Source of the DNA: a virus
Lineage: Duplodnaviria > Caudoviricetes
Virus record (IMG/VR): IMGVR_UViG_3300009136_000005
Coordinates: 1 to 60,792 of that record
Direction: 5' to 3' (one strand)
Length of the DNA stretch: 60,792 nt
The position numbers and the translations under genes were made by a program. Positions within the stretch are counted from its first letter, which is position 1. Each line of letters starts with the position of its first letter. This document shows, in pieces, positions 1-60,792 of this stretch. Under the pieces are notes generated by a model. The model was not told the origin of the DNA. It searched no databases and was given only the letters and a program-made list of their open reading frames with translations.

Positions 1-1
1 T

Positions 2-31
2 GCAATTTATATTTGGCAGAGAACAGCATAA
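2..31 (+). CDS. 3' end of upstream structural gene (partial), paralog of the next gene
   Basis: Frame 2 reads AIYIWQRTA*, matching the C-terminus ALYMWERTA* of 31..1125; TAATG stop/start overlap. Confidence 0.7.
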   Translation, partial: AIYIWQRTA

Positions 32-1125
32 TGACTACACTTTACGTAATTTCACATACAGATACTGCATTAGATGACATTGTTATCAATAGAACAACAG
101 AAAATGTTGATACAAATTTAAGCTTATATGGTTCGGGTAGAATTGAATATGGTGAAGGATGGGATACTAACTTTCTTCATCTTCTAGAAAATTTTTCAAG
201 TACAGGATTGCAAGCAGGAAGTCCTCTTGCATATGAACCAGATCCAACTTACTTTGATAAAGCAAAAGTGCAAATTGGACAAACTTGGTATAATAAATCA
301 ATTGATAAATTGATGGTATATGATGGATCGTCTTGGATTATTAATGGGCGAGTTTCATCAGGTCCTCAAGCACCAACTGGAAAACAGATTGGTGATTTGT
401 GGTTTGATACTAACGTATCAGGATTAAAAGCATTAGCATCTACTGGACCGGATGTTTGGACAGGAACATCCGCTGACGCTGTCCTTCGAGCCGGTGATAC
501 AATGACTGGTTTGCTTGTATTGAGTGGCGATCCTGTCGCTGCGCTTGGTGCAGCAACAAAACAATATGTTGATACCATGGTTCCGCTTGCTGGTGGGACA
601 ATGGATGCTTCAGCAGATATTACTTTTGCCGGAGGTGGTGAAGTTCTTGGATTACCAGCATCTCCTTCAGCAACTGGCGCTACTTCAAAAGAATATGTTG
701 ATACGACAGCACTCGCAGCATTTTTACTTGTCGCTCATCCTGTTGGATCAATTTACACATCAAGAAGTGCTACAAATCCTGGATCTCTGTTTGGAGGCAC
801 GTGGTCAGCGATTGCACAAAACCAAGTTGTCATCGGTGCAGGTGGGTTGTATGCCGTAGACGCTACGGGTGGATCTAAAGATGCTATCGTCGTAACACAC
901 AGTCACGGAGTCACAGATCCTACTCACAGACATTCTTTTACAGCTCAACAAAACATTGGTGGCTACACCGATAACGGTGGCGCACCTGACCAAAGAAGTA
1001 CAGCACAATCACGCAATACTGGTTATGCATCAACTGGCATTTCTATTAATAATGCAGGTTCAAGTGGTACTGATGCAAACTTGCCGCCTTACTATGCATT
1101 GTATATGTGGGAGAGAACAGCATAA
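31..1125 (+). CDS. Baseplate wedge/short tail fibre-like structural protein (T4 gp10 C-terminal-like domain)
   Basis: ATG at 31 via TAATG coupling; N-terminal L-x-G-x-G-x-x-x-YGE...N-x-x-H-x-x-ENF domain shared with the next two genes; ATKQYVD fibre motifs; C-terminal HPVGSIY...NP...GGTW...NLPPY...WERTA. Confidence 0.75.
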   Translation: MTTLYVISHTDTALDDIVINRTTENVDTNLSLYGSGRIEYGEGWDTNFLHLLENFSSTGLQAGSPLAYEPDPTYFDKAKVQIGQTWYNKSIDKLMVYDGSSWIINGRVSSGPQAPTGKQIGDLWFDTNVSGLKALASTGPDVWTGTSADAVLRAGDTMTGLLVLSGDPVAALGAATKQYVDTMVPLAGGTMDASADITFAGGGEVLGLPASPSATGATSKEYVDTTALAAFLLVAHPVGSIYTSRSATNPGSLFGGTWSAIAQNQVVIGAGGLYAVDATGGSKDAIVVTHSHGVTDPTHRHSFTAQQNIGGYTDNGGAPDQRSTAQSRNTGYASTGISINNAGSSGTDANLPPYYALYMWERTA

Positions 1126-3656
1126 TGGCTACATTAGATCAATACATCGTTAATCTTACCGATCCGTCAACAACTTCTTTTGCTGTTAGTCCTTATACGA
1201 CTAACGGACGGACTTTTCCTATCTCAACTGCATTGGATGCACAAGCAATTAGTGCTTCAACATCAATCCTGTTGTATGGTAAAGGTTCGGACAACTACGG
1301 TGAACGAATTCAAGAAAATATAATTCATGTTATGGAAAACTTTTCAGGTGCGACTGCGCCTTTGATTCCAATATCAGGGCAGTTGTGGTTCTCACGAAGA
1401 GAATATTGGAGAGTCGGAGCATCATTTGTATTTTGGGTATGGGATGATACAACAGGAGTGTGGATTAGTTTAGGAACAGTTCCAGATTTTCCTGCAGCGC
1501 CAACTATAAGCGCAGATGGTGCATATTATTTTAATACATCAAGCCAACTTCTTTTTCGTGGAATATTAGACGTAAATCACCCAATGAATCTTCAATGGGT
1601 TCAAGTTAATTTTACCACAGATACTCTCGCTCCAACAACTTCAGATGCACCCGAAAAAATATTTAAAGTTTATGATGGTGAAAACTGGGTTACTGCTTCA
1701 AGTACTGCTTGGGCATCAGCTACACCACCAACGTCTCCAGATGTAGGTGACTTATGGTACGATACTGAACCTTCAGGCGATCCATGGGATAGTAACCAAT
1801 TAAGAGTATGGAGTGGAACTGAATGGGTTTCATCTGGTGGTAACTATGTTTTGAGAACTGGCGATAGCATGACAGGTGATCTTGTTTTCGGTAGTGGTCT
1901 TGGATTATCAGGCGATCCTGTTTCTGGTTCTCCAGTTACGGGCGGAACGATACACGTAAGTGGCAATGGACTTTATTGGGAAGTCGCACCTGGTTCTGGA
2001 GCAACTTCGTTTGCAATTACTGGTGGCGTACTCGATATGTCAACAAATCAAATTAAAAATGTTGTTAATCCGACAGCAGCACAAGATGCTGCAACTAAAC
2101 AATATGTTGATACTGCTTTCGGTAGTGGTGTTAGTTCGTTGGGCGGCTTAAGTGATGTTACTCTTACAGCACCAACAAATAAACAAATATTAAATTTTGT
2201 ACAAGGTGGAAGTCCTGAAGTGTGGGTGAACGTTGATTTGGAAGCAGCTAATGTCACTGTAGTTCAAACAACTGGTTTCAGTCCTCCTGGAACAATTTCT
2301 TCTATTAATGTTCAAGATGCACTTGAAGAACTTGACACAGAAAAATTAGCACTGGCAGGTGGAACAATGGACGCAGCAGCGAACGTTACTTTCTCCGCTG
2401 GTGGTGAAGTTCTTGGATTACCTGCTGTCCCATCAGCAACTGGTGCTGCTTCAAAAGAATACGTTGATGCAGCAGGTGCTGGTAGTGGTGATGGTGTTCT
2501 TAATTCAGCTTCATATGACAGTGTATCACAGTTTTTAAATCTTACAACAACTGCGGTACCATCTGGATCGCCTTTGTCGCCCCCATCCAATAACTTTTTT
2601 GTTGATTTAACTCACACACATCTATCAGTCACTATTGATCATGGATTTGGTTCGGCTCCGCTTCGTGATGCGTTCCCGCAAGCAAGTGGAAGTCCTCTAC
2701 CACTATCAACTGTAACAGTTTCAGGTGCAATTGAAGAATTAGCAGATAATGTTAGAGATTTACATTCAGCATCTGTTGATACACAAAACATATTCCAACA
2801 AATTTTCAGACCTGTTGTTGATACAGCAGACTTTGTTGTTGATCCTAACAGCAGCTTCATTGCTGGATACAACAGATTGTTTGTATCAGTAAATGGTGTT
2901 AAGCAATATGTTGATGAGCGAGGTTTTCAAGGAATTAAATTAGTTGATGGTGCAAACATTTCAGCTTCATCTTCTACTGGATTAACAAGTGGAACATATT
3001 CATTTACTGTTGCAGTTGATGGTGGTGGTGCTCAAACAGTTACGGTTGGTTTCGCCGCAGTTGAAACAGTTCAAGAAATTGTTGACGAAATAAACTCACA
3101 AGTAACTGGTGTTGTTTCTGTATACGATAAGCGATCTAATCAAATTTTGATATATTCTGATACTGTCGGAAATTTATCTGGGGTTGTAATAACAGACGTT
3201 GATTTATTTTCAACATTAGCTGCACAGACAGATACAACGTATGCTATAGTAGCAGTTGACACAACACTAAATACATTTACGCTTAGTGGAGATGCGCCAG
3301 ATATATTTGATGAAGGGAATAAATTTACAGTTTCTGGTTCAACCGGAAATGATGGTAATTATACTGTAATAGACAAAAACGTAGACGGTAGTCCGTTATT
3401 AACTGTAATTACAGTTGAGCGAGACATAACAGATGCAACAGTTGATGGTGTTCTTACACCTACACTTGTTTCCTTACCGATAACGAATGGTGACTTCTTC
3501 CCAGCATCCACAAGCCAGATAACAGCTGACAATGCATATTATGAAGTTGTAGGTGGATCACCTTATACAGTTGCAAAATTCGGAGAGCCTGGAACTGGTG
3601 TTGTATTTAACACAGCAGTTACTGCAGGCGCCGTTGTAGAAATATTAACAAGCTAA
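1125..3656 (+). CDS. Virion structural/tail fibre-associated protein
   Basis: TAATG coupling at 1123-1127; shared YGE...ENF domain, GDLWYD, DAATKQYVD, LGGLSDVTLT fibre motifs, VSVNGVKQ; 6 GSP motifs. Confidence 0.7.
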   Translation: MATLDQYIVNLTDPSTTSFAVSPYTTNGRTFPISTALDAQAISASTSILLYGKGSDNYGERIQENIIHVMENFSGATAPLIPISGQLWFSRREYWRVGASFVFWVWDDTTGVWISLGTVPDFPAAPTISADGAYYFNTSSQLLFRGILDVNHPMNLQWVQVNFTTDTLAPTTSDAPEKIFKVYDGENWVTASSTAWASATPPTSPDVGDLWYDTEPSGDPWDSNQLRVWSGTEWVSSGGNYVLRTGDSMTGDLVFGSGLGLSGDPVSGSPVTGGTIHVSGNGLYWEVAPGSGATSFAITGGVLDMSTNQIKNVVNPTAAQDAATKQYVDTAFGSGVSSLGGLSDVTLTAPTNKQILNFVQGGSPEVWVNVDLEAANVTVVQTTGFSPPGTISSINVQDALEELDTEKLALAGGTMDAAANVTFSAGGEVLGLPAVPSATGAASKEYVDAAGAGSGDGVLNSASYDSVSQFLNLTTTAVPSGSPLSPPSNNFFVDLTHTHLSVTIDHGFGSAPLRDAFPQASGSPLPLSTVTVSGAIEELADNVRDLHSASVDTQNIFQQIFRPVVDTADFVVDPNSSFIAGYNRLFVSVNGVKQYVDERGFQGIKLVDGANISASSSTGLTSGTYSFTVAVDGGGAQTVTVGFAAVETVQEIVDEINSQVTGVVSVYDKRSNQILIYSDTVGNLSGVVITDVDLFSTLAAQTDTTYAIVAVDTTLNTFTLSGDAPDIFDEGNKFTVSGSTGNDGNYTVIDKNVDGSPLLTVITVERDITDATVDGVLTPTLVSLPITNGDFFPASTSQITADNAYYEVVGGSPYTVAKFGEPGTGVVFNTAVTAGAVVEILTS

Positions 3657-3668
3657 TAGGATTATAAA

Positions 3669-5924
3669 ATGGCAGCAAATTATGACATAACATTTTCAGC
3701 AGGATCACCAAGCTTTACAATTTATCCTTTGGAAGCGAACGGGCCAAATAATGTTTCCGTTCCTCGACAGATCGCAGCAATAACTGCTGGTGGTGCAGGA
3801 TCGGGTGTGTTTGAACTTAATGGTGATATGACTTATCGCTTCGTCGCAACGTTTACATTCACAGTCGCAAATTCCAGTCTTACTGGAAGTCCACCTGTTG
3901 GATTAAATGATGGTACATATACAGTAAAGGCTGGTGGAAGTACATATAGTGCTGGAACAAACAGAACAACTATTCCTGTCGACGAAGCTGTTACATCTGA
4001 TGCAGTACCATTTGGAACAATCCAATATTCTATTCCAGCATCTGAAGAAGCAACTTCATTACTTTTGCCAGGCCGTGGATTTATAAATTACGGAGAAGCT
4101 CACACAAATAGTTTTGTTCACCTGTTGGAAAATTTTGCAAGCACTTCTCAACCAGATAACCCAATATTAGGACAACATTGGTTTGACACTAGTACAAATA
4201 TAATGAAAGTATTTGGTGGTGGCAGTCCAGCATTTGTCAACACCGGCCTTCAGAATATAGTAGAAGACTTAACACCACAGCTTGGTGGAACTCTTGATGT
4301 AAATACTTTTGGCATCGTAGGTGCACCGGCAGCAAATGCAACAAGCGATGGTGGTAACATTACGTTAACTGGCGCAGACGGCGGCACATCAGGGCTTAAT
4401 TATGGTGGCGCTATTACTTTACAAGGCGGAATGAGCAACGAAGTAAGACCAGGCGGTAAAATAAATATTTTAGCTGGCCCTGGCGATGCCACTTATGGCT
4501 TTGGTTATGGTGGCGTAATTGATATAATCGGCGGCGAGGCTCCTTACGCTGGCGGCGACGTTAATGTAACTGGCGGACTTCAGCTAGTAGCTTATTCCGG
4601 CAGCCGCGGCGGCGACGTTAAACTAACTGGCGGTGCTGGCCCAGGAAGCAGTAGCCGCGGCGGACATGTTGAGCTTAGAGGCGCTACCGCTGCGCAACAC
4701 GGTGGTGATATAAAATTATACGGTGGCGCTAGCGGTGGCACACGAGAGGGCGGCGAAATTATACTTACATCTGGCGCAGGTAGCACAACTGGCGGCGGCG
4801 GCCCTGTTACAATAACATCTGGCGCAGGTGGCGCAACATCCGGCATAGGCGGCGACGTAGATATTACATCTGGCGCTGGTGGCGGGCAAGCAGACGGTGG
4901 CGCAATCAATCTGAGTGCCGGCGATGCTGGCTCAGGCAGTGGCTATCGCGATGGCGGTGCTATTACTATTACTGCTGGTTCTCGCAATGAAACAGATTAC
5001 GGCAACGGCGGCAACATTTCATTAACTGGTGGCGCCGCGGATTATATATTCTCTAACGGTGGCAATGTCAGCCTCAAGGGCGGAGACAACCCTCATCAAG
5101 GAAGTGGCGCGCAAGCAGGACATATCACTATCGACGGCGGTGATGGATATGAAGGTGGTTCAGTTGATATCACTGGTGGCGAAGGAACTGTTGCCAACGG
5201 GAATGCTGGCAGTGTTACACTTCGAGGCGGCGAAGGTGGTCTCAGTAACTCAGCTGGTAGCGCAAATCTTTTTGGTGCAGGCGGCACACTCTCAGCGACC
5301 CCAGGCGACGTCAGCTTGGGTGGTGGCGCCGTTAGCGGCGCTGGACCTGGTCCAGGCGGAAACACATCAATATTCAGTGGTAATGGTAATCTTACTCAAT
5401 CAGCCGGAACATTATCAATAACCGCCGGTAGTGTGACTGCTGGTGCAGGTACCGGCGCTGGTGGCGATGTAGCAATTACATCAGGTGACGGTGGATTAAC
5501 ATCAGGTGATGCTGGTGATATTACTTTAACGCCAGGTGCAGCAGTATCTGGCGAAGCTGGAGCGATTGTAATTGCACAAACAACAGCTCCATCTGTCACA
5601 ACAGACAAACTATACAACGTGTCCGGCGCACTTACATGGAACGGCATAGACCTAACGGTAGCCACGCATCCAGATTATGACGCTCAATCAGGATCAGATG
5701 GTGGTGGATCGCCAGACGTGTTTACAACAGCATTTAGTTTTAGCACACCAGCAGCAGGAAAAGTATCGTTACAAGTTTTTGTCAACGGTGTTAAACAAAA
5801 AGAAGCGTCAGGTGGTAGCCCAGTTGATGGATCGTATTCAATTACTGCTCCAACTACTGTTACCTTCCTTGCTGGAAGCGGCGTACAACCAACCGATGAC
5901 GTAGAATTTTACGGATTTGGTTAA
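3669..5924 (+). CDS. Gly-rich tail fibre/spike protein
   Basis: RBS AGGA; YGE...ENF domain, TPQLGGTLDVN motif, long GGx(V/I)x(I/L)xGG repeats, C-terminal VFVNGVKQ; paralog of 39374..41611. Confidence 0.75.
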   Translation: MAANYDITFSAGSPSFTIYPLEANGPNNVSVPRQIAAITAGGAGSGVFELNGDMTYRFVATFTFTVANSSLTGSPPVGLNDGTYTVKAGGSTYSAGTNRTTIPVDEAVTSDAVPFGTIQYSIPASEEATSLLLPGRGFINYGEAHTNSFVHLLENFASTSQPDNPILGQHWFDTSTNIMKVFGGGSPAFVNTGLQNIVEDLTPQLGGTLDVNTFGIVGAPAANATSDGGNITLTGADGGTSGLNYGGAITLQGGMSNEVRPGGKINILAGPGDATYGFGYGGVIDIIGGEAPYAGGDVNVTGGLQLVAYSGSRGGDVKLTGGAGPGSSSRGGHVELRGATAAQHGGDIKLYGGASGGTREGGEIILTSGAGSTTGGGGPVTITSGAGGATSGIGGDVDITSGAGGGQADGGAINLSAGDAGSGSGYRDGGAITITAGSRNETDYGNGGNISLTGGAADYIFSNGGNVSLKGGDNPHQGSGAQAGHITIDGGDGYEGGSVDITGGEGTVANGNAGSVTLRGGEGGLSNSAGSANLFGAGGTLSATPGDVSLGGGAVSGAGPGPGGNTSIFSGNGNLTQSAGTLSITAGSVTAGAGTGAGGDVAITSGDGGLTSGDAGDITLTPGAAVSGEAGAIVIAQTTAPSVTTDKLYNVSGALTWNGIDLTVATHPDYDAQSGSDGGGSPDVFTTAFSFSTPAAGKVSLQVFVNGVKQKEASGGSPVDGSYSITAPTTVTFLAGSGVQPTDDVEFYGFG

Positions 5925-5936
5925 TAGGAGAATATA

Positions 5937-6710
5937 ATGGCACAACCACCAATTCAAAGTTTTCAAATATCACCAGGAACTGGAACATCGTTTCCAGTTA
6001 GTCCTTCGGTCGGTAATCAATTTTTATTAACTGCTGATATTGCTTCTGGTTCTCCGCTTGTCGCAACTTATCTTGCTGGAAATTATGTGTGGGATGGAGC
6101 CGAATGGATATCACGTCCATCAAGTTCAGCGAGTAACTGGGGTTGGAATGATTTAAGAGGACACATTGATGTTAATACAGCCGTGCCAGGAACTGCTCCT
6201 GACTGGGAAATCGTTAGAGATAATGTTTTTGCTTGGGCATTTGCTCCCGCAAGTCTTGAACAAGCATACGTATCGTTTCATTTTAATCACGATTACGTGC
6301 CAGGAACTGATATTTATCCACACCTTCATTGGACACACAATGATGCATCACCAGGAAGTACAAGTGTACGGTGGGTAATGGAATATACTATCGCTCGTGG
6401 ATATGAATTTGAAGCATTCCCTGCAACCACTACTATCACATTAGATGATGCTGTTGCTGGACAATATATACATCACATAAGAGAAGGAACACCAAATGAA
6501 ACTGGAGGCTCGCCACCAATATCAACTATAATTGATGGGACAAACATTGAAGCTGATACTATGGTGTTGATGAGAATATATCGTGATGGAGCTGCAACAG
6601 AAGATGATTTCGCATCTGATGCTTTTCTTTTAGAAGTTGATTTGCACTATCAATCCTATGTACAATCTGTAACGCCTGAAAGAAACCGTCCGTTTACAAT
6701 CTTCCCATAA
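5937..6710 (+). CDS. Putative virion structural protein
   Basis: AGGAG RBS, last gene of the structural run; FP-x-SP-x-x-G...Y-x-WDG-x-x-W N-terminal motif typical of phage fibre proteins; 2 GSP motifs. Confidence 0.55.
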   Translation: MAQPPIQSFQISPGTGTSFPVSPSVGNQFLLTADIASGSPLVATYLAGNYVWDGAEWISRPSSSASNWGWNDLRGHIDVNTAVPGTAPDWEIVRDNVFAWAFAPASLEQAYVSFHFNHDYVPGTDIYPHLHWTHNDASPGSTSVRWVMEYTIARGYEFEAFPATTTITLDDAVAGQYIHHIREGTPNETGGSPPISTIIDGTNIEADTMVLMRIYRDGAATEDDFASDAFLLEVDLHYQSYVQSVTPERNRPFTIFP

Positions 6711-6713
6711 CAG

Positions 6714-6742
6714 TTGATTTACCGTAATTGTTAGTGTATAAT
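6714..6742 (+). promoter_or_regulatory. sigma70-like promoter, near-leaderless transcript
   Basis: TTGATT-17bp-TATAAT; ATG 8 nt downstream with no SD. Confidence 0.65.
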
Positions 6743-6750
6743 ATCCGCTT

Positions 6751-7326
6751 ATGGATATTGACATTGATTTTCCCTCTGACTTTGACCCACTTGATTACTT
6801 TGATCAAGCGGTCAAGGCGTCGATGGTTAAGAAAGGCGTATTAGGGAAACATCCTTGTGGTGCATATCTTCAAAACATACCAACAGACAAGATAACAGGG
6901 TTATCGGCAATTCCATATGAACAAGCAGAAGAGTTAGGTTATTTTAAAATCGACTTTCTTCATTTGTCTCTTCTTGATAATTTTGAAAGCAAAGATCAGA
7001 TTCGTAAACTCGTAAAGATAGAACCAGACTGGAATTTGTTACAAGACGAGAAGAACGTTGAAAAGTTATTCCAAATTCATAGACACCACAACATTCTTGT
7101 TGAGGTTAAACCAACATCTGTTCAAGAGTTAGCTGATTGTATATCACTTATACGACCAGGCAAGAAGCATCTTCTCAACGGATACTCAAAAAATAAACAA
7201 GTTGTTAGACAAGAACTATATAAAAATCCTGGTGACGATCAATACTATTTTAAGAAGAGTCATGCAATCGCGTATGCTCTGACAATTGTATTACAACTAC
7301 ATTTAATTAAAGGTGGAATAATATGA
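6751..7326 (+). CDS. Minimal DNA polymerase III alpha (DnaE/C-family) catalytic-core-like protein
   Basis: DIDIDF, KHPCG, GYFKIDFL, LFQ, LIRPG and YYFKKSHAIAYA motifs in the DnaE palm/fingers order, in only 191 aa. Confidence 0.8.
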   Translation: MDIDIDFPSDFDPLDYFDQAVKASMVKKGVLGKHPCGAYLQNIPTDKITGLSAIPYEQAEELGYFKIDFLHLSLLDNFESKDQIRKLVKIEPDWNLLQDEKNVEKLFQIHRHHNILVEVKPTSVQELADCISLIRPGKKHLLNGYSKNKQVVRQELYKNPGDDQYYFKKSHAIAYALTIVLQLHLIKGGII

Positions 7327-7344
7327 AACGAGTAGGAGATTAAG

Positions 7345-7917
7345 ATGCATTATCATCAGAATCATATGTGGTGCAGTCGTTCCAATTGGGATGGTAAACA
7401 CTTCGATACGTCATACATGATCAGTATTGACAAGTATGAGCAACGGTCAGCATTTCCATCTTATTCAGTTCCTGATGAAGATTGGGAGAATTTGATTGAA
7501 TTCATCCCCGAAGTTTGGATTCAAGAGGAATACGATCGTTGTATGGAGAGCTGTGCCAAAAGATCCGTCGAAGATCCAGAACGAGATAATCAATGGGACG
7601 AACTGTTTGCTGAGGGACAAGCTAAACAGCTCAACGTACCACAACTAAAACCAGAAGTAATAGATTGGCTCAATGAAAATGTGAACGATGATCCTAAACC
7701 ATATAACCAATGTGCTAAGGGATGGTGCATGGGGAATGATGGATATAGAGCATCTGACAGTCATTCAAATCTATGTCTCTTCTTTTATCGGCGTAGTGAC
7801 GCAATGGCTTTCGTTAAACAATGGTCTGTCCACAAGAAGCCGACCACATATCTTAATTACTTTAAGGACATTCGCAAAGAATTGATTGGTGGTAAACTTG
7901 TACAAATTGAAAGATAG
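7345..7917 (+). CDS. Hypothetical protein
   Basis: AGGAG RBS, 190-aa ORF. Confidence 0.7.
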   Translation: MHYHQNHMWCSRSNWDGKHFDTSYMISIDKYEQRSAFPSYSVPDEDWENLIEFIPEVWIQEEYDRCMESCAKRSVEDPERDNQWDELFAEGQAKQLNVPQLKPEVIDWLNENVNDDPKPYNQCAKGWCMGNDGYRASDSHSNLCLFFYRRSDAMAFVKQWSVHKKPTTYLNYFKDIRKELIGGKLVQIER

Positions 7918-7941
7918 AAGAAGCAAAACATAAATAGGTAC

Positions 7942-8304
7942 ATGAAGATATTAGAAGCAGAAATTTTACCTACCGTTCGATTGACTAACACTCAAAAAGA
8001 AGTTATGACACGAATTATTGCAGCGCCGACAGAGAAGTTAGCTGCTGAGCAAATAATGGATGGTAGAAATATGATTGCTGCTCGTGATATTCTTATCGAT
8101 CTTCGTTTAATTGTAGCCGATCACAAAGCTGCTGTAGTTACGCCAGAAGGCGAACAAGTAATGAAGGACTACAACCTACTTGATGAACAAGGACAATTGA
8201 CTGACGAAGGAACTACTTACGCTTACGACGAAGAAGATCAACCTGTCGCAACCGAATCTTTGATTCAGCACATAAACAAATTATCTAACCGCTTTTTAGT
8301 TTAA
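7942..8304 (+). CDS. Late hypothetical protein (possible head/internal protein)
   Basis: ATAAATA at 7930-7936, 5 nt before ATG; N-terminus MKILE. Confidence 0.6.
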   Translation: MKILEAEILPTVRLTNTQKEVMTRIIAAPTEKLAAEQIMDGRNMIAARDILIDLRLIVADHKAAVVTPEGEQVMKDYNLLDEQGQLTDEGTTYAYDEEDQPVATESLIQHINKLSNRFLV

Positions 8305-8751
8305 ATTAACTACTTTCTTGTTGACTTCCATTCCTGGTGGGACTAACTTTCTTCGTCTCCGTTTGACGCTTTTGACTGTATCCATCGGATATTTCAACAA
8401 CGGACCGATTACTCTTGTAACAAAATCGACTTTATACGAACGTAATATTTTGGACGTCTCACTTGTCACTCCCCGCTTCGAAAACTCAACCGAAATAGGG
8501 TATCTATCTCCACTTTCCTGATACCATTCAGCAGCAATCGCTATAACAATTTCTTCATTTACTTTTTCAGGACCACACAGATCTAATACAAATGCTTCGA
8601 TAGATTTTTCCGAAGCATTGTCAATAATCGCAAGGATATGCTCGTTTCTGTGTTGAATCAACGTGATAAATGGATATCCATCATAATCAGCTGGATGTGG
8701 TTCGACTATAAGTGGAACTGGATTCGCGCGTTTCGATCTCTTTGTTGTCAT
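8296..8751 (-). CDS. Hypothetical protein with basic C-terminus
   Basis: AAGGA RBS and ATAAATA motif upstream on minus strand. Confidence 0.7.
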   Translation of the reverse strand: MTTKRSKRANPVPLIVEPHPADYDGYPFITLIQHRNEHILAIIDNASEKSIEAFVLDLCGPEKVNEEIVIAIAAEWYQESGDRYPISVEFSKRGVTSETSKILRSYKVDFVTRVIGPLLKYPMDTVKSVKRRRRKLVPPGMEVNKKVVNLN

Positions 8752-8834
8752 ATGTTATATTCCTTAATACTCTTATTTATCGTTCTATAAATCGTCGTAT
8801 CATAAATATACTAATACGCGTTTAGGAGAGACTT

Positions 8835-9524
8835 ATGGCCGATCAGTTGTCATTTAAAGATTATTTAAAAAAGACCGTTCTTCAAGAAGAGCAAATCCCA
8901 TCTGTGTGGGATAAAAAAGTAAAGAATGTTGTTTCACAAGAAGACGAAGAAATAACAGCAACATGTCCCGAATGTAAAGGTGATGGTCAGCGATATGGTG
9001 ATCTTTGCCCAACTTGTGATGGTCATGGTGAAGTTAAAAAGTCAAAAGTTGACAAATATCACCAGCACGATTCACGCGGAATGGATCCTCGTGACGATGA
9101 AGAATACGACGAAGACGAAGAAGTGGATGAAGTTGATATGGATGAAGATGATCCAGATGTTAATATGGATCAAGCAGAAGATGAAGATTACGATGACGAG
9201 TTTAATGATCCCGAAACAATGGACGATGAAGATGCAAATCTTGATGATGAAGAACCAGAAGACCCAAATAAAATGGGGGTCATTCGTAAAGTAGATAATG
9301 CCCATCTCGTATACAAACGCCAAGACGAAGAAGGAACATTCGAAGAACTTTGGATGTATCATATTGGTGAAGTTGTTGATGATGAACTCGATATTCGACG
9401 TAATATCCTTGCAGGTACAGACATTCCAGCAGGATCAATGAAATCAGAAGATGGTACCCAATTCATGACATTATGGACAACTGGAAACATTCAAATGTTA
9501 AATATCAAAGGGTTGCCTAATTAA
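8835..9524 (+). CDS. Acidic protein with DnaJ-type Zn-finger repeats
   Basis: CPECKGDG and CPTCDGHG, long D/E tract; AGGAG RBS; ATAAATA at 8802-8808. Confidence 0.7.
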   Translation: MADQLSFKDYLKKTVLQEEQIPSVWDKKVKNVVSQEDEEITATCPECKGDGQRYGDLCPTCDGHGEVKKSKVDKYHQHDSRGMDPRDDEEYDEDEEVDEVDMDEDDPDVNMDQAEDEDYDDEFNDPETMDDEDANLDDEEPEDPNKMGVIRKVDNAHLVYKRQDEEGTFEELWMYHIGEVVDDELDIRRNILAGTDIPAGSMKSEDGTQFMTLWTTGNIQMLNIKGLPN

Positions 9525-9529
9525 CCCTG

Positions 9530-9558
9530 TTGATTTTCCCTCATAAATCCTCTATAAT
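9530..9558 (+). promoter_or_regulatory. sigma70-like promoter
   Basis: TTGATT-17bp-TATAAT. Confidence 0.6.
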
Positions 9559-9583
9559 ATAAGAATAATATGAGGAAGAATTT

Positions 9584-9811
9584 ATGGCTAACAATTATAC
9601 CGAAATCGAAGCTGACAAGTGGGGAACCATGTCACTTAGTGATTTATACGAACAATTATCTATTATGCGAGGTCGAGCATTAACAGCAAGCTCGATGAAT
9701 AGCAATCAAATGTTACGACAGATTAATGTTGGTATCAAACAACTTGAAGCCGTCATCGCAGATAGATCAAAAGGCGATACTACTATAACAGTGGACGGGA
9801 TAAAGAAATGA
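9584..9811 (+). CDS. Hypothetical protein
   Basis: GAGG RBS; overlaps next gene by ATGA. Confidence 0.65.
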   Translation: MANNYTEIEADKWGTMSLSDLYEQLSIMRGRALTASSMNSNQMLRQINVGIKQLEAVIADRSKGDTTITVDGIKK

Positions 9812-10086
9812 GTCCTGGCAACGACATCACGATTAATGATCCAGTCCACCTTACATACGACAAGCTCGAAACAAATGACCTTTCCTTATCTGATCGTGTA
9901 TTAATTGAAGCAAAACGATTAGCAACTGTTTCAAAAGAATTAAATCAAAAAATTCAACTAGCAAAAACAAAACCAAAGAAAGACTATTTTACGAAAAAAC
10001 TCAAAAAGAATAATGATATTCTTGGAGACATGTTAATTAAATTAAACAAATTACATCATATAGAAGATAATAAAAAAGAGAAATAA
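9808..10086 (+). CDS. Hypothetical basic coiled-coil protein
   Basis: Translationally coupled ORF. Confidence 0.6.
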   Translation: MSPGNDITINDPVHLTYDKLETNDLSLSDRVLIEAKRLATVSKELNQKIQLAKTKPKKDYFTKKLKKNNDILGDMLIKLNKLHHIEDNKKEK

Positions 10087-10087
10087 T

Positions 10088-10540
10088 ATGCCAACGTTAA
10101 AAGACAAAGTGTCTAAAAAGAAAGTTAATTGGCCAGATCTAGTATTTGCAGCAGAGGCAAATAAAGAATGGTTCGAAGAGGTGACAGTAGTAACACTAAA
10201 GTCACATTACTATGCGAAAGCGTATGAAGCTGCTTGGAGTCAAATTAACAATCCAGATAAGTTAGACGAAACCGCACAAGATATCATGGCGTCAGGATCA
10301 ATAAAAGTTCAAGAATATATCAAAATAAGTAACAATCTCGATGTAGAAATCTGCCTTGATCGAGAGAAAATATCAGATAGTGTTGTAGAAGAAGCATTGA
10401 ACATATTGATGGACGTTGAAATTTTACCAAACATTCATATCAAACTTGGAGACGAGAAAACTTTTCAACCACATGATGTTTGGCAATCATTTTCGGCTGC
10501 TGGAGAAAATAAATCATTTACGCCGAGTTATTTAGTATAA
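10088..10540 (+). CDS. Hypothetical protein
   Basis: Coupled ORF in operon. Confidence 0.65.
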   Translation: MPTLKDKVSKKKVNWPDLVFAAEANKEWFEEVTVVTLKSHYYAKAYEAAWSQINNPDKLDETAQDIMASGSIKVQEYIKISNNLDVEICLDREKISDSVVEEALNILMDVEILPNIHIKLGDEKTFQPHDVWQSFSAAGENKSFTPSYLV

Positions 10541-11163
10541 TGTTAGTAGCAATATCAGGATCGCAAGGATCTGGAAAATCAACAGTTTTAAACGAACTGG
10601 AAAACAGAGGATACAATGTTGTCACCCGAAAAACTTCTCGTTCGATAATGAGCGATTGGGGTGTGACATTGCAAGAAGTAAATAATGATCACGATTTAAC
10701 CATTAAGTTTCAAGACGAAATACTTAAACGAAAATGTGCTGATGAAGATGTAGCATTTCATGGTGTATCTGGGAAGATTGGGTCAGCGAAACAAGTATGG
10801 TTCACTGAAAGAACATATGCTGATTTATTTACGTATGCATTAATTACACTGGGCAAAGAAAATCAATATAGTGACTATATCGATTCATATTTTGAAACCT
10901 GTAAACACCACCAACAAAATTATTCACATGTATTTTATATTGAAAGTGGAATATTTGATGTGGAACACGATGGTGTAAGAGGGTCTAATCAATATTATTC
11001 GGTAATGGCTGATTTGTCAATGCAGAAATTCACTTGGCTGATGTCACCCAATTCAAAATCATATCACAGAATAACCCAAGCACATATAGATGATCGAGTT
11101 GATTTTATCCTCGATACCGTGTATAATATACAAAAAATAAATATAAGAGAACAAACCCAATGA
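10540..11163 (+). CDS. P-loop nucleotide kinase-like ATPase (AAA_28/dNMP kinase-like)
   Basis: N-terminal ISGSQGSGKST Walker A; TER..D motif; DGVR. Confidence 0.7.
   Translation: MLVAISGSQGSGKSTVLNELENRGYNVVTRKTSRSIMSDWGVTLQEVNNDHDLTIKFQDEILKRKCADEDVAFHGVSGKIGSAKQVWFTERTYADLFTYALITLGKENQYSDYIDSYFETCKHHQQNYSHVFYIESGIFDVEHDGVRGSNQYYSVMADLSMQKFTWLMSPNSKSYHRITQAHIDDRVDFILDTVYNIQKINIREQTQ
11099..11127 (+). promoter_or_regulatory. sigma70-like promoter upstream of folE2
   Basis: TTGATT-17bp-TATAAT. Confidence 0.55.
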
Positions 11164-12218
11164 CAAAAAGACACCAACACCAAGCGCCATCTGGCGAATA
11201 TAACAACGTTGATTACTCAGAAAAAATGGACGATTTGGTATTTAAATATGATCAGGATGTGTACCCTCTTGATCACGAATTACCAGACCCACAAGTTGAT
11301 CCTATAATTCCAGGTGAACATGTCTCACTTAAAAAGGTTGGAATCGCACCAGTTGATTTTCCTATTCGTGTTTTACGAAGAGATGGTGGTCAACAGGAAT
11401 TGCAGGCACAAGCATCTTTGTATTGTTCACTAGATGATCCACACGCAAAAGGATTAAACCTTAGCAGATTGTATTTGTTGATGCATGACACGATTAAAGA
11501 TCATCTGACAATTGACGGAATTAAACAAACGATTGAAGAGATGGCAGGACGACTAGGAAGCAACAATGCTTACTGTAAACTCCGTTTCAGATATCCTTGG
11601 ATTCAAAAAGCACTTCGTACTCGTAAACCATTGAATTCATTCGAAGAAAACAATCCAGATCTACACCAATCACTCAGTGATGGAACAAAAGTAAGTCTCG
11701 AAAAGATGGAAGGGCATATCGCATATAATGTAACACTTGAAGGACGTTATGTTAAGGGTGCCAAGAATCCATTTAAGTTTTATCTGACGACCGAATACAC
11801 ATACAGTTCAACATGTCCGTGTAGTTTTGAACTTGCACACAGTGCAAAAGAAAAACGTAACGCTGCAGCAAATGCTCACAGTCAACGTTCGATAATGACT
11901 ACGACTGTTCAGTTTGATCCCGACAACATTGTGTGGATTGAAGATGTGATTGAGTTACACCGTCAGTTAATTCCAACAGAAGTTCAAGTTGTTGTTAAAA
12001 GACGTGATGAACAAGCATTTGCTGAATTGAATGGCTCAAATCTACTATTCAGTGAGGATGCCGTGCGAATCGTGTATGCTGGATTGAAAGAGTGGGTTGA
12101 TGCTGATCGAATTCAAGATTTCACAATTAGTACATCTCACGAAGAAAGTCTTCACCCATGGAATGCAATTGCTGTGACTTGGTACGAAAGAGATGTAGCA
12201 AACGACTCAAACGAATAA
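11160..12218 (+). CDS. folE2: GTP cyclohydrolase IB (FolE2)
   Basis: LPDPQ, KVGI, KGLNLSRL, STCPCS, AHSQRS, VKRRDEQ, LFSEDAVR and ESLH motifs. Confidence 0.9.
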   Translation: MTKRHQHQAPSGEYNNVDYSEKMDDLVFKYDQDVYPLDHELPDPQVDPIIPGEHVSLKKVGIAPVDFPIRVLRRDGGQQELQAQASLYCSLDDPHAKGLNLSRLYLLMHDTIKDHLTIDGIKQTIEEMAGRLGSNNAYCKLRFRYPWIQKALRTRKPLNSFEENNPDLHQSLSDGTKVSLEKMEGHIAYNVTLEGRYVKGAKNPFKFYLTTEYTYSSTCPCSFELAHSAKEKRNAAANAHSQRSIMTTTVQFDPDNIVWIEDVIELHRQLIPTEVQVVVKRRDEQAFAELNGSNLLFSEDAVRIVYAGLKEWVDADRIQDFTISTSHEESLHPWNAIAVTWYERDVANDSNE

Positions 12219-12226
12219 ATACATAT

Positions 12227-12466
12227 ATGGAAAAGGTAATATTTTCAGAGGCAGAAAAGGAGATTATGGAAAATCTCCAAGAGACAATGGGTTTGTCTGC
12301 AATTGAAGCTGCTGATAATGTTGTACGATACAAACGCAATTTGGCGTTGTATTATGAGCAAAAGGGAAACTTCGAACTCGCTAAACATTTATTAATCGAA
12401 CTTGGTGAGTGGGATGATTCTCGTGAGCAGAAATCAACTTATCAAGATATTATCATGCCCGAATAA
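12227..12466 (+). CDS. Small late hypothetical protein
   Basis: ATAAATA at 12215-12221 then ATG at 12227. Confidence 0.55.
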   Translation: MEKVIFSEAEKEIMENLQETMGLSAIEAADNVVRYKRNLALYYEQKGNFELAKHLLIELGEWDDSREQKSTYQDIIMPE

Positions 12467-12477
12467 ATATACGGGCG

Positions 12478-12798
12478 ATGATCAACATAACAGAAAAAGC
12501 ACAAAACCATATGAAAAACATGCTTGCCGAACGAGGCAAGGGTGAAGGAATTCGTGTCGGCGTAAAACCGACTGGATGTTCAGGTTACGGATATATCATT
12601 GAGTATGCCGATACAACGAACGACGATGACAGCATAATTAAAATAGACAATCTTAATATTATAATAGATAGCAAAAGCAAAATATTATTAGAAGGATTGG
12701 AAATAGATTTTGTTGAAGAAAAAATTGGTACAGGTTTAAAATTTACCAACCCAAACAGCAAATCAGTTTGTGGTTGCGGAGAAAGTTTTACTGTATAA
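12478..12798 (+). CDS. iscA: A-type iron-sulfur cluster carrier (IscA/HesB family)
   Basis: MINITEKA, GCSGYGY, NPN...CGCGESF. Confidence 0.93.
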   Translation: MINITEKAQNHMKNMLAERGKGEGIRVGVKPTGCSGYGYIIEYADTTNDDDSIIKIDNLNIIIDSKSKILLEGLEIDFVEEKIGTGLKFTNPNSKSVCGCGESFTV

Positions 12799-12832
12799 TT
12801 AAAATCGTAGTTTGTTGTTATGGGAGGTAACA

Positions 12833-13420
12833 ATGGAATATTTACAATGGATTATTATAATAATCGGTGCTTGGTTTCTTGCCGATTTTCTCACAGGAGT
12901 GTTTCACTGGATTCAGGATCAATTCCTAGCAGAAGGAAAAACCAAAATAAAGTTTATCAATAAGATTGCAACAGAAAATGATTTGCATCACGATAAACCA
13001 GCAGTAATGGGAAAGCGAACATTGTGGGAAAATACTACAACATCGTTAATTCTATCGATTCCACTATTTGTACTTTGCTATTTGTCATCAGCGCCCATCG
13101 TTGTTTGGCTCAGCATTTACTTTGGAATATTTGCGAACGCAATTCACAGTTTCACTCACAAACCGAAGATTAGAATTCCTCGTGGTGTTCAGTGGCTTCA
13201 AAAACTAGGGATGTTTCAGTCAACACAACACCACGCTGTTCATCATTTTAACAAGGGAAAAATTATCACAAAAGAGGATACAACGATTCATTACTGTGTA
13301 ATGACAAATTATATCAACCCAATTCTCGACGGAATTCGCTTTTTTCCAGCAGTAGAATTCGTGCTAAATCTCGTCGGAATCACGTCTCACCGCCTACAAA
13401 AACTGCAGTCTAACGCCTAA
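12833..13420 (+). CDS. CarF/TMEM189(Kua)/FAD4-family membrane lipid desaturase
   Basis: GGAGG RBS; ADFLTGVFHWIQD, HHDKP, HSFTH, HHAVHH and YCVMTNYINPILD His boxes plus TM helices. Confidence 0.85.
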   Translation: MEYLQWIIIIIGAWFLADFLTGVFHWIQDQFLAEGKTKIKFINKIATENDLHHDKPAVMGKRTLWENTTTSLILSIPLFVLCYLSSAPIVVWLSIYFGIFANAIHSFTHKPKIRIPRGVQWLQKLGMFQSTQHHAVHHFNKGKIITKEDTTIHYCVMTNYINPILDGIRFFPAVEFVLNLVGITSHRLQKLQSNA

Positions 13421-13433
13421 AAAATCTCTTATA

Positions 13434-13480
13434 TATCAAGGAGTTATACTGTTGACTTTTAGGTCAAAACAGGGTATAAT
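13434..13480 (+). promoter_or_regulatory. Conserved early promoter with IHF-consensus site
   Basis: TATCAAGGAGTTA (WATCAANNNNTTR) then TTGACT-17bp-TATAAT with TTTAGGTCAAA in the spacer. Confidence 0.8.
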
Positions 13481-13512
13481 ATACGTATATTTGAACAATA
13501 TTGGTATATTCA

Positions 13513-13875
13513 ATGGACACAGACTTCGCACAATTAACCTCTGACAAGGCACGTATTGCGTATATACGCACGAAACTTGTCAACAATGAACGTTGGATGC
13601 TTCGTGGTATGTACGCGATATACAAGTATCAAACGGCAGAGGAACAGACATGTGAAATGACACGTGATTCGAATGGTGTTGGATTTTCTGGCATCGACGG
13701 TGAAATCATGACGTCTTTCTCAAATCAAATGATCAAGCGCGGATTTCTTCAAAAAATGAATCATCCCGAACTTGGCATTCGTATGTTCTTTTCTGAGAAA
13801 CAAGAAAAGTACGTTCGTAAGTACATGCCTCGTTATGCTCGTCAACTTTGCAAGATCGCTACAGGAAAAATTTAA
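13513..13875 (+). CDS. Conserved phage hypothetical protein
   Basis: YxYQTxxEQ...NGVGFSGxD motif; first gene after early promoter. Confidence 0.7.
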   Translation: MDTDFAQLTSDKARIAYIRTKLVNNERWMLRGMYAIYKYQTAEEQTCEMTRDSNGVGFSGIDGEIMTSFSNQMIKRGFLQKMNHPELGIRMFFSEKQEKYVRKYMPRYARQLCKIATGKI

Positions 13876-14387
13876 TGAATCCAATCAAACAAATTGCTGA
13901 ATATGGCATTCCTACGAATACTTATGGTTCAGCAATTATTCATTTGAATGATCGTGAAGATTTATCTCGTACTCAGTACGAGAAGAGAATCAAAGAATTG
14001 ACTGGTGTAGTACAAGAATACACAGACGATCGAGATGCAAAGTATTGCTTCTTGTATCTGATTCAAGAAACAATTCGTAAGTCATATAACACTGACAAAT
14101 TCAATATGCCTGAACTGTTGGAATATTCAACAACTCGTGCACGGAACTTTGTTCGTGATAATCCATGGCATTGGGCAGTTGCGGAAGAGGAAGTTCAGAT
14201 TGATTCTTTTGGCAAACCGAAACGCAAAAAAGGTGCTAAACAGATTGAAGCACTTCGTATATACAAAGAGAATGTTGATGAAGGGAAACCTGCTATCATC
14301 GACATGTTTATGTCAGAACTTGATATGAGCAAATCAGGTGCGACTACTTATTTTTACAACATGAAAAAGAAGGTTGAAAACGAATAA
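13875..14387 (+). CDS. Hypothetical protein, possible C-terminal DNA-binding domain
   Basis: TAATG coupling; KPKRKKG and LDMSKSGATTYFYN. Confidence 0.65.
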   Translation: MNPIKQIAEYGIPTNTYGSAIIHLNDREDLSRTQYEKRIKELTGVVQEYTDDRDAKYCFLYLIQETIRKSYNTDKFNMPELLEYSTTRARNFVRDNPWHWAVAEEEVQIDSFGKPKRKKGAKQIEALRIYKENVDEGKPAIIDMFMSELDMSKSGATTYFYNMKKKVENE

Positions 14388-14665
14388 TGACTACACGAAC
14401 TTTTACAAAAGATTTTCTGGTGGAGGATTTGGATCTTCCATATAACGACGATATTACAAAGGTAAATGAGGTTATCGACACAAGTCGTTGGTCGATTCAT
14501 TATGACCTTGTGTTTGAGTTCGAAGGAAAACATTATCGTACTTCATATTCAGTCGGTGCGACTGAATCGCAAGACGAATCTCCTTGGGAATATGACGAAG
14601 AAGTTCGTTGTGTTGAAGTCGAGGAACAAGAAATTACAACAACTGCATGGGTGCCTGTATCATGA
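14387..14665 (+). CDS. Conserved phage hypothetical protein
   Basis: SRWSIHY...GATESQ motif; coupled start. Confidence 0.7.
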   Translation: MTTRTFTKDFLVEDLDLPYNDDITKVNEVIDTSRWSIHYDLVFEFEGKHYRTSYSVGATESQDESPWEYDEEVRCVEVEEQEITTTAWVPVS

Positions 14666-15060
14666 ATTCATACAACGATTGGGACGAGTACATGCATAAC
14701 ATGGACAAGTACGGTAATTTAGTCAAGAAGACTAAGCAATCACATCCATACAGTTATGATGCTTTTGTCGTGTGGCAAGATCGAAGTGGTTCGATGAAAC
14801 AAGTATGCGAAAATGCTACTGGTAGTTTGTACACCGATCGTTTGTTACAATGGGATTGGGACAAGCACAATCGTTTGTGTGAAAAGCATTTCGGCAATCA
14901 AGGACAGTATTGGGACAATCGTGATCCAGAAAAGATCGAAGCGTTTCTTCGTGATTGGACTGGTCATGAAGAACTTAAATTAATTCAGGTACGTCAGTAC
15001 TGCAACCAATCAAGCGGATATCCAACTTGGTTACTCGTTTGGGAGAATACACCTCAATGA
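14662..15060 (+). CDS. Hypothetical protein
   Basis: ATGA overlap; HPYSYD...DRLLQWD...SGYP. Confidence 0.65.
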   Translation: MNSYNDWDEYMHNMDKYGNLVKKTKQSHPYSYDAFVVWQDRSGSMKQVCENATGSLYTDRLLQWDWDKHNRLCEKHFGNQGQYWDNRDPEKIEAFLRDWTGHEELKLIQVRQYCNQSSGYPTWLLVWENTPQ

Positions 15061-15177
15061 CATTTGAACAATATATGGAAGTCGCCTTCGTGGTATCGTG
15101 GACGATAGTTGGTGGTTTACTGCTTTGGTTAACATATCAAGGCGTAATGGCTCATATTGAGCGCAAGGGGAATAAAG

Positions 15178-15507
15178 ATGACTAAAAATTATGGAGACGA
15201 GCTCAACGATTGGTGGGATAAACTTAACAAGGCAAATGAGCCGTTGCGACAAATCATGCTGCGACAGTGGGATGATACTGGTCGATCAACACGAGACATC
15301 ATTGAAAGTTATCGTGAGTTGCTTATACTGGCAAACGATGACTACCACAAGTTTCGTGATCTTTACAAAGAATTTCTGTGCGATTTAAAAGCACCATCAA
15401 TTCTCGAAAATGAAGCCGATGCTTTTTATGCAATTTACATGCATGGAAAGATGGTCGGAGTAACAGAATTTGCGGCTGAATTGAATGAAGGAGTATTCGG
15501 AAAATGA
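15178..15507 (+). CDS. Hypothetical protein
   Basis: GGGG RBS before ATG at 15178. Confidence 0.6.
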   Translation: MTKNYGDELNDWWDKLNKANEPLRQIMLRQWDDTGRSTRDIIESYRELLILANDDYHKFRDLYKEFLCDLKAPSILENEADAFYAIYMHGKMVGVTEFAAELNEGVFGK

Positions 15508-15716
15508 ACAAAGTAAAGACATTCTTCTGTACTGCTGATCCAGCATTGTCTGCATTATTCATTGTTTGTGGAGCGATGGTAACTTGGAACGCTTATACTA
15601 CACCCAAATTTTGGTTGGTAATGATAGGCGGCGTTTTCATCACCGGTGGATTGTTTACCATCGGTTTTGGATTGTATCATCTAATCAAATGGGCACAGTC
15701 GCATTGTGGAGAATAA
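15504..15716 (+). CDS. Small two-TM membrane protein
   Basis: Two hydrophobic segments; ATGA overlap. Confidence 0.6.
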   Translation: MNKVKTFFCTADPALSALFIVCGAMVTWNAYTTPKFWLVMIGGVFITGGLFTIGFGLYHLIKWAQSHCGE

Positions 15717-15717
15717 A

Positions 15718-16098
15718 ATGACCGACAAGAAAACAATCGTGTACAAAATTCAACGAGAGTCTGATGGACTGTTCTCTGCTGGTGGTTCCACACCTCGTTT
15801 TACAAAGGTAGGTAAATTGTGGAGAATGAAAGGACATCTAACGAGTCATTTAACCCAATTACATAACGGTAACGGATGTTGGCACGCAGGTGGTCCTCAT
15901 GTTTATGCTGGTTGCAAAATTTTACAATTTGAACTTATTGAAATTCCAGCAGGTCCGGAAATGACAGTAGGGGAATATTTAGCCGCCATCCACGAGCGCA
16001 AAGAGGTCAAAGAGCAAAAACAAATGGAGCGCCGTATTGAAATTGAAAGAGAAACCCGCAAACAACAATACGAAAAATTAAGAAAAGAATTCGGATGA
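15718..16098 (+). CDS. Hypothetical protein
   Basis: GGAG RBS; FSAGG..P.F.K.GK.W motif. Confidence 0.65.
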   Translation: MTDKKTIVYKIQRESDGLFSAGGSTPRFTKVGKLWRMKGHLTSHLTQLHNGNGCWHAGGPHVYAGCKILQFELIEIPAGPEMTVGEYLAAIHERKEVKEQKQMERRIEIERETRKQQYEKLRKEFG

Positions 16099-16205
16099 AC
16101 AAAAAATTAGCGACAATTTTGGGTAACATGTTTAGAATTGGGGTTATACTTCTCGTCGGTGTTTGCATATATGCTGCATTTAAGAATTGATCACAAATAA
16201 AACCC

Positions 16206-16234
16206 TTGACACTTCTCCTAAAATGTGGTACGCT
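16206..16234 (+). promoter_or_regulatory. sigma70 promoter with extended -10
   Basis: TTGACA-17bp-TACGCT preceded by TG. Confidence 0.6.
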
Positions 16235-16266
16235 ATGTACAACAAACTCATTTTAGGAGAAGAAAA

Positions 16267-16635
16267 ATTAGCGAATCAGATTACAATATTGAAGTGTTCT
16301 GTACACTTCAAATAGAAGGCACACATAATTGGCCAACTTGTCCTTTTGACGAGGTCGATTATCTCAGAGTACCACACCGTCACATCTTTCACATCAAAGC
16401 ATTTGCACTTGTGAGTCACACAGATCGCGATGTTGAATTTATTATGTTAAAGCATGATTTGGAAAGATATTTCCAAAGTATGTGGTTTAATTTTAATAAA
16501 GGATTGTGCGAATTTGGTGCAAAATCTTGTGAGATGATTGCAATTGATTTAATCGAAACATTTGGATTAACTCGTTGTGAAGTTTCAGAAGACAACGAAA
16601 ACGGAGCAATAGTAACATGCAAGACTGGTACATAA
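16267..16635 (+). CDS. QueD/PTPS-like T-fold protein; probable ATT start
   Basis: EGTHNWP, HRHIFHI, DRDVEFI, SCEMIA and VSEDNENGA motifs; AGGAG 7 nt before in-frame ATT. Confidence 0.65.
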   Translation: MSESDYNIEVFCTLQIEGTHNWPTCPFDEVDYLRVPHRHIFHIKAFALVSHTDRDVEFIMLKHDLERYFQSMWFNFNKGLCEFGAKSCEMIAIDLIETFGLTRCEVSEDNENGAIVTCKTGT

Positions 16636-16814
16636 ACAAAGACGAATTTAATACAAGTAGAACGAAACAAGAATCTAGAAGAGCATTCGCAGCAGATCGT
16701 GAGCGAACTTTTATGAAAGCAAATGAAGATTTCAGTGGTGGAGTTAAGTTAGGTTTTTGCTACCTTCCTCTTGCTTTTGCTTTGGCATGGATCGGAATAA
16801 TTTTAACATCATGA
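16617..16814 (+). CDS. Small membrane protein
   Basis: GGAG RBS; C-terminal TM. Confidence 0.5.
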   Translation: MQDWYINKDEFNTSRTKQESRRAFAADRERTFMKANEDFSGGVKLGFCYLPLAFALAWIGIILTS

Positions 16815-17605
16815 AGAATCCTCAATTTTGTATCATAACACCAACTGCATATTGTAAATTATTTGCATCACAATCATCGATGCATCTTGTGTTAGCACAC
16901 TGTGTTGATAACGATGAACAGTATGCAGAATTTTATGCCAACCGCAAAGAGTTTAAAATTATGGATAATGGTGCATTCGAACTTGGCGAAAGTTATGCAC
17001 CAGACAAGTTAATTGAACTTGCTCGTAAGTGTAATGCTGATGCAATTGTTCTTCCAGATTATCCTTTTCAAGCATCATCTGTAACGATTGATGCTTCAAA
17101 GAAATTAATTGATCCTGTCAAAGAAGCAGGATTTAAAACAATGTATGTTCCACAAAGCGAAACTGGTGATATTGAAGATTGGATTCTTGGATATCGTTGG
17201 GGTGCTGATCATGCCGATATTGATATTATTGGTATGAGCATTCTTGGAGTTCCAAATGCGATTCCACATATTCATATTGGTTATGCTCGTGTTGTAATGA
17301 CACAGATTCTTATTGAGCAACAGTATTTTGACTTTGATAAGTACCATCATTATCTTGGATTGAATGCAGGACCAAAATTAGAGTTACCATCTCTAATTAA
17401 TATGGGGGTAATGGATTCATGTGATAGTTCAGGTCCAGTTTGGGCAGGTATCACAAACCACGAATATAGTTACAACACAGACAGCTTACAAAGTGTCAGC
17501 AAAATTAAACACCATGTTGATTTTGATTACCCATTAACGACTGATCCTGCAACACTACATCGCATTCAAAAGAATATTAACATGACATTGGAGTTGTTTG
17601 AATGA
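16811..17605 (+). CDS. TGT/DpdA-like TIM-barrel protein (candidate base-exchange transglycosylase)
   Basis: IMDNGAF (cf. TGT DSGGF), VLPD, VPQ, HYLG (cf. HLLG), DSCDSS (cf. DSxDS); lies with queD/queE/folE2. Confidence 0.55.
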   Translation: MKNPQFCIITPTAYCKLFASQSSMHLVLAHCVDNDEQYAEFYANRKEFKIMDNGAFELGESYAPDKLIELARKCNADAIVLPDYPFQASSVTIDASKKLIDPVKEAGFKTMYVPQSETGDIEDWILGYRWGADHADIDIIGMSILGVPNAIPHIHIGYARVVMTQILIEQQYFDFDKYHHYLGLNAGPKLELPSLINMGVMDSCDSSGPVWAGITNHEYSYNTDSLQSVSKIKHHVDFDYPLTTDPATLHRIQKNINMTLELFE

Positions 17606-18000
17606 GTATAACATACACATCCCGTCTATTAAAGTGTGACGAACCAACTCCGCGATCCAAAAAAATATATCCAACCGATGAAGTGAAGAAAGCGATCAAC
17701 GACTTTATGGAAAACAGTGTTATTCATTTGGGAGAAATGGATGGGGATACTCAACACATCAACCTCGACCGAGTCTCTCACAGAATAAACAAAACGTATG
17801 TAGACGATGATGGTTGGTGGGTAGCAGAAATCGAAACAATAGAAACACCAATGGGAAATATATTATCACAATTACTTGAAGCAGGTATTGAACCACGACT
17901 TACTCCACGTTCCACCGGACGTATTGTAGACGAGTCGAAACATTTCGGCACAGTATCAGATCTTCAAATAATTACAATAGATGTAGTTGCACAAGAATAA
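17602..18000 (+). CDS. Prohead protease (T4 gp21-like) paralog, probably inactive
   Basis: IYP, LGE, INLDRVSHRI, TPMGNIL..LL..G and IITIDVV motifs; the usual GELxHP and SSRG catalytic motifs are altered. Confidence 0.7.
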   Translation: MSITYTSRLLKCDEPTPRSKKIYPTDEVKKAINDFMENSVIHLGEMDGDTQHINLDRVSHRINKTYVDDDGWWVAEIETIETPMGNILSQLLEAGIEPRLTPRSTGRIVDESKHFGTVSDLQIITIDVVAQE

Positions 18001-18017
18001 CAAAAAGAGGAATAATA

Positions 18018-18242
18018 ATGGAAAATCAACACCAAAAGATTACAGGGTATCGTGAACTTAATCAAGAAGAAATCGATAGAATAAATGATGCAAAATTACT
18101 CGCTGTACACGTGGGTGAACTTGTCGACAAATTAAAATCAATGGACGGATTGGATCAACGATGGATAGCAGAAGGAAAGACTGATTTACAAAAAGGTTTT
18201 ATGTCTCTCATTCGAGGAATCGCTCAACCGAGTACATTCTAA
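18018..18242 (+). CDS. acb2: Anti-CBASS cyclic-nucleotide sponge (Acb2/Vs.4 family)
   Basis: MENQHQKITGYRELNQEEID..N..K...RW...GKTDLQKGFM..IR.IAQP..F closely matches the Acb2 signature. Confidence 0.88.
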   Translation: MENQHQKITGYRELNQEEIDRINDAKLLAVHVGELVDKLKSMDGLDQRWIAEGKTDLQKGFMSLIRGIAQPSTF

Positions 18243-18244
18243 TT

Positions 18245-18766
18245 ATGTTTATTAACCCACTAACAGCAATAGAGCAAGGATGGATCACAGGTACATTCTC
18301 AGACAAGAACATTCAACCTAATGCGATTGACTTTACGTTAGATAAGTTGTTTACGATCGATCACGAAAATGCTTTCATCCTCAGCGAAGATGACAAGTAT
18401 ATGAGAGGTGGTGAAGAAATCGAAGCAGAACATGACGAAGAAGATGGACTGCATTATTGGCCGATCGATATCAGAACTTCTTATGATGGTATGTCAAGCA
18501 TGTATGTCAAACTTCCAGAAGGTGTTGCGTGTATGTTGATTGTCCGCAGCACACTTAACAGAAACGGAATATTTATCACATCAGGATTATACGATAGTGG
18601 ATACGAAGGACACATTGGATTCGCACTTCATAACATAAGTGGTCCTGCCAAAATAGCAACAGGAACACGTGTTGGACAAATCATGTTCATTCCATCTGAC
18701 TCAGCAAAAATGTATGATGGTGGATGGAATCATGGTAAGGATACACATCACTCAGAGAAAAAGTAA
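18245..18766 (+). CDS. dCTP deaminase/trimeric dUTPase family protein
   Basis: QPNAID, RSTLNRNG, YDSGYEG, RVGQ. Confidence 0.85.
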   Translation: MFINPLTAIEQGWITGTFSDKNIQPNAIDFTLDKLFTIDHENAFILSEDDKYMRGGEEIEAEHDEEDGLHYWPIDIRTSYDGMSSMYVKLPEGVACMLIVRSTLNRNGIFITSGLYDSGYEGHIGFALHNISGPAKIATGTRVGQIMFIPSDSAKMYDGGWNHGKDTHHSEKK

Positions 18767-19008
18767 TGTACGATATTTTTGGAATCAAACGAAGAGCAAG
18801 AGAAAAACACGAGGCCGAATTGCAGGAGAAGTTGGCCGCGTCACTCCGTAATTATAACGCTGAAATAGATGACACGATATCTGAATTTACAGAAGTTGAT
18901 TTTGGTAAAGGTCCAGTACGTGTTAGAAAGCAGCAAATTGAACTTGTTGATGTTTGGGATGTAAATCCTGGTGATAGTTCACAGTGGTTTAAAGATGAAC
19001 AAAGATAG
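18766..19008 (+). CDS. Hypothetical protein
   Basis: Coupled ORF. Confidence 0.55.
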   Translation: MYDIFGIKRRAREKHEAELQEKLAASLRNYNAEIDDTISEFTEVDFGKGPVRVRKQQIELVDVWDVNPGDSSQWFKDEQR

Positions 19009-19183
19009 AGTAGATCCCAAATATCAACACCTTGCCAAAGAAATTGAAGAATTATTGAATGCAAATGGTTTTGATTTTGAAATTGATGACATGCACGATA
19101 TCATTGAAACGAAGTCGGGCGACTATAATAGCATTCCCATGATCAAAATGTTTCGTAGATTTGAGGAGAATAATAATGAGTAA
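18995..19183 (+). CDS. Hypothetical protein
   Basis: Short ORF in operon, ATG at 18995. Confidence 0.5.
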   Translation: MNKDRVDPKYQHLAKEIEELLNANGFDFEIDDMHDIIETKSGDYNSIPMIKMFRRFEENNNE

Positions 19184-19379
19184 AGTAACAATGAACGAGG
19201 AGACTCGACAACAACAACTTCAAGTTAAACAATCTATAATTAATATTATGAGCGATAACAATGTGTTCATTTATACTGTTGATTACAGTGATTTGGAGAT
19301 CGATGGAGATTTGCAACAAATTACAATTAAGTATAGAGATCACGAAGAAGTGGAGATAACAGACGATGGCAACAGTTAA
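19176..19379 (+). CDS. Hypothetical protein
   Basis: GAGGAG RBS before ATG at 19176. Confidence 0.55.
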   Translation: MSKVTMNEETRQQQLQVKQSIINIMSDNNVFIYTVDYSDLEIDGDLQQITIKYRDHEEVEITDDGNS

Positions 19380-19968
19380 AGGAAAACCAGCAGGATACTT
19401 TGAAAAAGTTCTTGCTGTTGATAGTGAAACATCAGGATTAAAATTTAATGCTGACGATCCATCAGAAGGGTTCCAATCAATCGCATGGGGATTTATCGTT
19501 GCTGATGCACATACATTAAAACCAATTGAAGAACTTTATGTTGAAATCAAATGGGATGGTGTTAGTGGTTGGCAAAGTGGTGCTCAAAAAGCACACGGAC
19601 TATCGAAAGAATATCTCGAAGAAAATGGAATGACAAATGAAGAAGCTGTCATGGCAATTGGTACATTAATAACAAAATACTTTGCTGATGGAAAGATTTG
19701 TTTGCTTGGTCACAATGTTGTATCATTTGATATTTGGTTTCTTAAACGTTTGTTCCGACAATTTGATATCGAGCTAAAGTTTGGTGCTCGTCATGTTGAT
19801 ACAAATTCAGTCGGGTTTGTTAATTGGGAAACTTTTAATTCGGACGACTTGTTTGAAGAAATAGGTTTCGATCAACGAGGTAATCATAACGCTCTTGAAG
19901 ATGCACGTATGGCATTGGAAGCAGCAAGAGTTTCACGACTACTTTTTCAAACAATGTTGGAAGAGTAG
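19366..19968 (+). CDS. DEDDh 3'-5' exonuclease (DnaQ/RNase T-like)
   Basis: VDSETSG (ExoI), GHNVVSFD (ExoII), HNALEDA (ExoIII). Confidence 0.9.
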   Translation: MATVKGKPAGYFEKVLAVDSETSGLKFNADDPSEGFQSIAWGFIVADAHTLKPIEELYVEIKWDGVSGWQSGAQKAHGLSKEYLEENGMTNEEAVMAIGTLITKYFADGKICLLGHNVVSFDIWFLKRLFRQFDIELKFGARHVDTNSVGFVNWETFNSDDLFEEIGFDQRGNHNALEDARMALEAARVSRLLFQTMLEE

Positions 19969-20115
19969 TGGCTGAAAATATACTTTATTTTATTGCAGGA
20001 TTAGTAGTGATGAAAATTGGATTAGAATGGTTTCGAACATTGATGGTCAAGTGGCGCTATAAAGTGTTTGTTGATCAAATATATAAAGAAGCAATTGAAG
20101 CAAGGAAAAAACCCG

Positions 20116-20451
20116 ATGCATGAATATTCGTCTGGCCCTCCTCCGTTGGGAACGCCATCATTGAAAGGAATACTGTTTGGGATTTGTCTCATTGTTGTGA
20201 TTACCTTGGCGACAGTTATGACGTTGGAATACCTCGACGCCGTCCATCCTCTTAAACCAACAAAGAACCTTGTTCCGACTCACATACAGGGTGACGTAGT
20301 ACAATCAGTTGTCAACGGGGATAAGGGACAAGTAATTTATACAATATGTGACACAGTTAAGTGTGGGTATGAAGTAAGATTTAAAACTGACACTGGACGA
20401 TATCAATCTATAATGATGAACGGGTTTGAAATAGAAAAGGTAACACAATGA
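20116..20451 (+). CDS. Membrane-anchored SH3/KOW-like small protein (paralog 1)
   Basis: TM then GDVV...KGQV...C...C.Y.V.F pattern shared with 20448 and 21315. Confidence 0.6.
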   Translation: MHEYSSGPPPLGTPSLKGILFGICLIVVITLATVMTLEYLDAVHPLKPTKNLVPTHIQGDVVQSVVNGDKGQVIYTICDTVKCGYEVRFKTDTGRYQSIMMNGFEIEKVTQ

Positions 20452-20723
20452 AAAAATATATTGTTGTAGCATTTGCTCCAGTTATCGCATTGCTCATTAT
20501 ATTAGGTATTGTTGAATATATTTTACAAATGCCTCGACCGACACCACTATATGGAAAAGGTCAACAAGTCGAAACTGTAGCAGATAACACCAAAGGACAA
20601 ATTATTCAAGTATTTTGTATTCCGAATGAAGCTGTCTGCCACTACATCGTTCAAATATACATATCTGGTCAGTTTAAAGATATTCGTCTTGAAGAACACG
20701 AAATTTATGAAGGAATAAAATAA
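20448..20723 (+). CDS. Membrane-anchored SH3/KOW-like small protein (paralog 2)
   Basis: TM then GQQV...KGQI...C...C.Y.V. Confidence 0.6.
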   Translation: MKKYIVVAFAPVIALLIILGIVEYILQMPRPTPLYGKGQQVETVADNTKGQIIQVFCIPNEAVCHYIVQIYISGQFKDIRLEEHEIYEGIK

Positions 20724-21220
20724 TGTCAATAACAACTCATATGTCAAACGGATTAATCGATTATATTAATCCTACGTACGACGAAATTAAGATGTGTTGT
20801 AAACATCTTTCTCAATTTATTCACTACAACGATTCGCCAATATGTAAGGTTGATTGCATTGTAGGAGTTACACGAGGAGGTTTGATGCCTGCTCAAGAAT
20901 TGTCTCACCGAATGCACATTCCGATGGAGACTGTAAACTATTCTTCCAAGAGTGGTGCTGGTGATAATAAGGATCATGCAAACATCGTTCCAGATATTCG
21001 AGGGAAGAGTATTCTTCTTGTTGATGACATTTGTGATAGTGGTGGGACATTATATGAACTGCAAAATATTTATACCAAACGAGGATATGAAGTTTTCACA
21101 GCCGTCATATATTACAAAAAATTATCCGCTGCTGATAGTGCAATTATTCCAGATGTGTGGGCATTAAAGATTTCAAAGAATTTTGGGTTCATTAATTTTC
21201 CTTGGGAAATTCAGGGGTGA
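20723..21220 (+). CDS. Type I phosphoribosyltransferase (purine PRTase-like)
   Basis: GVTRGG, ILLVDDICDSGGT PRPP loop, FPWE. Confidence 0.9.
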   Translation: MSITTHMSNGLIDYINPTYDEIKMCCKHLSQFIHYNDSPICKVDCIVGVTRGGLMPAQELSHRMHIPMETVNYSSKSGAGDNKDHANIVPDIRGKSILLVDDICDSGGTLYELQNIYTKRGYEVFTAVIYYKKLSAADSAIIPDVWALKISKNFGFINFPWEIQG

Positions 21221-21314
21221 GTGGAGAGTGGATTTTATTACCAGCAACCATAATTGTCGTATTAGTTATTAGATACCAATACAAGAAAATGATAAAAGAG
21301 GACAAAGAAAGAGG

Positions 21315-21617
21315 ATGAAATTTTCAAAAGGATTCACACTAATCGAATTAATAGTCGCCTTGTGCATAATTGCAATACTAGGAGTTTATCTGGGAAGCCG
21401 GATAATGTCAGAAGATGAACCGCGACCAATTGCTAATTATCATATAGGTCAAATGGTTATTTCAAATATCGACAAGAAGAGTGGTCAAGTCGTTCGTTCA
21501 ATGTGTCATCGTGACAAGCCGAGATGTTTCTATCACGTCAAATTTTGGACAGATGAAGGATTCAGAGTATCAACGATGGAAGAGTATGAATTTAGTGTCG
21601 ATACAAATGGATTCTAA
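21315..21617 (+). CDS. Prepilin-leader protein (paralog 3 of TM-SH3 family)
   Basis: MKFSKG|FTLIELIVALCIIAILG type IV pilin N-terminal motif; GQMV...SGQV...C...C.Y.V.F domain. Confidence 0.75.
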   Translation: MKFSKGFTLIELIVALCIIAILGVYLGSRIMSEDEPRPIANYHIGQMVISNIDKKSGQVVRSMCHRDKPRCFYHVKFWTDEGFRVSTMEEYEFSVDTNGF

Positions 21618-21813
21618 AAAGAAAACACTTTGCCCGAAATGTGGAACACCTGATTGTATTTCAACAAAGGAATACAAGAAACACATAAAAATAACAGGTG
21701 CTGGTGTTCTTAGTATCAAGTCAAAATGGCTGACTAGATCGTGCAAATTTAGACAGCAACTACGTATATTAAACAGATATAAAATCAAGAAAAATCGGTT
21801 GACCCCTAAATAG
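21607..21813 (+). CDS. Small basic Zn-ribbon protein
   Basis: CPKCG motif; ATG at 21607. Confidence 0.45.
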   Translation: MDSKKKTLCPKCGTPDCISTKEYKKHIKITGAGVLSIKSKWLTRSCKFRQQLRILNRYKIKKNRLTPK

Positions 21814-21827
21814 TATTCCTGTATAAT
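21799..21827 (+). promoter_or_regulatory. sigma70 promoter
   Basis: TTGACC-17bp-TATAAT. Confidence 0.7.
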
Positions 21828-21837
21828 AGGGAATATT

Positions 21838-21987
21838 ATGAAGACAAAATCTAAAAATCGCAACTTTGTTGCCAAACATGCTCGATCTGCTGGTGCTGGA
21901 TTTCACAAAGCAAAATCCGGTAAGCATGCACTCCGTTCACGTCAAAAAGCGGCATTTCGACGTGCATTAAAACTATTGAGCGATTAA
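21838..21987 (+). CDS. 49-aa highly basic protein (not in ORF track)
   Basis: MKTKSKNRNFVAKHARSAGAGFHKAKSGKHALRSRQKAAFRRALKLLSD; own promoter. Confidence 0.7.
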   Translation: MKTKSKNRNFVAKHARSAGAGFHKAKSGKHALRSRQKAAFRRALKLLSD

Positions 21988-22044
21988 CTCCTTCTTTTAA
22001 CAGGGTTTTTACCTGTTGACCTTTTACCCTTATTCACGTATAAT
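21985..22044 (+). promoter_or_regulatory. Conserved early promoter
   Basis: Degenerate IHF-like TAACTCCTTCTTT; TTGACC(22016)-17bp-TATAAT; spacer box TTTTACCCT. Confidence 0.75.
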
Positions 22045-22076
22045 ATACGTATATTTCAACAAAATAGGTAATTATT

Positions 22077-22520
22077 ATGGGTTGGTGGTCTTGTACAGTA
22101 ATGGGTGGTGATACTCCGCTCGATCTTCAAGCTGATCTGATAGAAACAGCTGGTACTGATTATGAGTACTTTCAGGATAAACTTAACTTCGATATGACAA
22201 AACTCAAAGACGGTTTCACCGAGCATCTTGGTGAGATGATCATGTTTTGTGAGAACCGACAGAACGATAGGTTTTGTGACGAACGAAACGTTGCATTTCA
22301 AGTTCTCGGTGCCATTACGATGGAAGCTGGTACAACTATTCCGGATTCAGTCAGAACTAAAATCATCGATGGTGCAAAGAACGATGGTTGGGCATACAAT
22401 GATTCAGAACGCAAACAGCACATGGATGCGTTCATCTCTGTTGTCGAAACATACGATAATACTCCGACTAAAATTCCTTACGAAAGTCTCTTTCAAAAAT
22501 TTGCCGAGAAATTATCATAA
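22077..22520 (+). CDS. Hypothetical protein (MGxW..G.D N-terminus, DUF4259-like)
   Basis: MGWWSCTVMGGDTPLD. Confidence 0.6.
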   Translation: MGWWSCTVMGGDTPLDLQADLIETAGTDYEYFQDKLNFDMTKLKDGFTEHLGEMIMFCENRQNDRFCDERNVAFQVLGAITMEAGTTIPDSVRTKIIDGAKNDGWAYNDSERKQHMDAFISVVETYDNTPTKIPYESLFQKFAEKLS

Positions 22521-22888
22521 TGATTACTGTACTACAAGAAACCACTGTTTGGGACAAAGCACAAGTTGCAAATGGAATCTATCATTTGAACGATTCTGGA
22601 TATCTTGTTGCTTTTAAGGGTGTCAACAGTGAGCTTAAAACCTTCAAAAATCCATTGAAGAATTTCAGTAAGGCTCGTCGTAAGTTCGTAGTACTTGATA
22701 CATATGAAGACGAAGCCGAAAATGATGGGTTAACGAGAATCAAATTTACCGGAAGTAAGGGTAATACTTATGTCGTCACAGTACAAGATGGGGATGCACG
22801 ATGTAATTGCCCTGGTTTTACTTTCCGCGGAAAATGTAAGCATTCTGACGAGATTCGTGGGAAGATTGCTGAGGGTGTTGACTTTTAA
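22520..22888 (+). CDS. SWIM zinc-finger protein
   Basis: GSKGNTYVV...CNCPGFTFRGKCKH. Confidence 0.85.
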   Translation: MITVLQETTVWDKAQVANGIYHLNDSGYLVAFKGVNSELKTFKNPLKNFSKARRKFVVLDTYEDEAENDGLTRIKFTGSKGNTYVVTVQDGDARCNCPGFTFRGKCKHSDEIRGKIAEGVDF

Positions 22889-22906
22889 CCCAAACTATGG
22901 GATAAT
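22878..22906 (+). promoter_or_regulatory. Conserved early promoter
   Basis: TTGACT-17bp-GATAAT, spacer TTTAACCCAAA. Confidence 0.7.
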
Positions 22907-22960
22907 TAGGCAACAGAAAATAGTTTTATAGGGTAAAACCGAAATTTTAAGGAGTAACAC

Positions 22961-23500
22961 ATGAGTACAAACATTCACGAACTCAATTGGAGCGATCGAT
23001 TCGCGATAATTGACAAATACAAACCAGCTGATGATGTCATCTGTGAATCACTTGATGTGACACAAGATGAACTCGACACAGCTCGTGATCTTCGCAGTAA
23101 CGGCAATTTTAAAGCCAAGTCGGACGTCGATCTCAATGAATATGCAGAACTGTTGGCAACGACTACACCTACCAAGAAGCCGACGAAAGAAAAGACTGCT
23201 ACCACACACGTAAAACCTGCTGCAAAGAAAGCCAAAGATCAAAAGCCTGAAACTGCAACCAAGCCTGTTCGTACACCGAAAAAGCGTGGTCGCAAAGGCA
23301 ACAAGATCTCAAATGCATTTCTTGCTGTTCCTGCTGTTCCTGTTTCTGCTGAGGATTTTATCACAGAGCATGGTGTGTCACTTGCAGTTCTTCGCCAGTC
23401 TCGTCGTTTCGACAAGTCAGGATTGGATGGAGCTGTTCGAGTCAAGCAAGACAAAGAAACAAAAACTCTTATGGTTTGGCGCGAGTCAATCGAAGGGTAA
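22961..23500 (+). CDS. Putative DNA-binding protein with K/P/T-rich linker
   Basis: AAGGAG RBS; KKRGRKG; own promoter and terminator. Confidence 0.65.
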   Translation: MSTNIHELNWSDRFAIIDKYKPADDVICESLDVTQDELDTARDLRSNGNFKAKSDVDLNEYAELLATTTPTKKPTKEKTATTHVKPAAKKAKDQKPETATKPVRTPKKRGRKGNKISNAFLAVPAVPVSAEDFITEHGVSLAVLRQSRRFDKSGLDGAVRVKQDKETKTLMVWRESIEG

Positions 23501-23549
23501 ATTTCAGCGTTCATAGCACAGTTGTCTTACCATGGCAACTACCTCCGAG

Positions 23550-23587
23550 AAAAGCCGCCTTCTGATAGGGGTGGCTTTTTCTTTTTC
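23550..23587 (+). terminator. Rho-independent terminator
   Basis: AAAAGCCGCC..GGTGGCTTTT stem then T-run. Confidence 0.8.
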
Positions 23588-23598
23588 CGTGGAGACCC

Positions 23599-23627
23599 TT
23601 GACAAATGGATTTGATCAATGTATAAT
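23599..23627 (+). promoter_or_regulatory. Consensus sigma70 promoter for queE
   Basis: TTGACA-17bp-TATAAT. Confidence 0.8.
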
Positions 23628-23649
23628 AATAAGAAAGTAGGAGACATTA

Positions 23650-24567
23650 GTGACAGATAAAACATTTAAATATAGTGAAATATTCCACTCATTTCAAGGG
23701 GAAGGGAACTACACAGGCGTTCAAACAGCATGGATAAGATTCTTCCTTTGCAATTTACAATGTGACGGATTCGGACAAAAAGACCCGACCGACAAATCAA
23801 CATACGTTCTTCCTTACACAGATTTTGATGTCAGTACAGTAGAACGAATTGAAGATCTTCCTGTTTGGGAATATGGTTGTGATTCGAGTTACACTTGGGC
23901 GAAGAAGTATCGACATCTCGCTCACGACGAAAACGCATCCCAAATTTGTGATAATCTTGAAGCAGTGTTTAAACACAGTACAAATCCAGAAGGCAAGTTC
24001 TTACATCCTCATTCTGGTCAATATACTCACATGGCGTTCACAGGTGGAGAACCTATGTTAAACCAAGAGGCTATGGTTGCAATCCTTTGTGAATTTCAGA
24101 ACAGACAGAATTTTCCGAATTATGTAACAGTTGAGACAAATGGGACAAAACCATTTAAACAAAAGGGACAGACAGGATTAGACACTTACTTGAAACACTT
24201 TTATCAGTGGCATGATAGAGAATGGTTTTGGTCATGTAGTCCTAAACTGTTTTCCACGAGTGGTGAGTTGGCGAAGAAAGCAATTAAGCCTGAATTTGTT
24301 GCAAGTTATGCTGAGGCAAGTAATTGTGGTCAACTGAAATATGTTGTTAACGGAACTCCTCAAAGTTGGGATGAAGTTGAACAACACACAGAAGCATTTC
24401 GAAAGGCAGGTGTTGATTGGGATGTTTGGATTATGCCCGTTGGTGCCACGAAGGAACAACAACAAGATCCTCAAATAGCAGAGATTGCAGTAGAAGCAAT
24501 TCAACGTGGATATCACGTATCAGGAAGATTGCATTGTTACATATTTGGTAATCAAATAGGAACATAA
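23650..24567 (+). CDS. queE: 7-carboxy-7-deazaguanine synthase (radical SAM)
   Basis: SEIFHSFQGEG, CNLQC..(insert)..CDS, TGGEP, ETNGT, SPKL, RLH; AGGAG before GTG. Confidence 0.88.
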   Translation: MTDKTFKYSEIFHSFQGEGNYTGVQTAWIRFFLCNLQCDGFGQKDPTDKSTYVLPYTDFDVSTVERIEDLPVWEYGCDSSYTWAKKYRHLAHDENASQICDNLEAVFKHSTNPEGKFLHPHSGQYTHMAFTGGEPMLNQEAMVAILCEFQNRQNFPNYVTVETNGTKPFKQKGQTGLDTYLKHFYQWHDREWFWSCSPKLFSTSGELAKKAIKPEFVASYAEASNCGQLKYVVNGTPQSWDEVEQHTEAFRKAGVDWDVWIMPVGATKEQQQDPQIAEIAVEAIQRGYHVSGRLHCYIFGNQIGT

Positions 24568-24795
24568 GATGACAAAGGAACTAAAACATCTGCTGAATAA
24601 AATAAACAAGGTGACAAGTTGTCATCGACATGGTCGTCCAATTCCTGAAAAATACTTAGATGAATTGGCGGATGCTCAGATTGAATATGAGCGTGCTGAA
24701 CGCCAATATAACACTTGGGAAGACATTCATCAAAACGGCCCATAAATAGTACTACAATACGCTACGAATGTAGTGATAACCGAATAGGAAGTATT

Positions 24796-25206
24796 ATGGC
24801 TAAGAAGAAAATATACAGAGCAGGAGTTATTCCATACATCATTGAAGACGGACAATTGCAAATGATGTTTATGAAACCATCCAAAACAAAATATGGTGGT
24901 TCGGATTTTCAAATTGCAAAGGGAAAGTATGAAGAAGGTGAAACAGCAGTTGAAGCAGGAATGCGTGAGGCGAAAGAAGAATTAGGATTGTTTGGTGGTA
25001 ATGTTGAGCATCTTGATGAACTTGGAGTTTTCATGGGAAGAACAACTGTGTTCATTGCAGCAATTAAAGATAAGGATATGTTTGGTGAACCACATTTTGA
25101 AACAGCAAAAACTAAGTGGATGACGCCAGAACAATTCCAACAAGAAGGAAGAGGATTACACAAACCTGTTGTAAAAGCAGCAACAAGAAAGATAGGCAAA
25201 ATATAA
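24796..25206 (+). CDS. NUDIX hydrolase
   Basis: KGKYEEGETAVEAGMREAKEELG Nudix box; AGGA RBS; ATAAATA at 24742-24748. Confidence 0.9.
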   Translation: MAKKKIYRAGVIPYIIEDGQLQMMFMKPSKTKYGGSDFQIAKGKYEEGETAVEAGMREAKEELGLFGGNVEHLDELGVFMGRTTVFIAAIKDKDMFGEPHFETAKTKWMTPEQFQQEGRGLHKPVVKAATRKIGKI

Positions 25207-25221
25207 TATAGAGGCAACAAA

Positions 25222-25776
25222 ATGTACATATCAACAAAATCATACGGACCAGAAGAAGGGTTCGCAATTGCATATCGTCAATGGCGAGCAGATCGTAAGA
25301 GTGGGAAGTCAGACGGTGAGGTTTATACTCACGATGAAATTCCAGGTTGTTCAGCACTTCATGGATATGCAATGAGTTTCTACTTTGAGTTTTCAAGCAA
25401 AACACTTGATGCCCGCAATTGGGTAGTAGACTTTGGATCACTTCGTCCACTTAAAGAATTCCTTAAGGAGACGTTCGATCACACAGTCCTTGTCGCAAGC
25501 GATGACCCACATCACGCTGAGTATGTACGACTTCGTGAGATGGGCTTATTGAAGCTTGTAGAAGTAGAGAACACTGGTTGTGAAGCACTTGCTAAGTTCC
25601 TTTGCGACTATGTCAATGACATTTTCCTTCCAACACACTATCCAGTTGGTAGCAATCAAGAACTTTGGTGTAGTCTAGTAGAAGTTCGTGAAACACCTTC
25701 AAATAGTGCGAAGTATGTAAATGCAGACGGAAAAGGATCTGATGGTACAGGTAGTGTTGCAGCCGATAAGGCATAA
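25222..25776 (+). CDS. queD: 6-carboxytetrahydropterin synthase (QueD/PTPS)
   Basis: YRQWRAD, CSALHGY, WVVDFG, FDH, GCE, VRET. Confidence 0.85.
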   Translation: MYISTKSYGPEEGFAIAYRQWRADRKSGKSDGEVYTHDEIPGCSALHGYAMSFYFEFSSKTLDARNWVVDFGSLRPLKEFLKETFDHTVLVASDDPHHAEYVRLREMGLLKLVEVENTGCEALAKFLCDYVNDIFLPTHYPVGSNQELWCSLVEVRETPSNSAKYVNADGKGSDGTGSVAADKA

Positions 25777-25825
25777 TATGCATTTATCTTCGTTTGATTG
25801 ATAAATAAACGAAAGAGGAATTATC

Positions 25826-26026
25826 ATGGATAAAACAAGATTATTAGAGTTGGCTGGTGTACAACTGAACGAAAAGACTGATGATGTAACGATTACACTT
25901 TCACGAGATGTTCTCGGTACGTTAATTGCGGCGCTGGAAGTAATGGAAGATTTCGAAGAAGATGATGATTCGTTAAAAGATATCGAAGTCGCTTCTAAAA
26001 TAGTAAACAAAGCCTACCAACAGTAA
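25826..26026 (+). CDS. Late acidic protein, putative head-internal protein
   Basis: ATAAATA at 25801; RLLELAGV-QLNE N-terminus. Confidence 0.6.
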   Translation: MDKTRLLELAGVQLNEKTDDVTITLSRDVLGTLIAALEVMEDFEEDDDSLKDIEVASKIVNKAYQQ

Positions 26027-26035
26027 GGACATAAT

Positions 26036-26356
26036 ATGAAACTTATTAAGAAACTCAACGAACAACGCATTTCAGATGCGCGACCAGATAGCAAATTCAA
26101 ATATCTTGATATTGATTCTATTACAGGAATCAATGATATTCTTGAAGGCGATTTTGATAGCGACTATACAGCTCGTAAAGATATGGATAAGCTTGTTGAT
26201 CAATACAAAGAAAAAGATTTTTCTGACATGGAAGAACAAGAAGTTAAAGATATGATTGGTGATGATCTCGAAATGCTTGAATATGATTCGGCTCAAATCA
26301 AAAAGATGATTCCATACGTGCTTAACAAACTTAAAAATACCATTTTAGGAAAATAA
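26036..26356 (+). CDS. Late acidic protein, putative head-internal protein
   Basis: MKLIKKLNE N-terminus; AGGA RBS. Confidence 0.6.
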   Translation: MKLIKKLNEQRISDARPDSKFKYLDIDSITGINDILEGDFDSDYTARKDMDKLVDQYKEKDFSDMEEQEVKDMIGDDLEMLEYDSAQIKKMIPYVLNKLKNTILGK

Positions 26357-26360
26357 TATT

Positions 26361-26600
26361 ATGAAATTAAAACAATTGTTTGAAGGTGAACAACTAACTG
26401 ACACGGAAAAATTAGCTCTTGGAGAGCGCATCGACGATGCAGTTGAAAGTATGTCAGTAGCTGGTGAAGGTGGTACTGATGACTACGAGTTTTGGATCAC
26501 AATATTAAAGAAATTAGGACAAACCAAAAAGGCACAATATTGGGAAAAAGAATTGGATATGGATACGCACAGAAATGAAACTGGTAGAAATCTCAGTTAA
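26361..26600 (+). CDS. Late acidic protein, putative head-internal protein
   Basis: MKLKQLFE N-terminus; AGGA RBS. Confidence 0.6.
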   Translation: MKLKQLFEGEQLTDTEKLALGERIDDAVESMSVAGEGGTDDYEFWITILKKLGQTKKAQYWEKELDMDTHRNETGRNLS

Positions 26601-26770
26601 TGAGATCCAATTTTATGCTGCTAGGCAAGTTGACTTGCACCCAGACCTTTATGCCTCGTTCCTACAACAACTAAACGATATGGCACGTAAGGAAAGCGTG
26701 TCACTACTACCATCTACGATATTTGAAACCTACCACAACCGACTGAAAAAGACTGCGTAAATCTAATTTG

Positions 26771-26852
26771 TAACCCCTTGATTTTACAGGGATTATTGCC
26801 GTTGACTTTTGGGTAAAAGTATGGGATAATTACCATAGAAATCAACAACTTA
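26771..26852 (+). promoter_or_regulatory. Conserved early promoter flanked by two perfect IHF-consensus sites
   Basis: TAACCCCTTGATT (26771-83), TTGACT(26802)-17bp-GATAAT, AATCAACAACTTA (26840-52). Confidence 0.8.
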
Positions 26853-26864
26853 GAGGATACAACT

Positions 26865-27185
26865 ATCAAAGCACATTTAAGCAAATTCCGGCGACGATAT
26901 AATCTTTGGGCATGTAGTTTCTTCGATCATAAGCCAGATTGTGAAAACATGACATCTCGTGAACGTATGCCTGATTGGGCGTTTCCAGAGCATAATATCG
27001 CTGCGAGAGTAGATTGGAACAACGAACATCATTACGAGCGTTATACAACTTGTGTACGCTGTGGCAAAGAAATTACGTATGTTAGATTTTTCAATTTCTG
27101 GCGGACAAAAGCCGATCTGGTAGAGCGTAATCTGCGCGAATGGTTGGATGCAGAGGACGCTACCAAAATTCGGGATACATTTTAA
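26865..27185 (+). CDS. Zn-binding hypothetical protein (C..F.H...CxxCG); probable ATC start
   Basis: Open frame extends 28 codons upstream of ATG 26949 to an ATC 8 nt after GAGG; extension supplies ACSFFDHKP. Confidence 0.55.
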   Translation: MKAHLSKFRRRYNLWACSFFDHKPDCENMTSRERMPDWAFPEHNIAARVDWNNEHHYERYTTCVRCGKEITYVRFFNFWRTKADLVERNLREWLDAEDATKIRDTF

Positions 27186-27244
27186 AGGATTGAAAAACCG
27201 CATTCTACTGCGCGAAAATAAATGGATTAAATCCAGTTTGCCCG

Positions 27245-27273
27245 TTGACTTTTACCCTAATTTGAGGGATAAT
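27245..27273 (+). promoter_or_regulatory. Conserved early promoter
   Basis: TTGACT-17bp-GATAAT, spacer TTTACCCTAA. Confidence 0.75.
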
Positions 27274-27307
27274 GGGCGTATTATTTAACAAATATTGGTA
27301 TGATTCT

Positions 27308-28441
27308 ATGTCAACAGAACTAACAAAAAGCGAAGCAGAAGCCGAACTTCTCGTCGAATTCTACGGTGAGAAGGAAATGCGGTGGTACCAAATCGCTGCT
27401 CGCAACGAGACAATTCAAGCTCTCAAAGACAACGTTAATCGGATCCTGATTGTTCAACCAACTGGATCTGGTAAAACACTAACAATCGTATCATCTCTTT
27501 CACATCCAGAATTTCGTAAAGCACTTGGTGTTACTTGCCAACGTCCTTTACGTGTTCTGTTTCTTGCTCACAAGCATCGTCTATTATCTCAGGCTGAAAA
27601 GACGTTTGTTGCTGACTGTAATGTCGAACTAATTACACAATCTGTATTCACACGCATTTCACCAGAATTGGTAAAGGAAGGTTGGGATGTCGCTGTTTTA
27701 GATGAAGCACATCACGAAGCATGTATGTCAATTCAACTTCAACTTGATGATATTGGCGAGCGGCCATTTATTGGTTTAACTGCTACACCTGATCGTGCGA
27801 GTGGTGAAGTTATCAAATTTGAAACCATCGTTAATCCGATTTCTCGTGAACAGGCTGTTGAAGAAGGTTGGTTGGCTGAAACAGAACTGAATACATTTGT
27901 CGATACTCCTGCTGCTGACAAGACTGAAATCATCAAAGATATGGTCGAGTCTTATGGTCACGAAATGGGACAAACTATGGTGTTTGTTCGCACTAAACGT
28001 GAGGTTGCAGCGATTGCTGAATACTTAAATGACTCAGGTTATGCCACAGTTGCATTGTTGAGTCAATCTGAGAAGCAACTCGATGAACTTCTTGATGATT
28101 TTTCAGCTGGTGGTATTCAATTTATCGTTAACTGCAACAAGATTAACGAAGGTGTTGATGTTGTTGGTTGTACTGACGTTTTACTTGGTCGTCAATTCGG
28201 TTCTTATCCGCAGTTGAATCAGGTTATTGGTCGTGCAGCACGTCCTGATAGCGATTGTCGTGTTTGGGAGCTGATTAATCCATTATCAGCACAAAACAAA
28301 GATACTACGGTTGTTGTTGGAACACCATCACGTCATCGGTTAATTTCAAAATCTCGTGGCGAATGGACTGAACGTGAATTCGATTATGTCACATCTACAC
28401 GCGCAATTGACGATGTACTCACAATGGGAAGTACAGGATAA
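27308..28441 (+). CDS. SF2 DEAH-box helicase (RadD/UvsW/ResIII-like)
   Basis: RWYQ, PTGSGKT, DEAHH, GLTATP, EGVDV, QVIGRAAR. Confidence 0.92.
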   Translation: MSTELTKSEAEAELLVEFYGEKEMRWYQIAARNETIQALKDNVNRILIVQPTGSGKTLTIVSSLSHPEFRKALGVTCQRPLRVLFLAHKHRLLSQAEKTFVADCNVELITQSVFTRISPELVKEGWDVAVLDEAHHEACMSIQLQLDDIGERPFIGLTATPDRASGEVIKFETIVNPISREQAVEEGWLAETELNTFVDTPAADKTEIIKDMVESYGHEMGQTMVFVRTKREVAAIAEYLNDSGYATVALLSQSEKQLDELLDDFSAGGIQFIVNCNKINEGVDVVGCTDVLLGRQFGSYPQLNQVIGRAARPDSDCRVWELINPLSAQNKDTTVVVGTPSRHRLISKSRGEWTEREFDYVTSTRAIDDVLTMGSTG

Positions 28442-28605
28442 TGAGAGCTGAAACATTAAAACAACTTATGATTGACAACGATCCTCGTGATCGATATGCA
28501 ACTGCTACTGCCGAACAAAAACGTATTTGGCATCGGTCATATGATGAACTCGAAAAGTTGCTCGATGACGATGACTTTGAAGATTTTTTAGATACACTAG
28601 ATTAA
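28441..28605 (+). CDS. Small acidic hypothetical protein (not in ORF track)
   Basis: TAATG coupling; MRAETLKQLMIDNDPRD... Confidence 0.5.
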   Translation: MRAETLKQLMIDNDPRDRYATATAEQKRIWHRSYDELEKLLDDDDFEDFLDTLD

Positions 28606-28617
28606 CAGGAAATTAAA

Positions 28618-28956
28618 ATGAATACAATATTAAATCCACATCTTGTTGAAAAACAAGGACTTACAGAAGACGATGTCGCTGAATTGGAACATCTACATAC
28701 AGTGCGTGAAAAATTATTTGCGGCTGTTGAACAATTAGATCCAGGATTTCAAAACGACTCAATTCAGTTGTATGCCGCATTACTTGAATCACTCGAATTC
28801 GATATGCAACGTGTTTGGAAATTTCCACAAGATCGGTCATTTCATTCGTGGTGGTATCGTATGCCACATTGTCAGTGTCCTCAGATGGATAACGCAGATC
28901 CGATATATGCACACCGCATTATCTCTGGGAATTGTCCGGTTCATTCTGGCAAATAA
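28618..28956 (+). CDS. Conserved phage protein with Cys/His cluster
   Basis: HSWW..PHCQCPQMDN...CPVH. Confidence 0.7.
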   Translation: MNTILNPHLVEKQGLTEDDVAELEHLHTVREKLFAAVEQLDPGFQNDSIQLYAALLESLEFDMQRVWKFPQDRSFHSWWYRMPHCQCPQMDNADPIYAHRIISGNCPVHSGK

Positions 28957-28985
28957 CCGCAGTATAATGCGTTGAAAATAAATTG

Positions 28986-29055
28986 TAACCCCCTGATTTA
29001 ACAGGGGAAATTAATCGTTTAGCCCGTTGACTTTTAGGGTCAAATATAGGATAAT
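28986..29055 (+). promoter_or_regulatory. Conserved early promoter with IHF-like hairpin
   Basis: TAACCCCCTGATTTAACAGGGG; TTGACT(29027)-17bp-GATAAT; spacer TTTAGGGTCAAA. Confidence 0.8.
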
Positions 29056-29090
29056 ATCCCTATATTACAACAATTACTCGGTTCAAATTG

Positions 29091-30266
29091 ATGATAAAAT
29101 TCGACGTAAATAAGCTGACTGTAGACGTAGTCAAACTCAAGTCATGCACAACCGCACTACAAGGTTCGATTCGTGTTCTTGACGAAGAAAACTCGTCTGG
29201 CAAAGAGACCTACAAAAAGATCAATGTGCCGATGGCAATCGTCCGTACATTTCAAGCTCGACACAAAACGTCAAATTACATGAAACCAGTTGTTACTGCT
29301 GTCGTTAAATACGATGGTCATCCAGTCGCATTGGAACGTCATCCGCTCGGAACTCTTGGTGAGCGTGTTGAAGAAGGTCTTTTCGATGACAACCGTGAAT
29401 GGATTTCTGACAGCCAACACAACATCAACACTCTAATTAAGCCTTTGTGTAAGGACGAAACAATCGAGTGGTTTTTCGATGGTAAGTTCATGTACAGTTT
29501 TGCCAATGCGATTGAAAAAAGCATTCGTAGTGGTGAATACTTGACACAATCTGGCAATTTCCGTGCGGTTGAAGTTAGCGCAATTCAACTGAGTCATCTT
29601 AATGATCGCACTAAACTTGAGCCTGCAGAACGCACATGTCTTGCGTATGTTACGGCTGATGGTCAGCATTCAATTACACCTCCGATTTGGAAGAAACTTG
29701 CTGATGTTGGTACATCCGCATTGAATCGTTCAGATGCTGAGGACGAAGACCGTCAATTTCAGTTTGATGCTGTTGATCAACATCTCGCTGTCAATCTCGC
29801 ATTTGGACTGAAAGCAGGCAAAATTATTGGTCTGTTATTTGGTCACGAGGAAATTGAGCCTCTTCAACTTCCTGAATTGATGATTCGGTTAAACACTGTA
29901 AATCTGCCAAAAATCTCGTCCAAAGTAAAATCGACGTATAATATTGGCATGACATTTACACAGGCAATGGCTTGGTTGATCGGGATGTCAAACCGCATTG
30001 ATTCGTTAGAATCTTATATGGTTATTCGCAGTCTGTTGAAGTACTTGACAACTAAGGGAATTTACCGTAAAAATATGTTTTCACAAGTTGCTGTGTTCAA
30101 AAAAGGTCACGATCTTGAATCGATCAAGTTGATCTCAAAAGAAGATGCAATGAAAACTGCAAGCAACATTTCGGTCGATGATATCGTTTCTCGAATTAGA
30201 GGCAATATCAATCGGCGCCAGCAACAAAACAACGCACAAATCGGTCGTTTATTCGACGCGAGCTAA
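29091..30266 (+). CDS. Large early hypothetical protein
   Basis: About 390-aa ORF directly after early promoter. Confidence 0.75.
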   Translation: MIKFDVNKLTVDVVKLKSCTTALQGSIRVLDEENSSGKETYKKINVPMAIVRTFQARHKTSNYMKPVVTAVVKYDGHPVALERHPLGTLGERVEEGLFDDNREWISDSQHNINTLIKPLCKDETIEWFFDGKFMYSFANAIEKSIRSGEYLTQSGNFRAVEVSAIQLSHLNDRTKLEPAERTCLAYVTADGQHSITPPIWKKLADVGTSALNRSDAEDEDRQFQFDAVDQHLAVNLAFGLKAGKIIGLLFGHEEIEPLQLPELMIRLNTVNLPKISSKVKSTYNIGMTFTQAMAWLIGMSNRIDSLESYMVIRSLLKYLTTKGIYRKNMFSQVAVFKKGHDLESIKLISKEDAMKTASNISVDDIVSRIRGNINRRQQQNNAQIGRLFDAS

Positions 30267-30279
30267 TTAGGAGAATAAA

Positions 30280-30762
30280 ATGTTTTACTTAGTACAACGC
30301 ATGAAAAATCGGGAAATTAGCGAAGGTAATAACACACCTTCAATTGATGACCTATTTACTCAGGATTATATGGGATCAGCTGAATTTGAGTTTGGCGCTT
30401 TGCCTAAATCATTGAAACGGATTTGTCAACGTCTGAACGAGTATCAGACATACACTTTGACTGAATTCAAACGTCCGAAATCTGACGAGGCTGTCCGTAT
30501 ATTCTGTCTTCCTGAACACAAGGATGAAATCGTTGAAGGTATTCGTGAGTTGCTTAAATCTGAATATCCCAAAATGCAGATGAAAGAACACGCTGGATTT
30601 TTCAAGACTTTCCACGGTGAAAATGACGATTATCATCGTGCGGATGCGTGGTGGGAAATTGATAACGATTTCTTCTTCACTGTTGGTAAACAGAATATGA
30701 AGAACATTCAAACTGCGATGGAAAACACCGCAAAAAAGCACAAGATTGATTGGAATCTTTAA
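30280..30762 (+). CDS. Conserved phage hypothetical protein
   Basis: AGGAG RBS; DYMGSAEFEFGALPKSL motif. Confidence 0.75.
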   Translation: MFYLVQRMKNREISEGNNTPSIDDLFTQDYMGSAEFEFGALPKSLKRICQRLNEYQTYTLTEFKRPKSDEAVRIFCLPEHKDEIVEGIRELLKSEYPKMQMKEHAGFFKTFHGENDDYHRADAWWEIDNDFFFTVGKQNMKNIQTAMENTAKKHKIDWNL

Positions 30763-30789
30763 CACGCAATTTTAGTGGAAAATAAAATA

Positions 30790-30869
30790 TAACCCCCTGA
30801 TTTTACGGGGGTTTTATCCGAAAATAAACCGTGACCCTTGTTGACTTTTGCATAAATACTATGTATAAT
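30790..30869 (+). promoter_or_regulatory. Early promoter with IHF-like hairpin and embedded ATAAATA
   Basis: TAACCCCCTGATTTTACGGGGGTT; TTGACT(30841)-17bp-TATAAT. Confidence 0.75.
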
Positions 30870-30961
30870 AGGCCCTGTAACAACAACAATTATCCTGCTC
30901 CGAAACCAGTATAATTGTCCTTTATAAACCCTAAATGTTCGGTAACAAATAGGAAAGTAAT

Positions 30962-32029
30962 ATGAAATTTGAAATGGTACGAAATGCAGATGTTGAAGTT
31001 GAGCAACTGTTCAATAGTAAAAATCATCCTGTCGCTAACATAACTGTTAACGGACAGCTCACTCACCGCTTTGATGCTACTTCACGTATTTCAAAGCAAC
31101 TCGACGTTATGTCTCCTACTGAACTCGCTGATCGTTTGGACGGTGGTAATTTCTTTTTTGCCAACGGTCAACTGCTCGATTTTCGCGATGGTCATTATCA
31201 CGGATTTGTTCACTCTGATGATTCAATCGGTAAATTGGTTGAAGTAATCGGATACACCGAAGGTGAAAGTGGTAGTCGTCAAATCGCAAACATGCGCCGT
31301 AAAATGGGCAATACTGAGGGCAGCGAAGTCGTTCTGTCAAAAGTTTGGTCTGATCACGAGATCGAAGTTCCTTTGTATCAAGATGGTGGTCAGTTCAACT
31401 CACGTCTTAGTTACAAGTGGAATCCTTTCATGAAGGACGTTCACAGTGCGTTTGATCTCGTTCGTTTGGTTTGCACAAATGGTATGACTAGTCTTACCAG
31501 CTTTCTTAACACTCGTATTCCTCTCGTTAATCGTTGGGAAGAGCATCTTGAAATCGCTTCACGTCAGATCCAGAACAAGGTTTCTAACAAAGTGATTGCT
31601 CGTCTTGCTGAGATGGGTGGTGAACGTGCAACAGTTGCTGAATGTCAGTTGATTGTTGAACATGCAAATGATCGTTTGCAAAATGCTACTGGTGATCGTG
31701 CACAGCGCGAGCGTTTGAAGCACATTGCAATGATCGCTTCACCTGTTCTGCATCTTGGACAGATGTACAAAGAAAGTGTGTTTTCTGATCGTCGTCTTGG
31801 TGCTCAAATGCCTGCTCACATGTCTACTTTTGACATTTACAATATGGCTACTGAGATCAACACTCACACTCAGGAATCCAATACGTCATCTTCTCATGCG
31901 ATGGACAAAATGGCTAACGCTCTGGTATTCGATCGTGAAGATCTGACTAAGCACGCAAGTCGTTATGGACAACCTGCAGTTTCAGCTTTCTCGAATCCTG
32001 ATGAAGCATTCTTTGGTGTTATCTCATAA
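30962..32029 (+). CDS. DUF932-like protein
   Basis: RLVCTNGM motif and T.FD.YN..T C-terminal pattern; followed by a strong terminator. Confidence 0.65.
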   Translation: MKFEMVRNADVEVEQLFNSKNHPVANITVNGQLTHRFDATSRISKQLDVMSPTELADRLDGGNFFFANGQLLDFRDGHYHGFVHSDDSIGKLVEVIGYTEGESGSRQIANMRRKMGNTEGSEVVLSKVWSDHEIEVPLYQDGGQFNSRLSYKWNPFMKDVHSAFDLVRLVCTNGMTSLTSFLNTRIPLVNRWEEHLEIASRQIQNKVSNKVIARLAEMGGERATVAECQLIVEHANDRLQNATGDRAQRERLKHIAMIASPVLHLGQMYKESVFSDRRLGAQMPAHMSTFDIYNMATEINTHTQESNTSSSHAMDKMANALVFDREDLTKHASRYGQPAVSAFSNPDEAFFGVIS

Positions 32030-32046
32030 CATTCTTTTAACCTCAC

Positions 32047-32074
32047 AAACGGAGGACTTCGGTCCTCCGTTTTC
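32047..32074 (+). terminator. Rho-independent terminator with cUUCGg tetraloop
   Basis: AAACGGAGGAC-TTCG-GTCCTCCGTTT perfect stem. Confidence 0.9.
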
Positions 32075-32089
32075 TATGGAAAACCAGTA

Positions 32090-32182
32090 ATGGACGAATT
32101 ATTAATAGCAGGTGGAATTCTGGTCGTAGTTTTTGCGGCTGGTATTGTATTTGGTTGTTGGATTTGGAACCGTTGGTTCTAG
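32090..32182 (+). CDS. 30-aa single-TM peptide (not in ORF track)
   Basis: MDELLIAGGILVVVFAAGIVFGCWIWNRWF. Confidence 0.45.
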   Translation: MDELLIAGGILVVVFAAGIVFGCWIWNRWF

Positions 32183-32196
32183 AGTAAATACAGGCA

Positions 32197-32408
32197 TGGA
32201 ACAACTGCCGATAACACATCCACTAAGATTGGGAATGATAATCAAATCCCGATTTCCTACGTGCCCATGCACTGGAAAGAAGTGGAAAGACACATCAGGA
32301 GTAATTAGACGGATTCAACAACGTCAGATTCGCGGAGAATCAAAGCACATTTACATATTGAGCAATGGCGAAAGAATCAATCAGGATTGGGTAGATGAAA
32401 TCCTCTAA
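32197..32408 (+). CDS. Small hypothetical protein
   Basis: Likely start at the internal Met (MEQL) of ORF 32133..32408; start position approximate. Confidence 0.45.
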
Positions 32409-32631
32409 CCTCCCAACAGTTGGTAATAGAATTAGAGTCAACATCAAAGATGGTGGCTATTATGTCGCAACAGTTATGAATGTATCAAAAAGTGATAACC
32501 TCAACTTTGCGTTAGTGAGAATATCTCGAAAATACAAAGATGGAAAAATCACACCTTGTGATTTGGTAAAGAAAACGATGATGGTGCCGCTCGATGTAAC
32601 AGAAGTCTGGGAATTTATAAATGGAAAGTGA
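32395..32631 (+). CDS. Small hypothetical protein
   Basis: Overlapping operon ORF. Confidence 0.5.
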   Translation: MKSSNLPTVGNRIRVNIKDGGYYVATVMNVSKSDNLNFALVRISRKYKDGKITPCDLVKKTMMVPLDVTEVWEFINGK

Positions 32632-33064
32632 AACATATCCGTTCGTATGGGGAACATTGATTGTACTACAAGTGATAATTATGTACTCGTTTATCTCGTA
32701 CCACTACTTACATATGTGCTCCCTCAAAGCACACGAGTGGGCAAAATCAGCGGAAAGATATCCAACAAAATATGAAGTTGAAGCGTTCCACGATTATGTT
32801 TCAAATATATATGTCAGAATCCGCCCGTTTCAAATGTTATCAATCACCACGTGTATGGCTAACGCAGTCGTATCAATAAACCTGACGTTTAACACTCCGG
32901 TTGATACATCACTTGCACTTATCGCAGCAATGTTAAATGCTTCGATGATCATGTGTATGGCACATTCATATCAAGTTCGCCATGCAATCACACGTTTTAT
33001 TTCATCAGTTGAAACAGAACAACATTTCGCAAAAATGAAGAGAGAAGGTAAAGATGTCGAATAA
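32621..33064 (+). CDS. Multi-TM membrane protein
   Basis: Three hydrophobic segments. Confidence 0.6.
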   Translation: MESETYPFVWGTLIVLQVIIMYSFISYHYLHMCSLKAHEWAKSAERYPTKYEVEAFHDYVSNIYVRIRPFQMLSITTCMANAVVSINLTFNTPVDTSLALIAAMLNASMIMCMAHSYQVRHAITRFISSVETEQHFAKMKREGKDVE

Positions 33065-33248
33065 TACAATAGCACTGATTCCGATGACGGAAGATGAATT
33101 AATGTTCTTTAATATTATGGTAGTTGAAAGAATGTTATCATTGAGACGTAACCCCGAACTTTCATTTGATTATGAGGGTGATATTGATACGTTGGCTAGT
33201 ATAAGCAGCAAGGTAGTCAAGGGATTGGACACACTAAACAACCGCTGA
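33054..33248 (+). CDS. Hypothetical protein
   Basis: AAGG RBS; overlapping ORF. Confidence 0.5.
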   Translation: MSNNTIALIPMTEDELMFFNIMVVERMLSLRRNPELSFDYEGDIDTLASISSKVVKGLDTLNNR

Positions 33249-33271
33249 TTTAAACTATCATATATACCTAC

Positions 33272-33892
33272 ATGAAAGAAATTTTTATGATAGGTGGTGG
33301 TCCTTCTTTGAAGGATTTCGATTGGAATAGACTCGCAGGAAAAGATTGCTTCGCGATCAATAGATCGTATGAAGTACTACCAAATGCAAAGTACATTTAC
33401 TTTGCTGATTGGGACTTTTTTGACAGACACAAGAAAGGACTTCTCGCACATTCTGGAAAAATCATTACTGGATACGCAAAGCGACTTTGCAAAAAAAGAA
33501 TTGAACATCCTGATGTTGTAGAGTATACACTAACTGGTGCTGATGGATTGGACACTAAATCACCAGGAATTTGTCACGGACGGAATGGTGGATATGCAGC
33601 TATCAACGTTGCATACCATTTAGGTTACACACGAATATATCTTCTCGGATACGACATGGGTCGAGTTGAAGGTGAGTCACATTGGCATAATGGACACCCT
33701 AGAATCGATCCTGAATCGATCTACACCACAATGATGAAACACTACGATAACCTAAAACAACCCCTTATAGATAATAAGATCGAAGTGTTCAATCTCAATC
33801 CAGAATCAAATCTTAAAGCGTTCCCGTTCATGGAGCGCGACAAAGCATTAGGGGACAAGGAACGTCCTCCCAAAATTCAATTAGATGTTTAG
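33272..33892 (+). CDS. Maf/MptE/sialyltransferase-fold putative glycosyltransferase
   Basis: IGGGPSL, AIN, A..LGYTRIYLLGYD, HWH motifs. Confidence 0.65.
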   Translation: MKEIFMIGGGPSLKDFDWNRLAGKDCFAINRSYEVLPNAKYIYFADWDFFDRHKKGLLAHSGKIITGYAKRLCKKRIEHPDVVEYTLTGADGLDTKSPGICHGRNGGYAAINVAYHLGYTRIYLLGYDMGRVEGESHWHNGHPRIDPESIYTTMMKHYDNLKQPLIDNKIEVFNLNPESNLKAFPFMERDKALGDKERPPKIQLDV

Positions 33893-33943
33893 CTTTTCGA
33901 ATAAATATGGTATAATGTAACTATATCGAGAGGTGAATAGGGT

Positions 33944-34117
33944 ATGTGTGAAAAGTCACGAATACTATTTGAGATCGAGATACTTGAAGAGGAGTTAGGA
34001 TTCTATAGAGATATAGGAATGGATGCTGACGCTCAACCATATGAACAGGCTGCTAAACACCTGAGAGAACTATACGGGAAATATGAAGAACTCAAGAATG
34101 ATGAATCGGATACGTAA
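33944..34117 (+). CDS. Small acidic hypothetical protein (not in ORF track)
   Basis: GAGGTG RBS; MCEKSRILFEIEILEEELGFYRD... Confidence 0.55.
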   Translation: MCEKSRILFEIEILEEELGFYRDIGMDADAQPYEQAAKHLRELYGKYEELKNDESDT

Positions 34118-34216
34118 CGTCTTTAAATCATTCTTTATTGGGTTAGCAGTAGTAGCAGCCGTAATATTTTTGATTGGAGCCTTTTTGTGGGCGGCAATCT
34201 GTGAGGCATATTCTAC

Positions 34217-34543
34217 ATGGCGAACGAACTAGTAAATGAATTTAAATCGCTTGATCGTTACGAGGTATTTTTCTTATCGATCGCTGTGATGGTTATTTGT
34301 GCTATAATTACAGGTACATCGTACGTTCTTACCACCGATGATCAATTCTCCATTGAAACAAATATGGTATTTTTTGTCATCAGCACACTGGGAACAGTTT
34401 TTATCATGGGTAACCTGGGAAACAATAACATCTCAGCCAAAGAAGTATTTTGGGGATGGATTATCCTGACTGTTGGTCTTATCGCCATCGCATGTATCGG
34501 TCGTGGAATATTATTGATGTTTGGTGTTACAAATGTTTTTTAA
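34217..34543 (+). CDS. Three-TM membrane protein
   Basis: GAGG RBS; hydrophobic helices. Confidence 0.65.
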   Translation: MANELVNEFKSLDRYEVFFLSIAVMVICAIITGTSYVLTTDDQFSIETNMVFFVISTLGTVFIMGNLGNNNISAKEVFWGWIILTVGLIAIACIGRGILLMFGVTNVF

Positions 34544-34671
34544 AATTCTTTTTCATTTTCCATTAACAATATTGAATCGTGTGATGCCATGTCTGTATAA
34601 ACCAAGTACAGAAGATCAGCGTAAGATGTCTCAATACATCAGGAACAAATCCCGCCTTGCATCTTACCATA

Positions 34672-36015
34672 TTAAGAAAACAATTCTTTAAGTTCTTGTA
34701 ACGGCTCTTCCCACGATCGTGGTTTCATTTGTCTAAACACAGTTAGGTTTTCTCCATACCATGGCGAACGTGGCTGATTATGAGTCCATGTATAATATGA
34801 AGAGATAGGCGATAACAAAATTGTCTTCTTACCCATCGCAGCAGCCATATGAACAATCGATGTGCATGAAGTAATTACCACATCAAGATTTTCGATAACC
34901 GACATCGTATCCTTAAACGTTTCTAACCGATCTGATAGATCTGAAATTTGTGGATATGCTTCTAATTGTTCAAGTCCTGTATCTCGTTGAAGTGAATAAT
35001 ATATTCCATTAACACCTTCAAGTGCATTCATTATTCCAGCGAGTGGAACTGAACGGTGTAAGTCTTGATCGTAGTCAGGATTTCCTTCCCAACGCACTCC
35101 AATCTTTAATCGTGCTTTGTGACTATGCATCCACTCCCACTTCTTGTCATATTCTAGTAATGTGTTAAGGTAAGGTCCATACCACAGATCTTTATATTGC
35201 AAATTCAGATACACAGGCAACGACATTGGATATGTCCAAACAGGATTTTCTAAATCCGTAATATCCCTTCGTTGTGACGTTGCTTTAAATCCGTTCTCAT
35301 TAAAAATGTCAACAATATCTTGTCTTTCAGAATACCAAATTGGATTCATGCCAACATCTGTTAAGTGTTTCATAAAACGAACATTAATTATTTCGTCGCC
35401 GATGCCAGCCTCAGCATAAAGAACTATATTACGTCCTGGCAGTATTCCACCATCCCAAAATTTAAATGGAAGTTTCGCTTTCCGCCAATAGTCTAACTTT
35501 TCTCCCTCAATTAAAAATCGTCGCAACCCTTGTTGGAATTTATCATTCCACATATCATATGTTCCAAGGTTGAACTCAATTTTTGTTCGCGTCTCTTCTT
35601 CAATGTCAGTTCGTTCTAATTCTGCAAGAAGTATTTCTTCTGCTTGATCTTTTTGGTTTAGTAGGAAATATGAATATGCTTTTTCTAATCGTGTCGCCTC
35701 GTCGTTTGGATTAACCTTTTCTTGAAGGTTAATTAAACGCATTGCTTTTTCTGGATAGTTAGCATGATTATAAATGTTAATTAAATTTGATCTTGCAACT
35801 TGCATTTGGTCATTACTGTATGCTGTTACCATCATCTTCTCACCATACACCATAGCACGATCATATATTTTTGTGTTGAAAAAACTTTTAGCGATATCAT
35901 CATACTCTTCGAACGTTGATGCATATTTTCCAAACGTTTCGAGCAGACTAATTACTTGCTGGTCCTCTTTATTCTTATGAAGAAATTCACATATGTTACT
36001 TAATACATCATTCAT
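34672..36015 (-). CDS. TPR-repeat + GT9-like glycosyltransferase (FlbA-like)
   Basis: N-terminal helical repeats; EAGIGD, IGVRWEGNP, YSLQ, DTMSVIENLDVVITSCTSIVHMAAAMGK, SPWY. Confidence 0.85.
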   Translation of the reverse strand: MNDVLSNICEFLHKNKEDQQVISLLETFGKYASTFEEYDDIAKSFFNTKIYDRAMVYGEKMMVTAYSNDQMQVARSNLINIYNHANYPEKAMRLINLQEKVNPNDEATRLEKAYSYFLLNQKDQAEEILLAELERTDIEEETRTKIEFNLGTYDMWNDKFQQGLRRFLIEGEKLDYWRKAKLPFKFWDGGILPGRNIVLYAEAGIGDEIINVRFMKHLTDVGMNPIWYSERQDIVDIFNENGFKATSQRRDITDLENPVWTYPMSLPVYLNLQYKDLWYGPYLNTLLEYDKKWEWMHSHKARLKIGVRWEGNPDYDQDLHRSVPLAGIMNALEGVNGIYYSLQRDTGLEQLEAYPQISDLSDRLETFKDTMSVIENLDVVITSCTSIVHMAAAMGKKTILLSPISSYYTWTHNQPRSPWYGENLTVFRQMKPRSWEEPLQELKELFS

Positions 36016-36554
36016 TTTACTGCTGCCAATATTATCCACGTTTCTGTATATACGTTATTAAAATTTCGTGACACTTCGTCGATATCATCTATTGTCATGT
36101 CAGCAAATCTTCCCTTCCAAATATCGTCTGGTTTAAATGTAAACTGAACAATTTCAAAATCCACCCCATACTGTAAAGCAAATAAAGAACCATCATTCCA
36201 TTGTTCTTGTCTATACAAATTATTTGCTTTACCAAACTGTCGCAATGACTCAACTGTGATTGGTCGTATGTGAGTTACATCACCAAAGAATACTTCGTGG
36301 CGATGGTGTGGAACTTGGATATCAATAATTGCTCCATCTTTACATACACGATACATCTCTTGCATCAAGTGAAAGAATCCATCACCTATGTGTTCAAGTA
36401 TGTGGTGTGCTTTAATTTCATCAACTGATGAATCATCAAATGGTAATTTGTCTTTTTCTAAATCAACAACATGGTCAGGTTCGCATTGCGGATTATTATC
36501 GACATTTACAAAACCTTTAAATTTTTTATATCCACTACCAATACTAATTTTCAT
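36012..36554 (-). CDS. Class I SAM-dependent methyltransferase-like protein
   Basis: IGSG...NVD...DL..LPFDDSSVDEI..HILEH..EMYRVCK.G. Confidence 0.8.
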   Translation of the reverse strand: MKISIGSGYKKFKGFVNVDNNPQCEPDHVVDLEKDKLPFDDSSVDEIKAHHILEHIGDGFFHLMQEMYRVCKDGAIIDIQVPHHRHEVFFGDVTHIRPITVESLRQFGKANNLYRQEQWNDGSLFALQYGVDFEIVQFTFKPDDIWKGRFADMTIDDIDEVSRNFNNVYTETWIILAAVK

Positions 36555-36915
36555 TTGCTATCCTATAATATGTTTTATTTTCTTTTGTCCACTCATCTAA
36601 GTAATTAATTATCTCAGGAGTTAACGCTTGGTTGTTTTGTGATATCACTTTTAAATATTGATTACCACCTTCTGTCTCAACTGAAATTAGAACACCACAT
36701 TGTGATGGCTTCATCCATTCAGGAAGTAATCCTTGCGACCATGCGCACTGATAGTTTCTACAAACATCAGGTCGCGTTTGGTATATTGTACATTTATTTT
36801 CAACTAAAAATATACAAGGATTACCATGTCCAAATTTGTTACCGTATGCATCACCTATTAAAGCACCTGAGCAACAAACAGTACAATCTCCACACGGTCT
36901 AAGTTCTATCTCCAT
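36544..36915 (-). CDS. YkgJ/FliB-type CxxCxxCC cysteine-cluster protein
   Basis: CGDCTVCC...CIFL...CTIYQTRPDVCRNYQC. Confidence 0.85.
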   Translation of the reverse strand: MEIELRPCGDCTVCCSGALIGDAYGNKFGHGNPCIFLVENKCTIYQTRPDVCRNYQCAWSQGLLPEWMKPSQCGVLISVETEGGNQYLKVISQNNQALTPEIINYLDEWTKENKTYYRIANEN

Positions 36916-37679
36916 ACTTCCATGTTGCTAAATTGATGTTGAATGTCGGGTGGGATAATCATCTCTCGTTCAACCCACTCAACTTTCTTTCTTGTTGTGT
37001 GCATATCTTCAATACCAACATCACTATCATATTCAGGATAAGAACATGCTGTGTTATTAAAGTCATGTTCATAAAGTGGTTGGTCAATAAAATTATAAAT
37101 TGCTGTTAACATCCCTCGTGGATTTTTACATAGCTGTTCATACTCGACAAACATTAGCATATCTTTTTCGTGAGATGTTAGTGCTTGTTTTAAACTAAGG
37201 TATGCAAATCCAACAACACTTGATTCTTGCATTAAATAATTACAACGAGAGTAAACGGTTGCTGCTTGGTCATCAGGAATTAATAATGCTTTGCTGTAAG
37301 GATCCCTTCTGTGTAATTGTTCAAATGAATCAAGTACCCAATTAATATCACGAACACACATTATTACTTTTGTGTATGGGAATAAATCTTTTAACAAAGA
37401 AAGTTGCAATCCCCAACTTCTGTTAGTATCAAAGAAAACATTTTTATCAGGAGTATCAAAATAATTATCAAAAATTCCATGTATAATATTCTTTCGTTTT
37501 TCTGTAGGGCACTCAGTTTGGTATCCTGTCATCGCAGATGATTGATCAATTATAGCACGAGAGAATCTTGCAACAGGACCCGAAATAGAAGCTTGGAATT
37601 TAGGGTTTTGATTTAGGATTGTTGACAAAAGGGTTGTACCCGAACGAGGCAATCCCGATATGAAGTAGTATTGTGACAT
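36906..37679 (-). CDS. Sulfotransferase
   Basis: GLPRSGTTLL 5'-PSB loop, VRD...S 3'-PB, YEQL. Confidence 0.9.
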   Translation of the reverse strand: MSQYYFISGLPRSGTTLLSTILNQNPKFQASISGPVARFSRAIIDQSSAMTGYQTECPTEKRKNIIHGIFDNYFDTPDKNVFFDTNRSWGLQLSLLKDLFPYTKVIMCVRDINWVLDSFEQLHRRDPYSKALLIPDDQAATVYSRCNYLMQESSVVGFAYLSLKQALTSHEKDMLMFVEYEQLCKNPRGMLTAIYNFIDQPLYEHDFNNTACSYPEYDSDVGIEDMHTTRKKVEWVEREMIIPPDIQHQFSNMEVWR

Positions 37680-37702
37680 GAATATTCCTATATTTTATTT
37701 CT

Positions 37703-37717
37703 TATAAATATATTTAT
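37703..37717. promoter_or_regulatory. Palindromic bidirectional late-type promoter
   Basis: TATAAATATATTTAT gives ATAAATA on both strands between divergent genes. Confidence 0.6.
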
Positions 37718-38057
37718 GATTAAAATTTTACTAGGAATGGCGATAATGTTGTTTGCAATTATGGCCGCTGCTTCCACAATGTCAGGCTCATTACAGTACA
37801 ACCCCACTCACGATCGACAAGCTTTTATTATTGATATCAAAATCATTCCAAGAGAACAAATCAACGAAATTTGTCAAAATATTAGTAAAGGTAAATTTGA
37901 AGGTGAACAAATAAATGGATGTGCCGCATGGGCCGTTGATAAAAATATTTGTAGAATTTATGTTCCCGAACCACTACACAATGAAGTTAGGCAAGGTGTC
38001 CTATCTATATGGGGTCATGAATTAATGCATTGTGCAAAAGGAAGTTTTCACGAATAG
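37716..38057 (+). CDS. Secreted/periplasmic protein with HExxH motif
   Basis: Signal peptide; GHELMHC; several Cys. Confidence 0.65.
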   Translation: MIKILLGMAIMLFAIMAAASTMSGSLQYNPTHDRQAFIIDIKIIPREQINEICQNISKGKFEGEQINGCAAWAVDKNICRIYVPEPLHNEVRQGVLSIWGHELMHCAKGSFHE

Positions 38058-38861
38058 TTATGTTCGCCAGAATTGAGCATCGAGATATTTGTTATATGCT
38101 TGTTCACCAATTAAAGATTTAGCATCTACGATAACAGGTTTTACTTCTGGACGAATTATGTGTAACCCTGGAATGCCATGAATGTCATCATTCTCTTGTG
38201 TTACTTGCTCAACATTATTAAAGTCGTGTGCAAATTTTTCTTCACCTAGAAATTCATAAATTTTGTCCATCGTTATCGCTGGTGATGTTGTAAGGTGTTC
38301 AAATTCAATGAAGTGCAATCGATCGTTAAATCCACGACTGATTGCATCACGTATTCTATTGTATGCTATTCCAACTGGTTGATCGTTTCGCATCCATATA
38401 CCAGCGCGTCCTTCAACAGTTTGCCATTCGTAATAGTTACTCTTCTCTTGTGGGAATTGCCATTCGTGTGTTTGGCTTCTGTACAATTTCTCAAACGATG
38501 CAAGAATATCTGTGATGTTTCGAACTGGGACTAATACTTTAATTTTACGATCTAATACATGTTCCGCTAGTTCAATAAATGCTGTCCATGCTCTTGATTT
38601 ATCAAACACTACTGGACGGTTGATGGTGGAATAATAACTTGGCAGTATTTGTTTAATAACTGCGTTCTTACCTTCTTTATTTGGAGAGGCGGCGAATGCG
38701 CCAACGGCCTCCCATTGATTTCTAATAGCAAGAACTATATCTAAAATTCCTGACGTAGATGTTGCATGAAATCTGGGATTTTGGTTGAGGATGTTGCATA
38801 ACAAGGTTGATCCCGAACGTGGGAGACCTGCTATCATATGTATTATTTTATCTTGTGCCAT
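38058..38861 (-). CDS. Sulfotransferase (paralog)
   Basis: GLPRSGSTLL, DKSRAW, VRN...ASFE; TATAAATA 4 nt upstream of ATG. Confidence 0.9.
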   Translation of the reverse strand: MAQDKIIHMIAGLPRSGSTLLCNILNQNPRFHATSTSGILDIVLAIRNQWEAVGAFAASPNKEGKNAVIKQILPSYYSTINRPVVFDKSRAWTAFIELAEHVLDRKIKVLVPVRNITDILASFEKLYRSQTHEWQFPQEKSNYYEWQTVEGRAGIWMRNDQPVGIAYNRIRDAISRGFNDRLHFIEFEHLTTSPAITMDKIYEFLGEEKFAHDFNNVEQVTQENDDIHGIPGLHIIRPEVKPVIVDAKSLIGEQAYNKYLDAQFWRT

Positions 38862-38903
38862 GTGGTATTTATAATTAAATAAACAGTGGTGTCTTAGACT
38901 TTA

Positions 38904-39374
38904 TTATAAAACAAATTCTACACTTACAGCGCCTGAACCATCCCAGCTAGCAGGTACGTTTATTGTTTCGCCAACACCCCAATACCATACTGACCAATCG
39001 GAAGTAGGCCCTGAAGTGCCATCATAGGTGGCATCGGCCGTGTCCAGAGTAATCTCTCCCGCCCCAAGAAGTATAATGCTGGTGAACCATGCTGCACCTA
39101 ACGTCACGGCATCAAAACCAACGTAAACCTCATCTCCTCCTCCAAAACCCGCTGTGAGCCAAGGACTGAGTCCGATGATAGTTTCGCTGTTCCATGTGTT
39201 ATCATTAAGCGAACCAAAAGCACCTCCTCCATTGCCCCACCAGCTGTTAAAAGCAGTGGTCTGAAAACCCACAAGATTGCTGTCAGATGAGTCGAATCCC
39301 TGCGTGACTATTCTAACGTCAGGATCACTTGCCTCTGCTACAGATTGTACTATTTTTCCGGTTGCGCCAAACAT
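38904..39374 (-). CDS. Tail fibre-associated beta-rich protein
   Basis: TAATG coupling to 39374..41611; Trp/Gly/Ser-rich. Confidence 0.55.
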   Translation of the reverse strand: MFGATGKIVQSVAEASDPDVRIVTQGFDSSDSNLVGFQTTAFNSWWGNGGGAFGSLNDNTWNSETIIGLSPWLTAGFGGGDEVYVGFDAVTLGAAWFTSIILLGAGEITLDTADATYDGTSGPTSDWSVWYWGVGETINVPASWDGSGAVSVEFVL

Positions 39375-41611
39375 TATGCGAAGCCCTGTCCACCAAGGAA
39401 TCCCAACCAAGTAGTACCGCCATCACGAGTAACAAACGACACAATATCAACACCTGTTCCCCACGTAGGTTCAGTAGCGGCTGCCCAATCTACCGATGCA
39501 GGCCATGTCAGGGTTGCGCCATCAGCACCCAACAGCTCTAACGTAAAGCTACTCACACGCCCTGTGGCTGCAGGATTGCTGAAGGTAAAAGTAATAACCG
39601 CAGCACCAAGATCTGCTGATGGGTAGAAGTAAGTTGCTAAGGATACATCTAAATCGCGCGTTCCTGTAGTAGCTGTATATTGATCTGCATCTTCAGAATA
39701 TCCAGCTTGCAACTCTAGTTCTCCAACAACTTGTATCACACCATCTGCACCAGAGCCTGCTGCTGTTCCTGGTGTTAATATTATGTCACCTGCATCACCT
39801 GAAGTTGCTCCGCCTGCTCCGCCTGTAACAGTTACATCGCCACCAGCTGTGGTTGCATTACCTGCTGCACCGCTGATTTGTATTGCGCCGCCGACACCAA
39901 GGGTAGTTGGAACACCACCTGTAATTACTACAGCTCCGCCATCGCCCGATGTAACGCCGCCGTTACCTCCGGCTATGGTAACTATGCCGCCAGCACCTGT
40001 GTTACTTCCCGCGCCTTGATCAGCGGTGCCGCCCGTGACAAACGTTCCGCCGCCATTGCCTGACCCATCGCCAGCACCACCTCGAATAGTAGCTGTGCCA
40101 CCGATATCATTGGTAGTAGTTGCTGCCTGACCGCCAAGCACTATCGCGTTACCTGGTGGGCCTGCTCCTGTTAATAATCCCAGGCCACCCCTAAGTGTAG
40201 CATCGCCGCCACCAGTTGTTCCGCGACCGCCAGCTACCAAGGCATATCCGCCACCACCAGTAGTTGCGTCACCAGCTACTATGCTGACCTGGCCACCATT
40301 TCCGTTAACGCCGTCTCCGCCGTAAATACCAACGTAACCACCCGATGAATCTGTAACGTGTGTAGAACTGCCGCCTCGAATTATTACGGCAGCACCCTCA
40401 GCGTAGTTTTGCGACGAAGAACCACCCGTTATGTTAACAGCGCCAGAGTAGGAGTATAAGGCGGTACCTTCGCCGCCAGTTATGTTGACTGCGCCAGCGT
40501 AACCGTACCCTGTAGAGTTGTTGCCGCCAGTTATGTTGACTGCGCCACCGTAGCCGGCGTTTTCTGCTGAAGCACCGGCAGTAATATCAACTGCACCGCC
40601 GGCGCCGGATGTTGCTCCGCCGGGACCTGCTGTAATTGTAATTGGACCACCAGCACCTGTTGTTCCGCCGTTACCGCCTAATAGGCTAGCAGCGCCACCA
40701 GGTTGTGTTCCTGTGGAATTTCCGCCTCTTGCGGATACAAATGCGCCTGCTCTGTTTGTTCCTGTACCGTCACCAGCATTAAGGTCGATTTCGCCACCGT
40801 TTCCGTCTGTTGATGTACCTGCTGTTAAGTTTATTGCGCCGCCCTTAGCGCCTGTTGCTGAACCACCCAGTCCACCAACAATTTCAATTTTGCCTGCATT
40901 ATTAGCAGCACCACTAGTTAGTGTTACGTCTCCGCCGTCAGCGTACTGACCAGCGTTAGGATTTGCTCCACCTGTTAAGTTTACACCACCGGCTTTTGCA
41001 GATTCGCTATTGGCATCTAATACTCCGCCGATAATATTTACAGCACCACCTTGACCGACATCAAATCGCTCACCGGCAGTTACATTAACGTCGCCAGCAG
41101 TACCAGAAGTCGCACCACCATCTGCAGCGACTAATGTGACTGAACCACCAGCGGAAGTGACTGTTGCGGCTGGTTTACCAACAACATCAAAATCATTAAC
41201 GTCTAAGTTTCCACCAAGTTGTGGAGTTGTGTCATCAACAAGATCTCCACCGCCACCACCAGCTGCTGCAAATACTAAATTAGTTGAGCCTAATACGATA
41301 GGATTGATTGTAGTTAACACCCAACTTTGCACGCCGTTAGAACCTTCCTGAACCCAAACTTGCATACCAGAACTAATATCTTCTGAACGGTCTGCATCCT
41401 CTGAACGAGTCCACGTGCCTGACTGAACAACATATATTCCGTTTGTAGTTTGGTCACCTTGACCTGCAACAAGACATCTGTCGCCAGCAATTAACGATAC
41501 AGTATCAACAGTTTGTGGCGCTGATAGTGTTATAGGTGAGGTTGAGACTGCTCTGACAGAGTCTTTCGTCGTTAAGTTTTCAAGTTGAAGAACATTTATC
41601 TTTTTTTGCAT
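39374..41611 (-). CDS. Gly-rich tail fibre protein
   Basis: ITLSAPQTVD..GDRCLV..Q....NGIY head domain; TPQLGGNLDVN; GGAVNITGG repeats; C-terminal WPASVDW...D...TRDGGTTW domain. Confidence 0.8.
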   Translation of the reverse strand: MQKKINVLQLENLTTKDSVRAVSTSPITLSAPQTVDTVSLIAGDRCLVAGQGDQTTNGIYVVQSGTWTRSEDADRSEDISSGMQVWVQEGSNGVQSWVLTTINPIVLGSTNLVFAAAGGGGGDLVDDTTPQLGGNLDVNDFDVVGKPAATVTSAGGSVTLVAADGGATSGTAGDVNVTAGERFDVGQGGAVNIIGGVLDANSESAKAGGVNLTGGANPNAGQYADGGDVTLTSGAANNAGKIEIVGGLGGSATGAKGGAINLTAGTSTDGNGGEIDLNAGDGTGTNRAGAFVSARGGNSTGTQPGGAASLLGGNGGTTGAGGPITITAGPGGATSGAGGAVDITAGASAENAGYGGAVNITGGNNSTGYGYAGAVNITGGEGTALYSYSGAVNITGGSSSQNYAEGAAVIIRGGSSTHVTDSSGGYVGIYGGDGVNGNGGQVSIVAGDATTGGGGYALVAGGRGTTGGGDATLRGGLGLLTGAGPPGNAIVLGGQAATTTNDIGGTATIRGGAGDGSGNGGGTFVTGGTADQGAGSNTGAGGIVTIAGGNGGVTSGDGGAVVITGGVPTTLGVGGAIQISGAAGNATTAGGDVTVTGGAGGATSGDAGDIILTPGTAAGSGADGVIQVVGELELQAGYSEDADQYTATTGTRDLDVSLATYFYPSADLGAAVITFTFSNPAATGRVSSFTLELLGADGATLTWPASVDWAAATEPTWGTGVDIVSFVTRDGGTTWLGFLGGQGFA

Positions 41612-41673
41612 AGTAAAATTCCTGTAAATAGGTGTCTTCTACTATTTATCGTTTCCAGCTAATAAAATGGGGT

Positions 41674-42024
41674 TTATAGTTTGCTTTTGTAACGATCCTT
41701 TACGGCAGTTTTATATAATCCAACATTAGCGTATGCAGATTGAAGATCTGAACTATTCTCGTATGTAATTTCAAGTACTGCGGCAAATGCTTTCTTTGCT
41801 TCAGAAAGCTCTAATGCACGTGCTTCGAGTTCTGCTGCATCAACGTCTGCATCAAGAACAGCTTCAATCTCATCGTATGTTGGTTGAGCTCGACCATCTG
41901 TCCACGAAGTAATAACTCCTGCTCTTGTTGTGCATAAAGCACCTGGAACAAGGTATTCTAATTTACGATAATCTGTAAATTTTGTTAGTGGTATTTCTGG
42001 TGATCCGCCTGGTGAGCCTGCCAT
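41674..42024 (-). CDS. Putative tail fibre assembly/XkdW-like chaperone
   Basis: AGGAG RBS; L.YLVPGA...W.D.R.QPT; begins MAGSPGGSP. Confidence 0.6.
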   Translation of the reverse strand: MAGSPGGSPEIPLTKFTDYRKLEYLVPGALCTTRAGVITSWTDGRAQPTYDEIEAVLDADVDAAELEARALELSEAKKAFAAVLEITYENSSDLQSAYANVGLYKTAVKDRYKSKL

Positions 42025-42047
42025 TTTATTCTCCTGTTATATTATAT

Positions 42048-42112
42048 TTATGATTCGTATTCTGTTATTGATATCCAAGAGCCAACGTTACGCCCACCGA
42101 ATCGGTTGGTGG
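42048..42112 (-). pseudogene. Orphan 3' remnant of a displaced fibre gene
   Basis: Reads STNRFGGRNVGSWISITEYES*, homologous to the C-termini ...TITEYEA* and ...TITEYKA* of the upstream genes; no start codon. Confidence 0.7.
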
Positions 42113-42240
42113 AACTGTGCCTCTGGGACCAAGTAGCTAAGCTTACGGTAGTCCTTGAAGTCACTGAAGGGAATACGTTCCCCTTGGGTTTCTTCCCCGG
42201 TCTCGGGGTCGATGATTATTTCATATTGATCTTGTCTCAT
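42088..42240 (-). pseudogene. Truncated second chaperone gene (5' part only)
   Basis: MRQDQ...IPFSDFKDYRKLSYLVPEA then stop at codon 51; homologous to IPLTKFTDYRKLEYLVPGA of 41674..42024. Confidence 0.7.
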
Positions 42241-43259
42241 GCTTCGTACTCCGTAATCGTTAAATATGCCATCGGTATGCCACCTAGATAATCAGTGGAG
42301 TTATATCCACCCATTGAGTTCGTGGAAGCTACACCACAACCACAGCGTATCGAGAATGTGGTGGAGGCTGTTGAGCCTGCGGTGAGCCTGTGGTCAATGC
42401 TCTGACTTAGGGTATATCCACTGCCATTTGGGTTGACTCCGTAGTCCGCAGCAAGTGCATCAACGTCACTATCACGAAAAAGGGCTGAAGTAATTACATT
42501 ACCTACTGCCATCGTGAAACTCACGGTTGCATTGAACTCAACTCGAAGGATACTCGTGGTGCTCTTCGGGGTTATGCTTGCTGTTATGAACTCACTGCCC
42601 TCGCTGATCTGTGGGATAGTGTTATCAAACGGGAAGGTCCCGGTGCCTGTAACTACAGTGTTCAGATCAGTATGTACCTGCTGCACCACAATACCATGTC
42701 CACTATCAGCAACAACAGTTGGATCTGGATTGTCATATTGGATGTTAACGGAGCCTTCGTCAAAAGCTGTGGCTGTTGTACCAAGCTGGAACGTTGTTAG
42801 TTCACTGTCTAGTACTATGTGTCCAACCATCCAGCTGATAAAATCTGTACTATCAATGGTCATCAATGACCCAACACAAGCCCACGTATTGGTAGCAGCA
42901 TCATGGAGTGTAAAAGTAACTGTTCCGCTTTGGGCTTGTGTGTTCCCAAAGCTTCCATTGGTGAAAGCATTTAGGCTCTGTACAGCGGTTTGTGATGAAG
43001 AACCTAGCCACGCATATATACTGTCGTAGTCACCTGATGTACTGTAAACTCCAGTAGAGTCGCCTAGCCGGAATAAGAGGAAGCCTGTCGAGGAGTGGCC
43101 TAGGTTAGTAACCGTGACCTTGAACTCCTTCACCCCACTTGGGATGGTGAAGTTAATCTCAGTGCCAGCTGTTGTGTCCTGCTTTACACCATTAACAAAA
43201 ATCTGAGTAATACCATTACCAGCAAAAGCAATTCTGTTATTTGAAAAACCTTGTCCCAT
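42237..43259 (-). CDS. Tail fibre/receptor-binding accessory protein
   Basis: FTIPSGVK..., VVQQV..., ITPKSTTS, C-terminal TITEYEA; paralog of 43259..44806; GC-richer codon usage. Confidence 0.7.
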   Translation of the reverse strand: MGQGFSNNRIAFAGNGITQIFVNGVKQDTTAGTEINFTIPSGVKEFKVTVTNLGHSSTGFLLFRLGDSTGVYSTSGDYDSIYAWLGSSSQTAVQSLNAFTNGSFGNTQAQSGTVTFTLHDAATNTWACVGSLMTIDSTDFISWMVGHIVLDSELTTFQLGTTATAFDEGSVNIQYDNPDPTVVADSGHGIVVQQVHTDLNTVVTGTGTFPFDNTIPQISEGSEFITASITPKSTTSILRVEFNATVSFTMAVGNVITSALFRDSDVDALAADYGVNPNGSGYTLSQSIDHRLTAGSTASTTFSIRCGCGVASTNSMGGYNSTDYLGGIPMAYLTITEYEA

Positions 43260-44806
43260 TACGCTTTGTACTCCGTAATGGTAATGGAAGATGCCATTAC
43301 GCCGCCGAATTTACGGGCAGCGGCGCTTCCGTTAAAGGTTATTGTACCTGAATCATCAACCCCACCCCTTACTGAGAAAGTGGTAGAGCTGGTAGTGCCA
43401 GCATCCATCCAATGGGTGAGGTGTAGGATTTGTTGTCGGTTAGCATTGGATGTGTCTTCCTGCTGAGTCATGGCAGCAATTCCGGCACCTCCATCCTGAT
43501 GCAATGCTATAGAATGTCTGGGGTTGCCCACACTGTCAGACGCTTGAGAAACCACCACATCAACGCGAAGCTTATTAGCTACGTCTTTGGGTGTGATACT
43601 TGCCGACATCCACTCGTTGCCATCAGTGATAGCGGGAATAGTGTCGTCGTACGGCAGGACAGTTGTACCTGTTGCTACTTCACCATCCTGCGTATTCACT
43701 GTCTGCACAACACCACCACTGATCACACCTGAGCCAAGATCCAGATAAGGATTCTCATAAGAGCACCCAACAAAAGCGCCCGTACCATCCCACGTACTAC
43801 CATTGGGATTGAGGGCAACAGTTGTTAGCTCTTCACCCAAATCATTTTGAGTACCAGCCACTAAAACGAGCTTGTCGTCCGACAGGTCGGCTCCCATAAA
43901 ACTCATAGCCCAGATATGATTCACTGGGTCTTGGAGCCAGAATTCAGCAGTCCCGTGAATATCATCACCGGCAGCTGATCTTGGGAGGTGCCAGCCATCA
44001 TCTCCATCACCTGTTGTAGCAGTAGCAGCAGTAAGTAAAGTATCCGAAGTACGGTAGCCAGAAGTCATCAACCCGCCAGCCCCACCAATTTGGATAAGGA
44101 TATCGGAGCCTGCTGTGACGTCTGCTCGATTGATATGCAAGCTAAACCGCTTAACACTAGCAGGTATAGTGAAAGTTTTGGTGTCGGTGCCTGAGGCCAA
44201 ACTCTGCTGTGTCAGGAACTTGGTGACTTCAGTCACACCAGCCGGTGTGGAACTATTACCGCTTACTGCCAGGTCAGGATTTTCGTAGGAAACATAGAAC
44301 AACCCATCACCATCCCAGTCATCAGAACTGAAATCTATTTGGAGGGTGGTCAGTTCAGAGTCAAGGGAGATTGCTCCGTTAACTCCGTGAGTTTGGTTAC
44401 CACTCGATTGATCAGCCAACTGTCCTTGGGCAACCCACGTGTTTGTTGTTGGATCAGCTAGAGTGAATGACACAACACCGTCGAAATTATCACCGGCAGC
44501 ACTTCTCTCTACACTAAAGTAAGATGAGATACCAGCAGCGGCAATTGAAGATGCTCCTGTGCGCCAACCTACAGACGCATAACCAGTCGCCTTGACACTC
44601 GTGGCATCACCCAAGCGTATTCTCATATTCTGAGTGCCGTCACTACCCACATTCATCATACAAAGATCGAACTTCTTCACTCCCGATGGGAGTGTGAACG
44701 TGGCTTCGGTAGTACCTGATGAGCGAACTACAGGAGTCAGGTACTTGGTGATCTCTGTCTCGCCAGTTGCCTTAACAATATAATCTTTTGTAAAACCTTG
44801 ACTCAT
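43259..44806 (-). CDS. Tail fibre/receptor-binding accessory protein with duplicated domain
   Basis: Two TEVTK.L..SGT...FT.P..VK.F...YENP repeats then VVQTV...ITPK...TITEYKA. Confidence 0.7.
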   Translation of the reverse strand: MSQGFTKDYIVKATGETEITKYLTPVVRSSGTTEATFTLPSGVKKFDLCMMNVGSDGTQNMRIRLGDATSVKATGYASVGWRTGASSIAAAGISSYFSVERSAAGDNFDGVVSFTLADPTTNTWVAQGQLADQSSGNQTHGVNGAISLDSELTTLQIDFSSDDWDGDGLFYVSYENPDLAVSGNSSTPAGVTEVTKFLTQQSLASGTDTKTFTIPASVKRFSLHINRADVTAGSDILIQIGGAGGLMTSGYRTSDTLLTAATATTGDGDDGWHLPRSAAGDDIHGTAEFWLQDPVNHIWAMSFMGADLSDDKLVLVAGTQNDLGEELTTVALNPNGSTWDGTGAFVGCSYENPYLDLGSGVISGGVVQTVNTQDGEVATGTTVLPYDDTIPAITDGNEWMSASITPKDVANKLRVDVVVSQASDSVGNPRHSIALHQDGGAGIAAMTQQEDTSNANRQQILHLTHWMDAGTTSSTTFSVRGGVDDSGTITFNGSAAARKFGGVMASSITITEYKA

Positions 44807-45141
44807 TATGTAATCTCTTGACCGAATGCACTAAACGAAACTGTTGCGTTATCTGTATAAACTGTAATCTCATCTGCAGCACCTAACGACAAACCTATCG
44901 TTGATGTAAATGTTTCATTCCCTGGAATAATCAAATCGTAATAAATGTAATACTCGTTTGCAACGGGCGAACCTGCTCCGCTCGGCTCAACTGCTACACG
45001 AATTGTAGCTGAGATTGAACTTCTGTTACAAATAACAAGTGTTGATACAACGGCAGACGTAGCGCCAGGAACCGTATACAAGTTAGCGTAATTTGTCGCT
45101 GCGGGATTTGATTGTCCTAATATTTTTAATGTTGTTGGCAT
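44806..45141 (-). CDS. Small virion structural protein
   Basis: KILGQSNP...LYTVP...CNR...SFSAFG pattern; GAGG RBS; ATAAATA upstream. Confidence 0.7.
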   Translation of the reverse strand: MPTTLKILGQSNPAATNYANLYTVPGATSAVVSTLVICNRSSISATIRVAVEPSGAGSPVANEYYIYYDLIIPGNETFTSTIGLSLGAADEITVYTDNATVSFSAFGQEIT

Positions 45142-45183
45142 TTCTGTTCCTCTTGTGTTCTATTTATTATTGTTACTTTTGGG

Positions 45184-48100
45184 TTATCCGCCCATGAATA
45201 AGAATGATGTTGTTATTGGATCTGCAGGACCACTAATGCTTCCAGCTACTTCTAAGTCACCACTAATTAAAACATTCCCTGTTCCGTTAGTAATTTCAAT
45301 CGCATCGATCCAGCTAATGACATCACCAGGTGAACCTGCGATTGCTGAGCGCAATTTAGTATTACCAGTGCCGAGGAAACTTAAAGCACTCACTTCTTCA
45401 ATGCCAGATCGAACCCAATTAGATCCATTGTGATAACCACCACGTATGTAGTGTGAACCACCATCGTTGGTGGCTGACAGGAAGAACGTCTGAGCACCGT
45501 GTTCGATAACATCGAGAGTCGATAGGTGTGTTAAATGTGGAGCTGTACTTCCAAGGGATAGTACCTGACCATTCATATTTACGTTGCCGCTAGTGACATC
45601 GAGGCCATTCGATATAGTCGCTGCGCCGGTCAAACTGAGCGTCGAACCATCAAATGTTAGTGCGGCACTACCATCAATAGCATCAGAACCATTACCAATC
45701 GCAACTTGATTGTCAGCAATTGATCCACCGATAGTACCACCAGATGATTGATTCAATAACCAATCTGTACCAGCATCGTCGGTAAAAACTAATTCATTTG
45801 GTGTTGCAGTTCGAACCCACAATTCACCAAAAGTTGCAGCAGGGAAAGTTCCGATGTGGTTTGCTCGTTCAGTAAAACGCATTGTCCCACTTAATTGTAC
45901 TTCACCAGTTGAGAAATCACCTCCTATTAATGGAGTGTTTGATTCAGCATTATGGAGATATAATCTATTGGATTGGTTAGCTGTTGGTCCAGCATCTGTA
46001 CCAATCATTACATTATTGTCACCAGTAGTTATCTTCGCTCCAGCTTGATAACCAACAGCAACATTGCTATCTGCTGAACTGACTAGTGGCAACGTACCTC
46101 GTCCAATACCTATATTGTTTGCTGAAGTTGTTAGGTTAGTTCCTGATATTGCTCGACTACCAATCGCTATATTGTAACTACCTGTACCGGAGCCTCCACC
46201 TGCAGTAATACCCAACGCTTCTGTACCAATAGCAATATTTCTTTCACCGGAGATCATCATTATACCAGCACTTTGACCAAGACCAACAACATTATTTGCG
46301 GCAGTTAATCTATTAAACGCGTTAGCACCCAATGCAATATTGTATGCTCCTGTCGTGAGTGCAGTTAATGTGTCAGTGCTAATGGCAATATTTAAGAACG
46401 CAGAAGTCAACACCGAAGATTCCATTGCACCTTTACCAATAGCAACATTCTCGCGACCAGTTCCTGCTGCCGATGCATCATAAAGTGCGTTGCTACCTAT
46501 TGCAACATTATCGTCACCAGTCGTTGTAGCTCCACCTGCATTAATTCCAGCAAAGAAGTTACTTAATCCACTCGCTGCTGTTAAGTTTGCACCAGCTCCT
46601 GTACCACCGATTATGTTGCTGTCACCATCTTCTGTAAATAATCCACCTCCACCAGCAGCTTGTGGTTCATATTGATTGTTAGCTGCAACCCAAGTTAATA
46701 CATCTCCATCAGCAATTGGTGAGCCACCATTCGCAGAAATGTATCCTTCAATTGTTACATCACCAGAAAGTGTAGTAAGCGCAGTAGTCAAAGTTATCGA
46801 GTTCTCTGCCCTGAACTCAATGCTATCGACTTGAACGTTGACATCAGTGCCAGAGCGTTCGATAATCATATAGTTGTAGTTAGTCCCGAAATTATCTCGG
46901 GAGATTAGGTGGTTGAGCGTTTCACCAATTACATCTATCTCCCAGATTTTCTGATCTAAACCAGCATCACTCTCATCAAAGCGAAGTTGTGGGTTTGGTG
47001 CGTCAAGATTTAACCGGGCGTTGCCTGCGGTTGCGACTATGTTGAGGGTAGTTGGACTCGCTCCGTTGATCGTAACGGAGGTATCGAAGTTGGCGGCGCC
47101 TGCAACGTGGAGTGTTGTGTCGTTCCATGTGAGGTTTGCACTACCTTCAATTGTTCCATCGCCTGTCCAAACACCTACTTGATTATCAACTGGTGTGCCA
47201 ACTTTAAATACATTAGCAACTGGACTTCCAGCTCCACCACCAGATGTAGCCAAGTCAGTTGACACGCCGTTCAAACGAACAAAGAATTCACCGGCAGCAG
47301 TTACCCACACATCGCCATCAACTGGAGCACTTGGTGCTACACCTTCTGGTATGTTAAAGCTCGGATCTCCAGTCGCACTTGCTAGGAATGTAACTTTTTG
47401 AGCGTGCGTAGTTCCATTAACATCATCAAGCGTCATGGCAGTAGTTTTTACACCAATACCGGTTGATATTTCTAAGTCACCAGCAGTTTCATCCCAACGC
47501 ATCCATGTATTGCCATCATTGCGGAAAAGCATATCCCCTGTAGTAAGGGTTGCGCCATACAGTAAAATATTTGCACCAAGCTGATCAGTACTGCCACCAC
47601 TGATGACCATCAATCCAGTATCATGGCTGTTAACTACATTGGTTTGTAACGTACCACCGCCATCGCCAATCGTTACATTACCGCCAAGGTTTGTTTGACC
47701 AGTTAGTGATAGAGTGCTCCCATCCCATGTAAAATTAGAATCACCTTGAATCGTAGTCCCATCGGTCCATATAGCAACTTCGTTATTAAGTGGAACTGGT
47801 GAACCATAAGCACTTACAGTTCCACCAGCCGCGAGATCAACAGATGCGCCGTTCAGCCTAACAAAGAATTCACCAGCTGCTGTCGTCCATGTATCACCAT
47901 CAATAGGGCTTGTTGGTGCTACACCAGTTTTAATGTTAAGTCCGGCTCGTCCTGCGATGCCAGCGGCAGTATTAACCTTGCCGAACATGTCGAGTCCCTG
48001 ACCATCAATATTTAATATCTGTCCACCACCAACAACGAATACTAATGCTGAGCCGATGTGTGATATGTAATCGTTAGACCCACCATCGAAGAACATCTTG

Positions 48101-50541
48101 GCTACACTCGGGATTTTAATGTCACCAGTAACTACGAGGTCACTATTGATTGTGACATCAGTAGCAGGAGAGCCTACACCTGTTATGTTACCACTAATAA
48201 TAAGATCACCACCTACATCTAATGTTGATCCATCCCAAGTTATGTTCGAATCACCTTCTAATGTTCCATCACCTGTCCACACACCAACTTGATTGTCTGC
48301 TGGTGTACCAACTTTAAATACATTAGCGACTGGTGAGCCGCCACCTCCAAGATCTGATGTTGTTAATACTCTTTCCCAGCCAGCACCAGTTAATGTATTG
48401 TTAACTTCAAATCCACCACTTGTTTCAATTATAGTTCTTGCAACGTCAGTATCCGTTTGTTGTAATAACACTTGACCAGTTTGAGATTTTATTTTTACAT
48501 CACCAATCTCGTTGTTAACTTGTAATGATCCGTCACCGTCAATGAATCCAATATTACCAATATTAGCGCTTGTTTGATCTCGCATCAAAATACGGTTCCC
48601 AGCAGCCGTACCTGTTGAGTTGTTGTCGTACAAATACATTGCACCAAATGCATTACGTACATCAAGTTCACCAGTGACCAAAAGTATTGAACCACTCCAA
48701 GTTAAGTTTGCATCACCTTCAACGGTTGTTGCATCTGTCCATATAGCAAGTTGATTGTTAACTGGTGTTCCTGTATTGCTTACATTACCGCCGCCTGCAG
48801 GTGCTTGTGGTTCAAATTGACTGTTAGCTGCAACCCAAGTTAAGACATCGCCATTAGCAACTGGAGATCCAGCTCCAGTTATGTTACCACTAATATATAA
48901 ATCACCAGTTAATAAAACTGGATCAGCTGTTATAGTAAGATCATTTGCATTTGTCGCAGAAAAAGTAGCTCGTGGAACCAAGTCGCTGGTTTGTAATTCT
49001 AAATTAATTTCCGATGCAGATTGTGATGCAACTTCTAACGTGTTTGAAGTAACAGCATCTAAAACAATATTTGAAGAACCAATAGTAACTGTACTAGAAA
49101 CATCTAACGTACCAGTCAATAATACATTAGTAGCGGCACCGGCTCTTGTTTGAATATTAAGATTACCACTTGTTGGTGTTTGTATTGTTAAGTCATCACC
49201 ATTAGCAAGAAGGCGAGAATCTCCATTTGAAACCCCAGTTTCTGTTAACCGCAATTCTGTAAATGTGCTTGATATTTCTAATACACCACTGCTCCAAGTA
49301 AAGTTTGCATCACCTTCAATTGTTCCATCGCCAGTCCACACACCGACTTGGTTATCCGCTGGTGTACCAACTTTAAATACATTAGCGACTGGTGAGCCGC
49401 CGCCTTCGCCTTGTGATACCGCTGGTTCGTATCTTTGATTGGAAGCATTCCAAGTTAATACATATCCGTTTGTTATTGGCGATCCACCAACATTTGTGAC
49501 AACATCAAAACCGCCTTGTTGTAATGTTCCAACTGTAACATTTACTTCACCTGTGTTTGTTAATACAAGATTTGTTTTAAGAGTTGTTCCGTTCGTATCA
49601 TACTTTTGAAGAACCATTATGTCGCTTGCTTCGTTGTATGCTAACAAGCCTCTGCGTGTACTATTCTCAGCAAAAGTTAAGTACGTATCAAATCCATCAT
49701 CGGAATCAAGAGTAAGGTTTGTTAATACACCTGCTCTGTGTAGTGTTAAATCACCATCAATAGTTTGTCCACCAACGGTAGAAATTATTTCGTTTCCGTT
49801 TGATTGGTTGATGGTTCCAGTAAGATTTACTACGTCAGCAATTACACCAGTTCGTTGAATAACAATTGCATCACCAACGCCAATCGGACTTCCTCCAATT
49901 CCACTATCATCGACTGGACGGATTCTTAATTCTTCTGAGTCACTAATTATATGCCATTCTTTGTTGTCGACGGATCCATCTGAATCAGATAATTCAAGAG
50001 TAGCAGAAGAACCTGCTATCATTAAATTATTAGCGATTGTTTGATCGCCAAGAGTATCAATTACTTCAACCCAATCAGCATTTCTTCTTCCGTATGTGAC
50101 ACCATCGGAAGGCGCATCTGTAAGTCCTATTGGCGATCCGACATCAACAGCATTTGCAATTCTTTTCCAAACAAGACCTGTTACTCCTAATGTAATTGGA
50201 TCGAGCGTTTCCATTAACCATATTTGTCCACCATTTATTAGGCCGTCTTGAACATACGTCTGTGTTCCAGATGACATCGCCTCTGATGAATTACTATCAG
50301 CCGAGCGAACCCACGCACCAGCTTTAACGTCATATATTCCATTCGTAGCAGCGTCAGCTTGATTTTTTACTAAACATCTGTCATCAGCAACTAACGCGAT
50401 ATTATCGATCGTTTGTGTTCCTGATAGTGTGATTGGAGCGACTGTTGCAGCTCGGACATTTCCCTTTGCAGATAAGTTTTCAACGTCTTTGACGAAGATC
50501 GTTTTTATCTGCTGCTGAACATTTATCTTTTCTTGGCCCAT
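45184..50541 (-). CDS. Long tail fibre protein (1785 aa)
   Basis: Head domain shared with 39374; DAPSDGVTYGR; repeated NQVGVWTGDGTIEG modules; YadA-like NIAIG repeats; 11 GSP motifs. Confidence 0.85.
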   Translation of the reverse strand: MGQEKINVQQQIKTIFVKDVENLSAKGNVRAATVAPITLSGTQTIDNIALVADDRCLVKNQADAATNGIYDVKAGAWVRSADSNSSEAMSSGTQTYVQDGLINGGQIWLMETLDPITLGVTGLVWKRIANAVDVGSPIGLTDAPSDGVTYGRRNADWVEVIDTLGDQTIANNLMIAGSSATLELSDSDGSVDNKEWHIISDSEELRIRPVDDSGIGGSPIGVGDAIVIQRTGVIADVVNLTGTINQSNGNEIISTVGGQTIDGDLTLHRAGVLTNLTLDSDDGFDTYLTFAENSTRRGLLAYNEASDIMVLQKYDTNGTTLKTNLVLTNTGEVNVTVGTLQQGGFDVVTNVGGSPITNGYVLTWNASNQRYEPAVSQGEGGGSPVANVFKVGTPADNQVGVWTGDGTIEGDANFTWSSGVLEISSTFTELRLTETGVSNGDSRLLANGDDLTIQTPTSGNLNIQTRAGAATNVLLTGTLDVSSTVTIGSSNIVLDAVTSNTLEVASQSASEINLELQTSDLVPRATFSATNANDLTITADPVLLTGDLYISGNITGAGSPVANGDVLTWVAANSQFEPQAPAGGGNVSNTGTPVNNQLAIWTDATTVEGDANLTWSGSILLVTGELDVRNAFGAMYLYDNNSTGTAAGNRILMRDQTSANIGNIGFIDGDGSLQVNNEIGDVKIKSQTGQVLLQQTDTDVARTIIETSGGFEVNNTLTGAGWERVLTTSDLGGGGSPVANVFKVGTPADNQVGVWTGDGTLEGDSNITWDGSTLDVGGDLIISGNITGVGSPATDVTINSDLVVTGDIKIPSVAKMFFDGGSNDYISHIGSALVFVVGGGQILNIDGQGLDMFGKVNTAAGIAGRAGLNIKTGVAPTSPIDGDTWTTAAGEFFVRLNGASVDLAAGGTVSAYGSPVPLNNEVAIWTDGTTIQGDSNFTWDGSTLSLTGQTNLGGNVTIGDGGGTLQTNVVNSHDTGLMVISGGSTDQLGANILLYGATLTTGDMLFRNDGNTWMRWDETAGDLEISTGIGVKTTAMTLDDVNGTTHAQKVTFLASATGDPSFNIPEGVAPSAPVDGDVWVTAAGEFFVRLNGVSTDLATSGGGAGSPVANVFKVGTPVDNQVGVWTGDGTIEGSANLTWNDTTLHVAGAANFDTSVTINGASPTTLNIVATAGNARLNLDAPNPQLRFDESDAGLDQKIWEIDVIGETLNHLISRDNFGTNYNYMIIERSGTDVNVQVDSIEFRAENSITLTTALTTLSGDVTIEGYISANGGSPIADGDVLTWVAANNQYEPQAAGGGGLFTEDGDSNIIGGTGAGANLTAASGLSNFFAGINAGGATTTGDDNVAIGSNALYDASAAGTGRENVAIGKGAMESSVLTSAFLNIAISTDTLTALTTGAYNIALGANAFNRLTAANNVVGLGQSAGIMMISGERNIAIGTEALGITAGGGSGTGSYNIAIGSRAISGTNLTTSANNIGIGRGTLPLVSSADSNVAVGYQAGAKITTGDNNVMIGTDAGPTANQSNRLYLHNAESNTPLIGGDFSTGEVQLSGTMRFTERANHIGTFPAATFGELWVRTATPNELVFTDDAGTDWLLNQSSGGTIGGSIADNQVAIGNGSDAIDGSAALTFDGSTLSLTGAATISNGLDVTSGNVNMNGQVLSLGSTAPHLTHLSTLDVIEHGAQTFFLSATNDGGSHYIRGGYHNGSNWVRSGIEEVSALSFLGTGNTKLRSAIAGSPGDVISWIDAIEITNGTGNVLISGDLEVAGSISGPADPITTSFLFMGG
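47140..49400 (-). repeat. Three near-identical ~90-nt internal repeats in the long fibre gene
   Basis: GSPVANVFKVGTP(A/V)DNQVGVWTGDGT(I/L)EG at about 47150-47240, 48250-48345 and 49305-49400, conserved at DNA level. Confidence 0.8.
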
Positions 50542-50568
50542 GAAAATTCCTATTATATCGTGATTTAG

Positions 50569-50575
50569 TATTTAT
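50569..50575 (-). promoter_or_regulatory. T4 gp55-like late promoter motif ATAAATA (representative)
   Basis: Same motif precedes minus-strand genes at 45161, 42045, 41643, 38866, 8774, 58897 and plus-strand genes at 7930, 8802, 12215, 12463, 24742, 25801, 37704, 51303. Confidence 0.7.
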
Positions 50576-50644
50576 CGTTAGGTTAAAAGTTATACAATAA
50601 GGTCAAAAAACAGCAAAAATGCCACAAATAAACATGTTTCCCTG

Positions 50645-50673
50645 TTGACTTCTAGGGTCAAATCCCGTATAAT
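50645..50673 (+). promoter_or_regulatory. Conserved early promoter
   Basis: TTGACT-17bp-TATAAT, spacer TCTAGGGTCAAA. Confidence 0.8.
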
Positions 50674-50680
50674 ATACCTA

Positions 50681-50910
50681 TTGAGTCGTTAAATTCTTTG
50701 CGATTCAATCAGAGGTAAGGCCGCATAGACTGGTGCGGAGATTTAAGCAGCGTATTGAGGTGGGGCTGGTTTAATGTTAGAGGTAAGTCCGCATAGATTG
50801 TGTGGAAGAGTTTAAACAGCGTATTGTGGAGAGGGGCTGGTTTAACAAACGAATTAACAAAGTCGTAGAGGTGAAAGTCCTTGCAAGAGCCGATAGGCGA
50901 CTACGCAACT
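50681..50910 (+). ncRNA. Candidate structured RNA/leader with two ~66-nt tandem units
   Basis: Units 50711-50774 and 50779-50845 each fold into two hairpins with structure-preserving changes; reading frame not conserved. Confidence 0.5.
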
Positions 50911-50932
50911 TTTTAATTATCGAGATTATATT

Positions 50933-51277
50933 ATGTCAAATGTACAATGGAAAAGACGCGGTGATCGATTTGAACAGAATGTTCTGGTCGTTTCTGGTTA
51001 TATACTGAACGAGCAAAACGAATTCATCAAATCAGATCAAGCTGTCACAATGATCAATCCTCTTGACTTCAACCACTTTGTTGGTGTCGAAGATACTGTC
51101 GAAGAACTCGATGGTACAACCGTTAAATTTACTTTTGGTGATGTTGTTTACTTCGCTGACGTTCCTTTAATCAACTCAATTATCAGACTTGCCGCAAGTA
51201 TTCTTTGGGATGCTCGTGATGAAGTTATGGCTGATGATGCTGAATTGGACGAAGATGTTACAGTGATCAACCTGTAA
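50933..51277 (+). CDS. Acidic hypothetical protein
   Basis: 114-aa ORF after the structured leader. Confidence 0.7.
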   Translation: MSNVQWKRRGDRFEQNVLVVSGYILNEQNEFIKSDQAVTMINPLDFNHFVGVEDTVEELDGTTVKFTFGDVVYFADVPLINSIIRLAASILWDARDEVMADDAELDEDVTVINL

Positions 51278-51309
51278 AATACCAACCAATCAAATCACTC
51301 ACATAAATA

Positions 51310-51337
51310 CCCCACATAACACTTGTGGGGTTTTTTT
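51310..51337 (+). terminator. Rho-independent terminator abutting late promoter
   Basis: CCCCACA..TGTGGGG + T7; ATAAATA immediately 5'. Confidence 0.75.
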
Positions 51338-51781
51338 ATGTCATTAATTACAGAAATACATGGGGATGCAATTCTCATAAAAACAGTTTTGGAAAGCTAT
51401 AACGTTTCATCTACCAAAGAGTTACTTGATCAATTGAATGAAGTATCTGCTGCTGCAATGGGAAAAGCAGACGTTAGAGATTGGACAAAACAAGCACTTG
51501 CCGATCAAGGCAGAGATGAAATAGATGCTAAGCAACAAGAAGTAATTAAGAAGCTTGGTGGCGGTGGTAAAGATCAACAACGTATGATGCCAGATGCTGG
51601 ACACATTATTGCAAAGGATGGTAATTTCTATGTTGTGAAATCAGTTGGTGGATCCAAGTTAAATCTTGTTGATTTAAAAACCAAAAAAGCTGCGAACGTT
51701 AGTATGGATGAACTCAGTAAGAATTATAAAGCTCAAAAAGACCAACAATCTGGCAATGTCAGATGGATATTTAAAGGGTAA
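51338..51781 (+). CDS. Late hypothetical protein (putative head-internal)
   Basis: MSLITE..VLE..QLNE; late motif upstream. Confidence 0.6.
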   Translation: MSLITEIHGDAILIKTVLESYNVSSTKELLDQLNEVSAAAMGKADVRDWTKQALADQGRDEIDAKQQEVIKKLGGGGKDQQRMMPDAGHIIAKDGNFYVVKSVGGSKLNLVDLKTKKAANVSMDELSKNYKAQKDQQSGNVRWIFKG

Positions 51782-51806
51782 TCTATTCTCCACATAACTT
51801 CACACT

Positions 51807-51833
51807 AAACCCGCACTCGTTGCGGGTTTTTTA
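51807..51833 (+). terminator. Rho-independent terminator
   Basis: AAACCCGCA..TGCGGGTTTTTT. Confidence 0.85.
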
Positions 51834-51890
51834 TTTTCTGGTTGACATATAATCAAATTTGATAGATACTATAAGCTAAGAGGAAATATT

Positions 51891-52097
51891 ATGTTAGTGA
51901 CATCACACCGAATGATTTGCCTAAACACGCAATGTGAAAAAGAAGGATTTGGTAGTGCGTATGGTCCTGTCGATAGACCCGAACAAACTGTATGTCCACA
52001 TTGTGGATTCAAAACTTTCGTTGATGCTCGTGGTTCAAAAGCACTCGTTAAAATGGTTAAAGCAAAATTGGAGCTAGAACAGAATGGCGCTGTATAG
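51891..52097 (+). CDS. Small Zn-ribbon protein
   Basis: CLNTQC...CPHCG; TTGACA-17bp-GATACT promoter at 51842. Confidence 0.65.
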   Translation: MLVTSHRMICLNTQCEKEGFGSAYGPVDRPEQTVCPHCGFKTFVDARGSKALVKMVKAKLELEQNGAV

Positions 52098-52401
52098 AAT
52101 TCAATTGACCTCATTTTATGATCACGACATTGCAATGGCAATAAAAATTAATAACAAAGTGTACAATTTTGATCACGGATGGGAGATCACAGAAGACGAT
52201 AACCGATTTTATGTAGGTCAAGAAGCAAAGATTCCATTCGATAAACACTTCCCACCTGACGGTCCTGAGTGGATTGCAAGTGGTGATTTAATACCTGCGA
52301 CCGAAGACGAGTGGGTTCAATCAATTAAATCAGACGTTCATCACACACCACGTTTCATGCGGGTGTTTAATTGGCTGACAAAGTGGTATATCGATCGATA
52401 A
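52084..52401 (+). CDS. Hypothetical protein
   Basis: GGAG RBS. Confidence 0.6.
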   Translation: MALYRIQLTSFYDHDIAMAIKINNKVYNFDHGWEITEDDNRFYVGQEAKIPFDKHFPPDGPEWIASGDLIPATEDEWVQSIKSDVHHTPRFMRVFNWLTKWYIDR

Positions 52402-52423
52402 CCCACATAAACTGCGGGTCCTC

Positions 52424-52483
52424 TAACTCCTTGTTTTATAAGGGGTTTTTCCTGTTGACTTTAAGGGGCAAATCACGTATAAT
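52424..52483 (+). promoter_or_regulatory. Conserved early promoter, leaderless transcript
   Basis: IHF-like TAACTCCTTGTTT; TTGACT(52455)-17bp-TATAAT; ATG 6 nt later. Confidence 0.8.
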
Positions 52484-52489
52484 AGGGAT

Positions 52490-52687
52490 ATGAAAATAAA
52501 GAAAATCACAATAGATTTAGGTAGTCCAGTCAATCGCATTCTCTGCTTTATAGGTGGGTTTGGTTGGATAGCTGGTGTGGTTATCGCAAACGGATTTTGG
52601 AGCACTTTCTTTTCCGTATGTTTTGGACCATTTTGGGCTTGGTATTTGTCTGTTGAAAAATTACTTCAAATGGTAGGTGTGATATGA
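52490..52687 (+). CDS. Small membrane protein
   Basis: WIAGVVIA.GFWST...P.WAWY hydrophobic pattern. Confidence 0.65.
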   Translation: MKIKKITIDLGSPVNRILCFIGGFGWIAGVVIANGFWSTFFSVCFGPFWAWYLSVEKLLQMVGVI

Positions 52688-52866
52688 TTCGCGCATTAAT
52701 TATATGGGTTGGCAGCATCGTTATCGGATGGATAATTGCACTGTTTGGTGCGGTTATTTTTGCCACAATCAAAACTTTTTTCAAACTGGTGTGGTGTGGT
52801 TTAGCTGCCATACTTCGTCGCAAACCAAAACAGGTACAAGAAGATGTCACCATTCCTAACGCATAG
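52684..52866 (+). CDS. Small membrane protein
   Basis: ATGA overlap; TM. Confidence 0.55.
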   Translation: MIRALIIWVGSIVIGWIIALFGAVIFATIKTFFKLVWCGLAAILRRKPKQVQEDVTIPNA

Positions 52867-53038
52867 TATCGTAAAATTAATTGAGTGGGTATGGCACTTT
52901 TTGCCCGACGAGTGTGAAGTTGAAGGATGTGGTCGTGGCGGAGTTCGTGGCAATGAAAATATTATTGATGATGTTGTCACTTGTGATTATTGTCACATCG
53001 AACAACTGATGAAAGAAGCAGATGAAACCGAATCTTAA
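52844..53038 (+). CDS. Small Cys-rich protein
   Basis: C..C...GVRGNEN...CDYC. Confidence 0.55.
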   Translation: MSPFLTHSIVKLIEWVWHFLPDECEVEGCGRGGVRGNENIIDDVVTCDYCHIEQLMKEADETES

Positions 53039-53312
53039 TAATTGTCCCGAATGTGGCGTTGACATAACTGACGAAAGTCATATTGATGATGCGCTATATC
53101 CGATAACACGCAACCGCGATACGTGGTCAGCAGGTTGTTGTGAATGTCAACTATTTGTTGATGTTGTAGGTTCAGAACAAGACGCAATCGAATATTGGAA
53201 CAGATACACCGTCCAATATAAAGAAGTTAAATTAGCACGAAAGAACATTTTATTTTTTCTGGTGCCAATTATAGTATTAGTAGTTGGTGGTTATTTTTTA
53301 ATTGGAGAATGA
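53022..53312 (+). CDS. Lar-like Zn-ribbon protein with C-terminal TM
   Basis: LNNCPECG...C.EC...AIEYWN. Confidence 0.55.
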   Translation: MKPNLNNCPECGVDITDESHIDDALYPITRNRDTWSAGCCECQLFVDVVGSEQDAIEYWNRYTVQYKEVKLARKNILFFLVPIIVLVVGGYFLIGE

Positions 53313-53602
53313 ACATGATAGACGAACAAATTATTAAACAACTTAAACGTATGGTAAACGATCGTACGATTTCACCACGACAACGGAACATGGTTATGGA
53401 AGCCATTCGGTACATCAAAAGTTTAGAAGATGAAATCAATTCTCTTTCAAAAACCAAAGAAGATACAGCATTAGAACAAATCAATGCTTTGGAATTTGGT
53501 GAGGTTGTTGAAATCAATATCCCTGCAGTAAGCGATAAAGACATTTATGGTGAGATGGATGGATCTGCGTGCATGGATGAACCCGTTGAGAACTTATACT
53601 AA
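53309..53602 (+). CDS. Hypothetical protein
   Basis: GGAG RBS; operon ORF. Confidence 0.55.
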   Translation: MNMIDEQIIKQLKRMVNDRTISPRQRNMVMEAIRYIKSLEDEINSLSKTKEDTALEQINALEFGEVVEINIPAVSDKDIYGEMDGSACMDEPVENLY

Positions 53603-53865
53603 TGAATAACCATATGAGTGTACAAGAATTTTCTGATCTTCAATCGTGGATGAATGAAGTACAACTTCGTCATCTGAATGTTGTTGAACGAAGTGGAAGT
53701 GGCGAAGATCCTTACACGCATTATTATGCGACACTTCCTGGTACGTATCGGCTTGGTGTGGGGAGCACTCGTGTCGGATATTTTGGTGATGCGAATGGTG
53801 CTGATAACGATTTCGGTGTGCTGTGTAACAGGGCAGCGACTTACGAATATTGGATGGAAGGATAA
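53602..53865 (+). CDS. Hypothetical protein
   Basis: TAATG coupling. Confidence 0.55.
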   Translation: MNNHMSVQEFSDLQSWMNEVQLRHLNVVERSGSGEDPYTHYYATLPGTYRLGVGSTRVGYFGDANGADNDFGVLCNRAATYEYWMEG

Positions 53866-53867
53866 CA

Positions 53868-54101
53868 TTGAGTAAGAAAACCGCATATGACATTATCAAT
53901 AAACTTCGCGATCATGTAAATGATGGTGGAATGTTTACGATCCCACTCGGATCGAATAATCGCGGCGGAACTATTCTTGCACACATTTATAGAATGAAAG
54001 ATAATGAAATGATAATGAATACTGAGGTTGTGGTTCACACAATACAGTTGAAAGGTTTATCTATTGATGAAATTACTTTCTGGTCAAAAACAGGCAAGTA
54101 A
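53868..54101 (+). CDS. Hypothetical protein
   Basis: AAGGA RBS before TTG at 53868. Confidence 0.5.
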   Translation: MSKKTAYDIINKLRDHVNDGGMFTIPLGSNNRGGTILAHIYRMKDNEMIMNTEVVVHTIQLKGLSIDEITFWSKTGK

Positions 54102-54102
54102 A

Positions 54103-54561
54103 ATGCGACCATCAATTGTCGTGATGTTAATTATACTTTCGATCGGTTGTGGCGGTTCTTCTGGTCACAACTCTGACTACGTTAAACCTACACCAAATGA
54201 AACGTCATTAAATTTCGAAATATGGTATTACGGAAAGCTGCCAGAACCAATTGCTGATCACCTTGAGGCACATTGGTTAGATGTCCAATCATGTGTTGGT
54301 GTCGCAGCGCCAATTACACCATACAAAGTATCAGTCCGATATTTGCAAGCAGATAATATGCCGAAACCAATCGGTGCGATGGATACAAATACTCACACAA
54401 TTTATATCGATGTTGATTATATGTATGAAGTCATCGTACTTCGTCACGAAATGATCCATCACTTATTGGATTTAATCGGCGTAACCCTTGAATCTCAGGA
54501 GAAACATGAGCCTGAGTGGGTGTTCAACGAGTGTGTGTACATTGATTGGCAAAAATTTTAA
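54103..54561 (+). CDS. Lipoprotein with HExxH zinc-metallopeptidase motif
   Basis: Signal peptide with lipobox LSIGC; VLRHEMIHH. Confidence 0.65.
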   Translation: MRPSIVVMLIILSIGCGGSSGHNSDYVKPTPNETSLNFEIWYYGKLPEPIADHLEAHWLDVQSCVGVAAPITPYKVSVRYLQADNMPKPIGAMDTNTHTIYIDVDYMYEVIVLRHEMIHHLLDLIGVTLESQEKHEPEWVFNECVYIDWQKF

Positions 54562-54585
54562 CGGGACAATGCGGTTGTTTGCCTG

Positions 54586-54614
54586 TTGACTTTAGGGTTT
54601 AATTAGGGGATAAT
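54586..54614 (+). promoter_or_regulatory. Conserved early promoter
   Basis: TTGACT-17bp-GATAAT; spacer TTAGGGTTTAA; downstream ATACGCATATTTCAACAAAAT. Confidence 0.75.
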
Positions 54615-54646
54615 ATACGCATATTTCAACAAAATCACATATTGTT

Positions 54647-55066
54647 ATGAAAGAACTTATTGCACATATTGAAGCACAAAATGCAAAAACTCAGGAATGG
54701 GTTGATGCTGACCCCACAAATCGTTGGGCTGGTTTTATTGTTACTGATCCCAATCATTGGGAAGAGTATGGTATTTACACAGTTGCTCAATACGAGCATT
54801 ATATGGCTCAGGTAGATGTAGTTGAGATGTATAAGGAAGTTCATGGTATCAAGCCTCGTTGGATGAACATGGACGAAATGTCCATCGAAGAACTCGAGGC
54901 CGAGTTGCAATCGCTTTGTGTTATCGCACAAGAGCAAGACGAGTATTACGATCATTGGTCGGAAATGCTTGAGGCGCAAGACAAGCTCGATCGCGAAGAA
55001 GATCGTGTTGCGATGGAACTCGAACCCACCAAATATGAAATAATGGCTGAACAGGCTGGTTATTAA
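54647..55066 (+). CDS. Conserved early phage protein
   Basis: HWEEYGIYT...YKEVHGIKPR motif. Confidence 0.7.
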   Translation: MKELIAHIEAQNAKTQEWVDADPTNRWAGFIVTDPNHWEEYGIYTVAQYEHYMAQVDVVEMYKEVHGIKPRWMNMDEMSIEELEAELQSLCVIAQEQDEYYDHWSEMLEAQDKLDREEDRVAMELEPTKYEIMAEQAGY

Positions 55067-55239
55067 TGAGTACAAAACACAAAGATTGGATTATAACATA
55101 CAATCCAAAACCAGTCCCTAATCGTCGTCACGATTATGATGCAGTCCATGAAGATTACGATGGTCCAGAAGATGGGCGATGTTTTACCGCTGCTTCTGTT
55201 GAAGAAGCAATTGAAGAAATAAATGAGATGGAATTATGA
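55066..55239 (+). CDS. Small hypothetical protein (not in ORF track)
   Basis: MSTKHKDWIITYNPKPVPNRRHDYDAVHEDYDG...; TAATG coupling. Confidence 0.6.
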   Translation: MSTKHKDWIITYNPKPVPNRRHDYDAVHEDYDGPEDGRCFTAASVEEAIEEINEMEL

Positions 55240-55530
55240 TACGTCGAATTTCAGGTTTTATGTTATTAGTAGCAGCAGGTTGTGTTAACGATTCTGCTCC
55301 CCTTATGTATATGGTTGCACTCGGAGTTGGTGGTGCTTTACTTTTAGTTTGGGGCGATCGAGTCTCTATTGAAAAGGATTGGGTATGACTTACAATTTTA
55401 CTGAAATGGAAGTGCTACGAGAAGTTCGTAAAACTTTCGATGAACCCATGTGCCTCGATTTTATCGATGACGCACGTTGTGAAGATACAATTGAAAATGC
55501 TGCTGAGGTAATTATTATCGACAGTGCATT

Positions 55531-55743
55531 TTGGAATGGTACGTTCTAATGAGATATCATCTTTGTAAAAAATCTCGTATGTATAATAACCGTGCATATC
55601 ATGGTCCGTCATGGCGACAAGGATCTGAACCTGCTGAGACGGATACGATCGAATTTGCTAGAACGATGGTCGAAATAATGACAATGAAAAATCCAGTTGG
55701 TTGGGATATCTATGATGCGATGACTGGAGAAAAGGTAGAATAA
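55531..55743 (+). CDS. Hypothetical protein
   Basis: NPVGWDIYD C-terminus; start uncertain. Confidence 0.45.
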   Translation: MEWYVLMRYHLCKKSRMYNNRAYHGPSWRQGSEPAETDTIEFARTMVEIMTMKNPVGWDIYDAMTGEKVE

Positions 55744-55744
55744 A

Positions 55745-55936
55745 ATGGATAAATTAACGAGTAAAGCATTTATCGAATTATCTGCATCCACAACTTCATC
55801 GTTGTGTCAAAAAACAGCACTCGATTTAATTGAGCGGTTGCATGATTACGAACAAGTACTTGTACACATTGCATCTCTTCCTGAACCACTCCCAAAACAA
55901 ATAGCACAAAAAGCATTGGATGATTTTCGCGGATGA
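55745..55936 (+). CDS. Hypothetical protein
   Basis: AAGG RBS; operon ORF. Confidence 0.5.
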   Translation: MDKLTSKAFIELSASTTSSLCQKTALDLIERLHDYEQVLVHIASLPEPLPKQIAQKALDDFRG

Positions 55937-56382
55937 AGCGTCTTATTCCTCTGTCTTTGTTGCTACTTCCGCTTTCATCAAATGCGGAATTTTCTATTGC
56001 GGGTGGACAGGAATTTATTCATGATGATCGTGTAGATGAACAATCTTTTGAGCTTCGTTATTTTGGCGAAGAATGGAAACACTGGACTGCATACATAGGC
56101 AACAACAATACGATCGGTGGTGATTTATATTACACTAACGGTTCTGTCGAGTACGGTTTCGGTATTGAATATGCAGACGAACTCGAATTGGTTGGAACAA
56201 ACATGGCATATCAACTTCGAATTGATTACAACATAAACGAAGATTGGTCTGTCGGTGTGAAGCACAGAAGCAATTGTAAAGATGTGTGTAGAAATGTTCC
56301 TGGCCTAAGTTGGTTACCAAAAGGACCAGAAGACGAATCAAATACTGGTTACAACTTTCTCATGGTCCGGTATAAATTTTAA
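55933..56382 (+). CDS. Small outer-membrane beta-barrel protein, PagL/acyloxyacyl hydrolase-like
   Basis: Signal peptide (SNA), alternating beta-strands, HRSN...N-x-G-x-N motif, terminal YKF BAM signal. Confidence 0.6.
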   Translation: MKRLIPLSLLLLPLSSNAEFSIAGGQEFIHDDRVDEQSFELRYFGEEWKHWTAYIGNNNTIGGDLYYTNGSVEYGFGIEYADELELVGTNMAYQLRIDYNINEDWSVGVKHRSNCKDVCRNVPGLSWLPKGPEDESNTGYNFLMVRYKF

Positions 56383-56383
56383 T

Positions 56384-56626
56384 ATGAATAAAGTATCAAT
56401 ACGGAGTGTGGCGGTTTATAATTTCGAGCAAGCACGTGATGATTACGAAGAAGCCGAACATATTATGTCGGTTGAATTCTTTGGTTTTCGTGACTTTCTT
56501 CCACAAGCCGAATACGAACAAGCGAGAGAATATTTACGCGATATGCCACAATGTGCAACAAAGGTTTTATTCTTTCGTGAAATAATTATGCACGAAACAA
56601 CATACATTAATCCTTTAGGAAATTAA
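56384..56626 (+). CDS. Hypothetical protein
   Basis: Operon ORF. Confidence 0.55.
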   Translation: MNKVSIRSVAVYNFEQARDDYEEAEHIMSVEFFGFRDFLPQAEYEQAREYLRDMPQCATKVLFFREIIMHETTYINPLGN

Positions 56627-56627
56627 A

Positions 56628-56816
56628 ATGAATAAAGAACCAAAATATTCAATGCTTCTGGTTGAAGTAAGTCGTTATGAAGAAGCCTGGGCAATTTATC
56701 CAACTGGTAAAAGCTATTTTAAGGATGAAGTTTGCAAGCTTCCTGGCGGCAGTGAAGTTAAGAAGAGAGCAGCACAAAAAGTGCTGGATGCAATGAACGG
56801 AGTGACAGAAGAATGA
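56628..56816 (+). CDS. Hypothetical protein
   Basis: AGGA RBS. Confidence 0.55.
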   Translation: MNKEPKYSMLLVEVSRYEEAWAIYPTGKSYFKDEVCKLPGGSEVKKRAAQKVLDAMNGVTEE

Positions 56817-57052
56817 AAGATATACCAAAAGTTTATGATCAAGTATGGGTAATGGAAAGTAATAAACCCGTACATAAAATGATATACAGCATCACAGAAG
56901 TAATGGATACTTGTGGAGGTTATAATGCGACCAATTTATTTTTTAAATTAGTCAAAGGAAAATTTAGTGCTGGTCAAGGAAATAACAAGGAAGTTGGATG
57001 TGCTCTTGTTGACATGTATGAAACAAAAGAAGACTTACTTAATTCACTTTAG
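56813..57052 (+). CDS. Hypothetical protein
   Basis: ATGA overlap; YETKEDLLNSL C-terminus. Confidence 0.6.
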   Translation: MKDIPKVYDQVWVMESNKPVHKMIYSITEVMDTCGGYNATNLFFKLVKGKFSAGQGNNKEVGCALVDMYETKEDLLNSL

Positions 57053-57061
57053 GATACTATT

Positions 57062-57784
57062 ATGGAAACTCAAATCGAATTAACAAAAGAAGAACTCGTT
57101 ATGATTCAGACCGAACGAGATAATGAACAAGCACGTCAAGATAAAATAAAACGTGAACGTAAAATAGAAGAAGAGCGACAACGAGCGATTCAACAAAGGC
57201 AAATCGATCGGATCGAACAACTCGCACAATCACTTGAGACTGCTGATACAAATAACATTCTTACCTTTGTTCGAAGAAAGGATACAAACGGTTTGGATGC
57301 TGTGTTAGTGACGTTTGAATGTTGTGGCTCTGACCAATCAATTGGTATCGTAGAGCATCGCGTATACAATGGATATCGTTCTGGCTCACGTGGATACAAA
57401 TATCGATTATGTGGCGCATACAATAATTATGCTGAACGATATTATACGAATCCAAAAACCGTCATCAAACGAGTCGAAGAATTTCACGCCAACGAACAAC
57501 AGAAGAAAGATGTGGCTGCTTTCAAGAAGTCTTTGAAAGAACGTACGATGGCTGAATTGAAAAGTCGATATCCAAATGCAAACGTTTCGTTTGAACAAGG
57601 ATATGATTATGGTCGTGGTAGATCTCGCAAAGTCACGGCTGATCAATATCGTGTTGAAACAGATCGAGGGTATTACAATTTTTATGCCTACGATGATGGT
57701 GACGACATCAAATTGACTGTTCGTAATTATTTCTTTAAGGATGTCGAATTCGCAAAACAAATACAGGAATCTGTATTAGGATAA
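57062..57784 (+). CDS. Hypothetical protein with N-terminal coiled coil
   Basis: AGGA RBS; 240 aa. Confidence 0.7.
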   Translation: METQIELTKEELVMIQTERDNEQARQDKIKRERKIEEERQRAIQQRQIDRIEQLAQSLETADTNNILTFVRRKDTNGLDAVLVTFECCGSDQSIGIVEHRVYNGYRSGSRGYKYRLCGAYNNYAERYYTNPKTVIKRVEEFHANEQQKKDVAAFKKSLKERTMAELKSRYPNANVSFEQGYDYGRGRSRKVTADQYRVETDRGYYNFYAYDDGDDIKLTVRNYFFKDVEFAKQIQESVLG

Positions 57785-58097
57785 CATTATGAATATTTTA
57801 TTAGTTGGTATTGCATGGTTGCTGGTAAGTTTTATTTTAGCAACTACTCTTGGTCGCATGATTAAGTATCATCGTGATGGAACATTACAACCTGTTCGTC
57901 AGGACGACGATGAACAATGGGAATATTTTAACAGAAAATGAAATTATTTAACAACGATTTATCTGGTGCAATTAACGCAAAACTCTGTTTGATTGTGTGG
58001 AGTTGTGGTGGTATTGTAACTACAATTGGAATGGTTAAACAAAGCCTACTTGTGTTTGGAGTTGGTGTTCTAATTCTTTACTTGGCGTACACAGCAA

Positions 58098-58697
58098 ATG
58101 ATTAAAATGTTAGACATCGATTATCTCAAAGACCTGTCGGACGATTATGATCCACCACGAGTTCATGGCAACGGATTTATACAATTAGATATTGGTGAGA
58201 ATCATCGATTAAACTTCTGGGGACATCCTGATATCCCCCACCAAAATGTCAACACGGAAATTCACGATCATACTTTTTCGTTTGTCAGCAAAATACTCAA
58301 AGGTGAGTTGCATAATTTTAATTATGAAACTCACCCGATCAACCATTTTAATACTCAGTACAAAATTTACAATCCTCAAGTTCGAGATGGAGAAGATACA
58401 ATTCTTGTTGATAGTGGTGAACGAGTTAGTACAAGAATTTCTGGTTGTGATTTTGTGTCTGCTACACAAGAAAAATTTTCATCGTATCATATGCTTGGTG
58501 GAAAATTCCATAAAACAATAGCATACCAGACAGCCATCTCGTTGATGAAATATGTCAAACCGCTTCGATTGTTAGAAGATGTCCCACCTGCTCGTGTACT
58601 TGTTAATGTTGAAGAAGAACCAGATAATGTATTCAATCGAAATGATCACAACGTGAATGTGCTATGGAATATTATAGAAGAAATTATTGATGCGTAA
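58098..58697 (+). CDS. Cupin-like (double-stranded beta-helix) protein
   Basis: HGNGF, IHDH.FSF.S..L.G, FH metal-binding pattern. Confidence 0.6.
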   Translation: MIKMLDIDYLKDLSDDYDPPRVHGNGFIQLDIGENHRLNFWGHPDIPHQNVNTEIHDHTFSFVSKILKGELHNFNYETHPINHFNTQYKIYNPQVRDGEDTILVDSGERVSTRISGCDFVSATQEKFSSYHMLGGKFHKTIAYQTAISLMKYVKPLRLLEDVPPARVLVNVEEEPDNVFNRNDHNVNVLWNIIEEIIDA

Positions 58698-58865
58698 TTA
58701 CGGCAGAATAGATGTAGTCATCGAACCCAACTTGTCTAATAGAAAAGATAAGTCAGTTCGGTTCATGTAACCGATCGCAAACAGAATGACTAAAAGCATG
58801 AATACATTCATCTTATCAATCAATTTCATTATCACGTTTCCTAAGAATTCCCAAAATTTGTCCAC
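58698..58865 (-). CDS. 55-aa late membrane protein (not in ORF track)
   Basis: GGGAG RBS, GTG start, TM VFMLLVILFAIGY; ATAAATA upstream at 58897-58903. Confidence 0.55.
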   Translation of the reverse strand: MDKFWEFLGNVIMKLIDKMNVFMLLVILFAIGYMNRTDLSFLLDKLGSMTTSILP

Positions 58866-58957
58866 TATTGCAATCTCCCTTTGATAGTTGGTAATGTATT
58901 TATGTTAATAGGGTCAAATACGAATCACATTAGAATGCAAAAATAAGCAATTAGGCG

Positions 58958-58986
58958 TTGACTGTAAGGGTAAAAGCAGGTATAAT
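58958..58986 (+). promoter_or_regulatory. Conserved early promoter
   Basis: TTGACT-17bp-TATAAT, spacer TAAGGGTAAAA. Confidence 0.75.
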
Positions 58987-59020
58987 AGGGTATTATTCAG
59001 TAAAATATTGGTCAAAATAC

Positions 59021-59443
59021 ATGGCTTGTAGTGTTAGAATACTGTGGAATCAGCAGGATGGAAAGTGTTATTTCTGCCAATGTCAAACTTATCTCAAACA
59101 AGAGGGTCAATCAAAGATGCGGAAAAGAACGGCGTCACGAGAACATCTGATTCCAAAATCAGAAGGTGGCTCAAATCGTAAGGTAAATCTACGAATGGCA
59201 TGTCACAAATGCAACACAGATCGTGGTACAATGCATGCGGTTTTGTGGATGCAAATCGTTCGCAACCCCGCAAAACTTCAAGCCTTTTATCGTGCTCGTT
59301 CATTGCAGAAAAAGCTGACAAAAATGAGAAATAACAAAAAACGCGAGGCAAGATTATTGCGGAATACGGGGATGTTTCACAAGATAATACATGTCAATAA
59401 CCACACTTTTAATCGATTATTTACGGTACAATGCGCTGCTTAA
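59021..59443 (+). CDS. HNH endonuclease
   Basis: CYFC...EHLIPKSEGGSN...NL..ACHKCN. Confidence 0.85.
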   Translation: MACSVRILWNQQDGKCYFCQCQTYLKQEGQSKMRKRTASREHLIPKSEGGSNRKVNLRMACHKCNTDRGTMHAVLWMQIVRNPAKLQAFYRARSLQKKLTKMRNNKKREARLLRNTGMFHKIIHVNNHTFNRLFTVQCAA

Positions 59444-59446
59444 CTG

Positions 59447-59475
59447 TTGACCTTTAGGGTAAAAGCGGGTATAAT
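59447..59475 (+). promoter_or_regulatory. Conserved early promoter
   Basis: TTGACC-17bp-TATAAT, spacer TTTAGGGTAAAA. Confidence 0.8.
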
Positions 59476-59505
59476 ATCCCTATATTCAATCAAAAAGAGT
59501 CCAAA

Positions 59506-59859
59506 ATGTACGTTATATATCACAAAGAAACCACACGATACCTGCTCGATCCGCGTAAACATTCTCTGATGGCGAAGAAATCTTACAAGACAGAACGCGC
59601 AGCAAAAGCCGCTCTGACTCGTCTGGTTGCCGTTTATGCAGCACGTGCTGAACGCAACAAAGATAGTTTCAATTCGCATTTGTATGCTGGGATCGACCGC
59701 AACGATTATGCAATTGCTGAAATCAACGATTTCAAACAGAACATCGAAAAGTCAGTTACCAAAAAGAATTTGTTGAATCCTAATGGTAAAGGTTTTAAAA
59801 TTTCTGTTAACACTCCTTCCTGCTGCGATCCTTCTACTGAAACTTATCATTCAATGTAA
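59506..59859 (+). CDS. Conserved early phage protein
   Basis: YKTERAAKAALTR...NTP.CCDPSTETY.SM. Confidence 0.75.
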   Translation: MYVIYHKETTRYLLDPRKHSLMAKKSYKTERAAKAALTRLVAVYAARAERNKDSFNSHLYAGIDRNDYAIAEINDFKQNIEKSVTKKNLLNPNGKGFKISVNTPSCCDPSTETYHSM

Positions 59860-59894
59860 TTGATATTTTATCTTTCATACCTGAGATTTATACA

Positions 59895-60110
59895 ATGAAC
59901 GAAACAACTGTAGTATTAGGAATGTTCTACTTATTTACGTTATCGTCGGCATTAGCTCTCGTTGCGTTTGTGATGTCGGTGCTCGTTCGGAACGGATCAA
60001 TGTTCTTTCATTCAATTCTGCTTGGTGCGCCTAACATTCTCGTATTTTATGTTCTTGGCATTTTGATCGGCAACATCGGATGGTTCAATCAACTGATTGC
60101 ATACGCATGA
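59895..60110 (+). CDS. Small membrane protein
   Basis: Two TM segments. Confidence 0.55.
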   Translation: MNETTVVLGMFYLFTLSSALALVAFVMSVLVRNGSMFFHSILLGAPNILVFYVLGILIGNIGWFNQLIAYA

Positions 60111-60328
60111 AATTATTATTAACCAAAATCATCTTTATAATCGCAGCCACATATAATCTTGTGGTTGCGTTTTGTGTGTCAATATTTGCTGTGTTGTATT
60201 GTGTGATATTATATTTCGAATATAATGATGGCATCAAAGAATGGTGCGGAGAAGTCGGTGATATATTCGTTAGCATTTATAAAGATACCTGGCGAGAAAT
60301 TTGCAACAAATGGAGCGAAATAGCATGA
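60107..60328 (+). CDS. Small membrane protein
   Basis: ATGA overlap; hydrophobic N-terminal half. Confidence 0.5.
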   Translation: MKLLLTKIIFIIAATYNLVVAFCVSIFAVLYCVILYFEYNDGIKEWCGEVGDIFVSIYKDTWREICNKWSEIA

Positions 60329-60588
60329 ACAAAGTTTATGTAACAACTTATTTTAACTCGAATACAAACACCGCTGACACATACCAGCGAGTCAATCAAA
60401 CCGAGATGCAAGCAATATTGCTTGCTCACCAAGACATGGAATTAAATGCTGGTGATTATCAGCGTCCAAACGAGCCACACATTACGATGGCGTGGAAAGA
60501 TGGTGCGTTTAATATTTCACTTATGAACAAAACAACTGGTGACGAACTTGAAGCGTTCGTTATTACAGAAGCAGAAATTGGAGAGTAA
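60325..60588 (+). CDS. Hypothetical protein
   Basis: GGAG RBS; ATGA overlap. Confidence 0.55.
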   Translation: MNKVYVTTYFNSNTNTADTYQRVNQTEMQAILLAHQDMELNAGDYQRPNEPHITMAWKDGAFNISLMNKTTGDELEAFVITEAEIGE

Positions 60589-60589
60589 A

Positions 60590-60751
60590 ATGCACTACGA
60601 TTATTCAGATATATCCACCGATGGAATTCGGAACGTAGTTAACGGCATGCCGAATGCAAGTCGTGACGAACTTATCGAGGAATGTGAGGAATTACTCGCA
60701 TGCGGTGAACTCGACGAGATTGATTTAATCATTGAGGAAAATGGAGAGTAA
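60590..60751 (+). CDS. Small acidic hypothetical protein
   Basis: GGAG RBS before ATG at 60590. Confidence 0.5.
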   Translation: MHYDYSDISTDGIRNVVNGMPNASRDELIEECEELLACGELDEIDLIIEENGE

Positions 60752-60792
60752 AATGGACTCGGTTTTTTATGACATTTATGTCGCTCACACAT

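Follow-up and report, generated by a model that had tools for sequence, protein, structure and literature searches.

A Gly-Ser-Pro tripeptide enriched on virion proteins of some XacN1-like jumbo phages and its possible role as a serine modification sequon

The tripeptide Gly-Ser-Pro (GSP) occurs far more often than expected in the tail-fibre and baseplate proteins encoded by a 61-kb fragment of an uncultured XacN1-like jumbo phage of about 300 kb, and the same excess marks some of its relatives and is missing from others. We tentatively favor the reading that GSP is a short linear motif that is read in trans on the outer virion loops of some XacN1-like lineages, and that it most likely serves as a sequon for modification of its serine.

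Results

GSP is over-represented in seven virion proteins

The window, that is, the whole stretch of 60,792 nucleotides analyzed here, was described by a set of greedily chosen longest open reading frames (ORFs) of at least 50 amino acids. Seven of its proteins carry the motif:

13..1125, + strand: 370-aa baseplate/fibre protein, Gp10_C domain at the C-terminus (PF21939, E 1.4e-15); 1 GSP (residue 69)
1107..3656, + strand: 849-aa fibre-type virion protein; 6 GSP (residues 274, 368, 487, 528, 761 and 817)
3669..5924, + strand: 751-aa fibre-type virion protein; 5 GSP (residues 12, 73, 185, 680 and 716)
5937..6710, + strand: 257-aa virion-cluster protein; 2 GSP (residues 38 and 191)
41674..42024, - strand: 116-aa fibre-operon protein; 2 GSP, N-terminus MAGSPGGSP
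44806..45141, - strand: 111-aa tail-fibre-like protein (phrog_11338); 1 GSP (residue 57)
45184..50541, - strand: 1785-aa tail fibre/spike protein; 11 GSP

Together these hold 28 GSP where 1.9 are expected, about 14 times chance, and the per-gene counts of the original prediction (1/6/5/2/2/1/11) were reproduced exactly. That prediction had also estimated that composition accounts for only a few occurrences, and the null test it proposed agrees: shuffling within each of the seven proteins (n = 5000) gave a mean of 1.94 GSP, with a standard deviation of 1.37 and a maximum of 8. GSP is the most enriched of all tripeptides in these proteins (Poisson P = 5.9e-23), while its permutations are found only 0 (GPS), 2 (SGP), 3 (PSG), 4 (SPG) and 4 (PGS) times, and GTP 5 times against 2.3 expected. 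The 1785-aa protein has 11 versus 0.49 expected, and the 849-aa protein 6 versus 0.44. The 1785-aa protein contains three paralogous repeats of ~350 amino acids (residues ~376-625, 733-949 and 1099-1300) with homologous GSP sites in each, and once these are discounted ~6-7 of its 11 sites count as independent; the window total, discounted for internal repeats, is ~23, still more than 10 times the expectation. The remaining window ORFs of the same set contain no GSP. The single non-structural occurrence that had been claimed is indeed present, in a small overlapping ORF:

52490..52687, + strand: 65-aa hydrophobic product; 1 GSP, the only one not in a virion gene

Selection acts on the ordered tripeptide at the protein level

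The motif had been said to use unrelated codons and so to be selected as protein, and this held on a larger sample. GSP sites use both serine codon families and every glycine and proline codon, and when 61 GSP-bearing proteins are pooled, the pattern encoding GSP occurs 172 times in frame, compared with 0 and 1 times in the two other sense frames. Against these 172 occurrences (12.6 expected), the single-residue variants reach 27 versus 15.7 expected for GTP, a mere 1.7-fold enrichment, 20 versus 10.8 for ASP, 11 versus 12.7 for GAP and 3 versus 15.4 for GGP. Selection on GSP is at the protein level, and Thr, Ala and Gly do not replace Ser.

The motif is followed by V, I or L at 17 of the 28 window sites, as had been noted, and across 153 sites L, I and V are favored at the position after it (L 3.3-fold), K or R is seen at 0-1 of the 153 at each position from -2 to +2, and hydrophobic residues alternate in the flanks. 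The sites are isolated or 4-200 residues apart and keep no triplet register, so they do not form a collagen-like G-X-Y repeat.

Three further fibre genes had been singled out as free of the motif:

39374..41611, - strand: 745-aa fibre protein; 0 GSP
42237-43259 and 43259-44806, - strand: 340-aa and 515-aa products of two fibre-operon genes; 0 GSP, third-position GC (GC3) 0.42-0.43

No GSP was found in any of them. Composition alone predicts only 0.52 for the three, but at the enrichment of their neighbours 7.5 would be expected, giving P(0) = 5e-4. GC3 is raised in two of the three (0.42-0.43 versus 0.18-0.30); these two, at 42237..44806, were probably acquired recently from a GSP-poor source, and all three GSP-less genes are probably imports.

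The trait is patchy among relatives and its sites probably lie in variable loops

Among related genomes and genome fragments, G000-G004 and G008 are GSP-rich, and G005, G006, G007, G011, G025 and the cultured phage XacN1 are GSP-poor. GSP is the top tripeptide in G000, G001, G002, G003 and G008 (10^-8 to 10^-35) and unremarkable in all six GSP-poor phages. The complete 363-kb genome of G001 encodes 87 GSP against 15.7 expected, of which 72 (3.8 expected) fall in 13 proteins and 15 (11.9 expected) in the rest of the proteome. Another tripeptide, DGY, is enriched only about 2-fold in G001 (38 versus 17.6 expected). Of ten carriers scanned in this genome, six match tail-fibre-like, virion structural, baseplate wedge, sheath or head-tail adaptor families, and in G003 the sheath, the adaptor and the major head protein bear GSP. 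At least three separate clades of the capsid tree are GSP-rich, with GSP-poor clades in between; the trait is binary and patchy within the phage family. Of 78 homologues of the 849-aa fibre protein, 26 have 4-25 GSP where 0.3-0.6 are expected, some in tandem runs such as GSPxxGSPxxGSP and GSPxxGSPxxGSPxxxGSP. The richest locus, L263, has 32 versus 1.8 expected. Among distant homologues of the repeats of the 1785-aa fibre (L021-L046), no locus has a clear excess, and the position aligned to the repeat GSP is non-GSP in all of them.

Where both phages are GSP-rich, the sites are conserved. Between G000 and G003, 8 of 9 GSP sites are kept, compared with 12% of other triplets; the site at residue 69 of the 370-aa protein is retained in the G003 orthologue, five sites of the 849-aa protein are common to its orthologue there (40% identical), and both sites of the 257-aa protein are kept in G003 and neither in G005. 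Between G001 and the GSP-poor G005, only 1 of 45 sites is GSP in both, compared with 18% for other triplets. Alignment gaps take 22 of these 45 G001 sites, as opposed to 11.6% of other triplets (Fisher 8e-10), and GSP flanks are 26% identical versus 48% elsewhere. In the G001 sheath, GSP occurs at residues 160-172 and 263, N-terminal of the stretch that matches the sheath family. A low-confidence model of the 849-aa protein (pLDDT 51.3, pTM 0.32) places all six GSP in coil, and three of these sit immediately between a pair of strands. These alignments support a location of GSP in variable loops or insertions, with surface exposure suggested by the alignment gaps, and they support a lineage-specific gain of GSP on many unrelated virion proteins, followed by conservation.

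A neighbouring glycosyltransferase/sulfotransferase cassette is not specific to GSP-rich phages

Next to the fibre operon lies a cassette of putative modification genes:

34672..36039, - strand: 455-aa protein with tetratricopeptide repeats (TPR; residues ~7-181) and a C-terminal GT-B fold
36012-36554, - strand: methyltransferase
36544-36915, - strand: CxxCxxCC-domain protein
36906-37679 and 38058-38861, - strand: two Sulfotransfer_3 sulfotransferases (PF13469, 68.7 and 55.4 bits, cut-off 27)

The 455-aa protein has profile matches to consensus TPR proteins (E 1e-19, residues ~40-165), and its model (pLDDT 86.3) has ten helices across residues 7-181. Foldseek matched it with probability 1.00 to SPINDLY (8dtf), XcOGT (2jlb) and human OGT; the catalytic half is nearest to the GT9 structure 3tov (TMt 0.53), with full-length TM-scores of 0.28-0.34. 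By sequence, no GT41 Pfam model matched, TPR_19 and Glyco_transf_9 remained below threshold (the latter 15.4 bits, cut-off 22), and a profile search of the PDB matched TPR proteins alone. On the strength of the predicted fold we regard it as a candidate protein O-glycosyltransferase. For the sulfotransferase at 36906-37679, the sole PDB sequence matches were the protein-tyrosine sulfotransferases TPST1/2, and these were weak (E 4e-4).

The original prediction expected GSP to co-occur with this cluster, and in this respect it did not hold, as the association is not specific. The cassette is present in the complete GSP-rich genome G001 (proteins 58-75% identical) and is absent from the GSP-poor G005, G006 and XacN1, but it also occurs in GSP-poor G011 (proteins 49-84% identical; GSP 5 versus 7.1 expected) and in the complete GSP-poor genome G025 (E 1e-182; 26 versus 23.3), and there is a more distant copy in G021, whose locus L261 has 1 GSP versus 2.0. 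The carriers G011 and G025 rule out the cassette as a sufficient cause of GSP. Among GSP-rich phages the comparison rests on G000 and G001, as G002-G004 and G008 are fragments that are 14-23% complete. The TPR-glycosyltransferase family has 750 members and is widespread in metagenomic contigs, and a metagenome scan at 65% identity or more returned one short contig and G001 only; a scan of viral contigs with the enzyme gave no match. The 10-kb flanks of 12 sulfotransferase-bearing loci showed no GSP excess, and neither did those of 30 more distant metagenomic carriers of the TPR-glycosyltransferase (22 versus 13.8 expected).

Discussion

What might read the motif

In the reading we tentatively favor, GSP would have arisen several times over, and persisted, on exposed variable loops of the fibres and baseplate, and in relatives also of sheath, adaptor and capsid, where a trans-acting factor would read it. 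Its serine would be a covalent acceptor, for O-glycosylation or another O-linked group, and the enzyme would recognize Gly (-1) and Pro (+1) on either side of it, with a preference for an aliphatic residue after the Pro and against nearby Lys or Arg, leaving the particle coated with a surface adduct. The cassette is the only phage-encoded candidate for this enzyme that we found, and a host enzyme is equally possible. One observation pulls against glycosylation in particular: O-glycosyltransferases usually accept Thr besides Ser, so enrichment of GSP without a matching enrichment of GTP counts against an O-glycosyltransferase sequon. The original proposal of an acceptor sequon or docking site survives in part, in that protein-level selection, variable loops and conservation support it, while its link to the cassette is non-specific.

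We reject, as having almost no chance of being right, the explanation that the excess is artefactual and stems from composition, from repeats within proteins, from common descent of the seven proteins or from repetition in the DNA. The proteins are Gly- and Ser-rich, and internal paralogous repeats explain ~4-5 of the 11 sites of the 1785-aa protein, but the shuffles, the differing codons and frame-specific pattern, the unrelated folds that bear GSP and the GSP-free orthologues in GSP-poor phages all speak against it. Hardly more credible is a cleavage site for a maturation or host protease: virion proteins of jumbo phages are often processed at short motifs, but cleavage at 11-25 sites per single protein, in tandem runs and at residue 3 of the 116-aa protein, would shred these proteins, and the sites are conserved in structural proteins that have to remain whole.

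More serious, if still improbable, is the possibility that GSP needs no reader and is a purely structural or biophysical feature of loops: a turn between beta-strands that is rigid, resists proteases or blocks aggregation, and that environment or host favors in certain lineages. Pro and Gly are common turn residues, the alternating hydrophobic flanks are typical of strand-turn-strand, the coil placement in the low-confidence 849-aa model fits, and no GSP-specific enzyme was found. Such a preference would not, however, single out one ordered tripeptide with GAP, GTP, GGP, ASP and the permutations at or near chance, nor would it be all-or-none between phages whose orthologues are 50% identical, and it leaves the tandem runs unexplained. 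Somewhat less probable again, in our judgement, is that GSP serves for non-covalent docking of a protein that binds many virion loops, which might be a decoration or cement protein, a chaperone of fibre assembly, a prolyl isomerase, or a surface or defence protein of the host. The distribution evidence that suggests trans-recognition of exposed loops, multivalent tandem runs included, applies to this reading too, and Ser without Thr suits a binding pocket as well as an enzyme; against it, three residues provide little binding energy, one partner would have to bind capsid, sheath and fibres alike, and no co-occurring candidate emerged; a small basic protein that looked specific (see below) also has homologues in GSP-poor loci.

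Relation to known systems

Several known systems resemble parts of the proposed serine modification. Mycobacteriophages, as Freeman et al. are said to have described in 2023, O-glycosylate their virions with phage-encoded glycosyltransferases near structural genes, which probably coat the capsid and tail surfaces; the sites reportedly lack a tripeptide sequon and lie in C-terminal extensions, rich in Ser/Thr, of capsid and tail-tube subunits. Here too, a TPR and GT-B gene directly follows the fibre operon, but GSP is an ordered motif, specific for Ser, that is scattered over internal loops of numerous proteins. The general O-glycosylation sequon of Bacteroidota, D-(S/T)-(A/I/L/V/M/T), is used in the periplasm on exported proteins. 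Like GSP, it has three residues, a hydroxyl acceptor, an aliphatic preference after the acceptor and many sites per target; GSP differs in its preceding Gly, following Pro and restriction to Ser, the Bacteroidota enzyme is of a different class from the GT-B protein, and phage particles assemble in the cytoplasm. The cytoplasmic protein O-glycosyltransferases OGT, SPINDLY and FlmG, which have a TPR domain that binds the substrate, are not known to prefer G-S-P. With these, OGT and SPINDLY belonging to GT41, the 455-aa protein shares an N-terminal TPR and a C-terminal GT-B half, but unlike GT41 it has no sequence-level membership, only a sub-threshold GT9 match, and its gene also occurs in GSP-poor phages. 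In FlmG of Caulobacter, the N-terminal domain is described as conferring substrate specificity (PMC7591256).

Should GSP prove to be a tag for modification or docking, many uncultured giant phages would carry chemical decoration on tails and heads, at defined positions numbering from dozens to hundreds, which would bear on host recognition, particle stability and evasion of host or grazer recognition, and so short a tag, just three residues, could together with its enzyme be of use in protein engineering. A bolder version, which we consider unlikely, is that an undescribed Ser-specific modification covers the entire exterior of some giant phages, is installed in the cytoplasm by the OGT-like TPR glycosyltransferase of the G000/G001 subclade, is perhaps elaborated by the TPST-like sulfotransferases and the methyltransferase, and is one case of a wider habit among large phages of lineage-specific three-residue surface tags. 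GSP is a simple marker, readable from sequence, that divides close relatives into carriers and non-carriers, which opens the question to comparative genomics and to mass spectrometry. Our search of an open-access library found no paper on a GSP motif in phages.

Search for other cognate factors

When GSP-rich loci were compared with GSP-poor ones, no gene proved to be confined to the GSP-rich group, and the complete genome G001 had no match to GT2, GT1/4, prolyl-hydroxylase or Pkinase (Ser/Thr kinase) families. An RlaP-like nucleotidyltransferase common to G001-G004 was dropped, as it left the list of specific genes once XacN1 joined the GSP-poor set. A small basic protein of 66-92 amino acids (window positions 9808-10086), present in 6 GSP-rich versus 0-1 GSP-poor loci, was rejected because it has weak homologues in the GSP-poor loci L265 and L269 and is a Lys-rich helix.

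Enrichment of the Gly-Ser-Pro tripeptide

The tripeptide Gly-Ser-Pro (GSP) occurs 28 times in seven proteins of the window and 0 times in the remaining ORFs of a mechanically derived set, exactly the counts of the original prediction; because several sites in the 1785-aa fibre are copies of one another within paralogous repeats, the number of independent sites is nearer 23 than 28. The genes and their GSP counts are as follows:

13-1125: 1
1107-3656 (849-aa fibre): 6
3669-5924: 5
5937-6710 (257 aa): 2
41674-42024 (116 aa, N-terminus MAGSPGGSP): 2
44806-45141: 1
45184-50541 (1785-aa fibre): 11

All seven are virion proteins of the tail periphery, with matches to Gp10_C (baseplate), several tail-fibre or tail-spike PHROGs and one "virion structural protein" PHROG. 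The lone GSP that had been noticed outside the virion genes is present as well, in the small overlapping ORF 52490-52687. This ORF would encode a 65-aa hydrophobic, likely membrane protein, and its coding status is uncertain because it overlaps longer ORFs on the opposite strand.

As had been proposed for this motif, we compared the observed count with shuffled sequences and with permutations of the tripeptide. Per-protein shuffling gave an expectation of 1.94 ± 1.37 GSP, with a maximum of 8 among 5000 shuffles, and the five permutations occur 0-4 times each in the seven proteins. When all tripeptides in these proteins were ranked, GSP came far ahead (P = 5.9e-23), followed by AGS (1e-6). We also pooled 61 proteins that carry GSP, taken from five GSP-rich genomes, and observed 172 GSP against 12.6 expected; since these proteins were chosen for carrying GSP, the comparison with single-residue variants, which are near chance, carries more weight than this ratio.

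Single-residue variants of GSP in the 61 pooled proteins (observed / expected)
GTP: 27 / 15.7
ASP: 20 / 10.8
TSP: 19 / 13.8
GAP: 11 / 12.7
GGP: 3 / 15.4

The codons used for GSP are diverse, in line with the general usage of the genes that carry it, and in the 61 pooled proteins the corresponding DNA pattern was found 172 times in frame, versus 0 and 1 times in the other sense frames, indicating that selection acts on the protein, as originally suggested. The noted preference for Val, Ile or Leu after the motif was likewise recovered: among 153 GSP sites, L, I and V are over-represented after Pro (L 3.3-fold), the position before Gly is occupied by G, S, T or V, and no position from -2 to +2 has Lys or Arg more than once among the 153. 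GSP is genuinely, strongly and specifically enriched and under selection, and neither composition nor repeats, DNA motifs or a fold common to the proteins account for this.

Patchy distribution and gain of GSP sites

The window, 60,792 bases long, is an entire IMG/VR virus record classed as linear and 19% complete, which makes it one piece of a phage genome of about 300 kb. Judged by gene content and relatives, it belongs among the jumbo myoviruses resembling Xanthomonas phage XacN1. In the major head protein, one syntenic relative (G003) shares 68% identity with XacN1 and 64-65% with Stenotrophomonas phages CM1 and RAS14 and with Xanthomonas phage Xoo-sp13. GSP enrichment is a trait of only some lineages among the phage genomes compared.

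GSP in compared phage genomes (observed vs expected)
G001, complete, 363 kb: 87 vs 15.7 (P = 8e-36)
G002, syntenic relative, fragment: 23 vs 2.6
G003, syntenic relative, fragment: 29 vs 4.1
G004, syntenic relative, fragment: 11 vs 4.3
G008, fragment: 19 vs 3.5
G005, 292 kb, 90% complete: 14 vs 14.9
G006, 84% complete: 13 vs 18.5
G007, fragment: 1 vs 2.0
XacN1, cultured, complete: 22 vs 24.3
G025, complete, 372 kb: 26 vs 23.3

Thirteen G001 proteins, with a summed expectation of 3.8, hold 72 of the 87 sites, and the remaining proteome is at chance. Ten of these 13 were scanned against PHROGs; four had no match, and six matched tail-fibre, tail-collar, virion structural, baseplate wedge, sheath or head-tail adaptor families. 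The tail sheath, adaptor and major head protein of G003 carry 1-2 sites each. A tree of 84 capsid proteins placed GSP-rich genomes in at least three separate groups (G003 with loci L117 and L118; G001; and loci L144, L154, L149 and L162, 9 vs 1.6), with GSP-poor genomes between them. Homologues of the 849-aa fibre (78 from databases) are bimodal: 26 carry 4-25 GSP (expected 0.3-0.6) and 52 carry 0-3, the richest having tandem runs such as GSPxxGSPxxGSPxxxGSP. Among 80 loci retrieved with this family, nine show strong GSP enrichment (P < 1e-4), one more reaches P = 8e-4 and the others are at chance.

Between the window and G003, whose orthologues are 47% identical, eight of nine GSP sites are GSP in both, compared with 12% of other triplets being identical, while the residues around the common sites vary freely. 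When G001 is compared with the GSP-poor G005 (51% identical), just one of its 45 sites is also GSP there (other triplets 18%); 22 of these sites coincide with alignment gaps, versus 11.6% of other triplets (Fisher 8e-10), and identity over the 10 residues on each side is 26%, versus 48% elsewhere. A sheath insertion and one of the head protein's variable loops serve as examples. These comparisons bear out the lineage-specific gain that had been proposed, and indicate that GSP sites arise in variable loops and then persist.

The 1785-aa fibre is made up of three paralogous modules, each about 350 aa long, and in distant homologues of these modules the GSP positions are occupied by other residues or gaps. 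Tail fibres of many unrelated phages, both marine and freshwater, contain the module core GTPxDNQVxVWTGDGTIEG...

Three fibre-operon genes (39374-41611 and 42237-44806) lack GSP altogether, which would be unlikely had they shared the history of their neighbours (P = 5e-4), and third-position GC is raised (0.42-0.43) in two of them, in keeping with an earlier suspicion of import. The three look like recent acquisitions by a GSP-rich genome from a GSP-poor source.

Other tripeptides are in excess in two of the GSP-poor phages. XacN1 (whole record; L217-L236) has TPT 325 times vs 43.6, PTP 175 vs 28.4 and VTP 143 vs 31.5, presumably from long Pro/Thr linker runs in a few proteins. G006 (L100-L114) has GPQ/PQG in collagen-like repeats (58 vs 11.9) and an excess of WCW/CWC (11 vs 0.6-0.8).

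A candidate modification cassette and the reading of GSP

One gene cassette lies directly after the minus-strand fibre operon:

34672-38861, minus strand: two Sulfotransfer_3 genes, a CxxCxxCC-domain gene, a methyltransferase gene and a gene for a 455-aa protein (TPR-GT)

The 455-aa protein gives a good model (pLDDT 86.3), in which ten TPR helices precede a two-lobed domain of Rossmann type. By structure it is most similar to the protein O-fucosyltransferase SPINDLY, to O-GlcNAc transferases from bacteria and human, and to GT9 heptosyltransferases, and its N-terminal half matches consensus TPR proteins in sequence. The predicted structure shares the two-part TPR and GT-B build of cytoplasmic protein O-glycosyltransferases. 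For FlmG, one report attributes substrate specificity to the N-terminal domain (PMC7591256). The only solved relatives of the sulfotransferase at 36906-37679 found by sequence are protein-tyrosine sulfotransferases, at a weak E of 4e-4. Four cassette genes (one sulfotransferase, CxxCxxCC, methyltransferase and TPR-GT) are kept in G001 at 58-75% identity, TPR-GT is absent from G005, G006 and XacN1, and a search of G001 for GT2, GT1/4, prolyl-hydroxylase and protein-kinase families gave no match; this leaves the cassette as the sole recognisable candidate encoded by the phage among those tested.

Recognition in trans best explains the overall pattern, in which a tripeptide of fixed order sits on variable loops of many outer virion proteins that are unrelated to one another, is all-or-none between close relatives, is conserved once present and sometimes forms tandem runs. 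A trans-acting reader would recognise GSP on these loops and, most plausibly, modify its serine, where we infer the chemistry, the enzyme and the covalency. GSP may instead have a purely structural role, for which the flanks speak: across the 153 sites, hydrophobic residues alternate as they do between two strands. The original reading of GSP as a modification sequon or docking site agrees with lineage-specific gain on variable loops and with protein-level selection, but the expected co-occurrence with the glycosyltransferase/sulfotransferase cluster is not specific to GSP-rich phages. The same cassette (four genes, with one sulfotransferase copy) is found in the unrelated T4-like 136-kb phage G011, with proteins 49-84% identical and 5 GSP vs 7.1 expected; the GSP-poor G025 has a clear TPR-GT homologue (E 1e-182) on its own; and G021, another compared phage, has a more distant copy and a fibre locus with GSP at chance. 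No gene family was specific to the GSP-rich side when ten GSP-rich and thirteen GSP-poor loci or genomes were compared. The reader is therefore as likely to be encoded by the host as by the phage. Metagenomic proteins of the TPR-GT family number 750 and are named at most "TPR repeat protein". The window and G001 enzymes top the family list: they are 65-75% identical to each other and to five proteins from short contigs, with the next at 59% or less; given this drop, a subclade with its own specificity that includes both enzymes is possible.

A seven-blade RCC1-repeat protein (L008:8626-9759, G001) adjoins the sulfotransferase cassette, and related repeat proteins flank it in other phages too. 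Separately, two GSP-rich phages have in common a glutamate-receptor-like ligand-gated channel gene (L056:7602-8615 in G004; 107966-108982 in G001), absent from the GSP-poor genomes compared, which combines an SBP_bac_3, Lig_chan-Glu_bd solute-binding domain with an Ion_trans_2 pore.
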